From IMG/VR virus record IMGVR_UViG_3300042472_000345, positions 1-61,861 of that record: a stretch of 61,861 nt of DNA. One strand, 5' to 3'. The translations under genes and the position numbers were made by a program. This DNA is from a virus. Its lineage: Duplodnaviria; Caudoviricetes. Under the pieces are notes generated by a model. That model was not told where the DNA came from. It did no database searches and worked only from the letters and a program-made list of their open reading frames with translations. Positions 1 through 61,861 of the stretch are shown one piece after another. Each line of letters begins with the position of its first letter. Position 1 is the stretch's first letter.

Positions 1-36
1 GGATGTTTATAATACATATATATAAGAAACAATGGG

Positions 37-372
37 TTAGTACCCCATTGCTTCTTCAAAGGTTGAAACAGTTTGAACAACAGCTTCTTCGATAGTTAAG
101 TCTGCAACATTAACCACGATTTCATTACTACGATCTCTTTGGATAATCCAACGACCTGCTTCATTAAGCTCAATGTTTAAGTTCATCAGTCCATCTTTAG
201 GACGTCTTCCTGAACGTAACTCTTGGGTAACAGTTGTTGAGCAGAATGCTTCTTTAACAACTTCACCTTTGTCATTTCTAAGTTTAACCATAATTCTTTT
301 CTCACCCATAAGGTTTTGATCTAAGAATACTAATGAACCTTTTTTACCTGTAATGTCAATTACTTTTGCCAT
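37..372 (-). CDS. hypothetical protein, divergent from the structural arm
   Basis: 111-aa ORF with ATG start and A-rich leader on the minus strand; the only credible minus-strand gene. Confidence 0.7.
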   Translation of the reverse strand: MAKVIDITGKKGSLVFLDQNLMGEKRIMVKLRNDKGEVVKEAFCSTTVTQELRSGRRPKDGLMNLNIELNEAGRWIIQRDRSNEIVVNVADLTIEEAVVQTVSTFEEAMGY

Positions 373-583
373 AACGTTTTGATTTTGATTTGTGCGTGTT
401 TTGTCAAATGGGGACTACCCCAACCACGCAAATTATAGGTGGGGTTTTTGTTGGGATGGGTCTACTCCAGCACATACACGATGGGTATCAAAATTTTGGG
501 AAAAAAGTTTTTTTTTCTTTTACAGCGTTTTTATAACGAAAAAAGTTTTTACCTTTGGTGGGTGGGTGGGGTGTATATAATAT

Positions 584-616
584 TTTGTTGTGTATAAAGA
601 TTTTTGTATATCTTTG
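584..616 (+). promoter_or_regulatory. Bacteroidota sigma70-type promoter (-33 TTTG / -7 TAnnTTTG)
   Basis: TTTG 584-587, 21-nt spacer, TATCTTTG 609-616, just upstream of the first plus-strand gene. Confidence 0.7.
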
Positions 617-639
617 TTCTTAATAAACCAAATAATATA

Positions 640-993
640 ATGATAGTTCAGAAGTTAAAAAGAAATGTACAGGATGATATAGCTCTTGCTGAGAAGTATT
701 ATTCTATTCTTTCAGATGTTAATTCTTTAAATTTAACTACGAGAGAAATACAGTTGATTGCTTTTACAGCTGTGAGAGGTAATATTACGAATGCCAATGT
801 AAGGGAAGAATTTTGTACAAAGCACAATACAACAAACCCTACGATTAACAACATAATTAGTAAGTTGAAAAAGGTTGGAGTGTTTGTTAAGGAGAAGAAC
901 ATGGTGAAGGTTAATCCTGTTATAGTGTTAGATTTTAATAAGGATGTATTCCTTGCAATAACATTGAAGCATGATGACAAACAAACCTCCTAG
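640..993 (+). CDS. putative winged-helix/HTH DNA-binding protein
   Basis: ORF 604..993, likely ATG at 640; LTTREIQL...TINNIISKLKKVGVF...VKVNP resembles a winged HTH. Confidence 0.55.
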   Translation: MIVQKLKRNVQDDIALAEKYYSILSDVNSLNLTTREIQLIAFTAVRGNITNANVREEFCTKHNTTNPTINNIISKLKKVGVFVKEKNMVKVNPVIVLDFNKDVFLAITLKHDDKQTS

Positions 994-1363
994 TATGTCT
1001 ATTAAGGAATTTCTTGTTAAGAAGATTGCTATTAATAAGGTGTGTGACAAGATGGTTTCTGAGAAGACGATTGATACAATTATTTCACATCAATTTGATT
1101 CTGCCAATGCAGCTACAGCTACAAACAATTCAATTGAGATTTCTGGATTTGGAAAGTTTGTGTTTAATGAGAAACGTGGAGTTAAACAAATGCAGAAATA
1201 CACAGAGCAGGTTAGCTATTATTCTAAGATGTTATCTTCAGAGCTAACAGATGTAGAAAGAAGAAACGCAGAAATGAGACTAGAGTCTGTTAATAATAAT
1301 GTCAAAGCTTTAAAACCAAAACTAAATGAGCCTAGCACAAATAATCGAGGGATGGAAGAATAA
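971..1363 (+). CDS. HU/IHF-like DNA-binding protein
   Basis: IEISGFGKF motif typical of the HU/IHF fold; IHF-like genes are common in crAss-like structural modules. Confidence 0.6.
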   Translation: MMTNKPPSMSIKEFLVKKIAINKVCDKMVSEKTIDTIISHQFDSANAATATNNSIEISGFGKFVFNEKRGVKQMQKYTEQVSYYSKMLSSELTDVERRNAEMRLESVNNNVKALKPKLNEPSTNNRGMEE

Positions 1364-1580
1364 TCTTCTTCCTTCAGAAAAAGAAAAAGAATTGATTCAA
1401 CAGGTGAGTGATTCAAGGATGATAGTGTGTAACAATTGTGAGCACATTTCTACAAAACACAAATCTGTTAGACCAGATGTACATTGTACAGATTGTGGAT
1501 GTACATTAGCAGCAAAAACAAAATGTCTCTCTTGTGAATGTCCTTTAAAGAAATGGACAGCCATAGAAAAAAATACATAA
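1326..1580 (+). CDS. small Cys-rich zinc-binding protein
   Basis: CNNC...CTDCGC...KTKCLSCECPLKKW. Confidence 0.65.
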   Translation: MSLAQIIEGWKNNLLPSEKEKELIQQVSDSRMIVCNNCEHISTKHKSVRPDVHCTDCGCTLAAKTKCLSCECPLKKWTAIEKNT

Positions 1581-1583
1581 GCC

Positions 1584-1835
1584 ATGGAAGCAAACAAAGA
1601 TTTTAAAGTTACAAAGATTCCTCTAGAGATGTTCATTAATCTCCTTGTTATATTATATGAGGAAGGAGCAAACTTTATTGATCTTTCTGCACAGGTTGAT
1701 GAAGAAGAAAAACAGGACACAATTAAAATAGCTGTTCAAGAAGATTATTATGATGCTGAAGATGATGATGACGAGGAAGATTCTCCAAGAGCAAAAATTA
1801 AACTGTCAGACGATGACATTAACAATTTAATATAA
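1584..1835 (+). CDS. acidic hypothetical protein
   Basis: 83-aa ORF tightly packed in the operon, D/E-rich. Confidence 0.65.
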   Translation: MEANKDFKVTKIPLEMFINLLVILYEEGANFIDLSAQVDEEEKQDTIKIAVQEDYYDAEDDDDEEDSPRAKIKLSDDDINNLI

Positions 1836-2092
1836 TGGCTGCTAGTTTTTATAACCAGAGTTTAAAAGCTTTATCAAAGCTTGATAAACTTTTTCCTTTA
1901 CAGTCATTAGGGAAACACATTGCTACAGCGATGGATGGGCATTGCATAGAGAACCTTTCTAATAAGGAGTTCTACAATATATTAAATGATTACATTATAG
2001 AGCTTGAATCAGGAGTTCCATATTGCGAAGATTTGGAACAGATAATACAAGAGGGCCTCGATTTAAACCATATTCTTGACGAGGAGGAATAA
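1835..2092 (+). CDS. hypothetical protein
   Basis: TAATG stop/start coupling with the previous ORF. Confidence 0.65.
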   Translation: MAASFYNQSLKALSKLDKLFPLQSLGKHIATAMDGHCIENLSNKEFYNILNDYIIELESGVPYCEDLEQIIQEGLDLNHILDEEE

Positions 2093-2105
2093 CAAAAACT
2101 AAATT

Positions 2106-2441
2106 ATGGCAGCGTTAAAGAAAACTACATACATTAATACAGAGCTTGATTGGGCAGAGCAACAACTCTCAAGTTGGAAACAATACGTTGATGCAAATCC
2201 TATGCACACATTAGAGGATAGAATCAAGTGGAAAGAAACCAAAGCTGGTGGAGCAATGCCAATGGTTATTGCGAGCATTGAGAGCCAAGGAAAATTTATT
2301 CAGGAGACAATGAAAAATTACTTAGCTTTGCTCGAAGTTGTAGACAAGCTACGTGAGAAAGAAGAGGCCAAGAAAGTGGAGACACGAGGTGGTCAAGAAC
2401 TTGGCTCTATGGCTGAAGACTTCTTAAAAGGAAGACGATAA
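2106..2441 (+). CDS. hypothetical protein, possible terminase small subunit
   Basis: Helical 111-aa ORF abutting terL; the function is positional inference only. Confidence 0.45.
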   Translation: MAALKKTTYINTELDWAEQQLSSWKQYVDANPMHTLEDRIKWKETKAGGAMPMVIASIESQGKFIQETMKNYLALLEVVDKLREKEEAKKVETRGGQELGSMAEDFLKGRR

Positions 2442-4463
2442 ATGAAACTACATAGTATAGATTATAAGGATTGGTTCATCAATCAGAAACGTATTCCAGA
2501 TAAAACGTCTGATGAATACAAAGCATTCTTCAACTTCCACAAGGAGTTAAGTATGAATGGCTGTATGATGGATGGACAGTACATCAATCCCTTTCTATAT
2601 TGGCATCTAAACATCTGGCACACAGAGGTGGATATTATAGATGAATATGGACGTATTAATCAGAAATATGCTAACCCTCTTCTTAGAGATAATGAGTGGT
2701 TAGTTACAAATGAAATTGACAGAGCACATAAAGAAAAGAAAGGTTTAGTTATACTAGGTATTAGACGTTTTGCTAAGTCTGTTATTGAGGCAAGTTACAT
2801 AGGACAAGGTGCTACGTTTGATGAGAACTCACAGAACATTATTGCAGGACTAAATGCTCCTGATATCAAGCTTATTACAGATAAGATTGACAAGGGATTA
2901 AACTTCTTACCAGAAGCATGGAGATGGCAGAGGGTAGAAGACAATTGGAAGAACCAAGTGACACTTGGAATTAAAACTAGAGCAGGAGAAAGAATCCCAT
3001 TTTCTCAGATCCTTATTCGTAACTTAGATGGTGGTAATAATGAGGAAGCTATTGCAGGTACAAAACCTCGTAGACTAATCATTGACGAGATAGGTAAAGG
3101 AAGTTTCTTACGAGGACTTCAAGCTGCTACACCTGGATTTACAACACCATTTGGTTGGGGTTGTAGTCCTATTTTGACAGGTACAGGTGGGGACATGAAG
3201 ATGTTTATGGATGCGAAGAGCTTAATGTTTGACGTAGACAATTTTAATTTTCTTACGTATAATAATGCAAAAGATGATAAGCGTGTACATGGACTTTTCA
3301 TCTCACACAAATACAGAATGGAAGCCAAAGAGGAAAGCTCTCTTGGTGCATTCTTAGAAAAACCAGAAGGATCTTCTTTACATGAAGTGAAGATGATGGT
3401 GTCTAATGAAGAGTTAGCCACAAAGATTACAAATGACAATCTCGAGAAGCTTAAAAAAGCAGGAGATAGAATTGCTTATTTAAAGGAGAAGATGTATTAT
3501 CCACAAGAGGTAGATGATATATTCCTGAACGAAGACACAAACATCTTTGACATTGAATCAGCTAAACGTCAAAAAACCAGACTATTAAATCAAGAAAGAA
3601 CAGGAACTCCTGTTGTATTATATGATGATGGACAAGGTGTAAAACATGAGTTTTCAGATAGACTACCAATTACAAATTTTCCATTAAAGAATTCAGATCA
3701 GAAAGATGCTCCTGTAGTTATATATGAGTTTCCTGTAGACACTCCCCCATATGGACTTTATGTTGCAGGGATTGACCCCTACAGACAAGGTAAGTCTGCA
3801 TATTCTACATCGTTAGGATCTGTGTACATATATAAACGTATGCATGCCATAGCTGGAGAGAAATACCAGGATATGTTTGTAGCTAGTTATTGTGCACGTC
3901 CTGACAAAAAAGAAACATGGGAAGAACAGGCACGACTATTGATTAAGTATTATAATGCTAGAGCTCTATGTGAGAATGATGAGATTTCCTTTATAGATTA
4001 TATGATTTCCAAAGGAGATGCGCATTATTTAGAACGTCAACCAGACTGGTTAAAAGAAATAGTTCCCAATACAACAGTTAGACGTGACTATGGTATACAT
4101 AGATCTGCTGAGAAAATACGAGACTTCCTACATGGATGTCTTAAGAAATATACAGAAGAGGCAATACACGTAGAGAAAGATGATGATGGAAATATTATCT
4201 CTGAAACAAAAGGTATGTCAAAGATATTTGATCCTGTGCTCCTTGAAGAAATGATACAGTATAATGAGGATGGTAACTTTGATAGAATCATTGCTGCAGA
4301 ATTAGCTGTGGCATTAGCCATGAAGTTAGATCCTATCATGGGAAGAACTGGTGGGAAAGAAGATGGAAGAATTACATCACTATATAAAACAAAGAAGAAA
4401 AACTCTTTGTTTGCAGAATCTAGTGGAATGTTTAATAATAAAAAACGTAAATTGTTTACATAA
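2442..4463 (+). CDS. terL: terminase large subunit
   Basis: Walker A-like RRFAKS, Walker B LIIDEIG, TGTGG coupling motif, RNase H-like nuclease AGIDPY and C-terminal NFDR; followed by portal. Confidence 0.92.
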   Translation: MKLHSIDYKDWFINQKRIPDKTSDEYKAFFNFHKELSMNGCMMDGQYINPFLYWHLNIWHTEVDIIDEYGRINQKYANPLLRDNEWLVTNEIDRAHKEKKGLVILGIRRFAKSVIEASYIGQGATFDENSQNIIAGLNAPDIKLITDKIDKGLNFLPEAWRWQRVEDNWKNQVTLGIKTRAGERIPFSQILIRNLDGGNNEEAIAGTKPRRLIIDEIGKGSFLRGLQAATPGFTTPFGWGCSPILTGTGGDMKMFMDAKSLMFDVDNFNFLTYNNAKDDKRVHGLFISHKYRMEAKEESSLGAFLEKPEGSSLHEVKMMVSNEELATKITNDNLEKLKKAGDRIAYLKEKMYYPQEVDDIFLNEDTNIFDIESAKRQKTRLLNQERTGTPVVLYDDGQGVKHEFSDRLPITNFPLKNSDQKDAPVVIYEFPVDTPPYGLYVAGIDPYRQGKSAYSTSLGSVYIYKRMHAIAGEKYQDMFVASYCARPDKKETWEEQARLLIKYYNARALCENDEISFIDYMISKGDAHYLERQPDWLKEIVPNTTVRRDYGIHRSAEKIRDFLHGCLKKYTEEAIHVEKDDDGNIISETKGMSKIFDPVLLEEMIQYNEDGNFDRIIAAELAVALAMKLDPIMGRTGGKEDGRITSLYKTKKKNSLFAESSGMFNNKKRKLFT

Positions 4464-7048
4464 TGGCAATAATTAGATATACCAAAGATGCTACAATACG
4501 CTATGCGTATTTAAACATCTTTCCAGATCAGTTCAAAACTGAAAAAGAAAAGCAAGATGAAAGTTGGATTAAAAATACAATGGACTATTTTGCTAACAAA
4601 GCATATGCTGAATATGTGAAGAACAGGGACACCTTTGTAAAGAACTATGATCTTATGAAAGGTATTCTGAGAATGGAAGACTTCTATCAAGAACCACATG
4701 TGAAAAGTTTTACAGACATGTTAGAAGCTGATCTTCAACTTCCTGCATATGTAAAACACTATTCTATTGTCACCACTCCTGTAAATGAATTGGTTGGAGA
4801 AATAAGCAAACGTCCTGATACTTACAGAGTTAAGGCATTTGATGATGACAGCCAAGCTGAAGAATTACAATTCAAAACAGATATTCTTCAAGAGTACATA
4901 ATAAATAAAGTTAAAAAAGGAATTTACGAAAAGGCTGCAATGCAAGGTCAAGAAATTTCTGATGAAGAAGTTCAACAAATGACAATGGAAGAAGTTAAAG
5001 ACTCGTTAGATTCTTATACATCTGTTGCAGAAAAATGGGCTAATCATATTCTTACATGTCAAAAAGCAGAGTTTAATTTAAAAGAAAAATCAGAAGATGC
5101 ATTTAGAGATCTTCTAATATCAGCAAGAGAATTTTATCACATATATGAAGACAACTCAAAACTTGGTTTCAACATCGAAGTTGCTAACCCAAAGAACACT
5201 TGGTTTCTCACTACTCCTGATAGAAAGTGGATTTCTGATCCCACAGGCAGAGCTCAGGGTGCTTATGCTGCTGGCACAGTACAGGTTATGGAGCTATCAG
5301 AGATCATTGAAGCTATACCAGATCTTACGAAAGAGGAAATTGACCACTTACGCTCGTCACTACAAGACTATGGACTTATCAACGTTAGAGAGTCTAATCT
5401 TGGGAATCCTAATGCTCCTGAAGGTATCGATTCTGTAGTTTACGATACATATGATCCTCTTGTGTTACAAACAAGAATGATGATTGAGTCTGAGATGAAA
5501 GAGAACAATGATGGACTTAAAGACTTTTTAGGGCTAACGTCAAACGTTAGTAGTTTTGGTTATAAGTATGTTGTTGTACGTAGTTATTGGATTTCTAAAA
5601 AGAAAATAGGTAAGCTTATTTATGTTGATGATATGGGTAATGAGCAATCAATGCTTGTAGATGAAAGTTATAAGTCTGGATCCATGCCTACACAACAATC
5701 ATTAGAATGGGGATGGATTAATCAATGGTATCAAGGAACTAAGATTGGTCCAGACATCTATCACATTAAACCATTTAAGTTAATAAATTATTGTCCTATT
5801 ATAGGAACAACATATGAGGTGAAGAATACAGAGGCAAGATCTCTTGTAGATCTTATGAAACCTTTTCAAGTTATATACAATGTATGTATGAACCAATTAT
5901 ACAAACTTCTTGAGAAAGAAGTTGGTAAGGTTCAACTTATGTCATTACGTCACATTCCTATTCCTAAAGATGGAGATGCACAAGATGCTCTTGACATATG
6001 GGAAATGGAAGCACGTAACAGAGGGGTTGTATTTATTGATGACTCTCCAGAGAACTTAAAAGCTCCTAGTTCATTCAACCAATTTACAGCTCTCGACCTT
6101 ACACGTACGCAGGAGATACAATCTCGTTACACTCTTGCACAACAAATGAAAGTGGAATGCTGGGAACTTATTGGTATGTCTAAACAACGTATGGGATCTG
6201 TTGCAGCATCTGAAACTGCTACAGGTACAAACACTGCAATACAACAAAGTTATTCTCAAACAGAACCTTTATTTATTGCACACGAATATGTAATGGGACA
6301 ACTCTATCAAGCAATCATTGATGCTGCATTATATGTAGAGAGTTCTAAACCTCAGTCTACGCTTTCATATATTACATCTGAGGGAGAATCTGCGTTTATA
6401 CAAGTGAATGGTACAGATTTAAAATTCAGAGACTTAAAAGTGTTCCCAACGAATCGTCCTGAAGATACACAAATGTTTAATGAACTTAGACAATTGGCAC
6501 AACCTTTGATGCAGAATGGTGGTTCATTATATGATGTTATTGAATTGTACAGCACTAAGTCTATGAGAGAGATGAAGAAAACCTTCAAAGATCTTAGAGA
6601 TCAACAAATGGCTCAACAACAACAAGCACAACAACTTGAGCAACAAAAACTTGAACAACAACAGCAGCAATCTCAAGCTACACTACAACAAGCTGCTCAA
6701 TTACAACAAGAAAAACAAGCTAATGACGACTATCAAAAAGAACTTGATAGATTATCTAGAGAGAAAATTGCTATCATTCAAGCTACAGGATTTGGTAAAG
6801 TAGAAAGTGAAGACACTAATCAGAATACAATTCCTGATGTATTAGAGATGAGTAAACTTACACAAGAACAAGATAAAGCTGGTAAAGAATATGCTAGCAC
6901 AATGGCTGACATTCAATTGAAAAATAAACAAGCCTCTGATAAAATGTCTATAGAAAGAGAAAAGTTACAAGTGGCTAGAGAGAATATGGCAAACGATCTT
7001 GCTGTTGCAAAAGAGAATGCAAAGGGCAGAAATAACAAAAAAAAGTAA
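4463..7048 (+). CDS. portal protein
   Basis: 861 aa directly after terL; SLVDLMKPFQ..YN and ETATG segments, long Q-rich C-terminal coiled coil as in podophage portals. Confidence 0.88.
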   Translation: MAIIRYTKDATIRYAYLNIFPDQFKTEKEKQDESWIKNTMDYFANKAYAEYVKNRDTFVKNYDLMKGILRMEDFYQEPHVKSFTDMLEADLQLPAYVKHYSIVTTPVNELVGEISKRPDTYRVKAFDDDSQAEELQFKTDILQEYIINKVKKGIYEKAAMQGQEISDEEVQQMTMEEVKDSLDSYTSVAEKWANHILTCQKAEFNLKEKSEDAFRDLLISAREFYHIYEDNSKLGFNIEVANPKNTWFLTTPDRKWISDPTGRAQGAYAAGTVQVMELSEIIEAIPDLTKEEIDHLRSSLQDYGLINVRESNLGNPNAPEGIDSVVYDTYDPLVLQTRMMIESEMKENNDGLKDFLGLTSNVSSFGYKYVVVRSYWISKKKIGKLIYVDDMGNEQSMLVDESYKSGSMPTQQSLEWGWINQWYQGTKIGPDIYHIKPFKLINYCPIIGTTYEVKNTEARSLVDLMKPFQVIYNVCMNQLYKLLEKEVGKVQLMSLRHIPIPKDGDAQDALDIWEMEARNRGVVFIDDSPENLKAPSSFNQFTALDLTRTQEIQSRYTLAQQMKVECWELIGMSKQRMGSVAASETATGTNTAIQQSYSQTEPLFIAHEYVMGQLYQAIIDAALYVESSKPQSTLSYITSEGESAFIQVNGTDLKFRDLKVFPTNRPEDTQMFNELRQLAQPLMQNGGSLYDVIELYSTKSMREMKKTFKDLRDQQMAQQQQAQQLEQQKLEQQQQQSQATLQQAAQLQQEKQANDDYQKELDRLSREKIAIIQATGFGKVESEDTNQNTIPDVLEMSKLTQEQDKAGKEYASTMADIQLKNKQASDKMSIEREKLQVARENMANDLAVAKENAKGRNNKKK

Positions 7049-7118
7049 TAAACCTTAAAGAGGATTAGACATTAATGCTATATTACGACAAAAATTATAG
7101 CATATTGGCAACTAATCC

Positions 7119-7149
7119 TTTGAAATTAAATATTGTTAAATTAGTTTTA
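7119..7149 (+). promoter_or_regulatory. candidate Bacteroidota-type promoter for the capsid operon
   Basis: TTTG 7119-7122, 19-nt spacer, TAGTTTTA 7142-7149 (one mismatch to TAnnTTTG). Confidence 0.45.
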
Positions 7150-7186
7150 CACGTAATATAAACCAAATATTAAACACAACTACATT

Positions 7187-8455
7187 ATGGCTGATAATAC
7201 AGACAACCTGTCTATGGGTAATTTTAGTATCCAAGATACTATGGAGATGGGTATGGGAAATCAGGAATTACTAAATGATTTGTTTTCTCCTGAAACTTCT
7301 ACTTCCAACCCTGAAGATGTCACACCAATCATTAAAGACGCTGAACCTGCTACACCTCCTGCTAAACCAGCAGTACCAAAAGGTAAAGAGATATCACCAG
7401 TTGATGATGATGCTGATGATAAAGAAAAAGGACAATCTCTTATTTCAAACTTCTTAGGTGACAACACTGATGAAGAAGATGAAGATGACGATACACCACC
7501 TGCACCTGTTGCAAAAAATGCACCAACTGATACATCTGATGAAGAAGATGAGGATCCACAAGGTACTCAATTCTCTGCACTAGCAAATGACTTATTCAAG
7601 TTAGGAGTTTTTAATAAAGATGAAGATGACGAAGAAGAACCTATTACAACACCAGAACAATTCTTAGAAAGATTTGAAACTGAAAAGAAAAAAGGAGCTA
7701 CTGAAATGGTTCAAAATTTCATTTCACAATTTGGAGAAGATTATCAAGAAGCTTTTGATGCCATATTTGTAAAAGGAGTTAATCCTAAAGAATACTTTGG
7801 TACATATAACCAGGTGGTTAATTTTGCTGAGATGGATCTCTCAGAAGAATCAAACCAAATAAGAATAATGAAACAAGCATTGGCTGATCAAGGATTTGAC
7901 GCTGATGACATTGATTCAGAAGTTGAAAGACTTCAAAATTATGGTGATCTTGAGAGCGTAGCAACAAAGCATCATAAAGTATTGGTTAAAAAAGAAGCAC
8001 AGAAGTTGGGACAAATGGAAGCTAAGGCTGAACAAGAGTTAAAACAAAAAGCTCAAATTAGAAATCAATATATACAAAATGTTCAAGGTATCCTTGGAGA
8101 AAAATTAAAATCAAAAGAGTTTGATGGTATTCCATTAAACCCAAAATTAGCAACAGAACTACAAGACTTCTTATTAGTTGATAAATGGAAGACAGCATCT
8201 GGAGAAACACTTTCAGATTTTGACAGAACCATTTTAGATCTTAAAAGACCTGAGAATCATGCCATGAAAGTTAAAGTTGGTTTGCTTCTTAAAATCTTAG
8301 AAAAAGATCCAACATTATCAACTATACAAAGAACAGGTGTTAGTAAAAAATCTAACGAGTTGTTTGGAGAAGTTGCAAGACAGGTGACAAAAACAAAAAC
8401 GTCAACTGGTAGTGGTTCAAAAACTAATCCTAATTCGTGGTTCACTAACCTATAA
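7187..8455 (+). CDS. probable capsid scaffolding/assembly protein
   Basis: Acidic low-complexity N-terminus, helical C-terminal half, located between portal and major capsid protein. Confidence 0.6.
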   Translation: MADNTDNLSMGNFSIQDTMEMGMGNQELLNDLFSPETSTSNPEDVTPIIKDAEPATPPAKPAVPKGKEISPVDDDADDKEKGQSLISNFLGDNTDEEDEDDDTPPAPVAKNAPTDTSDEEDEDPQGTQFSALANDLFKLGVFNKDEDDEEEPITTPEQFLERFETEKKKGATEMVQNFISQFGEDYQEAFDAIFVKGVNPKEYFGTYNQVVNFAEMDLSEESNQIRIMKQALADQGFDADDIDSEVERLQNYGDLESVATKHHKVLVKKEAQKLGQMEAKAEQELKQKAQIRNQYIQNVQGILGEKLKSKEFDGIPLNPKLATELQDFLLVDKWKTASGETLSDFDRTILDLKRPENHAMKVKVGLLLKILEKDPTLSTIQRTGVSKKSNELFGEVARQVTKTKTSTGSGSKTNPNSWFTNL

Positions 8456-8490
8456 TAAAGTAATTTAATAACAACAAAAAGTATAACAAA

Positions 8491-10044
8491 ATGAGTATTC
8501 AAACTATCCCAGGGTTAACTGGTTTTACTTACGCTAGAGTAGCCTCTATGGACAAGCGTGCTGTAGGTAAACTTACAGACTCTAACCACTTGGAGTCTTT
8601 TCACTCCACTGAACCAGCTGACTATGATAAAAAAATCATCAGCTTGTACACTCAGAGTTCATTGTACAGCAATGACTTCTTAGACATGATCAACAAAAGC
8701 ACACCTTATTACATTGATAATAATAGTGATGCTTGGAAATGGCAAATTGCTGTTCCTTACAAGTTCCCAAAAATCATTGATATTCCTACTTCTACAGTAG
8801 AGAATAACAAACCAGGGATTGATGGACAAGAATTTACTTTAGTATTAGATACTAATGAGTTCTCTAAAAACGCTATCGTTTCTGTAGGTTCACGTCAGTA
8901 TGGTCCTCGTTTCTATGTAATCAAAGATCCTATTCCATGGAACATGGGTTACTTGTACAGTTTCAACTTAGTAACTGACAATCCAACAATTGATTTTGTA
9001 AACTCTACTTTCTTACAAGTTGGTGTTGAGTTAGAATTGGTTGATGCTGCTATTGGTGAGTTTGACCAAGACTTATTAGGATTGCCTCGTTTAGGTGAGC
9101 AAATCACAATGTTCGAATCTTTAGGTTCTGCATATGGATATGAGCACAAAATCACTGAATGGGCTGATGATAAAATGATGGTTGATGCTTCTGGTAAGCC
9201 TCTTGATATTTTAGTATATGCTCCACAAAGACGTAACCAATTACCTTTAACTCGTAATGATGTTAAATGGGAGCCATTTGTTGAGTTCTGGATGCGTAAA
9301 TCTATGTTGGAATTAAAAGTTAAACGTATGATCTGGGCTAAACCAGGTACAGTTAAATCTGGTGGTTCACAACAAAACTTGAAACGTACATCTGCAGGTG
9401 TTTACCACAGAATGCGTAACAATGGTAACTTAGTACAATATAACAGAGGTGAATTCTCTGCTAACTTGATTCGTTCAGTATTTGGAGATTTATTCTACAG
9501 ACGTGTGGACGTTAAAGATAGACGAGTTAAAATGTACACTAACGAAGCTGGATTCGACGTATTCCAACAAGCTTTGAAAACTGATGCATTAAACTCAGGA
9601 TTAACTTTCATGGCTGACTCTGGAAACAGATACATGCAAGGAGAAGGACAACACATCACTTACAACTTTGCATTTGATGCAATGGTAACTCGTGAGACTG
9701 GTCGTGTTGAATTGATTCACTTGAAAGAATTAGATTTACCACAATCTAACTTAGAGTTTGGACAAAACAAAAAGAGCACTCCAGTATTTATGGTGTTTGA
9801 TGTTTCTCCAATGTCTGATGGTTCAATGGTAAACAACATTCGTGAGGTACGTATGAAAGGTGCGCCTTCTATGACTTGGGGTTATATTGATGGAACTCGT
9901 CACCACTTAGGTTTTGCTAAATCTCAAGGTATGAGCTCTGCTAACAAATTCCCAGGATACGAAATCTGGATGAAAGATCGTTGCGATGTATTCATCGAAG
10001 ACTTATCAAGAACTGTGTTGATCGAAGAAATCCCACAATTCTAA
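8491..10044 (+). CDS. major capsid protein (crAss-like)
   Basis: 517 aa, position after portal and scaffold, codon usage suggesting high expression (TTC, AAC, ATC, CGT), size typical of Crassvirales MCP. Confidence 0.88.
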   Translation: MSIQTIPGLTGFTYARVASMDKRAVGKLTDSNHLESFHSTEPADYDKKIISLYTQSSLYSNDFLDMINKSTPYYIDNNSDAWKWQIAVPYKFPKIIDIPTSTVENNKPGIDGQEFTLVLDTNEFSKNAIVSVGSRQYGPRFYVIKDPIPWNMGYLYSFNLVTDNPTIDFVNSTFLQVGVELELVDAAIGEFDQDLLGLPRLGEQITMFESLGSAYGYEHKITEWADDKMMVDASGKPLDILVYAPQRRNQLPLTRNDVKWEPFVEFWMRKSMLELKVKRMIWAKPGTVKSGGSQQNLKRTSAGVYHRMRNNGNLVQYNRGEFSANLIRSVFGDLFYRRVDVKDRRVKMYTNEAGFDVFQQALKTDALNSGLTFMADSGNRYMQGEGQHITYNFAFDAMVTRETGRVELIHLKELDLPQSNLEFGQNKKSTPVFMVFDVSPMSDGSMVNNIREVRMKGAPSMTWGYIDGTRHHLGFAKSQGMSSANKFPGYEIWMKDRCDVFIEDLSRTVLIEEIPQF

Positions 10045-10057
10045 TAAAAATAACAGT

Positions 10058-10212
10058 ACTTACTACGCTACCCATTCAGAACAGCGTCCCAGAGTAAGTC
10101 GTAAATCGAAAAGAATTCCCCCCTATCCCCCACTCTCTCCCACCTTGGGGGGAAAACTTTTCAAACAGAATGATGGACTTATGTCGCATTATCCTTCGAT
10201 GGGTACATTCTG
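10058..10212 (+). ncRNA. candidate structured RNA element (three stem-loop domains)
   Basis: Stems ACTTACT/AGTAAGT plus ACGCT/AGCGT; GAAAAG..TTCCCCCC/GGGGGGAA..CTTTTC; CAGAATG/CATTCTG junction containing TATCC-TTCGAT-GGGTA. Confidence 0.55.
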
Positions 10213-10245
10213 CAAAGTATAAACCAATTTTAATTAAACTACATT

Positions 10246-11217
10246 ATGGGCAAGTTAGGCAAAATCTCTACAATAAAAAGAGACTATTCAAATAGCGCAC
10301 AGTTGCAAACAATGCAAAGTGAACTATCACGAAAAGGTATGACACGTATTCCTGGAACAGGAGTATTTAAATATCCTTACAAAGAGTTAGATGGACAGTA
10401 TAGAACAGGATTAGATCCAAATGCTTCTTATATTAGAAGAATTGCTGATGAAACAGAACGTGAACTAGAAATAGAACGTGTTACAAAACTTCGTCAAAAA
10501 TTAGAAGCTGCATTAGGTGACATTGATCTTGGTCCTCGTTCTAAGTTTTGGAACTATGGATTATCAACATCTACAGATGATCAAACACATGTACAACCTG
10601 TGAAACTATTAGATGGTGATAACTATTATGATCTTATGGTTCCTTTTCAAGAATTAGCATTTTCATGGTTAAGAGTACATCCAACCATTGCAAGTTCTTA
10701 TCAATCTTGGGAAAGAGGAGAATATCCTGCAGAAACACAGTTTTATGTTGTTGATGATGAAATTGAAAATACAATTATATTCAAGAAAAAACAATTGATC
10801 AACAAAGCAATTGTGAAATTTGATTCTATGACTCCTGAGAAGAAACGTAAAGTTGCAAGACTTTTAGGACTTCCAGTTACAGAAGACACTAAAGAAGAAG
10901 TTGTTTACAACCAAGTAGATAACGTTCTTAAACAAGCAGAGTTTAAATCTGGTACATTCCAAGGATTAAATCCTGTAGAAGTGTTTAGTAGGTTTGCTGA
11001 CATGAAAGAAAACTTGTTACATATTAAAGATTTAGTTAAACAAGCAACATCACATTCTATCTACAGAGTGAAACCAAATGGTAGAGTTTATGAAGGAGAG
11101 TATGAAATTGCAGTTGATGAAGAGTCATTAATTAAATTCTTAATTGATGATGATAACCAAGATGATTTAATCACTCTTGAGCAGAAATTAAAAACTAAAA
11201 AACTAGCTTCTATTTAA
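10246..11217 (+). CDS. conserved crAss-like protein downstream of the major capsid gene
   Basis: 323-aa ORF; synteny with the crAss-like post-MCP gene block. Confidence 0.6.
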   Translation: MGKLGKISTIKRDYSNSAQLQTMQSELSRKGMTRIPGTGVFKYPYKELDGQYRTGLDPNASYIRRIADETERELEIERVTKLRQKLEAALGDIDLGPRSKFWNYGLSTSTDDQTHVQPVKLLDGDNYYDLMVPFQELAFSWLRVHPTIASSYQSWERGEYPAETQFYVVDDEIENTIIFKKKQLINKAIVKFDSMTPEKKRKVARLLGLPVTEDTKEEVVYNQVDNVLKQAEFKSGTFQGLNPVEVFSRFADMKENLLHIKDLVKQATSHSIYRVKPNGRVYEGEYEIAVDEESLIKFLIDDDNQDDLITLEQKLKTKKLASI

Positions 11218-11230
11218 GAGGTTAGTTTTT
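11197..11230 (+). terminator. probable intrinsic terminator
   Basis: AACTAGCTTCT/AGAGGTTAGTT stem spanning the stop codon, with A-run before and T-run after. Confidence 0.55.
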
Positions 11231-11243
11231 AAAAATATAAAAC

Positions 11244-11975
11244 ATGATACCAGTAGATAGTCTATTATACAAGATTGACCAAAGATTGAATAAGCTATCA
11301 ACTAATGAGCACCAACAGATTCAACTTGAAGATAAAATCTTAGCTCTGAATGAGGCTCAGATCAAGTTGATAAAGCAAAAGATTGACAACATTAGTACTG
11401 TGAGTCAAATGGGTTTAGACTCATTTAAAAAACGTTACGAAGATCTACAAAGTTTAGTGATGGATTATAATCATCAACCATTAGAGCTTGTAGAATCAGA
11501 TAAAGAAATACATCAGTGGAAAGCTAACATACATCAATTAGAACCACAATATATGTTCTATGTAGATTCATATGTGTTAGCTGATAAAGGAAGATGTAAA
11601 AACAGAAAGATCTGGATTAACAGAGATCTTGCAAAACATGGGGATCTTCAGTTTATTATGAACAACGATCATTACAAACCAAGTTTTGAATATCAAGAAA
11701 CATTTAATCTTTTATCCTCTGATGATATAAGTGTATTTACAGATGGGACGTTCACTCCTAATACTATAAATATAATGTACATGAGATATCCAGTTTACAT
11801 AAATAAAACAGGATTCATTATGTTTGATGGTCAACCATCATTTGATCAAGACTGTGAACTTGAAATGTATCTAGAAGATGAATTGTTAGATTTAACAGTT
11901 GAGAATCTAGCAATGTATACAGAGAATCAAAGTGCAGTTCAAAATGCACAATATAGAATACAAACAAACGAATAA
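11244..11975 (+). CDS. putative neck/tail ring protein
   Basis: 243 aa; LNEAQ near N-terminus and YMRYP...CELE near C-terminus resemble head-tail ring proteins; synteny. Confidence 0.55.
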   Translation: MIPVDSLLYKIDQRLNKLSTNEHQQIQLEDKILALNEAQIKLIKQKIDNISTVSQMGLDSFKKRYEDLQSLVMDYNHQPLELVESDKEIHQWKANIHQLEPQYMFYVDSYVLADKGRCKNRKIWINRDLAKHGDLQFIMNNDHYKPSFEYQETFNLLSSDDISVFTDGTFTPNTINIMYMRYPVYINKTGFIMFDGQPSFDQDCELEMYLEDELLDLTVENLAMYTENQSAVQNAQYRIQTNE

Positions 11976-12000
11976 ATTTTTAACTTAATAAATAAATAAA

Positions 12001-13164
12001 ATGGCAGATTTTTCTTTAACTACTGTCTTTGTAGTACCAGGTTTTCAGAGCTCATTGCCTGTAAATGGTAGCCCTACACAAGACTTAGCAGCTGGTGAAG
12101 TAGGTATTTTTGGTAGCAACTATGAAGCTACTGCAACCCCTAGTTCTTTTAAGTATTTTTACATTGCCCAAGGTAGAACAAACACGTATTTGCAAGGAAC
12201 AAAACGTTCTGATAAAATTGCAGGATGTGGTGGTGGATTTGGTGGATGTAACTCAAATGTAACTGAATGGTACAAAGTGACTGGATGTCCTACTCCTATT
12301 AACCAAATCACTGATGTTGATCAATGGAATGTAAAATGTGGTGACGTTGTAACTTTAACATTACGTGCTCACTCTTCTTACATTGACACATTGTACTTCA
12401 ATGGTTTCACTCGTTCAGTAACTGTACAAGCACCTTGTTGTGATTGTGGTGGTGATCCTTGTGACACTGTTGATGTTGATGCTTTGATTGATCAATTCAT
12501 TGTAAAATTAGAAGCACAAGCTCCTGGTATCAACCCTGATAACATTAGCTTCAACACATTCTTTACATTTGCAAATGTAGGTGGTACAATTTTACGTATT
12601 ACAGGAAAACCATTAACTAAATATGGTCAACCATGTGACGTTGCTGCGTTCCCATTTGAATATGACAGAATGTATTTCAGAACTTTTGTATACAATGGTC
12701 CTGCAACTACAGCTGACTTTATCGTAGCTGATAATTGTAACATTGTTGCTGAAGCTGTTGTTACACAAACATCTAACTATGCTAGAGGTACATCTGCAGA
12801 AATTGCTCAATTAGAGAAAAACTTCTACAGCTACCAAGCAGGTTACTTGAAACACTTATACAGAATGGCTGGTTACAATGGTAACTTTGAGTCTTGGGTT
12901 GTTGATGGTACAACTTATGATACTTTCTACATCAAATTTAATGAGCTAGACAAGTCTGCTTATCAATGGGGTGATTATATTCATGAAGATTCAATGGTGA
13001 TCCTTGCAGTTGCAACTGGTTCAGGTATTGGTAGCGATATTCAAGATGCGTTAGAAGATGCTCTTGGTGAAGCATACGATGATTCAGGAGTATGTCTTAC
13101 TACAACATCTACTACTACAGCAACACCACCAACAACAACGACTACTACTACTACTGCTCCATAA
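12001..13164 (+). CDS. abundant structural protein, possibly auxiliary capsid protein, with C-terminal poly-Thr tail
   Basis: MCP-like codon usage, Cys clusters (CCDCGGDPC), ends TTTSTTTATPPTTTTTTTTAP; followed by a terminator. Confidence 0.55.
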   Translation: MADFSLTTVFVVPGFQSSLPVNGSPTQDLAAGEVGIFGSNYEATATPSSFKYFYIAQGRTNTYLQGTKRSDKIAGCGGGFGGCNSNVTEWYKVTGCPTPINQITDVDQWNVKCGDVVTLTLRAHSSYIDTLYFNGFTRSVTVQAPCCDCGGDPCDTVDVDALIDQFIVKLEAQAPGINPDNISFNTFFTFANVGGTILRITGKPLTKYGQPCDVAAFPFEYDRMYFRTFVYNGPATTADFIVADNCNIVAEAVVTQTSNYARGTSAEIAQLEKNFYSYQAGYLKHLYRMAGYNGNFESWVVDGTTYDTFYIKFNELDKSAYQWGDYIHEDSMVILAVATGSGIGSDIQDALEDALGEAYDDSGVCLTTTSTTTATPPTTTTTTTTAP

Positions 13165-13192
13165 GTATAATAGTAAGAACTAATAACTAATT

Positions 13193-13234
13193 AAAAAGGG
13201 GAAGGAAGGTTTTAACTTTCTCTTCCCTTTTTTT
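13193..13234 (+). terminator. intrinsic terminator, potentially bidirectional
   Basis: AAAAAGGGGAAGGAAGGTT-TT-AACTTTCTCTTCCCTTTTTTT. Confidence 0.75.
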
Positions 13235-13250
13235 ATTAAAATTAAAAATT

Positions 13251-13814
13251 ATGCCAACATTAAAGTTAGATTTCTTAGTAGTTCCTACATATAACACATT
13301 AACTCTTGGGGTGATAGATGCGTCTACATATCCTACAGATCCTCCTGTTGTCACATCTCCAACAATTGAAATAAATATTCCTGGATTTGATACTGCAATT
13401 CTTGCGTTTGATGTAAATAATTTTAATATCTTTACATCATCAAGTTTAGGCATTACTGCATCAGGTGTAAACCAACCTCTTCCTGATGGAGTTTATCATT
13501 TAAAATACTCTGTAGCTCCAGCATATGAAAACTTTGTAGAGAAAACAATTATTCGTGTTGATAGATTACAAGAAAGATTTGATGAAGCATTCATGAAACT
13601 TGAAATGATGGAATGTGATAGAGCAATTAGAACACAATCAAAAGTGGAATTAAGCTCAATATATTTCTTCATACAAGGAGCAATTGCAGCAGCAAACAAC
13701 TGTGCAATTGTCGAATCAAACAAACTATATAATCAGGCATCCATTATGTTAAATAATTTTAACAAAAACAATTGTGGTTGTTCTGGAAATAATTATGCAA
13801 TAAACTTTTATTAA
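13251..13814 (+). CDS. virion structural protein, possible tail hub
   Basis: 187 aa, beta-rich N-terminal half (LPDGVY) and helical Cys-containing C-terminus; synteny. Confidence 0.5.
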   Translation: MPTLKLDFLVVPTYNTLTLGVIDASTYPTDPPVVTSPTIEINIPGFDTAILAFDVNNFNIFTSSSLGITASGVNQPLPDGVYHLKYSVAPAYENFVEKTIIRVDRLQERFDEAFMKLEMMECDRAIRTQSKVELSSIYFFIQGAIAAANNCAIVESNKLYNQASIMLNNFNKNNCGCSGNNYAINFY

Positions 13815-13815
13815 T

Positions 13816-13926
13816 ATGGCTGCTTGTGGAAATTGTGGGGCTAGTGTGGGCTGTGGATGCCAACTAAAGAATGGGTTATGTGGAAAATGTCAAAGTGCTC
13901 CTCCTAAACCCCAACCTAAAAAATAA
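13816..13926 (+). CDS. 36-aa Cys-rich microprotein not in the ORF track
   Basis: MAACGNCGASVGCGCQLKNGLCGKCQSAPPKPQPKK; fills the gap between two genes almost exactly. Confidence 0.7.
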   Translation: MAACGNCGASVGCGCQLKNGLCGKCQSAPPKPQPKK

Positions 13927-13931
13927 TAATT

Positions 13932-14198
13932 ATGTTATCACCTAGACTAACCAATTGTCCAGAGTGTGCAAACATTCCTTCTCTGATTGCAGAGATTGAT
14001 TGTAAAATTGCAGATATGGCTAATAGCTTATACAACAATGTTGTATTCATGCTTAACCAATCTTTTGCAGGAAGTGTTATGTTTGATCTTTTAAACTATA
14101 AAAGAATCCTTACATACAAATATCATAATCCAAGTTATGCTAGTCAGTATTCTGTGAATATGATTGCTAGTAAAATTAAACTTTTAAAATTCAAATAA
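13932..14198 (+). CDS. small virion-associated protein
   Basis: 88-aa ORF with CPEC, tight operon packing. Confidence 0.6.
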   Translation: MLSPRLTNCPECANIPSLIAEIDCKIADMANSLYNNVVFMLNQSFAGSVMFDLLNYKRILTYKYHNPSYASQYSVNMIASKIKLLKFK

Positions 14199-14199
14199 G

Positions 14200-15339
14200 A
14201 TGTCTTGTACAAATTGCTTTAATGGGTGTACTGAAACTAATTCAGATCAATGTATTAGATACACAGGAGAAGATGTTCCTGCATTAGGCATTAGTCATGG
14301 TGATAGTCTTTTGGCTGTAGAGAATGCAATTACAACATTTCTTGTTCCTGTATTAACAGGAGAAGGAATTAAACCTATAGTTGATGAGAGCATTATTTGT
14401 AATGTAGTTAAACAGTTTCTTCCAACATGTACACAGTGTACAGGATTCACATTAAATGAAGTCTTAACAGCAATTATTAAAGCAGCATGTTTATTACAAG
14501 AACAAATAGATGATCTTGTTGCAGAATTTGAAGCTTTAAATGCTGATTATAATATAGATTGTCTTGATAGTGTAACAGCATCGTCTGGTACACATGACAT
14601 ACTTCAAGCTGCAATTGATAAAATTTGTGAGCTAGAAGTTAACCTTGGAGCATTAGCTCTTGATCTTGCTACAAACTATTATACTAAAGCACAGGTTGAT
14701 GCAGTTGTCGCAAATTACGTCCCACCTGGTTCAAATTTAGTTAAGAATAAAATGATTCCCTATGTAGCTGTTCCATTTTTTGCTACAGACTTATCAATGT
14801 TTGATCCTACAGGCGCAGGCATAGGTGATTGGATTGATATTTATTTATGTGTTGGATCTAGTAGTAATTCACAAGTACCAGATATACGAGGAAGAGTTCT
14901 TGTTGGAGTTACAACAAATGTTCCAGGAGGACCAATGGATCCAGATGTTGTTCCTAATATGGGAACAGGTGGATTTAATCCTGCGTATACAATAAATACT
15001 ATATATGGAAGTAACAGTATAACACTTGGTGTTACACAAATGCCTACGCATACACATATTATAGATGTAATAAATCCTCCACATAGTCATTTTGTAGCTG
15101 CAGTACAAGGAGGAACATTATCATATCCTGCAAATCCTATCAATCCTATAACATCATATGTAGATTATTCTGATACAGGTAGTTATAGATTTTCATCATC
15201 TTCTCTTCCAGCAACAGTAGGACCAACATCAGCTACTACCACTGCAGTAACTGCAACTGCTCAGAATACAGGAAATGGGCTTCCTCATTCAAATATACAA
15301 CCTGTAATTGCTTGTAATTATATAATATATATACCTTAA
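14200..15339 (+). CDS. tail fibre protein with collar-like domain (paralog 1)
   Basis: Cys-rich N-terminus, coiled coil, PDIRGRVLVG...QMPTHTH...PHSNIQP..CNYIIY collar/short-fibre pattern. Confidence 0.7.
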   Translation: MSCTNCFNGCTETNSDQCIRYTGEDVPALGISHGDSLLAVENAITTFLVPVLTGEGIKPIVDESIICNVVKQFLPTCTQCTGFTLNEVLTAIIKAACLLQEQIDDLVAEFEALNADYNIDCLDSVTASSGTHDILQAAIDKICELEVNLGALALDLATNYYTKAQVDAVVANYVPPGSNLVKNKMIPYVAVPFFATDLSMFDPTGAGIGDWIDIYLCVGSSSNSQVPDIRGRVLVGVTTNVPGGPMDPDVVPNMGTGGFNPAYTINTIYGSNSITLGVTQMPTHTHIIDVINPPHSHFVAAVQGGTLSYPANPINPITSYVDYSDTGSYRFSSSSLPATVGPTSATTTAVTATAQNTGNGLPHSNIQPVIACNYIIYIP

Positions 15340-15349
15340 TTTTATTAAT

Positions 15350-16456
15350 ATGTCTTGCACAAATTGTTATAATGGTTGCGCTGAGATTGTTTCTGATCAA
15401 TGCGTTAGATATACAGGGGTCGATGTACCTCTATTAGGTATTCACAATGGTGACACTCTTCTCACTGTTGAGAATGCAATCATTTCATTTGTTACACCTT
15501 TTCTTGATGGATCAGGTATAAAACCTATTATTGATCCAGATATAATATGTGATGTAGTTAGACAGTATATTCCTACGTGTGTAGAATGTAATGGATTTAA
15601 CTTGAATGATGTATTGTCAGCAATTATAAAAGCTACATGTAATCTTCAAGAACAAATAGACGCTATTGTAGCAGAGCTTGCAGTATTAAATGCACCTTAT
15701 GATAGTGACTGTTTAGTACTTTCTCCAAATGCAGATACACATACTATTGTACAAGCTGTAATAAATAAACTTTGTGAAGTAGAAGCTGACCTTGCTATAT
15801 TAGCATTAGATGTTTCTACAAATTATATTAGAATTGATCAAATCAATAACTACATTGCTGCATACATTAATAGTAGTACAAGCGATTTAGTAAATGCTAA
15901 AATGATTCCATTTGTAGCATTAGAGTTCTATGGTGATTTAATTGGTAAGTTCGATGCTACTGGTGCAGGTATTGGAGCATGGAAAGATATTAATTTATGT
16001 AATGGAAACAATAACACTCCTGATAAACGAGGTAGAGTTGCTGTTTGTGCAATAACAGATATGGGTGGTGGTCAATTGGATCCAGAAGTAGATCCTGCAG
16101 TAAATCCATCATTTAATCCTAATTATGTAATAAATGATAATAGTCATGGTGTTAATTTTATAACACTTAATGAATTTCAATTACCTAGTCATGCACATAA
16201 TAATACTGTTTTTACAGCATTGGAACAAACACCACATACACATGGTTTGACAGGAGGTGTAGTTATGTTTGGTGGACCTTATGGATTAAATTATGCTAGT
16301 GACTTTGCTTTCTTTGCAAAATATGATACAGATCCACAACTTGCTAATATAACAGTAAATACTACAATAAATAATGCTTACACAGGTGGTAATCTACCTC
16401 ATTCAAATATCCAACCAGTTTACCCTTGTTATTATATAATGTATATACCAACTTAA
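15350..16456 (+). CDS. tail fibre protein with collar-like domain (paralog 2)
   Basis: End-to-end similarity with the preceding ORF (MSCTNC..GC..., PDKRGRV, LPSHAH, PHSNIQP). Confidence 0.7.
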   Translation: MSCTNCYNGCAEIVSDQCVRYTGVDVPLLGIHNGDTLLTVENAIISFVTPFLDGSGIKPIIDPDIICDVVRQYIPTCVECNGFNLNDVLSAIIKATCNLQEQIDAIVAELAVLNAPYDSDCLVLSPNADTHTIVQAVINKLCEVEADLAILALDVSTNYIRIDQINNYIAAYINSSTSDLVNAKMIPFVALEFYGDLIGKFDATGAGIGAWKDINLCNGNNNTPDKRGRVAVCAITDMGGGQLDPEVDPAVNPSFNPNYVINDNSHGVNFITLNEFQLPSHAHNNTVFTALEQTPHTHGLTGGVVMFGGPYGLNYASDFAFFAKYDTDPQLANITVNTTINNAYTGGNLPHSNIQPVYPCYYIMYIPT

Positions 16457-16458
16457 TT

Positions 16459-18408
16459 ATGTGGCCATATTTACCTCAAAACCCATGTGGGTGTGACTCT
16501 TGTGAGAGTTCTAATGAATCAACAACAAACGTTGGATCAGATAACGTAAGATATATTGGAGAACCTTTAGCTTGTACAGGGATTGAACCTTGTGACACGC
16601 TCACTGTTGCTCTCCAGAAAATTGATAATGCAGTTTGTAATATATTTGATATACTAGATGTATGTTGTACAAATATTACAACTACCACTACTACAAGTTC
16701 TACAACAATTTGTCCTTGTACTACATATGGATATGTTGGACCAAGATTCGATCCTGGTACAATTACATATGTAGAATGTAATACATTAGAGCCAATTACA
16801 GACACTGCATCTAGCACTGTACAATTTGCTTGTATTGATAATAACTATCCAATCATAGAAATTGGTTCAATTAATGTTATAGATACACAAGATTGTTGTT
16901 CAAACATTACAACTACCACTACAACTGCTGTTCCAGTAAATCCATTTTGTTATGAAGTTACAGCTGTAAATAGATGTACTGTTTATTGGACTGATGCAAA
17001 TGGTGATCCTCAATCACAAAACCTTACAAATGCTACAATAAACATTTGTGCTGACGAAGATTCTATTGCAAGTTCTTGTGGTGGAGGTGGAGGTATTTCT
17101 ATAACTGGAGGAACTGTTGCTTGTACAAATGATGCAATGTGTCAACCTACAACTACAACCACTACAACAATAGCTTGTAATTGTATTACATTTAATAATA
17201 CAAGCAGTAGTGCAATAGATATTCTTATTGGATATAATGATTGTATTGGAGAGTTTGTTGAAGATTTTATTTCTGCAAATGATGTATTACAATTTTGTGG
17301 AAGTGGTGGTATAGCAGCTAGTGAATTAGTAATAGTAACAACTGGAGGAGCTTGTATTGCTGAAGTGTGTCCTACAACCACTACCACTACAACAGCTACT
17401 CCATTAGCATGTGTATCTTATTTATTACAAAGTACAGGTGCTGGTGGAGCAAGTAATGAATGGGAAGCATTTGCTTGTAATTCAAACATTGCAGTGAGTG
17501 GAACAATTCCTTTCCCTGGAACAATGGAAACTGGATGTATTACAGAAGGTTCATTATTACTTGGTGCTAATTTAGAAGTTGTTTCTGATGCACCTTGTGA
17601 AGAAGTTAGTTGTGAAGCATTTGAAATACAAGGACTTTCTCCTGTAGGATCTTGGGATGCAATTGATTGTTCTGGAAATAGAGTTGGTGAAGTTGCTCCT
17701 AGTGGTGTCACTGTTCCTACAGGATGTATTATTCCTAATACATTAGTTTTAGATAATGCATATATAAAAAATTATCTTGGACCATGTGGTTCAACTACTA
17801 CCACCACTACATTAGTTCCACCTACCACTACGACAACGACAACTCCTGTTCCTACAAGTTTTAGATATTTTTTCTCTAACGCTGCAATCTCAGGAACATT
17901 AGCATGTGCTCAAATAACGTTCCCAATAGTTTTATATTCAGACGATGCAACTCTTAATTTAGGATCTTTCTTGTACACAGACATGGCATTGACCACTCCT
18001 TTCATAGGAGCTGCAAGATGGTATCAAGAATCTACAAGTGGTATATCTTTTGCTATTCTTAATAGTGGTGAAATTGCTGGTGAATTTAATTGTGCGCCTA
18101 CAACCACAACTACAAGTACAACATTGTTTCCACCAACTACAACAACCACTACAACTGTTGTAAATTTTAGTCATGGACTTTCTGCAGGAGAAACAAACAA
18201 TATATTAGCTTGTCTTGAAACAGTTGCAGCAATAACAGTGTATACAAGTGTTCCTACAATAGTTTTTGGGACTGTTGTATACACTGATCCAACACTAACT
18301 ACTACATTTAATGGAGGAGGAGTATCAGTGTATTATAAAAATTTCTCAGTAGGCAATTGTATTAGAATTAATGGTTCTGGACAAGTTTTCACTACTTTCT
18401 CTTGTTAA
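16459..18408 (+). CDS. multi-domain Cys-rich fibre/decoration protein with poly-Thr linkers
   Basis: ORF 16426..18408, likely ATG 16459; N-terminal anchor similar to neighbouring fibres, then small Cys-bounded domains separated by Thr runs. Confidence 0.7.
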   Translation: MWPYLPQNPCGCDSCESSNESTTNVGSDNVRYIGEPLACTGIEPCDTLTVALQKIDNAVCNIFDILDVCCTNITTTTTTSSTTICPCTTYGYVGPRFDPGTITYVECNTLEPITDTASSTVQFACIDNNYPIIEIGSINVIDTQDCCSNITTTTTTAVPVNPFCYEVTAVNRCTVYWTDANGDPQSQNLTNATINICADEDSIASSCGGGGGISITGGTVACTNDAMCQPTTTTTTTIACNCITFNNTSSSAIDILIGYNDCIGEFVEDFISANDVLQFCGSGGIAASELVIVTTGGACIAEVCPTTTTTTTATPLACVSYLLQSTGAGGASNEWEAFACNSNIAVSGTIPFPGTMETGCITEGSLLLGANLEVVSDAPCEEVSCEAFEIQGLSPVGSWDAIDCSGNRVGEVAPSGVTVPTGCIIPNTLVLDNAYIKNYLGPCGSTTTTTTLVPPTTTTTTTPVPTSFRYFFSNAAISGTLACAQITFPIVLYSDDATLNLGSFLYTDMALTTPFIGAARWYQESTSGISFAILNSGEIAGEFNCAPTTTTTSTTLFPPTTTTTTTVVNFSHGLSAGETNNILACLETVAAITVYTSVPTIVFGTVVYTDPTLTTTFNGGGVSVYYKNFSVGNCIRINGSGQVFTTFSC

Positions 18409-18426
18409 TATTTTAAAGCTAAACTT

Positions 18427-19386
18427 ATGAGTATTCTTAATTGTATAGACACTGGTTCTTGTTCAACACAAATTACTAAATCTGATTTAGTAACATATAT
18501 TGGACTAGATCTATTGTGTACAAATATCCAAACATCAGAAGATCTCACTGAAGCTCTTGTAAAAATAGAAGAACGTATTTGTAGTATAACAGACAGTTTA
18601 AATGTCTGTTGTCCTACAACTACTACAACTAGTAGTTCTACTACAACTACTACAACTACTGAATGTCCTTGTCCAACAACAACGACTACTACTACAGCAA
18701 CACCAACAACAACTACTACTACTAGTTCTACTTCAACTAGCACAACTAGTACAACTAGCACAACTAGTACATCAACTACTACAAGTACAAGTACAAGTAC
18801 CACTACAACAACTACTACTACAGAATTACCAACAGTATTGATTTGTGAACAACGTTGGACAACTAGAAATTTGGATGTAACTACATATAGAAATGGTGAT
18901 CCTATTCCAGAAGTAAGTGATCCTGTTGCATGGGCTGCACTTACTACAGGTGCTTGGTGCTATTACAACAATGACCCTGCTAATGAAGCTATTTATGGAA
19001 AATTATATAACTGGTATGCTGTAACAGATCCAAGAGGATTACCTCCTATAGGATATCATATACCAACTGAAGCTGAATTTGATCAATTAGAAACTTGTTT
19101 AGGTGCTACTGCTGGAGGAAAATTGAAAGAAATTGGAATATCTCATTGGGCTAGTCCTAATGTAGGAGCAATTAATAGTACTGGTTTTACTGGTCTCCCA
19201 GGTGGGGAACGTTTTCCAGATGGAACATTTCTTGGACTTACACTTCGTGCATTCTTTTGGACAAGTACAGTGTTCTTTCCACCATATATTTATTATCATT
19301 CATTAAACTATAATAGTAGTGCTCTTGCATATGGAAGTGATGGAACTGTAAAATATGGAATGTCTGTTCGATTAGTAAAAGATTAA
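18427..19386 (+). CDS. fibre protein with long Thr/Ser stalk and C-terminal Fib_succ_major (FISUMP)-like domain
   Basis: WTTRNLDVTTYRNGDPIP...WCYYNND...YGKLYNWYAV...HIPT...FWTST...GMSVRLVKD pattern of the Fibrobacter succinogenes major paralogous domain. Confidence 0.75.
   Translation: MSILNCIDTGSCSTQITKSDLVTYIGLDLLCTNIQTSEDLTEALVKIEERICSITDSLNVCCPTTTTTSSSTTTTTTTECPCPTTTTTTTATPTTTTTTSSTSTSTTSTTSTTSTSTTTSTSTSTTTTTTTTELPTVLICEQRWTTRNLDVTTYRNGDPIPEVSDPVAWAALTTGAWCYYNNDPANEAIYGKLYNWYAVTDPRGLPPIGYHIPTEAEFDQLETCLGATAGGKLKEIGISHWASPNVGAINSTGFTGLPGGERFPDGTFLGLTLRAFFWTSTVFFPPYIYYHSLNYNSSALAYGSDGTVKYGMSVRLVKD
18616..18822 (+). repeat. (ACH)n low-complexity tract encoding a Thr/Ser stalk
   Basis: Long ACA/ACT/AGT-rich imperfect triplet repeat; the longest of many such tracts. 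Confidence 0.9.
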
Positions 19387-19403
19387 TTTAAACCAATAAT
19401 AAA

Positions 19404-20234
19404 ATGACAGTATTAATAACATTAACAACAGCAGGATCTGACTCAGGTCCATTTAACCTATACTCAGATGTAGATGGATTTTTATCAGCATTTGAAGTGG
19501 GAGTTGCTAAAATAGATTTATTAGCAGGATATTCTTCATCATTGGTTCCTGACCCAACAACAATTATTAGAGTTATGTCTAGTAATTTTTTGTGTACTAA
19601 TTATATTGATTTAGAATTATATCCTGTAACTACAACAACCACTACAACATTACCATTAGAGTTTTTATTAAGTTACGAATGTGATGGTGAAACAGTAATT
19701 CAAATTACAGCAGACACAATCACTGGAGGTGCGCCAGGTTATTACCCAGCAACTACATTCTTCTATGATGAAGCTTCTGCTCTTGCAAATACAAGTTGGT
19801 CAGCATTTTCAATTGAGTCTATTAGTTATGGTACTAGTGAACCTAATAATACATTCTGGGTAGCAATCATAGATTCAGCAGGAAACGTTGCTGTTAATAG
19901 TATAACTACTAATTGTACAACTACAACAACTACTACAGCACCACTTGATTTTGTATTAACATCTAGTTGTGCTGGAATAAATGCAACACTTAGCATGAGT
20001 GCTTACACTGGAGGATCAGCACCTTATGAATCAGGAAATAATTATTTTACAAGTGAGGCAGCTGCATTAGCTAATACATCTTGGGTTGGACCACCATCAG
20101 GAGCATTTGCAATAGGAATAGGATCTACACCAGGAACTTATTGGATGGTTATTAGAGATTCATTAGGAAATTTAAAAGCTAAAGACATAACTGTAGATTG
20201 TTCAACAACTACAACTACAACTACAATACCTTAA
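19404..20234 (+). CDS. virion accessory protein with two SprB-like beta repeats and poly-Thr linkers
   Basis: Two internal repeats TGG..(G/P)Y...E.(S/A)ALANTSW...T(F/Y)W..I.DS.GN. Confidence 0.6.
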   Translation: MTVLITLTTAGSDSGPFNLYSDVDGFLSAFEVGVAKIDLLAGYSSSLVPDPTTIIRVMSSNFLCTNYIDLELYPVTTTTTTTLPLEFLLSYECDGETVIQITADTITGGAPGYYPATTFFYDEASALANTSWSAFSIESISYGTSEPNNTFWVAIIDSAGNVAVNSITTNCTTTTTTTAPLDFVLTSSCAGINATLSMSAYTGGSAPYESGNNYFTSEAAALANTSWVGPPSGAFAIGIGSTPGTYWMVIRDSLGNLKAKDITVDCSTTTTTTTIP

Positions 20235-20272
20235 TATACAAAAAGTCTTGTTTTGTTGGTTTTACAAGACTT

Positions 20273-20301
20273 CTCCTCAAGATTTTTCTTGGGGAGTTTT
20301 T
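20273..20301 (+). terminator. intrinsic terminator
   Basis: CTCCTCAAGA-TTTT-TCTTGGGGAG followed by TTTTT; preceded by a second hairpin at 20243-20272. Confidence 0.8.
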
Positions 20302-20350
20302 GTTTAATAACTTTTTTAATTATAAAGAATTTCTTGCGTAATTAAAAATA

Positions 20351-20383
20351 TTTGCATATTGTAAAAACTATTATTTATCTTTA
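20351..20383 (+). promoter_or_regulatory. candidate Bacteroidota-type promoter
   Basis: TTTG 20351-20354, 21-nt spacer, TATCTTTA 20376-20383, located after a terminator and before 20412. Confidence 0.5.
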
Positions 20384-20411
20384 CCATATTTTTAATTAAA
20401 TTAGAACGTAT

Positions 20412-21620
20412 ATGCTTGACAATCAACAATTACTGAATCAGTTGAAGGATATGCTTCGCTGGAAAAAAAGCAAGAGTTACTATGCAAAGTCTTTAGGAAT
20501 TTCTGTATATGAAGTAGATCAACTTCTTTTACAGTTAAGTCATGACAAAAGACCTAAACTACTATCAGATAAAACAATCAAGGTTGATGTTGAAAGAGGA
20601 ACATTAGAAAGCGTAGTAATATGCGATCATGAACCCAAAGACGATCTTGAACTTGCAGCATTACATAAGATAGATCTTGATAAATATATAATTACCAACT
20701 ACTGGTCTAAGCTTTTACCAAATGGTAAGTTTACATCTTCAGTTTTTTCTAAACGAAAAGGACCAAAAGATTACAACCCTGAAGACTTTGCCAAGTTTTT
20801 AGAAAACTACAAACCAAACAACATTACAATTACTCCTGTTGATCATAGCAAAGAGAAAGATTATGTTGACATTGAGGTGTCAATCTCTGATTATCACTTA
20901 GCTAAACGACATGTAGACGAGGATAACAATCCTGTTGAAAGAGCTTACAGATATTTTAATGTGGCTCAATCTTTGATTAAAAAAGTTGCATCTGTATATA
21001 ACATAAACACTATAGTGTTTCCTATTTCGAATGACTTTTTCCATACAGACAATTACCAAAACCAAACTACACAAGGAACTCCACAAGACACTATATTAGA
21101 TTATAGTTCTGAATATGAGTTAGGATTCTCAATACTTGTAGACACAATAAACATGTTGAGATTTTATTCAAGTAATGTTGATGTAATACTTGTTCAAGGA
21201 AATCACGACAGGACTAAATCCTTCTATTTAGCACATGCATTAGAAGTGTATTTCAAACGTGAACTTGATGTTAAGTTTGATAGAGAACATAGTGTTGTAA
21301 AAGGTAAGACGTTAGGAGATACATTTATTGGATGGCATCATGGTAATTGTAAGTTAGAAGACCTTCCACTATTATTTGCCACACATCCTAAATATAGTCA
21401 AGCATTTGGTAATGCTAAATATAGAGAAGTGCACACAGGAGATAAGCATCACTATATGGCTAAAGAAGTCAAAGGTGTAAGAATACAACAAATGCCTAGC
21501 TTGTCTGGAACAGACAGATGGCACTTAGATAATAACTACGTACATTCAGTACGTGCAGCTCTTGCTTTAGTTTATGATAATAAACTAGGAAAAATAGCAG
21601 AGTTTGAAACTCGAATATAA
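20412..21620 (+). CDS. calcineurin-like metallophosphoesterase with N-terminal extension
   Basis: Motifs SDYH, NDFFHTD, GNHD, WHHG, GDKHH. Confidence 0.8.
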   Translation: MLDNQQLLNQLKDMLRWKKSKSYYAKSLGISVYEVDQLLLQLSHDKRPKLLSDKTIKVDVERGTLESVVICDHEPKDDLELAALHKIDLDKYIITNYWSKLLPNGKFTSSVFSKRKGPKDYNPEDFAKFLENYKPNNITITPVDHSKEKDYVDIEVSISDYHLAKRHVDEDNNPVERAYRYFNVAQSLIKKVASVYNINTIVFPISNDFFHTDNYQNQTTQGTPQDTILDYSSEYELGFSILVDTINMLRFYSSNVDVILVQGNHDRTKSFYLAHALEVYFKRELDVKFDREHSVVKGKTLGDTFIGWHHGNCKLEDLPLLFATHPKYSQAFGNAKYREVHTGDKHHYMAKEVKGVRIQQMPSLSGTDRWHLDNNYVHSVRAALALVYDNKLGKIAEFETRI

Positions 21621-21622
21621 AT

Positions 21623-22348
21623 ATGTCAACATTAAGAAAATTAGTTTCAGACGTAAGATCAACACATAAGCTGCTTTCTACAGACAGCTTAATCACTGAT
21701 AGAGCTATTGCTTCTGAGATCAGAAACAATTCTTTATTGCTCATCAAGAGAGAAACAAATCTCAGAAAGCTTTGGGCTACAGATACTTTATTTACAACCA
21801 TTCCTTGTTTAGAGATGTGCCAAGTGCCAATCTCTGAATGTTGTGACTTTGTAGATGAATGTACAATTGCAAGAAGTAAACATAAGATTCCACGTATATC
21901 AGAAGGTAATTACCAATATGTAATACAAGGAGTTTATTCTATTAATGCATTGAGTGGTCAAGGAAAGAAGTTAAAAGAAATTTCTGTTAATAGATATATA
22001 AATCTATTGAAACTTCCTGTTATAAAGAATCAAGAATACTTCTGGATATCTAATGGATATTTGTATGTAAACAATCCAAACTTACAAGCCATTCGATTTG
22101 TAGCATTATTTGAAGAAGATGTAGACAATGAGATATTATATCCAGAATGTGGATGTGGAAAAGAATATTCTGAAGAAGAGTATTGTATTAATCCATTAGA
22201 TAAAAAGTTTGCTTGTCCAGGATATTTAGAACAACAAGTGTTACAATTAACTTCGCAGAAGTTATTATCTACATACTTTAGTATCAAAACAGATATAAGT
22301 CAAGATGGTGTAGATGGACAAGCCCCAAATTCAAAGCCAACTAGTTAA
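21623..22348 (+). CDS. putative tail ring protein
   Basis: 241 aa; synteny before the IHF-like and tubular genes. Confidence 0.5.
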   Translation: MSTLRKLVSDVRSTHKLLSTDSLITDRAIASEIRNNSLLLIKRETNLRKLWATDTLFTTIPCLEMCQVPISECCDFVDECTIARSKHKIPRISEGNYQYVIQGVYSINALSGQGKKLKEISVNRYINLLKLPVIKNQEYFWISNGYLYVNNPNLQAIRFVALFEEDVDNEILYPECGCGKEYSEEEYCINPLDKKFACPGYLEQQVLQLTSQKLLSTYFSIKTDISQDGVDGQAPNSKPTS

Positions 22349-22824
22349 TGAGAACAAAGGTTGATTGGAGAAGTTCGAGTAAAGATAACTATAGGGAGTT
22401 TTGTGAAAAGTATCCCAACATATTGTTATCTTTTGATGAATGGAGAAGTGTCATTTATACATTCAACGAAGCATTCAAACAATACATATTAGAAACTGGA
22501 GAGAAGATTAAACTTCCTTTTGGTTTTGGAGAGTTCTCAATAAAGAAAAAGAAGAGAAGAAAAATGAAAGGTGTTGATGGAAAGGAATATATTAATCTTC
22601 CCATTGACTGGCAGAAAACTAGAGAGAAAGGAAAAGTTATTTATAACTTCAACTATCACACAGAAGGATTCTTTTTTGGTTGGCACTGGTTCAAACAAAA
22701 TGCTAGATTCAAACATTCTGATCTTTGGTACTTTAAACCTTCTAGAACAACATCAAGATTACTATCTCACTACATAAAGGCTGATGATAAATATCAGCAC
22801 ATATATAGAGAGTGGATAACATAA
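22348..22824 (+). CDS. IHF/HU-like protein
   Basis: GEKIKLPFGFGEFSIKKKKRR motif; conserved position in crAss-like tail modules. Confidence 0.65.
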   Translation: MRTKVDWRSSSKDNYREFCEKYPNILLSFDEWRSVIYTFNEAFKQYILETGEKIKLPFGFGEFSIKKKKRRKMKGVDGKEYINLPIDWQKTREKGKVIYNFNYHTEGFFFGWHWFKQNARFKHSDLWYFKPSRTTSRLLSHYIKADDKYQHIYREWIT

Positions 22825-22836
22825 ACACTTACAAAA

Positions 22837-23760
22837 ATGAGTTACTATTACAAATATAATTTTGTTAGCCCAGAGCCAGTCTACGCACTTGTGAAAGAAG
22901 AATTAAAATCTTACTTTGATACAGGAGCTGTAGACGATTTGTTATTTCCAACCTACTTAGATAAATGTCTAAAGAAACTTGGACAATCTAGTTATGTAAT
23001 AGCTCAACAACTTCTACATATAGAAGACTTTGAAGCTAGACTTCCTGATAACTTTCATGCTGTTAGAGAAGCTTGGTTGTGTACATCTATTCCTGGATAT
23101 CCATATCAGACAGCTAACTCATTTTACTCACAAGCTGCTTCAGAGACAACAATACAAATAAGTCCTGTTACATCTAATGGACAACCTTGCACTAACTTAG
23201 AATGCACCACAGGATGTCCTACGTGCATGCCAACATTAGTTCAAGCTGTATATAAAACAAATCAACAAGTTGCTGTAGAATATCATAGACAATACTTATT
23301 GAAACCAGGAAACATTTCTGTTAGAGCAAACTGTTCTTTAGATTGTGCAAACTTTGGTTCATCAGCTGCTGACTCATTTGACATCAGAGATAATAAGTTT
23401 GTCACTAACTTTAGAAATGGAGTGGTACACTTAGTATTCTACTCTACAGAATATGATAATGCAGGAAATCAAATGATGCCTGACAACTATCGTATTAGAG
23501 AGTTCATAGAAGCATTCATTAAATATAAAGTGTTCGAAACACTTGCAAACCAAACTAACGACGAAACTTTTAACCAACTTCAACAAAAACTTGTTTATTA
23601 CAAACAACTTCATGACGAGGCTTTCATTATGGCAAACATCGAAATCAAAAAACAAGATGCTTACACTAAACAAAGACGAATCATAAAAGATTTAAACAGG
23701 TTTAATATGTACGAGTTACCAAATCGTACTAATAGATATGGTAGAAGACGTAATAATTAA
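22837..23760 (+). CDS. tail tubular/ring protein (P22 gp4-like position)
   Basis: 307 aa just upstream of the large muzzle-like gene; crAss-like synteny. Confidence 0.55.
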   Translation: MSYYYKYNFVSPEPVYALVKEELKSYFDTGAVDDLLFPTYLDKCLKKLGQSSYVIAQQLLHIEDFEARLPDNFHAVREAWLCTSIPGYPYQTANSFYSQAASETTIQISPVTSNGQPCTNLECTTGCPTCMPTLVQAVYKTNQQVAVEYHRQYLLKPGNISVRANCSLDCANFGSSAADSFDIRDNKFVTNFRNGVVHLVFYSTEYDNAGNQMMPDNYRIREFIEAFIKYKVFETLANQTNDETFNQLQQKLVYYKQLHDEAFIMANIEIKKQDAYTKQRRIIKDLNRFNMYELPNRTNRYGRRRNN

Positions 23761-23765
23761 TACTC

Positions 23766-26700
23766 ATGGCAGACGATAAACTTGAAAAAATTAAGAAACT
23801 ACTCAGTGGTGATCAAAGTGATGTTAACCAAGAGTATAATGTAGCATCTATAGGAATGAACTTAGATAACACTGTTAGTCAAGTTCCTAAAGGAATGCTT
23901 ACTTATGCATTGAATGCTTCTCTTGAGAACTTTGATGCTAACTCTGTAAACTATCAGAATGAACCAGGAAATGAACCATGCTTTAATAACAATGCTGAGT
24001 TTTTTCCTGCTAATTACATATTGATTGGTACACATCTTATTCAAGAAAAAAATAAACATATATTCTTTCTTACTAATCCTTCAACAGGTGAGTCAGAGAT
24101 TGGATACATGGACAATAATGATTGTAACTATCATGTGTTTATTAGTGCACCTTGTCTTAATTTTGACATTGATTATCCTATACACAAAATTGTACACAAG
24201 ATAACTAACTGTAGTACAGAGATATATTGGACAGATGGATTCAATCCTAGAAGATATTTGGATCTTGACCCTCTTAAAATTCCATATACATTAGCACAAA
24301 GTTCTACTTTTTGTGATCCTAATTATACAAGCCAAATAGATTGTAATCAATTAAAATTACAACCTAATTTTTCTATTCCTGAATTAACTATTGTAGATGT
24401 TATAACAGGGGGGGACCTAACTGCAGGTACAGTGCAGTTTGCAATTCAATATTGTGATGCATCAAGTAATCCTTACACATCATATTATTCAGTTACAAAT
24501 CCTACACCTATTGCAAATGCTCGTGTTACAGATGTTAACTTTAACTATCCTGTTGGAAAATCAGTTGTAGTTGGAATTAATAATCTTGATGCTACAGGAC
24601 AGTTTCAATATTTCAACTTAGCTGTAATTAAAACAGTAAATGCTATTTCATCAGTAGAACTAATAGGTACATACTTCATTGATAATGTAATAATGAGCAT
24701 TACATATAGTGGTCAAAATAAAACAAACATTAGACTTTCTACAGCTGATATTTTTGAAAAGTTTCCTCATTACGAAATAGCACAAGATCTTACATCTGTA
24801 CAAGATATTCTTGTATGGGATAATCTTACATCTATAGATAGAATTAACTACCAATCTATTGCAAGTAAAATAAGATTTCAATGGGAGACATATAGAATTC
24901 CTTCTAATGAAAACTATTCAGATGAATTAAATGCTACAAACTTACGTGGTTATCTACGTGATGAAGTGTATGCATTTGAAATTGTATTCTTATTAAAGAA
25001 TGGAAAACAAACAGATGGTTTTCATATCCCTGGAAGACAAAGAAATAATAATGAGTCTTTTCCAGATGTACCTGACACAAGTCCTGATTTTATAGGAACT
25101 CCTGAATACATTGACCCTCTTACAGGAGTTGGATATAGCCCTTATTGGAAAATATATAATACAGGTAGCGTAGTTGGAATTGGTACAGGGCTACCTATAG
25201 AAAATGCAACACCACACGAATATGGTGATTTTGCATATTGGGAATCAAAAGAAAAATACCCATGTAACGATGCTTTATGGGGAGATCTTGCAGATCAACC
25301 TATCAGACATCATAAGTTTCCTGATGTTCTTGTTAGTCCTATATTTGAAAGTGCTACACCAGTAATTACTGCTAATAAATATAAAGTAGAAATGCAAACA
25401 TCAGATGCTGTATTTCCTATTGGTGTAAAAATTAATATTAGTCAAGTTACGCAATTAATTCAACAATCAAATTTAACAGAAGATCAAAAAGCTGACATTG
25501 CTGGATTTAAAATTATAAGAGGAGACAGAGGAACAAATAAATCAATTGTTGCTAAAGGTATTCTTAGAAATCTTAATTTATACGAAAGAGAAAAACAAAC
25601 TTTTTATTTCCCCAATTACCCATATAATGATCTTAGTGAAGATCCTTTCTTACTTACAGCTAATAATGCATATTCACAATTAGCTGAACCTTGGGTAGTT
25701 ATGTGTACAGAAATTGATCCTGAAACAGAACCAGGTGGTTCATTATATAATCCTGCTGATCCTGATCCTAGACCATATGGAACTTATGAATATACAGATC
25801 CTAATACAAATAAAACTTTTACAGAAAGAATGTATTTGAATGAAATAAAAGAATTTTGTTCAAATAGTAGACCTTTTTTTGTTACAGGTAAAGCATATAT
25901 AGGTCCTGGAAACTATGATGTATATAAAGTAAGAAGTAGAGGATGTAAAGGTTTTCGTGTAAACTGGTCAAGTCCTTATACACTTGATAACACAGCGTTA
26001 GATCCACAAGGTCCATGGTTAGATGGATGGAGTGCTGTGGAATTTAATCTAACCAATGTACTTGTAGGTCTTCTTGTAGTACAAGTATTACCTTTTGCTT
26101 TTCTTGGAATTGAAGCTGTTGTTATTATAGGAGGAATAGTAGTAGATGGTGGTAGAGCATTATATGCCACTGTTGCTGTAGGTGGAACTGTTAGTACTGC
26201 ATGTAGAAATAGATGGTATGATATAGCATGTAAATGTAGTGTAGGACAAGAATATATTCCACCCATTGGTGAATCTCCTAGAGGAGTTATTGATTTTACT
26301 CGTTCTAGAAGATCTAGTGTTAAGTGTGGTGAAACAACTCAACTTCCTGCTATAACAACTGATGCATCAAAATACAGACATGTGTTTAATTCTCCTGAGA
26401 CATCTTTTGGACAACCTTTCTTAGGTAATGTTCTTAAGTTAGAGAACGTAATGTATGGAGCAGGTACTGGACATTTTGTTGCAGTTAATAAGAATGCTAA
26501 GTATAAACTAATTTCAAAAGAGGCTCAAGAAGATGCATTGCGTAGTTCTGATGCTATAGCAAGAATGACTGATCCTTTTAATTTTACTGCTACGTTTACA
26601 GCATATCAGGCATATTTAACTATTTATATAAATGGTATCACAAGAAAGAACTATGCATATTCATTTAATTCAATTGCTAGTTATGATTATTATGGAGATA

Positions 26701-28385
26701 TTGAAAATAATCCAGCATTAGCAATTAAACAACGTAATATTGATATTACACAATATCTTATTCCAGGAGTACAATCTGTAGGAGATAATCATAATATTAA
26801 TAATTTTAATAGAGAATCTTCTGTATTTATAAAAACTATAGAAGATAGAAATACCACTATTACTGTTCCACCTTTATTGTTTCCTAATGACGTTCCAAGC
26901 ATTAGCATAAATGGATCTCCTGGTATTAGCGACTATTCAAGATATACAATTACTAGTTCAGATCGTTGTATTACTCCTGCAGAAGAAAAAGATGATGTAA
27001 CAGTAGTATCTTATTATGCTTCAATGAAAAATGTATTTGATAACCAATGGGGACAAATATATTCTTATGAAACAGTTGATACAGGTTTTCAAAAAACAGT
27101 TCCATTTACAGGAGTGTCAACTGCCACTATATTTGGAGGTGATACATTCATTTCTAGATTTGCATTTAAAACAAAACTTCCATACTTTATTGATAACAGA
27201 GTGGGAGCTCCTGATGATTCAGAGATATTCTATGATGAGATTGGTAACATAGCCTATCCAAAGTACTGGCACTCAGCACGTTCTGTATTATCAGATTTTA
27301 GTCTTGATAATGGAGTTGTAATGACAAACATAGTTTCAATCAAAGCACATAATTTTGATTGCCCTAATGATCCTTCTAAAGTACCTACAGGAAGTGAGAG
27401 TTCTTATAGAACCTATTATGATGGGTATTTTTATTTATTTGCATATGGAGTTCCTAACTTCTATTGTGAGAGCTCTTACAATTTAGATTTGCGTCAAGCA
27501 TTCAATAATAGAGAAGGTGACTTCTGGCCACATGTTAGTACTAGTATTCCTGATGATTGGGTACAAGAAAGTTTTGTTCCAATTTCTCAAGATAATACAT
27601 ATTATTATAATACAACTTTTTCTAAACAGAATAAAGAGAATTACTTCACACACTTACCTCCTGATTGGACAGAACAACTGTGTTATACAAACTATCCATT
27701 CAGAGCAATATACTCAGATCCCCAAACCACAAATGCTGATAACAGAGTTAATAACTGGTTGACGTATAGAGCAACTGCAATGTTTGACTTTCCTCAGAAT
27801 TATGGAAGTCTTACAGCATTAGATGGTATTCAGAATAAAGCTATTTTAGCTAGATTTGAAAACAAGTCATTGTTATATAATACATTGCTTACAATTAACA
27901 CAAGTAATCCACAAGCAGCATATATAGGAAACGATACATTGTTTAAACAATCCCCTCCTATTGACTTTGCTGAAACAGATCTTGGATATGTAGGAAGTCA
28001 GAATAAGTTCTTGTTGAAGATTCCACAAGGACAAATTACTGTTGATGCTAAACGTGGACAAGTGTTTCTTGTTAATAGTAATCAAGCTACAGATCTTTCT
28101 GCATTTGGCACAGGAATGAATAGATTCTTTACAGACCATTTAGCATTTGAGATTCTTAGATATTTCCCTGAAGTAAATACAGATAATCATTTCACAGGAA
28201 TTGGTTTACATGGAGTGTATGATTCTAAATTTGATAGAGTTATTATTACAAAACTTGATTATATTCCTATAGACAAAGATGTGAAATATGATGCTGATAA
28301 AAGAGAGTTTTATATAGAGACAGTGCAGCATATTCCAGATGCTACAACAACATCAACAACTTCTACTACTACAATAATATCTTAA
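23766..28385 (+). CDS. tail stabilisation/muzzle protein (P22 gp10-like), N-terminal main part
   Basis: 1539 aa, beta-rich, GMNLD and IYWTDGFNPRR N-terminal motifs, RDEVYAF; synteny; ends in a Thr run. Confidence 0.7.
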   Translation: MADDKLEKIKKLLSGDQSDVNQEYNVASIGMNLDNTVSQVPKGMLTYALNASLENFDANSVNYQNEPGNEPCFNNNAEFFPANYILIGTHLIQEKNKHIFFLTNPSTGESEIGYMDNNDCNYHVFISAPCLNFDIDYPIHKIVHKITNCSTEIYWTDGFNPRRYLDLDPLKIPYTLAQSSTFCDPNYTSQIDCNQLKLQPNFSIPELTIVDVITGGDLTAGTVQFAIQYCDASSNPYTSYYSVTNPTPIANARVTDVNFNYPVGKSVVVGINNLDATGQFQYFNLAVIKTVNAISSVELIGTYFIDNVIMSITYSGQNKTNIRLSTADIFEKFPHYEIAQDLTSVQDILVWDNLTSIDRINYQSIASKIRFQWETYRIPSNENYSDELNATNLRGYLRDEVYAFEIVFLLKNGKQTDGFHIPGRQRNNNESFPDVPDTSPDFIGTPEYIDPLTGVGYSPYWKIYNTGSVVGIGTGLPIENATPHEYGDFAYWESKEKYPCNDALWGDLADQPIRHHKFPDVLVSPIFESATPVITANKYKVEMQTSDAVFPIGVKINISQVTQLIQQSNLTEDQKADIAGFKIIRGDRGTNKSIVAKGILRNLNLYEREKQTFYFPNYPYNDLSEDPFLLTANNAYSQLAEPWVVMCTEIDPETEPGGSLYNPADPDPRPYGTYEYTDPNTNKTFTERMYLNEIKEFCSNSRPFFVTGKAYIGPGNYDVYKVRSRGCKGFRVNWSSPYTLDNTALDPQGPWLDGWSAVEFNLTNVLVGLLVVQVLPFAFLGIEAVVIIGGIVVDGGRALYATVAVGGTVSTACRNRWYDIACKCSVGQEYIPPIGESPRGVIDFTRSRRSSVKCGETTQLPAITTDASKYRHVFNSPETSFGQPFLGNVLKLENVMYGAGTGHFVAVNKNAKYKLISKEAQEDALRSSDAIARMTDPFNFTATFTAYQAYLTIYINGITRKNYAYSFNSIASYDYYGDIENNPALAIKQRNIDITQYLIPGVQSVGDNHNINNFNRESSVFIKTIEDRNTTITVPPLLFPNDVPSISINGSPGISDYSRYTITSSDRCITPAEEKDDVTVVSYYASMKNVFDNQWGQIYSYETVDTGFQKTVPFTGVSTATIFGGDTFISRFAFKTKLPYFIDNRVGAPDDSEIFYDEIGNIAYPKYWHSARSVLSDFSLDNGVVMTNIVSIKAHNFDCPNDPSKVPTGSESSYRTYYDGYFYLFAYGVPNFYCESSYNLDLRQAFNNREGDFWPHVSTSIPDDWVQESFVPISQDNTYYYNTTFSKQNKENYFTHLPPDWTEQLCYTNYPFRAIYSDPQTTNADNRVNNWLTYRATAMFDFPQNYGSLTALDGIQNKAILARFENKSLLYNTLLTINTSNPQAAYIGNDTLFKQSPPIDFAETDLGYVGSQNKFLLKIPQGQITVDAKRGQVFLVNSNQATDLSAFGTGMNRFFTDHLAFEILRYFPEVNTDNHFTGIGLHGVYDSKFDRVIITKLDYIPIDKDVKYDADKREFYIETVQHIPDATTTSTTSTTTIIS

Positions 28386-28390
28386 ATATT

Positions 28391-30148
28391 ATGTCAACAA
28401 ATAATGATAATACAATACCAGTAGTAACAAGAACACAGGTCTATCTTACAGATCCTGAATTCTTCTGTAATAAGTCTTGGACTATTTCATATAATATGAA
28501 TACCAATAGTTGGATTTCATTTCACAGCTATATTCCTAATTGGTATATGGGTGAAAATAATTTCTTCTATTCAGGAATCAATGGCTGTTGTGATGATTTT
28601 GATTCTAATTTTATTGCATTTGTAGGTGATACAAATAAACCAACAACCTCTACAACTACCACAATTCCAACTAGACCAAATTATACAACCACTATAAGAT
28701 ATGTTCCATCATGTGATTTAGTGGGTGAAGCTACAGAACTGTTTTGTGAATTGGCTGGTGAAGTTGTAATTACAGTTTCAACAACAACAACAACTACAAC
28801 TTGTACACCACCTGATAATTTATTTACATATACTTTATATGCTGGATATCAATATGGTAGTGGTATGCCAATTGATTCAACATCAAGTTTGAATGATATG
28901 TGTAATGCTATGGCAATCATTAGACTTGGTAATCCATCAATCAGTGCTGTAACAATTAATGGTTATGCATTTAGTCTTGATGTTTTACAACTTGTTTATG
29001 ATAATCAATTTTCTAGTTGTACATTTATTCCTGATGGATATTATTACACATTAGAAAGCTTATCTGATGGATATGGATATTATGTAACTGATGGATACAT
29101 TGCTAGATTAGTAGATTGTAATTGTGGAACTACAACTACCACTACCACAATTGCACCAACAGTAGGAGAATGCTGTGGACTTTTATTTAGTGCAGCAGAT
29201 AAAATTTATGTTCTCAATGATGATGATAATCCTATAACAGAAGTAATTGTACCAGGATATGTAAGTGGATATGGAATAGCTATGACAGCAAATAAATTCT
29301 GGTCTATTGATACACAATTTATTGAATGGGATATAGCACTGTCTCCATTTAGCGCAATCTTTAATAGAAACATCACTTTCCCTGGAGGATTTACAACATC
29401 ATCAGGGATGGTGGCAATTGATGATGTAACATTAATTACAATTGATGATTCAACAACTCCTCAAGATGTAATAGAAATGGATGTTACAGGACTTGCAGGA
29501 GTTGCAACTATAATGTTTAGTTTACAAACTGATAGAGTTGCAATAGGAAACATGTTGTATACAACAGAAGCTAAACTTATTATAATCAATCAGGATGTAA
29601 CTACATCAGATTATTACATTACACAATATGACTATCCTACATCAGTGATCGAAATAGATTTAAATGTTGGAACGTCTTATGATCTTGTAACATTATCAGA
29701 ATGTAATTGTATTATATTTGCAGGAGATACTTCTGGAAACTTATATGCTGTAGATGAATTACTGTCAGGTATATTAATTCCTATATTTGGTACAGGGCTT
29801 ATTCTTGAATCAGCTACACAAGTAGCAAGTTGTGTTCCACAGTCACTTAATAGTAATGGTAATAATATAACTACAACTACAACAACTACAGTGTTTGTTC
29901 CAAATCCATTCTGTTATACTATCACTGTATCTGGCAATGGATCAGCTACGTTCACTTGGATAGATTATTTAGGAGTGGGACAATTCCAAACATTGGTTAA
30001 TGAAACAATTTACATATGTGCACAACTCAATACTATTGATGGAGAAACAACTGGAGAAGCTATAGTTACTCTTACAGGAGGAATAACTTCTTGTACATCT
30101 GATGGAGATTGTACACCCACAACAACAACAACAACAACTATTCCTTAA
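28391..30148 (+). CDS. muzzle-associated protein 2 with poly-Thr-linked accessory domains
   Basis: N-terminal SWTISY...WISFHSYIP segment, then Cys-rich domains separated by Thr runs. Confidence 0.6.
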   Translation: MSTNNDNTIPVVTRTQVYLTDPEFFCNKSWTISYNMNTNSWISFHSYIPNWYMGENNFFYSGINGCCDDFDSNFIAFVGDTNKPTTSTTTTIPTRPNYTTTIRYVPSCDLVGEATELFCELAGEVVITVSTTTTTTTCTPPDNLFTYTLYAGYQYGSGMPIDSTSSLNDMCNAMAIIRLGNPSISAVTINGYAFSLDVLQLVYDNQFSSCTFIPDGYYYTLESLSDGYGYYVTDGYIARLVDCNCGTTTTTTTIAPTVGECCGLLFSAADKIYVLNDDDNPITEVIVPGYVSGYGIAMTANKFWSIDTQFIEWDIALSPFSAIFNRNITFPGGFTTSSGMVAIDDVTLITIDDSTTPQDVIEMDVTGLAGVATIMFSLQTDRVAIGNMLYTTEAKLIIINQDVTTSDYYITQYDYPTSVIEIDLNVGTSYDLVTLSECNCIIFAGDTSGNLYAVDELLSGILIPIFGTGLILESATQVASCVPQSLNSNGNNITTTTTTTVFVPNPFCYTITVSGNGSATFTWIDYLGVGQFQTLVNETIYICAQLNTIDGETTGEAIVTLTGGITSCTSDGDCTPTTTTTTTIP

Positions 30149-30152
30149 TGAT

Positions 30153-31019
30153 ATGTCAAAGGTTATAACAATACGATTAACAACTGCTGGAGCAGGGACT
30201 GGACCATTCACGATCACAGATCAGTTTGGTAATGTTATAGCTACAAACGTTTCCAAAAAATCATTGATGGCAGGAATTAGTTATGTAGTTGATAATGTAG
30301 TTGACATAATAACAATTGAATCTACAGGAAAATGTAAATTAAAAAAATCATTCACTCTACAATCAATTACTAGAACTGACTATGCAGCTTTAACATATAC
30401 ACAATCTACTAGTGCATGTCTATGGAGACATCTTACTGACATACATACATATAACTACTATTATGGAAAAATAGAACCATACATTATCGAATACCCTTTT
30501 ACATATCAATACCAAGATGAGATCTTACAGAATGTAAAAGATTACACCAAGGCATATGAATACATTCCTATTCCTGATGGTGTATTTAGTTACAATACAA
30601 AAGTTGAAACAAACGATAAATGGTTCAACAAAGCTATTCTATATAATGGACAACAAAGCTCAGGGTTATTAGAACTTGTAGCAAAACCAATAAATAACTT
30701 ACAAGCATACAACTTATATCCTATCTTTAACACTAATAGTAAAACTATCACTTATACTAAGAGTGATAACTTCTATCAGTATAATACATTCTGGGCATTG
30801 CAGAAGAGTTCTCAGATTCCATTATTCAACACGTCTTGTGAAAGCCTTTCAATTGATAAGGTGATTAATCAATCTAACATGGACTATGGATCTAGATCAT
30901 TTAAGAAAGCTACCCTTAGAGCAAAAGAACTTAAGGTGAGACACATCTTAGATAACTCTGCAACAGTACACTTAGTTAGTCAATTCATAATAGCTCCTGC
31001 TATGATAAGCTATAAATAA
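30153..31019 (+). CDS. muzzle-associated protein 3 (probable C-terminal part)
   Basis: ORF 30102..31019, likely ATG 30153; N-terminal domain similar to that of the 19404 ORF, then LWRH...FNKAILYN...LRAK. Confidence 0.55.
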   Translation: MSKVITIRLTTAGAGTGPFTITDQFGNVIATNVSKKSLMAGISYVVDNVVDIITIESTGKCKLKKSFTLQSITRTDYAALTYTQSTSACLWRHLTDIHTYNYYYGKIEPYIIEYPFTYQYQDEILQNVKDYTKAYEYIPIPDGVFSYNTKVETNDKWFNKAILYNGQQSSGLLELVAKPINNLQAYNLYPIFNTNSKTITYTKSDNFYQYNTFWALQKSSQIPLFNTSCESLSIDKVINQSNMDYGSRSFKKATLRAKELKVRHILDNSATVHLVSQFIIAPAMISYK

Positions 31020-31061
31020 AATAGTTATGGAAATTTGGAAACACGTAATCTCTTACAAATA

Positions 31062-33341
31062 ATGAGTAGTGGTAAAGTAAAATGCACATGTGGATGGAGT
31101 TGGAACAAGTCTGATTCTAGCAAGAAAGATTTGTACATATGTCATGAGTGTGGTAGAGACAATAGTAACAACATGAAGAATGGTGGTTGGCTAGACAACT
31201 ATGGTGAGGAAGAAAACTATAATGATTATGAAGTTTCTGCTCCTGAAGGATTTGAAGGAGATGGATATAGTAACGTAGGACGTAACTATTCTCCTGCATG
31301 GGGGGGACAGTTTCAAAAAGGGGGTAAACTTAAATTCTTACAACCTACAGATGAAAATCTACCTGAAGGATATGTTATTCCATATAACACTCCTAGTTCT
31401 GAACTAGCTATGTCAATAGGAGGAGAGAATGGGGAACCAGCTTATTTAATCCCTAGCTTTAAATATGGACAACCATTAGATGATCCATTAGCAGAGTTTA
31501 GAAAAACTGGAGAACATCTTGGTGGTCCATTTAAGACATATCAAGAAGCTGATGAATGGGAAAGAACTGTAAGACATCCTGCTGTTGAAAGAAAAGAAAC
31601 TATAATGTTTCCTCAAGAAAAATTTCAACAAGGTGGTGACATTCCTCAACCTACATCAGGTATAGGTAATATATTTAGTAATATGATGGGAGGAAGAAAT
31701 AACTCTCAGTATGAAGTGTATGGGGATAACTCTGCACGTAACCTTAATACATTCAATCCACACTATACAAGAATAGATAAAAAAGAACCTGTTCCTGGTG
31801 CTGAACTTCCTAAAGAAGAAATAAAACTATTTAGAGAAGATGTTCCTGCAGACACAGGATTTATTCCTAAATATTTTTCACAATCATCTACAAGTGACGA
31901 TGATGAATATTCAAGAATACGACCCATATACAGAAAAAAGAAAAAACCTATATATAATATAGAACCAGAAGATGAAGAACTAGAAGAAGATGAAGAGTCA
32001 GAATTTACTGATCCAATCAGTTGGATAATTGATAAAATAACAGATCTCTTTACACCATCTGATGATGAAGAAAATGAATCTGGAGAAAAAGAATCTTGGA
32101 ACATCAAACAAAGAAATACTCGAATGAAAGGTGAGGGAGGAGCGTATGATGCAATGAATATTAATACAAGTGATCCTGAACAAATTAAACGAGCACAAAG
32201 AAAAGCTGACATATTTAATACATCTATAAAGAAGAAATATGGAAACTCCAAGAACCCTAAAGCAATTGAAAGAGCAAACACAATAAAAGATACTGTTACT
32301 GTAACTCCTAATCTTGCAATGGGTGGTTCTGTTCCAGGAGCTGTAGGATTCACATACGCACGTACGAAGGGTATTCCTTCCAATGGTCCATATGCAAAGA
32401 AGACATTGGCTAGTGCACAGGATGGGGAACAATTAGATATGCATGGAAATCCAATGTTTGCAAGGAGAGTAGATAATCCTAATGTAAATAGAAGTTACTA
32501 TGATCCTAGGTTAAACACAATGAACATAGGGACTGATTACACTACATGGAAAGATGATGAGGGTAACCAATTAACAGGAGAAGATTTAAAACTTCATCAA
32601 GATCAGTTATTAGCACATGAAAATTATCACGCTATTCAGCATTCAGAAGGTAGAGATAATTATGACATAGCTCATGATACAGATGATAGACTATGGGCTG
32701 AGATGCAAAATCCACCACAGATGATGACCACTGATGCTGTATGGAATAATTTTTATAATAGAAGCGATTTAGAAAATCAAGAAGACTATATACAATTAAT
32801 AAACGATGTTCCAGAAGCAAGAATTCTTAATAAATATTTATTATTTGATAAAGTTCTTGACAGTCAAAGATATACTAATCCTTTAAACCTAGAAGGAGAG
32901 GCAAAGTATTATGAAGAAGTAGGAAAAGAGTATGACTACAAAAATGGTGGATCAATGTCTTATTACCAACATGGACTAGATTGGAAACCTAAAGGAATGA
33001 AGAATGGTGGGTGGTTAGATTCATTTGCTGAAGGTGGGATCATTAAAGATGACAGAGGACAATGGGCTCATCCTGGAGAGATAACAGAAATAGGTTCTAA
33101 CAATATAACCATGCAAGGAGTTCCTTATGATGTATTAGGAATATCTGATACTGGTGATACAAAACTAATGAAACCAGGAAAGAACTATAAGTTCAAAGGA
33201 AAGAAAGTAACAGAGTTTCCAATGGCTAAGAATGGTGTAAATCAACAAGATGAAAAAACTTTTGAACAGTTAGATCAATTAACTAACTTTACAAACTATA
33301 ACAAACCACAACCAGGTGGATGGTTGAACAAATACAATTAA
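31062..33341 (+). CDS. putative internal virion (cargo) protein with Zn-ribbon, zincin HExxH domain and repeated xxxGG motifs
   Basis: Likely ATG 31062; CTCG...CHECG; HENYH at 32616-32630 with downstream EGEA; recurring MKNGG/FQQGG/FAEGG. Confidence 0.6.
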   Translation: MSSGKVKCTCGWSWNKSDSSKKDLYICHECGRDNSNNMKNGGWLDNYGEEENYNDYEVSAPEGFEGDGYSNVGRNYSPAWGGQFQKGGKLKFLQPTDENLPEGYVIPYNTPSSELAMSIGGENGEPAYLIPSFKYGQPLDDPLAEFRKTGEHLGGPFKTYQEADEWERTVRHPAVERKETIMFPQEKFQQGGDIPQPTSGIGNIFSNMMGGRNNSQYEVYGDNSARNLNTFNPHYTRIDKKEPVPGAELPKEEIKLFREDVPADTGFIPKYFSQSSTSDDDEYSRIRPIYRKKKKPIYNIEPEDEELEEDEESEFTDPISWIIDKITDLFTPSDDEENESGEKESWNIKQRNTRMKGEGGAYDAMNINTSDPEQIKRAQRKADIFNTSIKKKYGNSKNPKAIERANTIKDTVTVTPNLAMGGSVPGAVGFTYARTKGIPSNGPYAKKTLASAQDGEQLDMHGNPMFARRVDNPNVNRSYYDPRLNTMNIGTDYTTWKDDEGNQLTGEDLKLHQDQLLAHENYHAIQHSEGRDNYDIAHDTDDRLWAEMQNPPQMMTTDAVWNNFYNRSDLENQEDYIQLINDVPEARILNKYLLFDKVLDSQRYTNPLNLEGEAKYYEEVGKEYDYKNGGSMSYYQHGLDWKPKGMKNGGWLDSFAEGGIIKDDRGQWAHPGEITEIGSNNITMQGVPYDVLGISDTGDTKLMKPGKNYKFKGKKVTEFPMAKNGVNQQDEKTFEQLDQLTNFTNYNKPQPGGWLNKYN

Positions 33342-33342
33342 T

Positions 33343-36300
33343 ATGAAGGCTCAAATATTAAAAATTGCTGGTGTTAAATCTGAAAAAGAATTCTATAAAA
33401 AGTATCCTTCAGAAGAAGCATTTATGAAAGTGCATGGTAAAGAGTTTAAGAAAGCTCAAACTTCTAATGCTGTTGAGAAAGCTCAATTTGGTAATCAATT
33501 TTCTGCCCCTAATTGGTATCAGAATAATCAACCATATGGTATATCATCAACTCCTGGTGCAGGATTCAATCCTGGGAATACAAACATTCCAGCAGGAGGA
33601 ATAAGTGCACCTAATGCGCAAGCCTTTGCTAATCAATCATTTCAAACACAAGATCCATTTGCGTTAAATAATAAAGTTGGAAAACGATGGGCTACAAACA
33701 ATCAACTTCCAGCAGGTGTTACAGATAGAAGTGTTCCTGAAGATATAGGATTTACTCCTCAATCTCCTGCAAAAGAAACAAGTGGAATTAGTAGTGCTCT
33801 AGGAGCACTTCCAATAATAGGTGGAATAGTACAAGGACTTGATGCATTTGAACAAGAGAAAGATGCAGTGAAGCAAGCAAGACAAGATAAAGCAATAAGT
33901 GATGTACAACTTAAAGCTCAACAATCTTCAAAAAGAGCTCAACCTATTGAGCGTAAATATGTAAGACCTGAAGATGCATTGACAAGTGCTAACCAAGTAT
34001 TTCCTACAATGGGTGTAGGTACAAATATTCTTAAACGTAATGGTGGTTTTGTAGATAAGGCACAGAATGGTTATGTGACAGAAGAGAAATCAGACTTAAT
34101 AAATAAATATCCAAATGCTGCAAGACAAAAAGCAGCTATTGAAAATAGAAAATCTAATCAAGTGGCATTTGGTCCACAAGAAGCACCAGCAGGATATGTG
34201 GCTCCTAAAGAAACTGAAACTATCAAAGCTATATCAAAACCTAAAAGTAAAGAGGTTTGGAAGATATGGGAAGATACAACAGGTACACCTTGGAGTGAAG
34301 CAAAGAAAAAAGGATATACAGATGGATCAGCTAAAAATAATTTAGCATTAGCTGACAGATTACTAAGAGGTGAAAAATTAACTCCTCCTGGTGGAAGTAA
34401 ACCTTCTGCTAAAAAACAAGTTGGTAAACAACAAACATTTGCTCAAGCAATGGCAAGTAAACCAAAGATGGGCAAAAAAGATTTTGGAAATATACAAGAT
34501 CCAGAAGAAGATAATTTCATAACTAGAACAGGAGAAGTGTTAGCTAATCCTTTACAGAGTTATGCTCACTATAGTAAGTATGGTGAACTTCCTGCAGAAG
34601 GGTTCTCTAAAAATAATAAGAATGCATACGATGAAGTTTTAGGAGCAATAAATCCTGCATACTGGGTAAACTCAGCAGCTAATGCAAGTGACTATGCAAC
34701 TGAAGGAGAATATAAAAGAGCAGGGATGGAAGCATTAGGAGCACTCCCAGCATTAGGGTTATTGAAAAACACTAAATACTTACCATATCTCCAAGGACTT
34801 CCAGGAGCAAGAAATTATCAAAGAGCAGCAAAACAAATAGGTGAAGGTGCAAAAAGATTAGGTCAAGGTGCTCCTAAACAATTAGGTGCAAGAACTGTGA
34901 AACAACTTGGACCAGGGAAAATGAAACAGATAGGAAGAGGACCTCATCCTAATTTTGTAATGTATGAAGATGGAGGAGAGATCCAAAACACTTATGCTCC
35001 TGGAACGTTATATGATGATCTTGGATATGAGCCCCTCAATGATTCATCTATGGTAAAAGGATATAGACATGGTGGACATGTTCCACAAGCACAGAGTGGG
35101 TGGAGCAATTGGCTAAATACAATAAATGGTGGAGGAAGTGGATTCTCTGGTGTTGATGGTGCTTCTGGTGCTGGTAGTTCTTTGGGACAATATGGTCAAA
35201 TTGGTGGCAATTTAGCAAATGCTGTAACAGGTAACAATGCAGGTGGGGCTATTGGTGGATCTGTAGGTGGAGCTGTTGGTAGTATATTTGGACCAGCTGG
35301 TTCAGCTATTGGACAAACAGCAGGAGCATTAATTGGTGGATTTGCTGATCAAAATCCAAAAGAGATAGAAAGATTACGAAGACAAACAGAAAGAAATCAA
35401 CAAACTATAATGCTTAACCAAAAGCTTCCTGCTATACAAGCAGGTTATGCCTCTCACATGAAAGATGGTGGATGGGTAAGTCATGATTGGCAGCCACAAG
35501 TTATTACACAATTTGGTGATCATAGTATGAAAAAACTATTAGCTCCAGATGAAACTATGGATACGTTAAGAAGTGGTGGGCACATTAGTGGTCGTTACGT
35601 ACAGCCTAGCCCTAGTGCATTAGAAACTATGGCATTAGGTGGACAAGTTAAAACTACTTGGGGTGGACATGCTGAAACTATTTCTCAAAATCCATACATG
35701 CCAGGTACAGGTGAAACTATTATGTTCAGAGGAAAGTCACATGATGAATCTGATGGTAATGGTCACACAGGTATTGGTGTTAAATATGGTGAAGGTGGAC
35801 ACGATTCATATACAGACTATGCTGAGTATGGTTCACAGAACGCTGATGCTGATGTAGAAGTGGAAAGAAATGAACCAGCATTTGAAATGGAAGATCCTGA
35901 AACAGGTGAGAAAAACTTAACTGTATTAGGTAATCTTAAATTTGATAAAAGAATTGCAGCACAAACAGGTGATCAAGATATTATTGCTTTATCAAATAAA
36001 TACAATGGTAAGAAATTTAAGAATATTGGAGATATTATTTCTAAACAAGAAGCTAAAGAGAATAAAGTTATTGCTAGTTCGACAGACAAGTTAAATGGAT
36101 TAGATGTAAACAACTCATTTGATAAACTTACACTTTCTGCACTTAAAGCAAATATCCAAGGAGCTAATGCAAAACTAAAAGGTTATGCAACAGATAAAAT
36201 GAATCTTGCCAATTTCCAAAACGCAATCAATGATTCATCTGAAGAACATTATTTAGATGCTGATAGTCTTGCACAAGGAAGAGGTAAAGTTAATAAAGAA

Positions 36301-37662
36301 GCTATCAATGAAGCTAGATATGGTACCAAGTTAGAGAAAGCTCAGAATGGTAAATATAAAGTTCAAGGAAAAGGTAAGAAATGGTCTTTCACTCCTGCAG
36401 GACAAACAGGTGTTGCTGAATGGGATGATCCAGGACTATATGTAACTCAATGGGGAAAATCTATTGATGATGCTCTTGCTGATAAAGATAGAGCTGATCA
36501 AATGATTAAGTATATGGAAAGTGCTCCTGGACCTGAAGGACAAAAGATTAAAGAAGATCTTGCTAGTAAAAAAACTCGTGATGAAAAAATAAAATTTATA
36601 AAAGAGCAATCAAGTAACTCTCAAGTTGGAGATATGCATTATATTATTAAAGCAGCAAGAGATGTCACTATGCCAAAAGCAAAAGCACCTACAACTACAC
36701 AAACTACTACAGCTGCTGTTGCTACAGATGACCAATACGAAGTTATTCCTTACGAAAGAAATAAATGGGTGGATATATTAGGACAAGTGTTACCATTCTT
36801 TAGACCTACAGATCAAGAAGGACTTGATCCACGACAGTTGTCTGGAGAGATGTATGCTTTAAGTAACAACTTAGTTGATCCTGTACAAGCTCAAACTTAT
36901 CAACCTGAACTTAGTTCTCCATATGATATTTCATTACAAGATCAAATGAATGAGATTACTGCTCAAACAAGAGCTGCTCAAAGAATGGCACAAGGTAATC
37001 CTGAAGCCCAAGCATTGATTGCATCAAATGCATATGATGCTATTAACAAAGTGAAAGGTGAAGAGTTTAGAGCTAACCAAGCAATGAAAGATAAAGTGTA
37101 TGGTGAGAATAGAAACACATTGAATGATGCTAAAATTAAAAACCTAGCTATATACGATCAACAATACCAAAGACAATCACAAGCTGTTTCTAATACAAAA
37201 GAAGCTACACAAGCTGCATTGAATTCTATTGCTGATAAGTATGGTAAGAACAAACTTGAAAACAGAACTCTTGGTGTATACGAAAACTTGTATAATTACA
37301 GATATGATAATGCTGGTAGAGCAATCAATATGAATGCTCCACAACAATTTAATATGCCTTACATATATGGTCCTGGTGGAGAGATTACACATGTTGCTCA
37401 GAAAGATGAAAAAGGAAATATAATTGGATATACAGAAGTTAAGAAAAAAGCTGGAACAACTACTACACCTGCTCAAACAAAAACTACTCCTGTCATACCT
37501 ACAAATAATACTCCTGCAACAACATCTCCAACTACAACATTGTATTCTCCTATTGTAATTGATTATGATGATCCTCTTGCACCACTTCCAGGTAAGAATG
37601 GAAAAAAATTAAAACTTGCTGCTAAGAATGGATCTATTGTAAGAGCTGCTAGAAATCTCTAA
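33343..37662 (+). CDS. putative internal virion/ejection protein with glycine zipper
   Basis: 1439 aa; GGAIGGSVGGAVGSIFGPAGSAIG glycine zipper, coiled coils, repeated xxxGG/AQxG motifs; precedes the RNAP-type genes. Confidence 0.6.
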   Translation: MKAQILKIAGVKSEKEFYKKYPSEEAFMKVHGKEFKKAQTSNAVEKAQFGNQFSAPNWYQNNQPYGISSTPGAGFNPGNTNIPAGGISAPNAQAFANQSFQTQDPFALNNKVGKRWATNNQLPAGVTDRSVPEDIGFTPQSPAKETSGISSALGALPIIGGIVQGLDAFEQEKDAVKQARQDKAISDVQLKAQQSSKRAQPIERKYVRPEDALTSANQVFPTMGVGTNILKRNGGFVDKAQNGYVTEEKSDLINKYPNAARQKAAIENRKSNQVAFGPQEAPAGYVAPKETETIKAISKPKSKEVWKIWEDTTGTPWSEAKKKGYTDGSAKNNLALADRLLRGEKLTPPGGSKPSAKKQVGKQQTFAQAMASKPKMGKKDFGNIQDPEEDNFITRTGEVLANPLQSYAHYSKYGELPAEGFSKNNKNAYDEVLGAINPAYWVNSAANASDYATEGEYKRAGMEALGALPALGLLKNTKYLPYLQGLPGARNYQRAAKQIGEGAKRLGQGAPKQLGARTVKQLGPGKMKQIGRGPHPNFVMYEDGGEIQNTYAPGTLYDDLGYEPLNDSSMVKGYRHGGHVPQAQSGWSNWLNTINGGGSGFSGVDGASGAGSSLGQYGQIGGNLANAVTGNNAGGAIGGSVGGAVGSIFGPAGSAIGQTAGALIGGFADQNPKEIERLRRQTERNQQTIMLNQKLPAIQAGYASHMKDGGWVSHDWQPQVITQFGDHSMKKLLAPDETMDTLRSGGHISGRYVQPSPSALETMALGGQVKTTWGGHAETISQNPYMPGTGETIMFRGKSHDESDGNGHTGIGVKYGEGGHDSYTDYAEYGSQNADADVEVERNEPAFEMEDPETGEKNLTVLGNLKFDKRIAAQTGDQDIIALSNKYNGKKFKNIGDIISKQEAKENKVIASSTDKLNGLDVNNSFDKLTLSALKANIQGANAKLKGYATDKMNLANFQNAINDSSEEHYLDADSLAQGRGKVNKEAINEARYGTKLEKAQNGKYKVQGKGKKWSFTPAGQTGVAEWDDPGLYVTQWGKSIDDALADKDRADQMIKYMESAPGPEGQKIKEDLASKKTRDEKIKFIKEQSSNSQVGDMHYIIKAARDVTMPKAKAPTTTQTTTAAVATDDQYEVIPYERNKWVDILGQVLPFFRPTDQEGLDPRQLSGEMYALSNNLVDPVQAQTYQPELSSPYDISLQDQMNEITAQTRAAQRMAQGNPEAQALIASNAYDAINKVKGEEFRANQAMKDKVYGENRNTLNDAKIKNLAIYDQQYQRQSQAVSNTKEATQAALNSIADKYGKNKLENRTLGVYENLYNYRYDNAGRAINMNAPQQFNMPYIYGPGGEITHVAQKDEKGNIIGYTEVKKKAGTTTTPAQTKTTPVIPTNNTPATTSPTTTLYSPIVIDYDDPLAPLPGKNGKKLKLAAKNGSIVRAARNL

Positions 37663-37704
37663 CTTTTTTAGTTATAAAGAATTACCAAAATTTATTACTC
37701 ACTA

Positions 37705-37735
37705 TTGGATAGTATTATTATTCATATTACATTTG
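37705..37735 (+). promoter_or_regulatory. Bacteroidota-type promoter for the RNAP/ejection genes
   Basis: TTG 37705-37707, 20-nt spacer, TACATTTG 37728-37735. Confidence 0.65.
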
Positions 37736-37774
37736 CTAATCACACGATAAATCGTGTATAAAAAATAAAGACCT

Positions 37775-40540
37775 ATGGCTTCATGGACTGATAAAACCCC
37801 AACCTTTAATCCCTATATACAGCAATTACCTGTTGAGGCAATGGTTGAGGTTGGAGTACAAAAACAAAAACAGTATGAGGAGGGTGTACAAAAGATTCAA
37901 ACAAGTATTGATAACATTGCTGGACTAGATGTTGTTAGAGATGTGGATAAAGCTTATCTACAATCTAAGATAAACAAGTTAGGTAATGATTTAAGATATG
38001 TAGCTGCTGGAGACTTCTCAAACTTTCAGCTTGTCAATTCTGTATCAGGAATGACAACTCAAATTATTGGTGATCCCAATGTACAAAATGCTGTTGGTTC
38101 TGCTGCAAAATACAGAAAGGAAGTTGCATTAATGGAAGAGGAGAAAAAGAAAGGAACTTTAACTCCTGACAATAAATACGTATTTGATAAACAAGCAGGC
38201 GAATGGTTGAATGATTCTACAATAGGTAAATCATTCAATGCTTCATACACTCCATACTTTGATGTATTTAAATTCACAAAAGAAACATTTGATGCAGTGA
38301 AACCTGATGGTTATTCTTATGATCAAATCTTTGAAACTGATGCAGCTGGTAACCCTAGAGTTGATGCTAAAGGAAATCCTATACTAAGTACAACAATGGT
38401 TCGCTTAGAGAAAGAAGGAATCTTTCCAGATAAAGTAAAAGCAACTTTAGATCAAGTGTTTTCAGATCCTCGTGTTGGACAACAATTAAATATTTCTGGA
38501 CAATACAATTATAGAGGACTTGATTCTAAAGCTCTTGAAGAGAAAATATCTTTGCAAAGAGATGATACAATGGCTGCTTATGCAGATAAACTTATGGATT
38601 TGAATTTGAAAAAATCTATGGGTGAAAAAGTAGATGATCAAATAAGTGAGTTACAATCTCAAATAAACAAAACCAGTAGTTCATATGATGAACTTGCTCA
38701 ACTATCTTATGACAATCCTGATGGAGTTAAAGGTATGCTTTACAAAGATGATGTAAGTTCTAAGTATACAACAATGTTTGGTTGGAATAAAACTAAACAA
38801 CAAACATTAGATAATCCTGCATGGAAGGCTGAGTTTGATATGCAGAAAGAAAGAAACGAACAAACTCGATGGGCAAGTGAACAAGCATATAAAAGAGGAA
38901 GAGATCAGATTGACGATGCTAAATGGCAATTAAAATTTGATCAAGATGAACGTCTTGCTAACTTAAAAGGTAAACCTAAAGCAGGTACTGCTGGTGGAGG
39001 TGCTGGAGGTGCTGGTGATGGTGGAGATGCAACTTTTGAATCTGCAGAAAAAAATAGAAATGAAATTCAGTTTCATGATACACAAATGCAAATGGCTTCA
39101 AATGATTATGCCAATGCATCAGATTCATTTATGTGGGAAACTATGTTTAGTAAAATTCCTAGCAATGTCACTAAATATAATAAATTAGTAGATGAAGGAA
39201 TGGATCCTGATAAAGCTATCTCTTTAATGATAAACAATGCTGCTAAAAAATCTGGTCAAGATCCAGAGGCATATAAAACAACATGGTTAAATAGAGCTAC
39301 ACAAGAGTATCAAAAATCAACTAACGCAAAACCATCTGTCAAAGATAGTTACATAGCTTATAAAAATTCAAAAAAATCATATGATGCTGTATTAGCTATT
39401 GATAACAATATAAAAAAACGAACTCGTGAATCTCTTGGAGAAGTTGCAAATGAGTTAGTTAATATGGATTTGAAACCTGAAACAATCAAGTGGAAAGATA
39501 AAACATATAATCTATCAAAAGAAGATATGTTTGATCTTGCAATTGCTACACAATCTCCTACAGCAAGAGAAGCATTAAGTGGATCTACAGAGGCAAAGCT
39601 TATGAGTTCTGAAGCAAATGCTGCTGTTGCTAGATTACAAAAAAGAGGTAAAGGAGAATTACTTAATGCATGGCAATCATATAACAATGGACAAGGTTCT
39701 ACTAAATTAGGAATGCTATCTGAGAACGATCAGCTTTGGGGTAATTTATTTTCTTTTAATGAGCCAGCTTTATTTGGAGGTGTAAGGAAAGTAAGTGAGA
39801 CTATTGCTAAAAAACAATACAAAGAAGGACTAAAAAAGAAAGCTGATGTAATAAGAGCTGCTTATGGTAAGTCTCCTAATAGATCATTTACTGTAGCAAC
39901 TGGAGATACTGAAACTGATAAAGCAACACTTGCTGATATAAAAGTAATAGCAGGTGGTTTTAAAGCTGCAGATCAAAATCTTTCTGGTGACTTTGATGAT
40001 TTCTATTCAAGCATTACTAGTAAGGAGGTTAAGGATATGACAGACCTTACTTTAGAATATAGAGTGACTACAAATGAAAGAGGTGAACCTGCAGTAGAAA
40101 TTATATCATATAGTCCAGATGGTAGAGCAGGAGGAATGACAGTGACTACTGATCAAGCTGCTAGATTAAATTTAGATGTTAATGGTATATACGAACCTCA
40201 AGATGTAATTACAGTTAGAAATGTAATAAATAATAATCCTCTTAGATCAACTTCAAAAGGTGATCCATTGGAAAAAAGTACATACATAAATGGAGATTCA
40301 TGGTTTGATAATGATGATCTTCCTAATATGCAAAATAGTAGATTTGAAGTTCAGTCTAATATTAAATACATCAATGGAAAATACTATTCATACTTATATG
40401 CAAAAGATCCATCTACAAATAAATCTATAATTAAAGAATTAGATGGAGATACAAATCTTCAAAATGTAATCATGAGTTTGAAAACAACAATAAATCCAAC
40501 ATCTGTTCAACTAGCTTTACTTCAAAACAATGCCAGATAA
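37775..40540 (+). CDS. large virion ejection/RNAP-associated protein
   Basis: 921 aa, helical; first of the three large genes typical of crAss-like virion RNAP loci. Confidence 0.6.
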   Translation: MASWTDKTPTFNPYIQQLPVEAMVEVGVQKQKQYEEGVQKIQTSIDNIAGLDVVRDVDKAYLQSKINKLGNDLRYVAAGDFSNFQLVNSVSGMTTQIIGDPNVQNAVGSAAKYRKEVALMEEEKKKGTLTPDNKYVFDKQAGEWLNDSTIGKSFNASYTPYFDVFKFTKETFDAVKPDGYSYDQIFETDAAGNPRVDAKGNPILSTTMVRLEKEGIFPDKVKATLDQVFSDPRVGQQLNISGQYNYRGLDSKALEEKISLQRDDTMAAYADKLMDLNLKKSMGEKVDDQISELQSQINKTSSSYDELAQLSYDNPDGVKGMLYKDDVSSKYTTMFGWNKTKQQTLDNPAWKAEFDMQKERNEQTRWASEQAYKRGRDQIDDAKWQLKFDQDERLANLKGKPKAGTAGGGAGGAGDGGDATFESAEKNRNEIQFHDTQMQMASNDYANASDSFMWETMFSKIPSNVTKYNKLVDEGMDPDKAISLMINNAAKKSGQDPEAYKTTWLNRATQEYQKSTNAKPSVKDSYIAYKNSKKSYDAVLAIDNNIKKRTRESLGEVANELVNMDLKPETIKWKDKTYNLSKEDMFDLAIATQSPTAREALSGSTEAKLMSSEANAAVARLQKRGKGELLNAWQSYNNGQGSTKLGMLSENDQLWGNLFSFNEPALFGGVRKVSETIAKKQYKEGLKKKADVIRAAYGKSPNRSFTVATGDTETDKATLADIKVIAGGFKAADQNLSGDFDDFYSSITSKEVKDMTDLTLEYRVTTNERGEPAVEIISYSPDGRAGGMTVTTDQAARLNLDVNGIYEPQDVITVRNVINNNPLRSTSKGDPLEKSTYINGDSWFDNDDLPNMQNSRFEVQSNIKYINGKYYSYLYAKDPSTNKSIIKELDGDTNLQNVIMSLKTTINPTSVQLALLQNNAR

Positions 40541-43500
40541 CAAGCCAAAAATAGTCAACCTGCGTGGTGTAGCACAAGGTCTACCAACAACTCCTGATGT
40601 GCCAACTCCAAACTCTGCTTTTGGAGGAGAGCCAAATAACAATAGATCTTTTGATGATATATGGAGAGCAGGATTAGCAGCCCCTAAAGAATTAGGAGTG
40701 GCACAGATTCCTCTATCTTCTATTTATAAAGGCAACAGATATAAAGAAACTCTTCCTGGTACTGACTATGAAGAGATGGCTGCACAACAACAGTCTGGAC
40801 TATCTAAGTTAGGAAATGCTACAGCTAAGTTTGCAGGAGTAGCAGGAACATCTTTTGTTTCTGGTACTGTAGGATTAGTAGCTGGTATTGGTACTGCTGT
40901 AAGAGATCAAAGATGGGCAGGACTAATTGATAATGATGTCACAAGAGGGATGGATGACATCATGAAAAATCTTGAAGATGAACTTCCTAACTATTACACA
41001 CATCAAGAACAAGATGCCTCATGGTATTCTCCTGATAACATTTTAACTGTAAACTTTTGGTCTGATAAAGTTTTAAAGAACTTAGGATATTCTGTAGGTG
41101 CTCTTGCAGGTGGAGTTGCTTGGGGAAGTGTGTTGCGTGGAATAGGTTTAACAAGTAAACTTGTTCAAGCAGGTAAAGGATTACAAGCTGCTACAGCTAT
41201 TGAAGAAGCAATGTCTGTTGCTCCTAAATTAGGAAAGTATGCAGCATTTGAGAATACATTAAACTCTCTTGCACAACAATATGTAAAATCTCCAGTATCA
41301 AGTGTACTTAAAAACTCAGATAGAATTCTAACTTCTGCAATGGGAACATTTGGAGAAGCTTCTATGGAAGGTCTTCAGTCAATGAACACTTTTAGAAATA
41401 AAGCTATTGAAGAATATAAAAGTGTATATGGTCTAGACCCTACAGGAGAAAGTCTTGAACAAATAAATGAGATGGCTGATAAGGTAGGTATGCATACTTG
41501 GGGAGCTAACTCATTATTATTAACTGCAACTAACTATATTCAGTTACCAAAAATATTAGGATCTTCTAGAAAGGCTGATAAAGCTTTGATTAATAAGATT
41601 GAACAAGAAACTCTTGGTGGTGGGTTTGTTCAGAATGTTCCAAAAACAGCTTTTGGTAGAATTACAAAAGGTGTTGGTAGTACAATGAAATCATTAGCTA
41701 CTGGTAAGGCCACAGTTTTATTTGCACCTTCAGAAGCATTTGAAGAGGGTATGCAAAGTGCTATTCAAACAGGTGTAACTAATTACTTTGAAAGAGCATA
41801 TAAAAATAGAAATGGTTCTAAAAAAATTCTTACAGATATAAGTGAGTCTTGGGGTAATATTTTTACAGAAGGTATCCCTGAAACCCTAACATCAAAAGAA
41901 GGACTTGAAAGCATTCTTATTGGTGGTTTATCAGGAGGTATTCAACAAGCTGGTTTTGTTGGAACATATAAAGATGAAAAAGGTAAAACTAGAATTGGGG
42001 TTGGTAAATCTGGACTGATTGCAGAGCAAGGATTGTTTGGTCTTGGTGGAGAAAGACAAGCAAACACAGAGGCAGCTTTAACAGCATTAAATAAAACTAA
42101 TGTTGATAAAGCATTGAAGGACCAACTCAAATTTATGGGTATTGGTATTGGCTCACAAAAACTTAGACAACAAGCAATTGCAAATAACGACTTACTTTCT
42201 GAGAAAGATTATGAGAAAGACTTTGCTCTTTCTTATGTTATGCCAAGAGCTAAATATGGAAAAATTGAATCAGTGAATGAAGAACTTGATTATTACAAAA
42301 ATCAAGCAATGGATGCTGATGGATTTAGACAATTGGTAACAGGTGGAATAGTTAATGAGAATGAAACTAGAGAAGACTTCATACAACGAATTGATAACTT
42401 ACAATCAGTAGCTAAGAATGTAGATAATTTATATTCTAAGCTAAATGATAAATATGGAGATAAGATTGTAGATGGACAAAGAGTTTATTCTGATGATGTT
42501 ATTGATAGATTAGTTTATGCTGCATCTAAGATCAAAGATTATGATTCACGTATTCCTGGAATAAATGGATTCTTATTAGAAAATAACATTATTACACAAG
42601 ACATAATCAAAGATGTTCTTGAGGATGATTCAGTTGATGTAGACAGTTATAAAGCTGCTCTTTCTACAATTGCTAACATGGATGTAGATAATGACACTAA
42701 GCAAGACTTGATACAAGATCTTAATGACTTAGCAGAGATAGCTGTAAGAAGAAAAGCATTCATTAATGAGTACAATGACATTCTTGCTAAACCTGAGAAC
42801 TACAAAGATGAACTTATAGAAAACACTCCAGATGATGAACCACAAGAATTATTAGCTCTTCCTGAAGGTAGAGGTGTTAATCCTGATGGCACTTCTGTTG
42901 AAGATATAGAAGGACAAGAAAATGTTCCTAGTGTAAACATCACTACAAAAGCAGGTATACGAAATATTAAACTTAACAAAGAATACTTCTTAGGAAGAAT
43001 TGTTGAGTATGATGCAAAAGGTAAAGAAGTTTATCGTGCTCCAATGCTAACAGTTCTTGGAGAGAACGAAGATGGTACTATTAAAATTAGAACTTCCAAT
43101 GGACGAATTAGAGATATCTCTAAAGAAGAATTTGAAGACTACAACCTTGTAGAGGTTGACAAAGCACAATCTAATAAGAAGCTTAACTACTATATGAAAC
43201 ATTGGAATACAGTGTTTGAACATTATGGTAGAAAAAATAAAGATGGATCACCTGCAAAAGGTCGTTTAGAATATAACGATAAAGACAGAACTCTAACACT
43301 TGTATATACAAGAGATGGTAAAGTTAAAAGAGAAGAATTCACAGGAGATCAAGTTGATGATGCATTAGCAAAAAAGAAAGGTTACAAACATCCATTAATA
43401 AAAGCTGTTGGTGAACTAACTGCTGAACAAATACAGGCTGAACAAGAATTCAATGAAGATGCTAAAACTGATCCACGTGTAACAGAAAAAAGACAAGAGC

Positions 43501-46500
43501 GTCTTAGAATTCTTAATGAGTTATTTGATGATCTTTCTAAAAGACAGGATAGCACAAAGAGTTTAATTGAGCAAAAACAAAAATCATTTGAAGCTATATC
43601 TGAAGAACTTGCTGAACTTCAAAAAGAAATTGAACAGAATGCTCAAGTAGATAATCGTTCTAAGAAAGCAATTCGTTTCAAAAAAGTAACTAAGAAAGCA
43701 TTGGATAACGCTATGAAGTTATCTAGAATGCAAACTCAACTTGAAGAAGAAGTTGAAAAACTTCAAAGTGATCTTCAAGAGATAGAATACAACATGGAGT
43801 ATGTTGCAGATGTTGCAAGTAATATTGATGAGTATTCTACAAACTTCTATGAGTTCAAAAATGAATTAGAGAATGAACTTCTTGATCTTGAAATGTTACA
43901 AGAGAAGACAGCTAAACAAATTAGCTTCATCTCAAAATTAATAGATGAGGTACAAAGAGCAATTGATTCTGCAATCAGTTTGCTTTCAGGATTGATTCAA
44001 GACTTTGAAAATAGATATCCAAATGTTCCTAGACTTATGGGACAAGACTGGGTAGACTTCTTAAAAGAAAATCCAAACTTCTTAAAGATAAAACCTAACT
44101 ATAGAGAAGAGTTACAGAACTTAGAAGATATTGTTTCAGTTATGGAGGATGGAGACATCACTCCTAATGAGAAACGTATTGAGGATTTGAAAGAGCACAT
44201 TGACATAATGGTTGGTCAGCTCAAAGATTTAAACAATGAGATAACAGCCAAAGGTTTAATTCTTGACAAATTTGAACAAGTTGCTGAGAAGTACAAACAA
44301 CAAAAAATCCAAGAAGATTTCTTAAAGAATAATCCAAAACTAACACAACAGTTGTTTGCAACACTGACAACTGATGTGCAAAACTTCTTTGGAACAAAAC
44401 AATACGAACCAGTAAGTAAGAAAAATGAATATGATGTAGTGGGAGGTTCAAGACCTGCTGCTGATGACAATATTCCTCATCAAGCTAGAGCTAATTACTT
44501 TGGTAATAAATTCCAAACATTCACTAACAAGAATCGATTGAAAGCGATGATTGTTACAGCTAAGACAGAAGATCAAATTATCCCTGGACTTACAGAAAGT
44601 TTCTTGAAAGATATTGCTGAAGGCACTAGAAAAGATACAGCCAGAAATGAAATCATCTATATGGTGATGGTTCAAGATAATGGTAATGGTGCACATAGTG
44701 TTGTAGGTCAAGATGGTCAACCTTTAGCTGAAGGTGCTAATAAGATTGATAATGCCATCTATCAAGTGTTTCCAGCTGAAACTCTTACAGGAGAATATGA
44801 TGGTAAGAAACAATCAATGTTTAGAGAAGGTACTCCTGAAAATATTGTAACATCATTTACACAACAATACAAACAATGGAGAACAGGGCAACTATCACAA
44901 GCAGTGTTAGGAGAGCCTCAAGCATTCACTCCTTCGTTTGGTTCACCAAAACTTGTCACTGTTAGAGATGTAGCAGGAAATGAAACAGTTGACAAAGGAG
45001 CAAGAACTTCAGCACAAGCTGCAGGACTAGTTACAAATTCAACACTAAGAAAGGAACCAGTAATTCAAGTAGCAGTAACAAATGATACTATCAAAGAAGG
45101 ATCTGTAGCTTTCAATACACCAAAAGGTAGAGTGTTTTTAAAAGTACCAGGAGTTGGTATGGCTAAACTATTCAATAGAAAGTTTAACGATAAAGAAGCA
45201 AATACAATATATGATGTAATTCTTCAAGTTTCTAAAAATGCTCTTGAGGATGGTGAATTAAAAGAAAGATCTAATGAATTGTTTGAATGGTTAAAATCAA
45301 CAATTTATTGGGGATTTGCTCATTATCCTGATGGAAAACCAAAACCATTTGGATATAACAATGTTTGGTTTGAGACAGTAACTGAAGATGGTAAACCTGT
45401 AACAAAATTATTTATTACAGGATTGACAAAAGATTCTAAACAAATGTTCAACTTCACTCCTTCTGAACTAGGGAGCCCAAGTACAAGAGCAGAAATTGTT
45501 GGTTTGTTGAAACAATTGTACAATAACACAAATAACTCAAAACTCAAAGGAGACAATTTTAATAATCCTTATTTCGAAATAACAGGAATTGATAAACAAG
45601 GAAATCCTATATATCAAAGATGGCCAAACTATCAAACATATTTATTGTCTGATAAAGCTCCAAACGAAAATGGAGAACTAACTATCACTAGAGAAGGTAA
45701 AGATCTTCCTTTGGCTACACAATATAAACCTGTTACAGAATCTAATCCTGTAAACAGAACTGGTATTTATTTTACACTTGACTCTACAGTTGATGATTAT
45801 GTAAAACCTAGTGCTCCTGTTGTAATGGAACAACCTGTACAACAACCTGTACAGAAAGTAGCTCCAGTTCAACAAGCTCAACCTGCGCAAGCAGCACAAC
45901 CAGCACAACCAGTTTCTACTCCTGCTCCTGTACAACCAACTGTACAACCTTCACCAACCACTTATAATTTAAATGGCCAAGCTGAAAATATTAAAGTATT
46001 TGGACGAGGTGCAGGACCTGTTAAGTTTAAAGCAAACTTAGAAGGTATTGTTGATTTCTTAAAAACTATTCCTAATCATTTGGAATTAATTAAAGATAAT
46101 GTAATATTACCTGCTAATGTTATACAATCTCTTAAGGCAGAAAAATTAATAGATATAACAGATCCAAGTAACGAAGATGCTATTTTCAGTATCAAAGGAG
46201 ACTTGTTGAATTCTGCAATTGATAGAGAACTTCCAGCATCAGAAACAACAGATGCTGTATTGTTTCCAAAGGCAGTGGGTATTGTTATACAAACTATCTT
46301 TAAAGATATAACTCCACAGATAACACAAAAGCTTGTTCCTGTTCAACCTGCTATACAAGATAGTGCTCCTACTGAAACTCCTACAGTTCAGACTTCTGAT
46401 ACAGAAGAAGTTCAAGAAGCTGAAGAAATTGAAGAAATTGAAGATGACTCAGAAGACTTTAATACACCATCTACAGGAAGAACAGATGAAACGTTTCGTT

Positions 46501-49500
46501 TAAAACTTGTACAAGAAGCTGAAGAGTTTCAACAAGAAGACTGGACTAGTCTAGAAAAAGATTATGCAAAAATGCTTCCTAATGTTCCATTCTATAGAGT
46601 GAAGAACATGATTCAAGCTACTAATGGAAGACAAGCTTGGGGTATGCTTCACAATGGTGCTGTTTATGTATATGAAAATGCTGAGGTGGGTACTGCTTAT
46701 CACGAGGTGTTTGAAGCTGTATGGAAAATGTTTGCTGGTCCTGCTGAGAAACAATTGATTATTGATGAGTTTAGAAACAGAGAAGGAAGTTATCAAGATA
46801 GATTCACAGGAGAACTTATTGAATATAAAAATGCAACAAACCAACAAATCAAAGAAGAACTTGCTGAACAATTTAGAGATGCTGTTCTTCAAGATAAGTT
46901 AGGAAAACCTGTCGCATCTAAAGGTTTAATTGGTAGACTATTCTCTGAACTGATTGAGTTTATTAAATCTTTCTTTACAGGAAAGAATGCTCAGAAGAAT
47001 ACACAAGAGTTATTTAATAAGATAGGTGATGGGTACTTTGCAAAATACAATCCTTACGAAAGTAAACTTGCTTATGCTAAAGTAGGAGTGATTGATATTG
47101 ATGACGTTGCTGCTGATGAAACATCAGAATTTAGATTGGAGAAAATACCAAGTGCTCAAGCACATGATATTATTCAACACATGACATACAGTACACTTTC
47201 CAATATTGTTGAAAATAAAGGAAATATATTTAACGTACAGAAAGAAAACAAACAAGAGTTATATACAAGACTTAGAAAAGAAGTATTGAATCTTATTAAG
47301 TTCAAGAGAGACCTACTTGTTCAATCTATCAACAAAGGTGAATTAGATGTTGCAACAGCCACTCGTGATATAAACAATCTTGCAACATTATTTGAAGATA
47401 TTAAATCAGAATGGAATCAGATAATTGAAAAACATCAAGAGCATTTGAAAACTTTCTCTATCGAGTTTGATGAGAATGATGATGTAAATGTAACTGATGA
47501 GAACAATTCTGGTAAAGCAGATTATATGGATGCTAGAAAGATTGATTCTTTCAGAAAAGCAAATAGTGTAATTAAACTTTTATTGGCTACACTTCCTAAA
47601 ATGGAATACAATAACAATTACGCTAATCCTATTCCACAACGTTCTTCTGTAGGAGGTATGATATTAATGCCTGCAGATGAAGTTTATGCTACCCTTGTAG
47701 ATAAACTACATAGCTCTGTGAACATTGATGACATGTTTGAAAGACTTAGAGTTCTTGCAAAAGGAAACTCTAACTATGCAAAATTATATACACGTATTAC
47801 AAACAGTCCTTTAGGAGAAGCTATTAACTTTAATAATCTTGAAGATTATAACTTACAGTTAATGAGTGCTTTCTGGAAAGCTGTTAAGAAACAAAATGCA
47901 GATGTTGTAACAGTGTTTGTTCTTCCTTCAGGAGAGATTGTAGTTAGTGATTCAACTCTTACATCAGCAGCTAAACAAGCTGCTCGTGAGATGATGGGTG
48001 GTATCTCTGAAAGAATTAGAGGTGACAAATCTCCATACATTTCTTACAACAGACAAACATTAAAATATAATCCTACATCAATGCTAACTAACAGAAGACT
48101 TAATCCTTCTGATATGTCTAGCTATGTTACATTCTTAAATAATTTAGGAATCAATTTTAAAGTTGCAGATTTAGAAAGTAAAACTAAATTAACACCAGAC
48201 AAACGTAAAATGTTTACAGAAGCTGTTGAAGGACTTCGTGACAGTTTAATTGCTGTAAAAGATATTTCTTCTATCACTTCAAAAACGTTAGACATTGATG
48301 GACGTTTGTTTGAATTAGGATTAGTTAAAGCTGTTCTTGAGAACACTTCATTTGAGACAACTTACTTTAACCTGAATGGTGAACGTACACAATCATATGT
48401 AGGGGTTAGTGCAATTAGTACGTTATACGATGTTCTTTCCAAACTAGAAAACATCAATGATTTAAATGATGTTGAAAGAGGATATTCGTCATTCAAACAT
48501 TTATTGACAGATGTCTTTACAAAAGATAGTAGTGTGATGCTACAAAGAATGTTTGATCTTGATCCAGATGGAGATGGTGGACGTAAAAAGAATACAGAAC
48601 AGTTTATGAAACCTGTATTCATTGATGGTACAGTTGACCAAGAAACAGGTAAGAAAAAAGAATCATCAAAACTTACATTTAAACAAAGACTTGTACAAGA
48701 GATCAACTTGAATCTTGATGGAATCTATTTGAACTTAGTTCCTGGAGATGCTTCTATTGAACATGCTATCAAGATGCATAATTCACAAACACCTTTTGTA
48801 ACTGAGGCATCTTTCTCAAGTGGAGACTATTTAGATATATTCAAGAACTACTTTATCTCTGAGGTTTTATTATCAAGAGATGGAAGAAAAGTTGTTGGAA
48901 ATAAAAATTCACAAGATTTACGTTTCTTCAAAGCTATCTTAGGAAACAGTTTGCATGATAAAATCATAAAAGGAAATCTTAAGAAGACACCACTAGAAAT
49001 TTATAATGCCAATAAAAATGATATCAATGCTGCTGTAAAACAATTTGTTGAAACACAAGCAAAAGATACAGAAGGATTATTGAAAAACTTTGGTGTAATC
49101 ACTTCAACTAAAGAAGAAGGATTAACTGCTAAAGGATTGTCACTTAATCAAAGAGGATTGACACAAGATATTCTTAATAAAAAACTCAAGATACTTTCTG
49201 TAAATTACATGATTGCTAATATTGAGATGCACAAACTTATCTACTCAGATCCTTATCAATATTCTGATGAGTTGAAACGTATCAAAAACTTCAACTCACC
49301 TAGACAAGCACTTGTGTATGGATCTACAAGAATAAATGTTTCATTCAATGATAAGTATAACAAAGGTTATAATTCAAAAGATATAGGATATACAGACATG
49401 ATGAAAGATTATTTCAGATCTACAGTCATCTCTGACGTATTCTCAACAAATGATCTTCCAGGATATGATGAACCATATGAAGAAACAGATGGTGGTGGTT

Positions 49501-52500
49501 ATATTTCATTGAAAGCCTATCGCATATTTGCTCTTCGTTCAGGAGAATGGAATAGTTCTAAAGAAGCACAATACAGATATGATATTGCTTATGAAAAATT
49601 TGTTAAAGGAATTGATTTAAGTCCTGAAGAAAAGAAATTTGAACTTAAAGAAATTACAGACAAAGAAGGCAATGTTAGAATTGTAGGAAAGAATCCTGGT
49701 GTAGCTAGTGTATACACTCCTATTAAACCTATTGTATCTGGAAGTAAAGCTGATGGCAAAAACTATAATGATATCGTATTAGACAAGTTTGCATTGGTTC
49801 CTCTTTCATTTAGAATTCTTCATGAGATGAATCCTAATTCAAATGCAATGAAGTTCTATGAGAAAATGGCATCAGATAAAGTAGATTATGCTGTTTACAA
49901 GTCAGGTAGAAAAGTTGGAGCTGGTATCACTACACCTTTATACAATACTAATGGTAGTTTCAATACTACACCATTTGCAGAAGTAAACAATATACCATTC
50001 AGTATAATGGGAGTACAATCTGAAGTTCCTTCTAAAGACACTCCATCAGTAACACAGGGTTCTCAGATTACAAAACTTGTAACCATGGACTTCTTAGAAG
50101 CTGGTGTGCCAATTGATTTTGATTCTCAGAATAAAGACTTCAATGATCGTTTTGTTAAATGGGAAGCAATCACTGATGAGAATGAGAGAATGGCACAGTC
50201 TGAGGTATACAGAATGATTAAAAACAATCAAAACTTATTACAAGAAAAAACTGAGGAAGGGTTTAAATCACTTCTTAAAAAACTTGGTATCTCTAAAAAT
50301 AACAAAGGTTTTGTTTTAGCAGATCCAAAGAAATTAATAAATGTATTAAAAGATGAGATTCTAAAAAGAGAAGTAAATGATAACATCACTGCTGCTCTTG
50401 CAGGATTTGAAAAAGGTAGTGTAGTTCTTGAAGCCACTCCTGCATATCAACAAATCAGAAACATTCTTTATTCTATTGCTGACAAGAATGTTGTACGTCC
50501 TAAGATATCAGGTGGATTGAAAGTTCAAATTCCTTCTACATTATTTGAAGGAACTAGAAAAGAAGCCAAACGAATCGTTAAAGAAGATGGTACAGAAACA
50601 TTAGCATACCAATCAGACTCTCTTAAGTTTTATTCTAAATCTAAAGATGGTAAGAAAATCAACGTGTGTGAAATCATGCTCCCTAGATGGTTTGAAAGCT
50701 CTATGTCTGACAAAGAACTTCTTAACTATTTGAATAATACAGATGAAGGTCAAAAGATATTATCAGGACTAGGTTATCGTATTCCTACACAGAAACAAAA
50801 CTCTATTGATAGTTTCATTATCAAAGGATTCCTTCCTGCTGATTTTAAAGATTCTGTTGTAGTTCCATCTGCTCTTGTTAAGAAAGTGGGATCTGACTTT
50901 GATATTGATAAACTTTCAATCTATTTGAAAAATGTTATCACTGATGAGAATGGAGAAATAAGATTGATCGAAAGAAAAGGAACTAAAGAACAAACTATTG
51001 AATACTACTCTAACTTATTTGACAAGTTAATAGATAGCGAACAACAATATGTACTAAGACAACTTGCTAAACTATCTAAAGAAGATGAATTAGATGTTGA
51101 TGCTGAACAACGTCTTATGGATCGACAAGAAAAGATCAATAAGAAAGAGTTAAATAAACAAGACTTCATAGATGGTATATACAAGAAAGTATTAGAGAAC
51201 GAATACATTCAATCTTTACAAGATCTTGTTGAGCATCCTTCAAACTTTGACAGTCTTATTAAACCTAACTCTGCAAAAGAATTAAAAGACCTTACAAAAG
51301 AAATCAATAAAGAACTTGGAATACCTGAAGTTGACTATTCATCTGTTGGTAACATGTTGAATAGAAAGTTCATGTCCACGTTACGTCAATCATTTGTATC
51401 TGGTAAGTATGCAATTGGTATTGCTGCTGTAGGTCAAACTAACCATGCTCAAAATCAACGTTCAGCAATGTATGTTGATATAGATAGATTAAGTCAAGTG
51501 GATGGAGTGGATAGAGAAATTTTAGGTGGTGATCCAAAATCAACCACTTATTCTACAAACCCTAACATTAACTTCAAAGAATACAACACTATATTAATAG
51601 ATGGTAGATTGAAACCAAATCTATCTATGATTAAGAATAAAGCTGGAGAAACTATATCAGATATCATAGGGATGTTTATTGATGGATATGTGGATATCTC
51701 TAAAGGTGCATGGATCATGGAGCTTGGAGCCACTCCTAACGTAGCTTCTACATGGTTGTTCTTAGCCAAAGTGGGTGTGCCTATTAAAACTGTAGGATAC
51801 TTCATGAATCAACCAATCATTAAAGATTACTTACGTTCTGTTGAGAACAAAGGGTACTCTTGGTTATTCATTGATTCTATTATACAAGAGAAACTAGATG
51901 AATATTCTCCTAGTAAAGAAATAGAAATTACAGGAATTCCTGCTGAAGAAGATTTATTTAAAACAATTAAATTTAATCAAGTAGGAGCAAAGGATAAAAT
52001 GGATGATTTCCAAAAAGCTCAACAACAATATATATTGAAAGAGTTTATCAAGTATGCTAAGATGTCTTCTCAATTGTTTGATGTAACACAAGGTTCTAAC
52101 TTTGATACAGCCACAATCAATGATCCATACTTAGTGTTTAAGAAAAGATTGCAATTGGAAAAAGCTCGTAAAACAATCATCTCTTCTGTAGATAAGTTGT
52201 TAGACAAATCATTTATTGGTCCTTTGAAAGATCTTATTTATGATTTCAGAGATGCATTTGCAGAGATTCTTATTTCTGATAAACCTAATGTAAGAAAAGT
52301 GATGGAAGATGTCCTCACTCCTTATGTAGGATTAAGTGACAGAGACTTTGTTAAAGTGTCTCAGAAAGCTGTTAATGATCTTTTTGACTGGGCTATGCAA
52401 ACTAATGATACAGTTAACATCAATGTTGCCAATATATTATTAGGAAGTGACACAAGAGAAAATACTGCTCAACAAATCATAAACCTCAGAGATTCCATAT

Positions 52501-53549
52501 TAGGAAATGAATCAAAAGGTATGACAGGAAATCCTTTACACCCATTGTACAATAACATCATTCTTAATTCCATTAAGATGGAGGCTGGTGCTAGAGAGGG
52601 TAAAGTTAATAACCTTTACATTGCAGGAAGAGATAACAAAGTGTATGATCAAAACCTCATCATATATGGATTCAGTGAACTTAAAAAGTATTTAGGTAGT
52701 GAAGGTAAAGATCTTTATGGAAAACTTGTAAGACTTGCTGTATTGCAGTCAGGACTTACTAACTCTCCTATTGCTTTCACCAACTTACTTCCATACGAAG
52801 ATTTCAAAGCAGTGTACAATAATACATTGTCCAATTTAGAAAATATGCCTAACTTAGCTGACTTCCAAAAATTACATGTGTTTGAAAGAAACAATTGGAA
52901 CAACTCAGACATCATACCATTCATGAAAGCTAAGATGAAAATGGGTGAAGATTTCTATTCAGGGTTTGCAACATTCTATGATCCTAATACTTCATACTTG
53001 AATGAAAACTTGAAGAATGCAGTGAGAGAGGGAAAACTTCCAAAGCTTGTAGCAATCAGCGCATTCTCATCTGAAGGAAGGAGTGAATTTGTTTCATACA
53101 GTTGGACTGATGATATTCCATACGCAGAACAACTCAAAAGAGCAAAAGCAGGAGATCGTTCTCATATCAAGAAAGTGTTATTGCAAAAAGTGTACACAAA
53201 AGATGATAAGAATAATCCAATTCCTTTAATGCAAATTGATGAAAAAACTGACAAACAAGGAAAACCTGTTGTGTATATGAAATACATATACAAAGCAATC
53301 AATGCTTGGGGAGATTCATTCAGAGCTCAAGAGTTCTATGATGATATTCGACCATCAGTGCTAGACAATGATTTTGAGAAAGTAGAAAGAATAACAGATG
53401 CTCAAGGTAATCAGATTGCATCAGGTGAAGTGAGTGATGAAGAAATTGCATCAGTGTTTGGTAATCAGCCAGTAGCTCAACCAGTAATTGAAGAACAAGA
53501 AGAATCTTGGGAAGAAGAAGACAACAATGATACATGCAATCCTTTTTAA
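40530..53549 (+). CDS. giant virion-packaged DNA-dependent RNA polymerase polyprotein (crAss-like)
   Basis: 4339 aa; GSDFDIDKL catalytic DxDxD at 50895-50909 preceded by YRIPTQ; ETDGGGY; hydrophobic N-terminal segments; zincin-like HEVFE at 46701. Confidence 0.88.
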   Translation: MPDNKPKIVNLRGVAQGLPTTPDVPTPNSAFGGEPNNNRSFDDIWRAGLAAPKELGVAQIPLSSIYKGNRYKETLPGTDYEEMAAQQQSGLSKLGNATAKFAGVAGTSFVSGTVGLVAGIGTAVRDQRWAGLIDNDVTRGMDDIMKNLEDELPNYYTHQEQDASWYSPDNILTVNFWSDKVLKNLGYSVGALAGGVAWGSVLRGIGLTSKLVQAGKGLQAATAIEEAMSVAPKLGKYAAFENTLNSLAQQYVKSPVSSVLKNSDRILTSAMGTFGEASMEGLQSMNTFRNKAIEEYKSVYGLDPTGESLEQINEMADKVGMHTWGANSLLLTATNYIQLPKILGSSRKADKALINKIEQETLGGGFVQNVPKTAFGRITKGVGSTMKSLATGKATVLFAPSEAFEEGMQSAIQTGVTNYFERAYKNRNGSKKILTDISESWGNIFTEGIPETLTSKEGLESILIGGLSGGIQQAGFVGTYKDEKGKTRIGVGKSGLIAEQGLFGLGGERQANTEAALTALNKTNVDKALKDQLKFMGIGIGSQKLRQQAIANNDLLSEKDYEKDFALSYVMPRAKYGKIESVNEELDYYKNQAMDADGFRQLVTGGIVNENETREDFIQRIDNLQSVAKNVDNLYSKLNDKYGDKIVDGQRVYSDDVIDRLVYAASKIKDYDSRIPGINGFLLENNIITQDIIKDVLEDDSVDVDSYKAALSTIANMDVDNDTKQDLIQDLNDLAEIAVRRKAFINEYNDILAKPENYKDELIENTPDDEPQELLALPEGRGVNPDGTSVEDIEGQENVPSVNITTKAGIRNIKLNKEYFLGRIVEYDAKGKEVYRAPMLTVLGENEDGTIKIRTSNGRIRDISKEEFEDYNLVEVDKAQSNKKLNYYMKHWNTVFEHYGRKNKDGSPAKGRLEYNDKDRTLTLVYTRDGKVKREEFTGDQVDDALAKKKGYKHPLIKAVGELTAEQIQAEQEFNEDAKTDPRVTEKRQERLRILNELFDDLSKRQDSTKSLIEQKQKSFEAISEELAELQKEIEQNAQVDNRSKKAIRFKKVTKKALDNAMKLSRMQTQLEEEVEKLQSDLQEIEYNMEYVADVASNIDEYSTNFYEFKNELENELLDLEMLQEKTAKQISFISKLIDEVQRAIDSAISLLSGLIQDFENRYPNVPRLMGQDWVDFLKENPNFLKIKPNYREELQNLEDIVSVMEDGDITPNEKRIEDLKEHIDIMVGQLKDLNNEITAKGLILDKFEQVAEKYKQQKIQEDFLKNNPKLTQQLFATLTTDVQNFFGTKQYEPVSKKNEYDVVGGSRPAADDNIPHQARANYFGNKFQTFTNKNRLKAMIVTAKTEDQIIPGLTESFLKDIAEGTRKDTARNEIIYMVMVQDNGNGAHSVVGQDGQPLAEGANKIDNAIYQVFPAETLTGEYDGKKQSMFREGTPENIVTSFTQQYKQWRTGQLSQAVLGEPQAFTPSFGSPKLVTVRDVAGNETVDKGARTSAQAAGLVTNSTLRKEPVIQVAVTNDTIKEGSVAFNTPKGRVFLKVPGVGMAKLFNRKFNDKEANTIYDVILQVSKNALEDGELKERSNELFEWLKSTIYWGFAHYPDGKPKPFGYNNVWFETVTEDGKPVTKLFITGLTKDSKQMFNFTPSELGSPSTRAEIVGLLKQLYNNTNNSKLKGDNFNNPYFEITGIDKQGNPIYQRWPNYQTYLLSDKAPNENGELTITREGKDLPLATQYKPVTESNPVNRTGIYFTLDSTVDDYVKPSAPVVMEQPVQQPVQKVAPVQQAQPAQAAQPAQPVSTPAPVQPTVQPSPTTYNLNGQAENIKVFGRGAGPVKFKANLEGIVDFLKTIPNHLELIKDNVILPANVIQSLKAEKLIDITDPSNEDAIFSIKGDLLNSAIDRELPASETTDAVLFPKAVGIVIQTIFKDITPQITQKLVPVQPAIQDSAPTETPTVQTSDTEEVQEAEEIEEIEDDSEDFNTPSTGRTDETFRLKLVQEAEEFQQEDWTSLEKDYAKMLPNVPFYRVKNMIQATNGRQAWGMLHNGAVYVYENAEVGTAYHEVFEAVWKMFAGPAEKQLIIDEFRNREGSYQDRFTGELIEYKNATNQQIKEELAEQFRDAVLQDKLGKPVASKGLIGRLFSELIEFIKSFFTGKNAQKNTQELFNKIGDGYFAKYNPYESKLAYAKVGVIDIDDVAADETSEFRLEKIPSAQAHDIIQHMTYSTLSNIVENKGNIFNVQKENKQELYTRLRKEVLNLIKFKRDLLVQSINKGELDVATATRDINNLATLFEDIKSEWNQIIEKHQEHLKTFSIEFDENDDVNVTDENNSGKADYMDARKIDSFRKANSVIKLLLATLPKMEYNNNYANPIPQRSSVGGMILMPADEVYATLVDKLHSSVNIDDMFERLRVLAKGNSNYAKLYTRITNSPLGEAINFNNLEDYNLQLMSAFWKAVKKQNADVVTVFVLPSGEIVVSDSTLTSAAKQAAREMMGGISERIRGDKSPYISYNRQTLKYNPTSMLTNRRLNPSDMSSYVTFLNNLGINFKVADLESKTKLTPDKRKMFTEAVEGLRDSLIAVKDISSITSKTLDIDGRLFELGLVKAVLENTSFETTYFNLNGERTQSYVGVSAISTLYDVLSKLENINDLNDVERGYSSFKHLLTDVFTKDSSVMLQRMFDLDPDGDGGRKKNTEQFMKPVFIDGTVDQETGKKKESSKLTFKQRLVQEINLNLDGIYLNLVPGDASIEHAIKMHNSQTPFVTEASFSSGDYLDIFKNYFISEVLLSRDGRKVVGNKNSQDLRFFKAILGNSLHDKIIKGNLKKTPLEIYNANKNDINAAVKQFVETQAKDTEGLLKNFGVITSTKEEGLTAKGLSLNQRGLTQDILNKKLKILSVNYMIANIEMHKLIYSDPYQYSDELKRIKNFNSPRQALVYGSTRINVSFNDKYNKGYNSKDIGYTDMMKDYFRSTVISDVFSTNDLPGYDEPYEETDGGGYISLKAYRIFALRSGEWNSSKEAQYRYDIAYEKFVKGIDLSPEEKKFELKEITDKEGNVRIVGKNPGVASVYTPIKPIVSGSKADGKNYNDIVLDKFALVPLSFRILHEMNPNSNAMKFYEKMASDKVDYAVYKSGRKVGAGITTPLYNTNGSFNTTPFAEVNNIPFSIMGVQSEVPSKDTPSVTQGSQITKLVTMDFLEAGVPIDFDSQNKDFNDRFVKWEAITDENERMAQSEVYRMIKNNQNLLQEKTEEGFKSLLKKLGISKNNKGFVLADPKKLINVLKDEILKREVNDNITAALAGFEKGSVVLEATPAYQQIRNILYSIADKNVVRPKISGGLKVQIPSTLFEGTRKEAKRIVKEDGTETLAYQSDSLKFYSKSKDGKKINVCEIMLPRWFESSMSDKELLNYLNNTDEGQKILSGLGYRIPTQKQNSIDSFIIKGFLPADFKDSVVVPSALVKKVGSDFDIDKLSIYLKNVITDENGEIRLIERKGTKEQTIEYYSNLFDKLIDSEQQYVLRQLAKLSKEDELDVDAEQRLMDRQEKINKKELNKQDFIDGIYKKVLENEYIQSLQDLVEHPSNFDSLIKPNSAKELKDLTKEINKELGIPEVDYSSVGNMLNRKFMSTLRQSFVSGKYAIGIAAVGQTNHAQNQRSAMYVDIDRLSQVDGVDREILGGDPKSTTYSTNPNINFKEYNTILIDGRLKPNLSMIKNKAGETISDIIGMFIDGYVDISKGAWIMELGATPNVASTWLFLAKVGVPIKTVGYFMNQPIIKDYLRSVENKGYSWLFIDSIIQEKLDEYSPSKEIEITGIPAEEDLFKTIKFNQVGAKDKMDDFQKAQQQYILKEFIKYAKMSSQLFDVTQGSNFDTATINDPYLVFKKRLQLEKARKTIISSVDKLLDKSFIGPLKDLIYDFRDAFAEILISDKPNVRKVMEDVLTPYVGLSDRDFVKVSQKAVNDLFDWAMQTNDTVNINVANILLGSDTRENTAQQIINLRDSILGNESKGMTGNPLHPLYNNIILNSIKMEAGAREGKVNNLYIAGRDNKVYDQNLIIYGFSELKKYLGSEGKDLYGKLVRLAVLQSGLTNSPIAFTNLLPYEDFKAVYNNTLSNLENMPNLADFQKLHVFERNNWNNSDIIPFMKAKMKMGEDFYSGFATFYDPNTSYLNENLKNAVREGKLPKLVAISAFSSEGRSEFVSYSWTDDIPYAEQLKRAKAGDRSHIKKVLLQKVYTKDDKNNPIPLMQIDEKTDKQGKPVVYMKYIYKAINAWGDSFRAQEFYDDIRPSVLDNDFEKVERITDAQGNQIASGEVSDEEIASVFGNQPVAQPVIEEQEESWEEEDNNDTCNPF

Positions 53550-53559
53550 TAAATAAACC

Positions 53560-56500
53560 ATGAGTTGTAACGACAAAAAAAAGTTTAGAACTTCAGAAGC
53601 ATCAACAAAAGCATCCTTAAGAACTAAGGGTGCTATTGATAAATTTTTAAATATTATTGATTATAATAAGTTTAACAACTTAAATAATCAATGGAGTAAA
53701 GATGCTCAAGAACGTTTTGATATTAAGGGTAAACTTTTTTCAGAAGAGAACAGCAGAGCTATTCCAAATAAAGAAGCATTTAAAAAAATTGATAACTCTA
53801 AAGGTATCTTCTATCAAGAGGATGAAATGCCTGTATCTAAATCTTCTGCTGAGACATTAGCTATTATGAAAGCTGCTGCTCAGAAGATGGGCATAGACTT
53901 CCAATCTCTTGAGGAGTATGCTAAAGCTAATCCAGACATAAATGTAAAAGGTGTAAATGGTCTTGCTGATCTTATCAAAGGAACAATTGCAGTGGCACAA
54001 GGAATGGAAAGCGTTGCTACAACAGAAGAGATTGTGCACATTGCTACAGCTATTCTTGAACAAACCAATCCAAAATTTATTACAGCTCTTATCAGTAAGA
54101 TTGATAGATTCAAGATATATAAAGAAGTTTTGGACAAGTATGGTAAGAGAAAAGAATACCAACTATCTAATGGTAAACCAGACATTCGTAAGATTAAGAA
54201 AGAGGCTGTTGATAAATTAATAACTGAACTTATAGTTAAACAATCAGAAGGCTCTACAGAGTTTCCTGAGTTAATGGAAGAAGAAAATAGAAACATGATT
54301 CAAGAATTTTGGAATACTATTCTTGATTACATCAGAGGTATCTATGGTAAATCTAACATTGACATTTTTGAAACAGCTGCACAACAAATTGCAACTGCTC
54401 AAGTAGATGGTACAGTTGCTGACATACAAGAAGGAGGAGTATTTTTTAACTTATCTGATGATGTCAAAAAACAAATAGATGATCTATACAATGCATATAT
54501 TGAAACTGCTAATAAGATTAAAGGACCTTTTCCTGAAGTTTTAGATAAAGATGGTAATGTTATAGACAAACGACACTATACTTATGAAGGTAATAGAGTA
54601 GGTCAAACTGTTACAGAGAAAGTAAAAGGAAAATTCAATAAAATTTTTGAAAGAACTCCTGCTCAAAAAATAGAAGATGACCAAAAGAAAGACTGGGGAT
54701 CTGAAGGACATAGATTTTTAGAACAACATTTTCTTACAAACTTAATAGATAAAGATGGTTACAAAAGAAAACCTTCTGGAACAGAATCTATATCGTCAAC
54801 ATTAAGTCCAGAAATACAAATTCAATTAAGAAGATTTGCAAAAGAACTTATAGACTCATATCCAGAAGGAACTAGATTCCTTGTAGAGAAGGAAGTGGTA
54901 AACACTAAAGTTAAAGACATGCTAGCTTCCACTGTGGATTTCAAGGCTATCTATCCTGTAACTAAAAAAGACAACACACAAGGATTCAAAGTTGATACAC
55001 TTGACTGGAAGTTTACAAGTATAAACAAAACAACAGAAGAAGATATTCCATGGTTTAAACAAAAAGAATGGATTCCTCAGATGGGTGAATACACTCAGAT
55101 TGATTACAACCTTGGTGTTAAAAGAGATCAGATAGGTAAAGCTAGAATGGTTCCATTTATAGTAAACTATGATTATGCTATAGTTAATGATAGAAAGTCT
55201 GGTCTTATTCCTACAGCTATTGAAATAGGAAAACTTGATTCATTAACAGAGACAAACTTATACTTACTTCCTGTTCCTTCAGCTGCTGAATCAACAGGTA
55301 ATTCAGGAGTAGATGCTCTTGTTAAATCTTTAAGAGAGCACTGGGAAAAAATATCCAAAATAAAAATTACTTCTGTTGAGCAAAAGATTGCTAGAACAGA
55401 ACAACTTAATGAACTTAGTAAGGCTATTCGTAACTTACATATCAAGTTAAACTTTGCACCATTGCAAGCAGTGGGTGAAACATTCTTGAAGAGTGCAAAG
55501 AAGACAGTAGATTCATTTGAGAATTTAGATTATTCTACATTATCAAAAGATGAAATTAAGAAAAAACTTGCAGACTTATTAGAATATTCAAAAAGTGCTG
55601 AGAAATTTAGAGCATTAGATCAGGTGTTTCTTTCTCAATATCCAAGAGAAGGAATGACTGCTGAAAACAAAAAGACACTTCTTGAATTAGAACACTTAAG
55701 TAAAAGTACAGAAAGGATGCTTAAGAAAATTCTTCAACTTCAAACAGAATATGCTATTCAGTTAGGAGAGAAAGAAGGATTTGATATGCCCTACACTGAA
55801 GATGAATTAGGGAATAAAAAGTTACAAGCTGAAGCTGAGATAAGTGGTTTTGCTAAGACTTGGGCTGAGGGAACTAAACTCAATGCAAGAATTATAAAAC
55901 TTGCTTCTAACTTATTGATGAATGCAAAGAGTCTTGTAAACATTAAGTTTAAACAAAACTATACAGAGTTTCAACAATTACTTGAACCATTAGAAAAAGA
56001 AGCTAGTAAACAAGGTAAGAACGCATTTGATTTTATAGGAAGAATAACCCCATCAGGATTAAAACTTATTAATAAAATTGATCCTAAATTTTGGGCTCAA
56101 CTTAAAGAAGCTTCTGAGAAAAAAGACGTTGATTTCTTCTTAAGAAACATAAACGTTGATAAATATAACAGATTAGCAAAAGAAGAAATTAATAAAGGAA
56201 TACAAGTTATAAACGATACAACTTATTCATCTGAAGAAGAAGAAGATGTACGTATAAGAGAATTCAGAATAAGTAAACTAAAAGACTCCCTTGATATAAA
56301 CAGAGATTCATTTAATGGATTCAATAGATACGAGTTCAAAAAACTAGTTAATCAAACATTAAAAGAAGACAAGTTATATTCTAATGAGTTTAGAGAACTT
56401 ATTAAAAACAAGCCTGCATATGACATGTGGCAATATTTCACTGCACTTAATAATAAAGCTAAGTTGCTTGGATATATTTCAGAAAAAGAAACTTCCTTCT

Positions 56501-58467
56501 TCCCATTAATAGAAGCTACTACAATTCAGAAGTTTGCAAAAAATAAAGACTTCTTAGGTCAAGCAAGTGAGAGTTTTTGGAAAGATCTTTATCAAACAAG
56601 AATTAACGAAGAACAAAATCTTTCTAAGATTGATCCTGAGACAGGAAAGGTTAGAAAAGAAATTCCTAAATACTTTACCAAAACAGACAAAGATGTAAGT
56701 CAGCTATCTACAGATCTTAATAAAGTGGGAGCTATGTGGATTAAATCATTATTGGAGTATGAGAAGTCTGCAAACATGGAAGAAACTATGCAGACACTTC
56801 TTGCTGTTGAAAAAGCAAAAGGTTCATTAATGAAAGATCAAGAAGGTAGAATCATATTTGATGAACAAGGTCCAAAGGTAAATGAAGCAGAAAATAGAAA
56901 TGCTATTGTATTAGAAACAATCATCGATGATGGACTATACAAATTAACAGAAGACTTAGGATCTTTAGGAAATATTGGAATTGGTAAAGTTGGAGAGAAG
57001 CTTGGTAAAACAGAAGAAGACAAATCAAAGAAAGCAGTTAACATTAAGAAAGGACTTAAGAATCTTGATACATTAACTAGAGCTCTTGCTGTTGGTCTTA
57101 AACCTCTTATTGGACTTGCAAACTGGGCAGGTGGTCAGTTCCAATCTTACATCAATGCTGGAGGAATGTATCGCTTTAGAGAGTTTGAGAAAAACAATGG
57201 AAAAATTAGTTTACCTTTTGGTAAAGGATTGTCAACTATTGAGAAAGGTTTATTAGATTTAATTGTTCCATTGAATGATGACATTGTTACAGAAGAAGCA
57301 AGAAGAGCTACATGGGAGAAAGGTCAGTATGCTAAATGGTTAGGTACATGGACATTCTCTGACACAATGATGATAACTAACTCATTTGGTGAGAAGAAAT
57401 TACAATTTGCTAATGCAATGAGTTTTAATGACAACTCAATGGTTGTAAATGGAAAGATTGTAAACATTAGACAATTTATAAAAGCTCAAGATAGAGCAGC
57501 TAAATATGATCTTTCTGAATCAGCAAGAAAGGAACTTGAAAAAACATTTGAAGAAAGAGTTCAAGAACTTAAAGAATCTTCTTCTTTAGCTAAGGTTGCT
57601 AAGATTGAAAATGATAAACTTGTTATTCCTGGAGTTACTGATGAAGAATTAGCTAAGTATAGAACTACAGTTATTGAGTATGGTAGAAAGCTTAATGGTC
57701 AAATGAATGAAGACAACAAAGCTGGCTACAGAAGAGATACAATCATTTCATCATTTATGATGTTTAAGACATGGATTCCTAAATTAGTTTCTGAACGTGG
57801 AATGGACATTACTAAAAATGTTGAACTTGATGAATGGGAATATGGTAGAGTTAGACTTTTCTTTAAAACTTGGAATCAATTAGGAACAAGAAATCTTTTG
57901 AAGATGCGTGAGATCATCAATGGTACTGATGAAGGTTTACGAATCTTAGATGAAATGCTTGAAGCAAAAAAAGATGATTACTATAAAAAAACTGGCCAGG
58001 TTCTTGAGATAACCACTGAGGAGTTTTATGATCTTGTAAGAAAAGAATTAACTAATGAAATGAAAGAGTTAAAACTTTTATTAATTGTTGCTGCAATGAT
58101 GTTTGCAGCTGCTGCTGCTGAACCACCTGAAGATGCTGATGATCAAACAAAAAATTTATATAAATTAGCTGCTAGAGGATTGCATAAAATTTCTGATGAG
58201 ATTACATTCTATTATAACCCTGTATCTTTTGAAGGTATGACTAAAGGTTCTGTACTTCCATCATTGAATATAATTACAAAAGCAATGAGAATCTTTAATG
58301 CAATAGGTAAAGAGATGGAAGATCCTGACAAAGCATATCCAATGAAGTATTTCTTTGCAATGATTCCTGGAATTTCTCAATTTCAAACTGAGATACTTCC
58401 TTACCTTTATCCTGAACTTGCTAAAGAAATGGGCATCAGAGTGAGTGCAGAATCAAGAAGACAGTAA
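53560..58467 (+). CDS. large virion ejection protein with PD-(D/E)xK nuclease-like domain
   Basis: 1635 aa; GSEGH..E...VEKEV...ASTVD...LDWKF...QMGEY pattern; degenerate zincin EEIVH. Confidence 0.6.
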   Translation: MSCNDKKKFRTSEASTKASLRTKGAIDKFLNIIDYNKFNNLNNQWSKDAQERFDIKGKLFSEENSRAIPNKEAFKKIDNSKGIFYQEDEMPVSKSSAETLAIMKAAAQKMGIDFQSLEEYAKANPDINVKGVNGLADLIKGTIAVAQGMESVATTEEIVHIATAILEQTNPKFITALISKIDRFKIYKEVLDKYGKRKEYQLSNGKPDIRKIKKEAVDKLITELIVKQSEGSTEFPELMEEENRNMIQEFWNTILDYIRGIYGKSNIDIFETAAQQIATAQVDGTVADIQEGGVFFNLSDDVKKQIDDLYNAYIETANKIKGPFPEVLDKDGNVIDKRHYTYEGNRVGQTVTEKVKGKFNKIFERTPAQKIEDDQKKDWGSEGHRFLEQHFLTNLIDKDGYKRKPSGTESISSTLSPEIQIQLRRFAKELIDSYPEGTRFLVEKEVVNTKVKDMLASTVDFKAIYPVTKKDNTQGFKVDTLDWKFTSINKTTEEDIPWFKQKEWIPQMGEYTQIDYNLGVKRDQIGKARMVPFIVNYDYAIVNDRKSGLIPTAIEIGKLDSLTETNLYLLPVPSAAESTGNSGVDALVKSLREHWEKISKIKITSVEQKIARTEQLNELSKAIRNLHIKLNFAPLQAVGETFLKSAKKTVDSFENLDYSTLSKDEIKKKLADLLEYSKSAEKFRALDQVFLSQYPREGMTAENKKTLLELEHLSKSTERMLKKILQLQTEYAIQLGEKEGFDMPYTEDELGNKKLQAEAEISGFAKTWAEGTKLNARIIKLASNLLMNAKSLVNIKFKQNYTEFQQLLEPLEKEASKQGKNAFDFIGRITPSGLKLINKIDPKFWAQLKEASEKKDVDFFLRNINVDKYNRLAKEEINKGIQVINDTTYSSEEEEDVRIREFRISKLKDSLDINRDSFNGFNRYEFKKLVNQTLKEDKLYSNEFRELIKNKPAYDMWQYFTALNNKAKLLGYISEKETSFFPLIEATTIQKFAKNKDFLGQASESFWKDLYQTRINEEQNLSKIDPETGKVRKEIPKYFTKTDKDVSQLSTDLNKVGAMWIKSLLEYEKSANMEETMQTLLAVEKAKGSLMKDQEGRIIFDEQGPKVNEAENRNAIVLETIIDDGLYKLTEDLGSLGNIGIGKVGEKLGKTEEDKSKKAVNIKKGLKNLDTLTRALAVGLKPLIGLANWAGGQFQSYINAGGMYRFREFEKNNGKISLPFGKGLSTIEKGLLDLIVPLNDDIVTEEARRATWEKGQYAKWLGTWTFSDTMMITNSFGEKKLQFANAMSFNDNSMVVNGKIVNIRQFIKAQDRAAKYDLSESARKELEKTFEERVQELKESSSLAKVAKIENDKLVIPGVTDEELAKYRTTVIEYGRKLNGQMNEDNKAGYRRDTIISSFMMFKTWIPKLVSERGMDITKNVELDEWEYGRVRLFFKTWNQLGTRNLLKMREIINGTDEGLRILDEMLEAKKDDYYKKTGQVLEITTEEFYDLVRKELTNEMKELKLLLIVAAMMFAAAAAEPPEDADDQTKNLYKLAARGLHKISDEITFYYNPVSFEGMTKGSVLPSLNIITKAMRIFNAIGKEMEDPDKAYPMKYFFAMIPGISQFQTEILPYLYPELAKEMGIRVSAESRRQ

Positions 58468-58524
58468 TAGCTATATTATGGCATTTATTTACATCTTAGA
58501 TGCCATATAATATATATAAATTGT

Positions 58525-58532
58525 TACATTTG
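58525..58532 (+). promoter_or_regulatory. -7 promoter element for the lysis cassette
   Basis: TACATTTG matches TAnnTTTG; no clear -33 box, which is overlapped by an inverted repeat. Confidence 0.45.
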
Positions 58533-58605
58533 CTTACTACAAATTAATCGTTTTTATCAAGGGAGAGAGTGGAAAACTAGTTACAAACTATAACATCATT
58601 CTTAA

Positions 58606-59049
58606 ATGAGAACATTTCTTTTACAATTACTAGCAGCCTTACTCTTATTCTTTGCGCCAATTCAACAGTTAGTTATGGTCGTAGGTATAGCAATCATGCT
58701 AGACACATTCACAGGTATTTATAAATCAGTTAAATTGAATGGATGGAGATCCATTCGTAGTAGAAAGTTGTCAAATATAATAAGCAAACTGGTTCTTTAT
58801 GAGGTGTCAATCATTCTCCTCTATCCAATTGATAAATTTTTATTGAACGAACTGTTGCTGAACATTGTTTCAGTTCAATTCTTTTCTACAAAAGTTGCAT
58901 GTGTTCTTCTTATTCTAGTAGAGCTTACATCAATTAAAGAGAATGTAGAAGCTGCTCTTAAGATTAATATCTGGCAGATTTTAAAAAGAACAATCAACAG
59001 AGCAAAAGAAATCTCCCATGATGTAGATGACATAGCCAATCCTAAATAA
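58606..59049 (+). CDS. holin (phage holin family 4-like)
   Basis: Three hydrophobic segments; LDTFTG...SRKL...ELTSIKEN pattern. Confidence 0.75.
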   Translation: MRTFLLQLLAALLLFFAPIQQLVMVVGIAIMLDTFTGIYKSVKLNGWRSIRSRKLSNIISKLVLYEVSIILLYPIDKFLLNELLLNIVSVQFFSTKVACVLLILVELTSIKENVEAALKINIWQILKRTINRAKEISHDVDDIANPK

Positions 59050-59055
59050 TATATT

Positions 59056-59430
59056 ATGGATAGTCTAGAAGGATTTATTCCAAAATTTTTAAAAGGAGGA
59101 TGGATTGTTACGTTAATTGGTGCTGCAGGAATGATAGCAAGACTGGCTGTATCTGAAGAAGAGAATGCCATGAATACAATAATCAAGAACATATCTGCTG
59201 CAATGATTGCATCTAGCATCTCTTGGTTCATATTAGAACAGTTCGAAATTAATTCAATGATTAAAGCAGTGACATATGGACTTGTTGGATTAAACTCACC
59301 AGAACTATTAAAAGGTATAACAAAAATATCTGGTGCGTTCTCTGAAGATCCTGCAAAGTTTATAGCCAATGCTAAGAAAGGTAAAGTTACATCAACTAAA
59401 AAACCTGTAAGAAAAAAACCTATAAAGTAA
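59056..59430 (+). CDS. membrane protein, holin-like
   Basis: Two to three hydrophobic helices, basic C-terminal tail KKPVRKKPIK. Confidence 0.55.
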   Translation: MDSLEGFIPKFLKGGWIVTLIGAAGMIARLAVSEEENAMNTIIKNISAAMIASSISWFILEQFEINSMIKAVTYGLVGLNSPELLKGITKISGAFSEDPAKFIANAKKGKVTSTKKPVRKKPIK

Positions 59431-60122
59431 TGAATAAGAATACTTCATTAATAGCACTAACTCTAATTATGTTATCAGTTGCAATCTATGGTAAATGGAT
59501 TGAAGTGAAGATATCAGAAAACGCACGAGCTATCATAGAAGATAGATTAAAACCTCAACCATGGCTATCAAGAGCTTTTGATTACTATGGTACACCTATA
59601 GAAGCAAACTTTGTAAATAAAGAATTTTCAGTTGACAAGTTAAAAGAAAATCTTGATTATATAAAAGATTGGAAAAAATCAAGAGACAGTGTGTGGTCAG
59701 CATACATTGCTACTGAAATGGTTCCTGAAGAACAGAAAATTATTGATAAAGTAAACGAGGATACAAAAGAAGTTGATGCTATTATAGAAGACATTATAGA
59801 AGATGTTGAGAACAATAGGAACTTAGAAGAAGTAGACTCTATAATTAAATCAGGTGTTATAGAAAAGAAGATAACACCAATCATGGATAACATTAACCTA
59901 CTAATTGATTTACAATCTACAGAAGGAGAAAAGTTAGCAGATGATATGAAGGTTACAATGTATACATTTTCAAACTTCATGATAGGAGTGTTATCGTTAT
60001 CTTTTATCTTATTAGGTACATTGATATATGATTTTATAAAAACAAAAAGAGAAGCAGCTAAACCTGTAAGAAAACCAAGAACAAAGAAACCAGTTAAACG
60101 TACAACCACTAAAAAGAAATAG
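59430..60122 (+). CDS. two-TM membrane protein with chemoreceptor-like four-helix-bundle extracytoplasmic domain
   Basis: TM - IIEDRLKP..WL...W.AY.AT.M.PEEQ...LIDLQ - TM - basic tail; resembles the 4HB_MCP sensor pattern. Confidence 0.6.
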   Translation: MNKNTSLIALTLIMLSVAIYGKWIEVKISENARAIIEDRLKPQPWLSRAFDYYGTPIEANFVNKEFSVDKLKENLDYIKDWKKSRDSVWSAYIATEMVPEEQKIIDKVNEDTKEVDAIIEDIIEDVENNRNLEEVDSIIKSGVIEKKITPIMDNINLLIDLQSTEGEKLADDMKVTMYTFSNFMIGVLSLSFILLGTLIYDFIKTKREAAKPVRKPRTKKPVKRTTTKKK

Positions 60123-60126
60123 GTAA

Positions 60127-60384
60127 ATGGGATTTTTTAAAGAATTAGTAAGTGATGACAATTCAATAGATGAGAAAGCATTTGTTGGTGTCATTTCATT
60201 TTTTGCAATGGTATTTACATTGTTAGTAGATGTAGTTACAGGGATATGGGGCAAAGAGTTAATCATCAAACAATTTATCTTTGATGGATTTATGACTCTT
60301 ACAATGATCTGTTTTGGTATAGCCACAGCAGGTAAAGTATTTAGTATGAACAAACAAAAGAAAGAACAAGATGCAACTGAGTAA
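60127..60384 (+). CDS. small two-TM membrane protein, holin/antiholin-like
   Basis: 85 aa, two hydrophobic helices, immediately before the endolysin. Confidence 0.55.
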   Translation: MGFFKELVSDDNSIDEKAFVGVISFFAMVFTLLVDVVTGIWGKELIIKQFIFDGFMTLTMICFGIATAGKVFSMNKQKKEQDATE

Positions 60385-60838
60385 ACACTTATCATTAGCT
60401 GAAGTTACAAGAAGTGATTCAGCAAAAAGAAATGGAATAAGCAATGAGCCTACTCCAGCACACTTAGAAAACTTTAAGTTATTAGCTGAAAAAGTATTTG
60501 AACCTATTAGAGAACACTTCAAAGTTCCTATTCATATATCTAGTGGATATAGAAGTGCTGCATTAAACAAAAAGATAGGTGGATCACTTACATCACAACA
60601 TTGTTCTGGTGAAGCAATTGATATCGACATGGATGGTAGTGCAAGTGGTGTTACCAATAAGCAAGTTTTTGATTTCATTAAGCAACATCTAAACTTTGAT
60701 CAAATGATTTGGGAATTTGGTACAGATTCTAACCCTGACTGGGTACACGTATCATACGAATCAACTGGTAAACAACGTAAGCAAGTTTTGAAAGCTGTTA
60801 AACAAGGTGGAAAAACAAGTTATGTACCATATAAGTAA
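60371..60838 (+). CDS. endolysin, peptidase M15 family
   Basis: SSGYRS..LN..IGG...SQH..GEAID...WVHVSY zinc peptidase motifs. Confidence 0.88.
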   Translation: MQLSKHLSLAEVTRSDSAKRNGISNEPTPAHLENFKLLAEKVFEPIREHFKVPIHISSGYRSAALNKKIGGSLTSQHCSGEAIDIDMDGSASGVTNKQVFDFIKQHLNFDQMIWEFGTDSNPDWVHVSYESTGKQRKQVLKAVKQGGKTSYVPYK

Positions 60839-61157
60839 GTTCATAAAACAACAATGGTTAGGAACCATCCTAATTATATTATTCATTCTGTTCTTGGTTT
60901 ATGGAATAGGAAAGAATAGTGAGTTACAAAAAGAAAAACAACGTCTTGAAAAAGAGATTGAAGTGCTTGAGCAAAAGGAAGAACTACACTGGAATAAACT
61001 TGACAGTTTAAAAGTTAGTGAGAGCACTATAATTAAGAAAGAAAAAATATTAATACAGATACAACATGACACAATTAAGATTATTGATACTATGTCTGTT
61101 AGTGAGCTTCAAAAGTATTTCACAAACAGATACAATAAAAAAGATAGTATTAGATGA
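60822..61157 (+). CDS. putative i-spanin
   Basis: Likely ATG 60822; N-terminal TM then coiled coil; follows the endolysin. Confidence 0.6.
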   Translation: MYHISKFIKQQWLGTILIILFILFLVYGIGKNSELQKEKQRLEKEIEVLEQKEELHWNKLDSLKVSESTIIKKEKILIQIQHDTIKIIDTMSVSELQKYFTNRYNKKDSIR

Positions 61158-61533
61158 GAGAGTTGGTAGAGAAGTTGTTAAAGACCTTGTAAGAGGAGAT
61201 ATCTGTAGACAGCTCTTATCACTTGCTCAAGAGAAGAATGATGTTCTTAAAAAACAAACTATTGAACTATATTCAATCATTGCAATTAAAGATAGCATCA
61301 TCTCTAAAAAAGATGAAATAATCACTATACAAGACAAAGCTATTGGCTGGTGGAAGAAACCTGAACTTCATGGATACTTAGGAGTTCAAAGTGTAAATGC
61401 CACTATAGTTAATCCATATTTATATGGAACATTATTACTTGAATTTCCTAAATTTAGTTTAGGAGCACAATACTTTGTACAACCAAACAATCCATCAGGA
61501 TATGGATTTATTGTAGAATATAACTTATTTTAA
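61066..61533 (+). CDS. putative o-spanin-like protein
   Basis: Overlaps the i-spanin 3' end; signal peptide, coiled coil, C-terminal amphipathic beta strands ending YNLF. Confidence 0.5.
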   Translation: MTQLRLLILCLLVSFKSISQTDTIKKIVLDERVGREVVKDLVRGDICRQLLSLAQEKNDVLKKQTIELYSIIAIKDSIISKKDEIITIQDKAIGWWKKPELHGYLGVQSVNATIVNPYLYGTLLLEFPKFSLGAQYFVQPNNPSGYGFIVEYNLF

Positions 61534-61538
61534 AACCA

Positions 61539-61673
61539 ATGGCAAAACAAACCAACACAGCAGAAAAGATTTTAAAACCTACGATCAGTCGTCCTGGTGT
61601 ACACGCAAAAGCAAAGACATCAAAGTTGAAATCTAGCAAACTATACAAGAAATTAAATAAAGGACAGGGATAA
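61539..61673 (+). CDS. 44-aa basic protein not in the ORF track
   Basis: MAKQTNTAEKILKPTISRPGVHAKAKTSKLKSSKLYKKLNKGQG; tightly packed, TAATG-coupled to the next ORF. Confidence 0.65.
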   Translation: MAKQTNTAEKILKPTISRPGVHAKAKTSKLKSSKLYKKLNKGQG

Positions 61674-61819
61674 TGGATTGGCAATTAGAAATATCATTTC
61701 ATTGGCCACACGATAGACTAGCAATAGGATGGGAAGTCCTACACCCTGATGAGAAATTTGATTATACATCATATGTTCTCTTTCTTGGTTTCATAACAAT
61801 AACATTAGATATAAATTAA
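61673..61819 (+). CDS. 48-aa hypothetical protein not in the ORF track
   Basis: MDWQLEISFHWPHDRLAIGWEVLHPDEKFDYTSYVLFLGFITITLDIN; start overlaps the previous stop. Confidence 0.6.
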   Translation: MDWQLEISFHWPHDRLAIGWEVLHPDEKFDYTSYVLFLGFITITLDIN

Positions 61820-61861
61820 TATCTTTGATAACTAATAAATTATAAAGAAATGGGAATACCA

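Follow-up and report, generated by a model that had tools for sequence, protein, structure and literature searches.

The window analysed here is the whole 61,861-nt stretch of IMG/VR record IMGVR_UViG_3300042472_000345, from a virus of the Caudoviricetes (Duplodnaviria). It contains a lysis cassette with the following genes and features:

58468-58605, plus strand: upstream intergenic region, carrying TACATTTG at 58525-58532
58606-59049, plus strand: hol147 (147 aa), canonical holin candidate, Phage_holin_4_1
59056-59430, plus strand: p124 (124 aa), holin-like membrane protein, upstream partner of hb230
59430-60122, plus strand: hb230 (230 aa), TM1, four-helix bundle, TM2 and basic tail
59442-59495, plus strand: TM1 of hb230 (residues 5-22, within model helix 3-40)
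59496-59957, plus strand: four-helix bundle of hb230, predicted periplasmic (residues 23-176, 154 aa)
59958-60026, plus strand: TM2 of hb230 (residues 177-199), which includes the conserved motif FSNFMIG
60027-60119, plus strand: basic tail of hb230, predicted cytoplasmic (residues 200-230, net charge +12), with KPVRK
60127-60384, plus strand: p85 (85 aa), small protein with two TM segments, cluster c2
60371-60838, plus strand: lys155 (155 aa), endolysin, Peptidase_M15_3
60807-61157, plus strand: isp116, i-spanin-like, with an N-terminal TM followed by a coiled coil
61066-61533, plus strand: osp155, secreted protein with a coiled coil and a beta-rich C-terminal part that ends in YNLF

The hol147 protein matched Pfam PF05105 (Phage_holin_4_1; 8.1e-10, 39.3 bits, cut-off 22.2) and NCBIfam holin_1 at 2e-9, which is under the cut-off of that model. 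The endolysin lys155 was recognised by both Peptidase_M15_3 in Pfam (6.3e-20) and phrog_894 (endolysin, 1.6e-37). From the gene order, with all genes on the plus strand, p124, hb230 and p85 are three membrane ORFs (59056, 59430 and 60127) lying between the Phage_holin_4_1 and Peptidase_M15_3 genes, as had been claimed in an earlier interpretation made from the letters alone, hereafter the sequence-only reading. The TM segments of p85 are at residues 19-37 and 50-68, and the protein had no family match in Pfam, PHROGs, NCBIfam or PADLOC. Downstream of the endolysin gene, isp116 matched phrog_1026 (Rz-like spanin, 3.1e-5) and, weakly, DivIC in Pfam. The start of osp155 sits within isp116 in another frame (overlap of 92 nt), like that of an overlapped o-spanin. 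The osp155 protein has no lipobox and no family match in Pfam, PHROGs or NCBIfam; its homologues (cluster c5) were found in 24 loci. No tRNA genes were found in the window. The sequence at 58525-58532 resembles TAnnTTTG, the -7 promoter motif of Bacteroidota. This motif is not enriched across the whole window (87 found, 89.4 expected), and the site is therefore treated as a lead only.

The hol147 gene precedes p124 by 7 nt. The stop codon of p124 and the start codon of hb230 share base 59430 in the sequence TAATG, and KPVRK occurs in the Lys/Arg/Pro/Thr-rich C-terminus of both proteins; the translational coupling and the similar tails that had been described earlier are thus present. An antisense ORF (58875-59369) can mask the true gene at 59056 in naive gene calling. 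The automated ORF choice took this antisense ORF (cluster c10) instead of p124 in 13 loci, and for this reason the counts of p124 are based on tblastn and not on the cluster table.

The hb230 protein consists of a 154-residue all-helical domain flanked by hydrophobic helices at about residues 5-22 and 177-199, which agrees with the TM, about 150-aa helical domain and TM described in the sequence-only reading. In the AF2 model (pLDDT 85.1, pTM 0.70), helices were predicted at residues 3-40, 42-62, 68-93, 99-127, 132-141 and 143-209, and the bundle is formed by 23-62 (with a kink at 41), 68-93, 99-127 and 132-176. The 31-residue tail has a pLDDT of 45-70, i.e., it is disordered, and a basic tail was found in all 23 aligned homologues. 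The bundle carries a net charge of about -14 and the tail of +12, which fits the positive-inside rule, and the bundle is therefore predicted to face the periplasm rather than the cytoplasm, as the sequence-only reading had supposed. No HAMP, MCPsignal, HisKA, HATPase_c or other output domain was detected in Pfam at E<=1, so that the earlier statement that the protein ends in a basic tail and has no signalling domain stands. The output domain was either lost or never present. A full chemoreceptor or histidine kinase was rejected as an identity for hb230, as it has no output domain and only 31 disordered residues follow TM2. An i-spanin was rejected as well, since the protein has two TM helices and a predicted cytoplasmic C-terminus, and the window encodes a separate Rz-like protein.

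A Pfam search matched hb230 to PF12729 (4HB_MCP_1) with an E-value of 2.8e-11 and 43.7 bits, compared with a cut-off of 27. The match spans profile positions 12-179 of 181 (168 positions), and a precomputed PF12729 assignment exists for 65 of the 67 homologues of about 230 aa. When 1.84 billion representatives were searched with phmmer, the matches beyond the phage family were longer proteins, aligned at their N-terminal 10-200 residues, and the cellular matches reached 3.7e-8. PF12729 was present in all ten cellular matches that were scanned, together with MCPsignal in four, histidine-kinase domains in two and HAMP in one. The nearest cellular subfamily belongs mostly to Pseudomonadota and also to some Bacteroidota (Ginsengibacter, Pedobacter). 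Alignment of the hb230 family with 12 cellular members by hhalign gave a probability of 99.6% and an E-value of 1.6e-23 over 168 columns. The motifs DRxxP..L...D.Y, W.aY..T...PEE and P.....L.DLQ are common to the phage and cellular proteins. The IIEDRLKP...W.AY.AT...EE pattern, which the sequence-only reading had compared with such ligand-binding domains, corresponds to hallmarks of cellular 4HB_MCP_1 sensors (EDRLKP and W.AY.AT...PEE). In Foldseek, the best PDB matches of the hb230 model were the sensor domains of Tsr, Adeh_2942, Vc1313 (TM score 0.78-0.79, rmsd 3.4 A), MCP2201, Tar and NarQ; the E-values against PDB were only 0.03-0.1.

Such E-values, and the weak matches that are typical of helical bundle models, could also arise if a helical low-complexity membrane ORF matched a helical Pfam model by chance. 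We consider this explanation barely credible, because the PF12729 match exceeds its curated threshold and covers 168 of 181 profile positions, 65 of 67 homologues have the same domain, the profile-profile alignment is strong with common motifs, and the gene is under purifying selection. Profile comparison and the predicted structure both indicate that the outward part of hb230 is a bona fide sensor module of the 4HB_MCP_1 chemoreceptor/histidine-kinase type, and the proposed four-helix bundle was thus borne out by both kinds of check. The word "captured", used earlier for this domain, holds in the sense of ancient homology; it does not hold beyond that, since identity between hb230 and its closest cellular sensors, most of them from Pseudomonadota, is 18-29%. 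A PDB sequence profile search with the hb230 family returned only a chance match (E 0.12), and PHROGs, NCBIfam and PADLOC gave nothing informative for hb230 or p124. In a BFVD fold search, the best match of hb230 (3.9e-4) was a fragment named 4HB MCP domain, whose contig bears the label of an ssRNA phage, and no annotated phage analogue was found there. Pseudomonas phage SM1, which encodes a holin and a 210-aa helical protein, appears in the BFVD searches of both hb230 and p124.

Both p124 and hb230 are under purifying selection, with dN/dS of 0.03-0.2 in 7-8 pairs; these values are rough, as dS was often saturated. Among 23 diverse hb230 homologues, the mean pairwise identity was 58% in TM1 and 61% in TM2, in which F180, F183 and M184 are invariant. 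The corresponding values for p124 were 83% in TM1, which has conserved Gly residues in its IGAAGM segment, and 72% in TM2. In both proteins, the TM helices thus rank with the most conserved regions, as expected for contacts in the membrane. Conservation of hb230 peaks at residues 40-55 (72% identity, 7 invariant columns) and is lowest in the membrane-distal tips and loops of the bundle (17-39%). In receptors of the Tar/Tsr type, the ligand is bound in the membrane-distal half of the bundle. That this half is the least conserved part of hb230 counts against a sensor reading. The invariant residues were considered as a phage-specific pocket, which was rejected: they are largely hallmarks of the whole cellular subfamily and, being common to it, point to no such pocket.

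The p124 protein has TM helices at about residues 14-32 and 46-64, followed by a short hydrophobic helix (67-78) and then by an amphipathic helix and a tail of basic character; the predicted periplasmic loop has only 13 residues. It has the architecture of a holin, being small, with two to three TM helices, a charged C-terminus and a location in the lysis cassette. PF16083 (Phage_holin_3_3) was matched at E<=0.1 by 13 of 23 family members, below threshold (best 2.6e-5), and the window copy had no Pfam match at E<=0.1. A precomputed PF16083 assignment exists for 4 of the 120 listed homologues, and the nearest Atlas clusters are labelled "Holin family protein" and PF16083/PF05106. The AF2 model of p124 has a pLDDT of 70.5, and 19 of its top 50 BFVD fold matches are named holin, with weak E-values. 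On these profile and fold matches p124 is a putative holin, a weak assignment that counts against the antiholin-like model discussed below. The possibility that it is the sole holin was rejected, since the window also encodes a Phage_holin_4_1 protein, as does Flavobacterium phage immuto, which has no p124.

We found 81 relatives of hb230 in IMG/VR. In all 80 loci, tblastn placed a p124 homologue immediately before the 4HB gene, and the distance from the p124 stop to the hb230 start was -4 nt in 33 loci, -1 nt in 13 and +1 to +5 nt in 34. Conversely, when the search was started from p124, the 4HB gene followed in 76 of the best 80 loci, and the other four contigs end within 133 nt past p124. 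The obligate partner of hb230 is therefore p124 and not the Phage_holin_4_1 gene at 58606. Of the 80 loci, 72 encode a recognised endolysin, of one of four to five families, within 2.5 kb of the pair (GH19 in 51, M15_3 in 15, one of them also with M15_4, GH24 in 4 and Amidase_2 in 2), and four of the eight loci with no recognised endolysin are truncated contigs. In a tree of the 4HB proteins (61 distinct rows), the type of the neighbouring endolysin changes at least three (M15_3), two (GH24) and one (Amidase_2) times. The linkage of the pair to lysis thus outlasts replacement of the endolysin, and the expected association of the homologues with lysis genes was observed. In 61 of 80 loci, a p85 homologue occurs a few genes or less from the pair; in phage immuto it adjoins the endolysin gene, although this genome has no p124-hb230 pair.

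At least 150 contigs of uncultured phages carry the pair, on several unrelated backbones that include the window with its crAss-like TerL, a 160-kb immuto-like one and a 322-kb record. The complete genome of the cultured Flavobacterium phage immuto_2-6A encodes neither protein. G001, a 167-kb metagenomic relative whose flanking proteins are 76-96% identical to those of immuto, carries p124, hb230 and a gene for an outer-membrane-protein-like (OMP-like) product between the same c2 gene and GH19 endolysin gene. The pair is therefore an accessory, mobile module of the lysis cassette. As Phage_holin_4_1 is present in immuto, which lacks the pair, and also in the window, hole formation as such does not require the pair, a point against the antiholin-like model below, and on comparative evidence the pair is dispensable for lysis as well. 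The Atlas cluster of hb230 is 98% viral. No match was obtained by tblastn in 50,697 GenBank phage records, a set from which records close to the window may be missing, with hb230, p124, a divergent p124 or the 1635-aa upstream ORF, and blastn of the cassette against GenBank phage records gave only two short endolysin matches. The hb230 alignment yielded 34 pattern matches and no relatives in 185,579 species genomes. In a full-text literature search, no paper was found in which phage lysis cassettes are connected with 4HB_MCP/PF12729 or with the ligand-binding domain of a chemoreceptor.

A block that is dispensable and mobile among unrelated phage backbones could have no part in lysis control. 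The pair would then be a moron-type cassette in the late lysis operon, either blocking superinfection at the inner membrane or serving as a dominant-negative decoy, which would form heterodimers with 4HB sensors of the host and so shut down a host signalling pathway. A decoy would look like a sensor module with no output, and the nearest cellular subfamily is present in some Bacteroidota. In known phages, exclusion and outer-membrane morons adjoin lysis genes. We nevertheless judge this explanation improbable: the pair always lies beside the endolysin gene even though the endolysin family switches at least six times, translational coupling to a holin-like protein is seen in every locus, and an identity of 18-29% to cellular sensors is poor for heterodimers with a host receptor. 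The lack of relatives in the 185,579 species genomes argues, in addition, that the pair is not a moron expressed from prophages.

In 62 of 80 loci, the OMP-like gene lies directly downstream of the pair; its product has a signal peptide, an alternating beta pattern and a C-terminal ..NKDF. This neighbour keeps non-sensing readings of the pair alive, and it fits a role in envelope structure or exclusion at least as well as it fits sensing. One such reading is that hb230 is a structural component of lysis, a co-holin or scaffold whose bundle sets oligomer geometry or contacts peptidoglycan or the OMP encoded next to it, so that it aids disruption of the envelope and does not affect timing. The conservation pattern of hb230, high in its TM helices and in the half of the bundle nearest the membrane but drifting in the distal tip, is consistent with this, as are the holin-style basic tails of both proteins. 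Against it, the lineage of the window (13 loci) keeps the pair with no OMP-like gene, and spanin-like genes are encoded separately, as isp116 and osp155 in the window and as lipoprotein-plus-TM proteins in other loci, so that the task of spanning the envelope is apparently already taken. Moreover, hb230 has two TM helices, which an i-spanin does not, and it has kept nearly all hallmark residues of the signalling family under purifying selection, which a spacer would not need. We therefore regard a purely structural role as rather unlikely.

The reading that we tentatively prefer, and which is quite possible, is that hb230 is an antiholin-like partner of a holin that couples the state of the periplasm to hole formation. 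As with antiholins, it is encoded beside a putative holin, the holin-like p124, and is dispensable by comparative evidence. In T4 (T/RI) and ICP1 (TeaA/ArrA), an accessory phage protein with a periplasmic domain likewise controls the holin and is encoded near the holin gene, according to PMC11413866 and PMC7182436. As described there, T4 is the only known case of periplasmic control of lysis timing with mechanistic detail and ICP1 the second case. The sensed cue is debated. T4 RI is small, secreted or tethered, and binds the large periplasmic domain of T, whereas hb230 is bitopic with a bundle of the chemoreceptor family. Since p124 exposes only a 13-residue periplasmic loop, any contact with hb230 would have to be in the membrane. 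Complex prediction for the two proteins (23-row alignments each) gave a score of 0.00 (mark 0.32), the fold of p124 itself being uncertain, and it bears on binding in neither direction.

The gene order also resembles P1 lydA-lydB, where a small holin gene is followed by an antagonist gene with a 4-nt overlap in the P1 annotation; the distance is -4 nt in 33 of 80 loci here. Some p124 family members weakly matched PF16083, the Pfam family of LydA. In hhalign, p124 showed no significant similarity to LydA (E 0.048, probability 1%), and the hb230 family showed none to LydB (E 0.54), which, unlike hb230, has no 4HB_MCP_1 domain. The sensor modules of Tar, Tsr, Vc1313, MCP2201 and NarQ share with hb230 the fold, the TM1-bundle-TM2 layout and the hallmark motifs. 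In contrast to chemoreceptors and histidine kinases, hb230 has only a 31-residue basic tail in place of an output domain, is encoded by phages only, judging from its Atlas cluster and the 185,579 species genomes, and is 18-29% identical to its cellular counterparts. Unnamed TM proteins near GH19 endolysins in flavobacterial phages are mentioned in PMC8776804, whose supplementary tables may include such genes.

In the antiholin-like model, translational coupling would produce hb230 and p124 in a fixed proportion, and the two proteins would associate via their strongly conserved TM helices. The state of the bundle (bound to a ligand or partner, or free) could then shift TM2 of hb230, as in Tar or NarQ, and p124, replacing the HAMP domain, would read this shift. 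Hole formation, and hence lysis, would be delayed or advanced, and the module would function as an antiholin or a lysis-inhibition-like accessory. The holin activity of p124, its contact with hb230, the sensing and the effect on timing are all inferred. A known reader of the TM2 shift, HAMP or other, is absent from hb230, which speaks against a sensor. A more specific version, in which a chemoreceptor-type ligand sensor is wired straight to a holin instead of a kinase and an outside small-molecule or envelope-derived cue sets the lysis clock through the TM helix shift, seems rather unlikely.

Sequence comparison and modelling partly support the environment-sensing lysis control put forward in the sequence-only reading, which withstood computational checks of three of its four refuting conditions (fold and homology, topology, and linkage to lysis genes). 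New with respect to it are p124 as the obligate partner, the accessory nature of the block, and the OMP-like gene after the pair in 62 of 80 loci. At present, members of the hb230 family are annotated as "hypothetical protein" or by an automatic domain name. The combination of a sensor fold with a holin-like gene makes the pair a concrete candidate, open to testing, for lysis that depends on the environment in phages whose hosts are abundant aquatic Bacteroidota; immuto and its metagenomic relative provide a natural pair of non-carrier and carrier. It would show how a chemoreceptor sensor module acts without a cytoplasmic output domain. If the sensing version is true, it would represent a new route to an environment-dependent viral lysis decision and a minimal form of transmembrane signalling with no output domain. 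The data suggest that these phages may adjust the timing of host lysis in response to a signal from outside the cytoplasm.

At the right end of the window (IMG/VR virus record, 61,861 bp; estimated completeness 53%), we found a tightly packed row of genes on the same strand:

58606-59049 (+), hol147, holin (Pfam Phage_holin_4_1, 8e-10)
59056-59430 (+), p124, holin-like ORF
59430-60122 (+), hb230, sensor-like ORF
60127-60384 (+), p85, small ORF between hb230 and lys155
60371-60838 (+), lys155, endolysin (Peptidase_M15_3 6e-20; phrog_894 endolysin 1.6e-37)
60807-61157 (+), isp116, i-spanin-like (phrog_1026 Rz-like spanin, 3e-5)
61066-61533 (+), osp155, secreted protein starting within isp116

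All statements about the sequence made in a sequence-only reading were correct. As it had noted, extra ORFs (p124, hb230 and p85) lie between hol147 and lys155. The window contains a canonical holin besides p124. The reported TAATG coupling was recovered, one base being common to the p124 stop and the hb230 start, as were the similar tails: KPVRK is present in the Lys/Arg/Pro/Thr-rich C-termini of both proteins.

The osp155 gene starts in a different frame, 92 nt into the Rz-like gene, comparable to spanin pairs of the overlapped type. The encoded protein lacks a lipobox; it consists of a plain signal peptide, a coiled coil and a beta-rich C-terminal part whose final YNLF is similar to the outer-membrane beta-signal. 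It may act in the outer membrane as a spanin partner that is not a lipoprotein. Members of its family (cluster c5) at other loci have a TM helix at the C-terminus instead. On the opposite strand, an ORF of 164 aa (58875-59369, -) overlaps both hol147 and p124 and exceeds each of them in length. At 13 loci (the window and 12 related ones), picking genes by longest ORF selected it instead of p124. Its conservation only reflects that of the sense genes, and it can lead to mis-annotation. Two giant ORFs, 40530-53549 (4339 aa) and 53560-58467 (1635 aa), are located directly upstream of the cassette. The former had no PHROG match at 1e-5, and the latter no tblastn match among GenBank phages.

Against Pfam 4HB_MCP_1, whose cut-off is 27, the hb230 protein scored 43.7 bits and covered profile positions 12-179 of 181. 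No other Pfam domain was found in it, in agreement with the earlier description of a protein with a basic tail and no signalling domain. The same domain was present in 65 of 67 homologues of ~230 aa found by word-indexed search. An exhaustive phmmer search of 1.84 billion representatives gave 78 matches, which beyond the phage family were proteins of 200-1400 aa aligned via their N-terminal 10-200 residues. Ten of the 78 were scanned for domains; all ten contained PF12729, four MCPsignal, two histidine-kinase domains and one HAMP. Profile-profile comparison of 23 diverse phage and 12 cellular members gave a probability of 99.6% (E 1.6e-23, 168 columns) and revealed the common motifs DRxxP..L...D.Y, W.aY..T...PEE and P.....L.DLQ, which match the pattern first recognised by eye. 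The AlphaFold2 model (27-row alignment; pLDDT 85.1, pTM 0.70) consists of helices 3-40, 42-62, 68-93, 99-127, 132-141 and 143-209 with a disordered tail. Its closest PDB folds in Foldseek were the sensor domains of Tsr, Adeh_2942, Vc1313, MCP2201, Tar and NarQ, with modest E-values (0.03-0.1); for Vc1313 the TM-score was 0.78-0.79 and the rmsd 3.4 A. Taken together, these results show that hb230 truly belongs to the family of chemoreceptor sensors. It is a sensor module without output, neither chemoreceptor nor kinase. Since the tail carries a net charge of +12 and the bundle about -14, the bundle is probably periplasmic by the positive-inside rule.

The association with the holin-like gene was seen in every case: a p124 homologue was directly upstream of hb230 in 80/80 IMG/VR loci found with the hb230 profile. 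Measured from p124 stop to hb230 start, the distance was -4 nt at 33 loci, -1 nt at 13 loci and between +1 and +5 nt at 34. In the reverse search, hb230 followed p124 in 76 of the best 80 of 207 relatives, and in the remaining four the contig ended within 133 nt past p124. Therefore, p124 is the obligate partner of hb230. It is also the better conserved of the two (49-77% vs 30-58%, near-identical loci excluded). Purifying selection acts on p124 and hb230 alike: dN/dS was 0.03-0.2 across 7-8 pairs, and dS was often saturated. That the match of hb230 to the sensor domain is an artefact is hardly credible.

The p124 protein comprises two TM helices, a short hydrophobic helix, an amphipathic helix and a basic tail. 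The window copy had no Pfam match, and hhalign detected no significant similarity to P1 LydA. At E<=0.1, 13 of the 23 family members matched PF16083 (LydA holin, superfamily III), the best of them at 2.6e-5. The nearest ESM-Atlas clusters were named holin, and among the top 50 fold matches in BFVD 19 were also so named, with weak E-values. Taken together, these results are suggestive of a holin, not firm.

The homologues are linked to lysis genes. A recognised endolysin was present within 2.5 kb of the pair in 72/80 loci, which belong to related phages and are not 72 independent observations: GH19 in 51, M15_3 in 15 (one also M15_4), GH24 lysozyme in four and Amidase_2 in two. Of the other eight loci, four are truncated contigs and four have full flanks (L047, L056, L058, L078). 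On the hb230 tree (61 distinct rows out of 79 sequences; truncated L069 left out), the neighbouring endolysin family changed at least three times for M15_3, at least twice for GH24 and at least once for Amidase_2. This repeated replacement is a stronger argument for lysis linkage than the locus count.

Directly downstream of hb230, 62/80 loci carry a gene (e.g., L014 5714-6154) for a conserved protein of ~145 aa. It combines a signal peptide and an alternating hydrophobic beta pattern with ..G(I/L)NKDF at the C-terminus and is probably a phage-encoded small outer-membrane protein within the lysis cassette; outer-membrane beta-barrel models were matched below threshold only (0.075 for Pfam OMP_b-brl, 0.069 for NCBIfam). 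The 13 loci of the window lineage are without it. In several loci, just upstream of the block c2-p124-hb230 (c2 being a cluster of small 2-TM proteins), lie genes for 145-aa c18 proteins (L038 3906-4343, L067 3576-4013), whose lipoprotein-type signal (..LCSC..) and C-terminal TM helix give the architecture of a unimolecular spanin.

The pair is carried on differing phage backbones. TerL, portal and capsid of the window are of the crAss-like kind (terminase, portal and major head genes at 2442-10044), L014 lies within a complete 167-kb record, and L033 within a 322-kb record. The phage of the L014 record is closely related to Flavobacterium phage immuto_2-6A, which is in culture (identity 89% for GroEL, 83% for the GH19 endolysin, 85% for the Phage_holin_4_1 holin and 76% for the c2 protein). 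In immuto_2-6A (NC_055915.1 39732-48346) the order is c2-GH19-holin with c2 directly beside the endolysin; p124, hb230 and the OMP-like gene are absent from this lysis region, and a profile search found neither p124 nor hb230 in the entire genome. In the metagenomic relatives L014 and L019 all three are inserted between c2 and GH19; identity to immuto_2-6A is 48-96% in GroES/GroEL and the other genes at the flanks. With respect to the block, cultured phage and relatives form a natural presence/absence pair. Lysis as such can therefore do without the block, which moves between phages and always lands in the lysis cassette. A role of the pair as an exclusion or decoy moron is improbable. The relationship to immuto_2-6A supports Flavobacterium as the host of some members of the hb230 family. 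The window's own host may be judged only from its TerL relatives (77 records: Flavobacterium 29, uncultured crAss-like 27, Cellulophaga 9); the top single match was a Leptolyngbya phage (40%).

Conservation within hb230 peaks in both TM helices and in the bundle half nearest the membrane, with identities of 72% at residues 40-55, 61% in TM2, 58% in TM1 and 50% at residues 155-176; it is lowest in the distal tip and loops (17-39%). The invariant residues are mostly hallmarks of the entire cellular subfamily and therefore reveal no phage-specific pocket. A role of hb230 as a non-sensing structural co-holin or envelope component is unlikely, if less so than the moron. The nearest cellular subfamily (mainly Pseudomonadota, few Bacteroidota) is only 18-29% identical; thus, of the proposed captured sensor domain, the homology to cellular sensors stands, and the capture is ancient at best. 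The hb230 cluster in ESM Atlas has 102 members, 98% viral, with the domain already named by automatic annotation. Two purely viral clusters (190 and 127 members) score 0.96 to hb230; these 200-210-aa "hypothetical proteins" without a common Pfam family may be more diverged branches of the phage family. No relatives of hb230 or p124 were found among GenBank phages, nor of hb230 in 185,579 species genomes, and hence there is no experimental handle yet. Pseudomonas phage SM1 came up in both BFVD fold searches: an uncharacterised SM1 protein of 210 aa is similar to hb230 (E 0.034), and the annotated SM1 holin is similar to p124 (TM-score 0.65). Should their genes adjoin, SM1 may be a cultured phage with an analogous pair.

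As the best-supported reading, we tentatively propose, with slightly less than even confidence, that hb230 is a holin partner of p124 whose periplasmic bundle state shifts hole formation. Grounds for caution are the family-wide nature of the invariant residues, the weak conservation of the distal bundle, the OMP-like gene next to the pair in most loci, the additional canonical holin, the lack of relatives among the GenBank phages and species genomes searched, and the distance from cellular sensors. A shift of TM2 upon a state change of the sensor bundle is established for Tar and NarQ. The two proteins would be produced together and meet via their conserved TM helices; binding of a ligand or partner would alter the bundle and shift TM2 likewise, p124 would read this shift within the membrane, and hole formation would be delayed or advanced. 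The P1 lydA-lydB genes have the same layout, but in sequence comparison p124 and hb230 showed no significant similarity to LydA and LydB. The proposed action would work like lysis inhibition by T4 RI/T and ICP1 ArrA/TeaA (PMC11413866, PMC7182436); we do not count the pair as sequence members of these systems either, the sequences compared being P1 LydA/LydB. Full-text literature searches turned up no account of 4HB_MCP domains in the lysis cassettes of phages. Periplasm-facing holin regulators are already known as a kind; in the proposed one, what is new is the chemoreceptor-type sensor.
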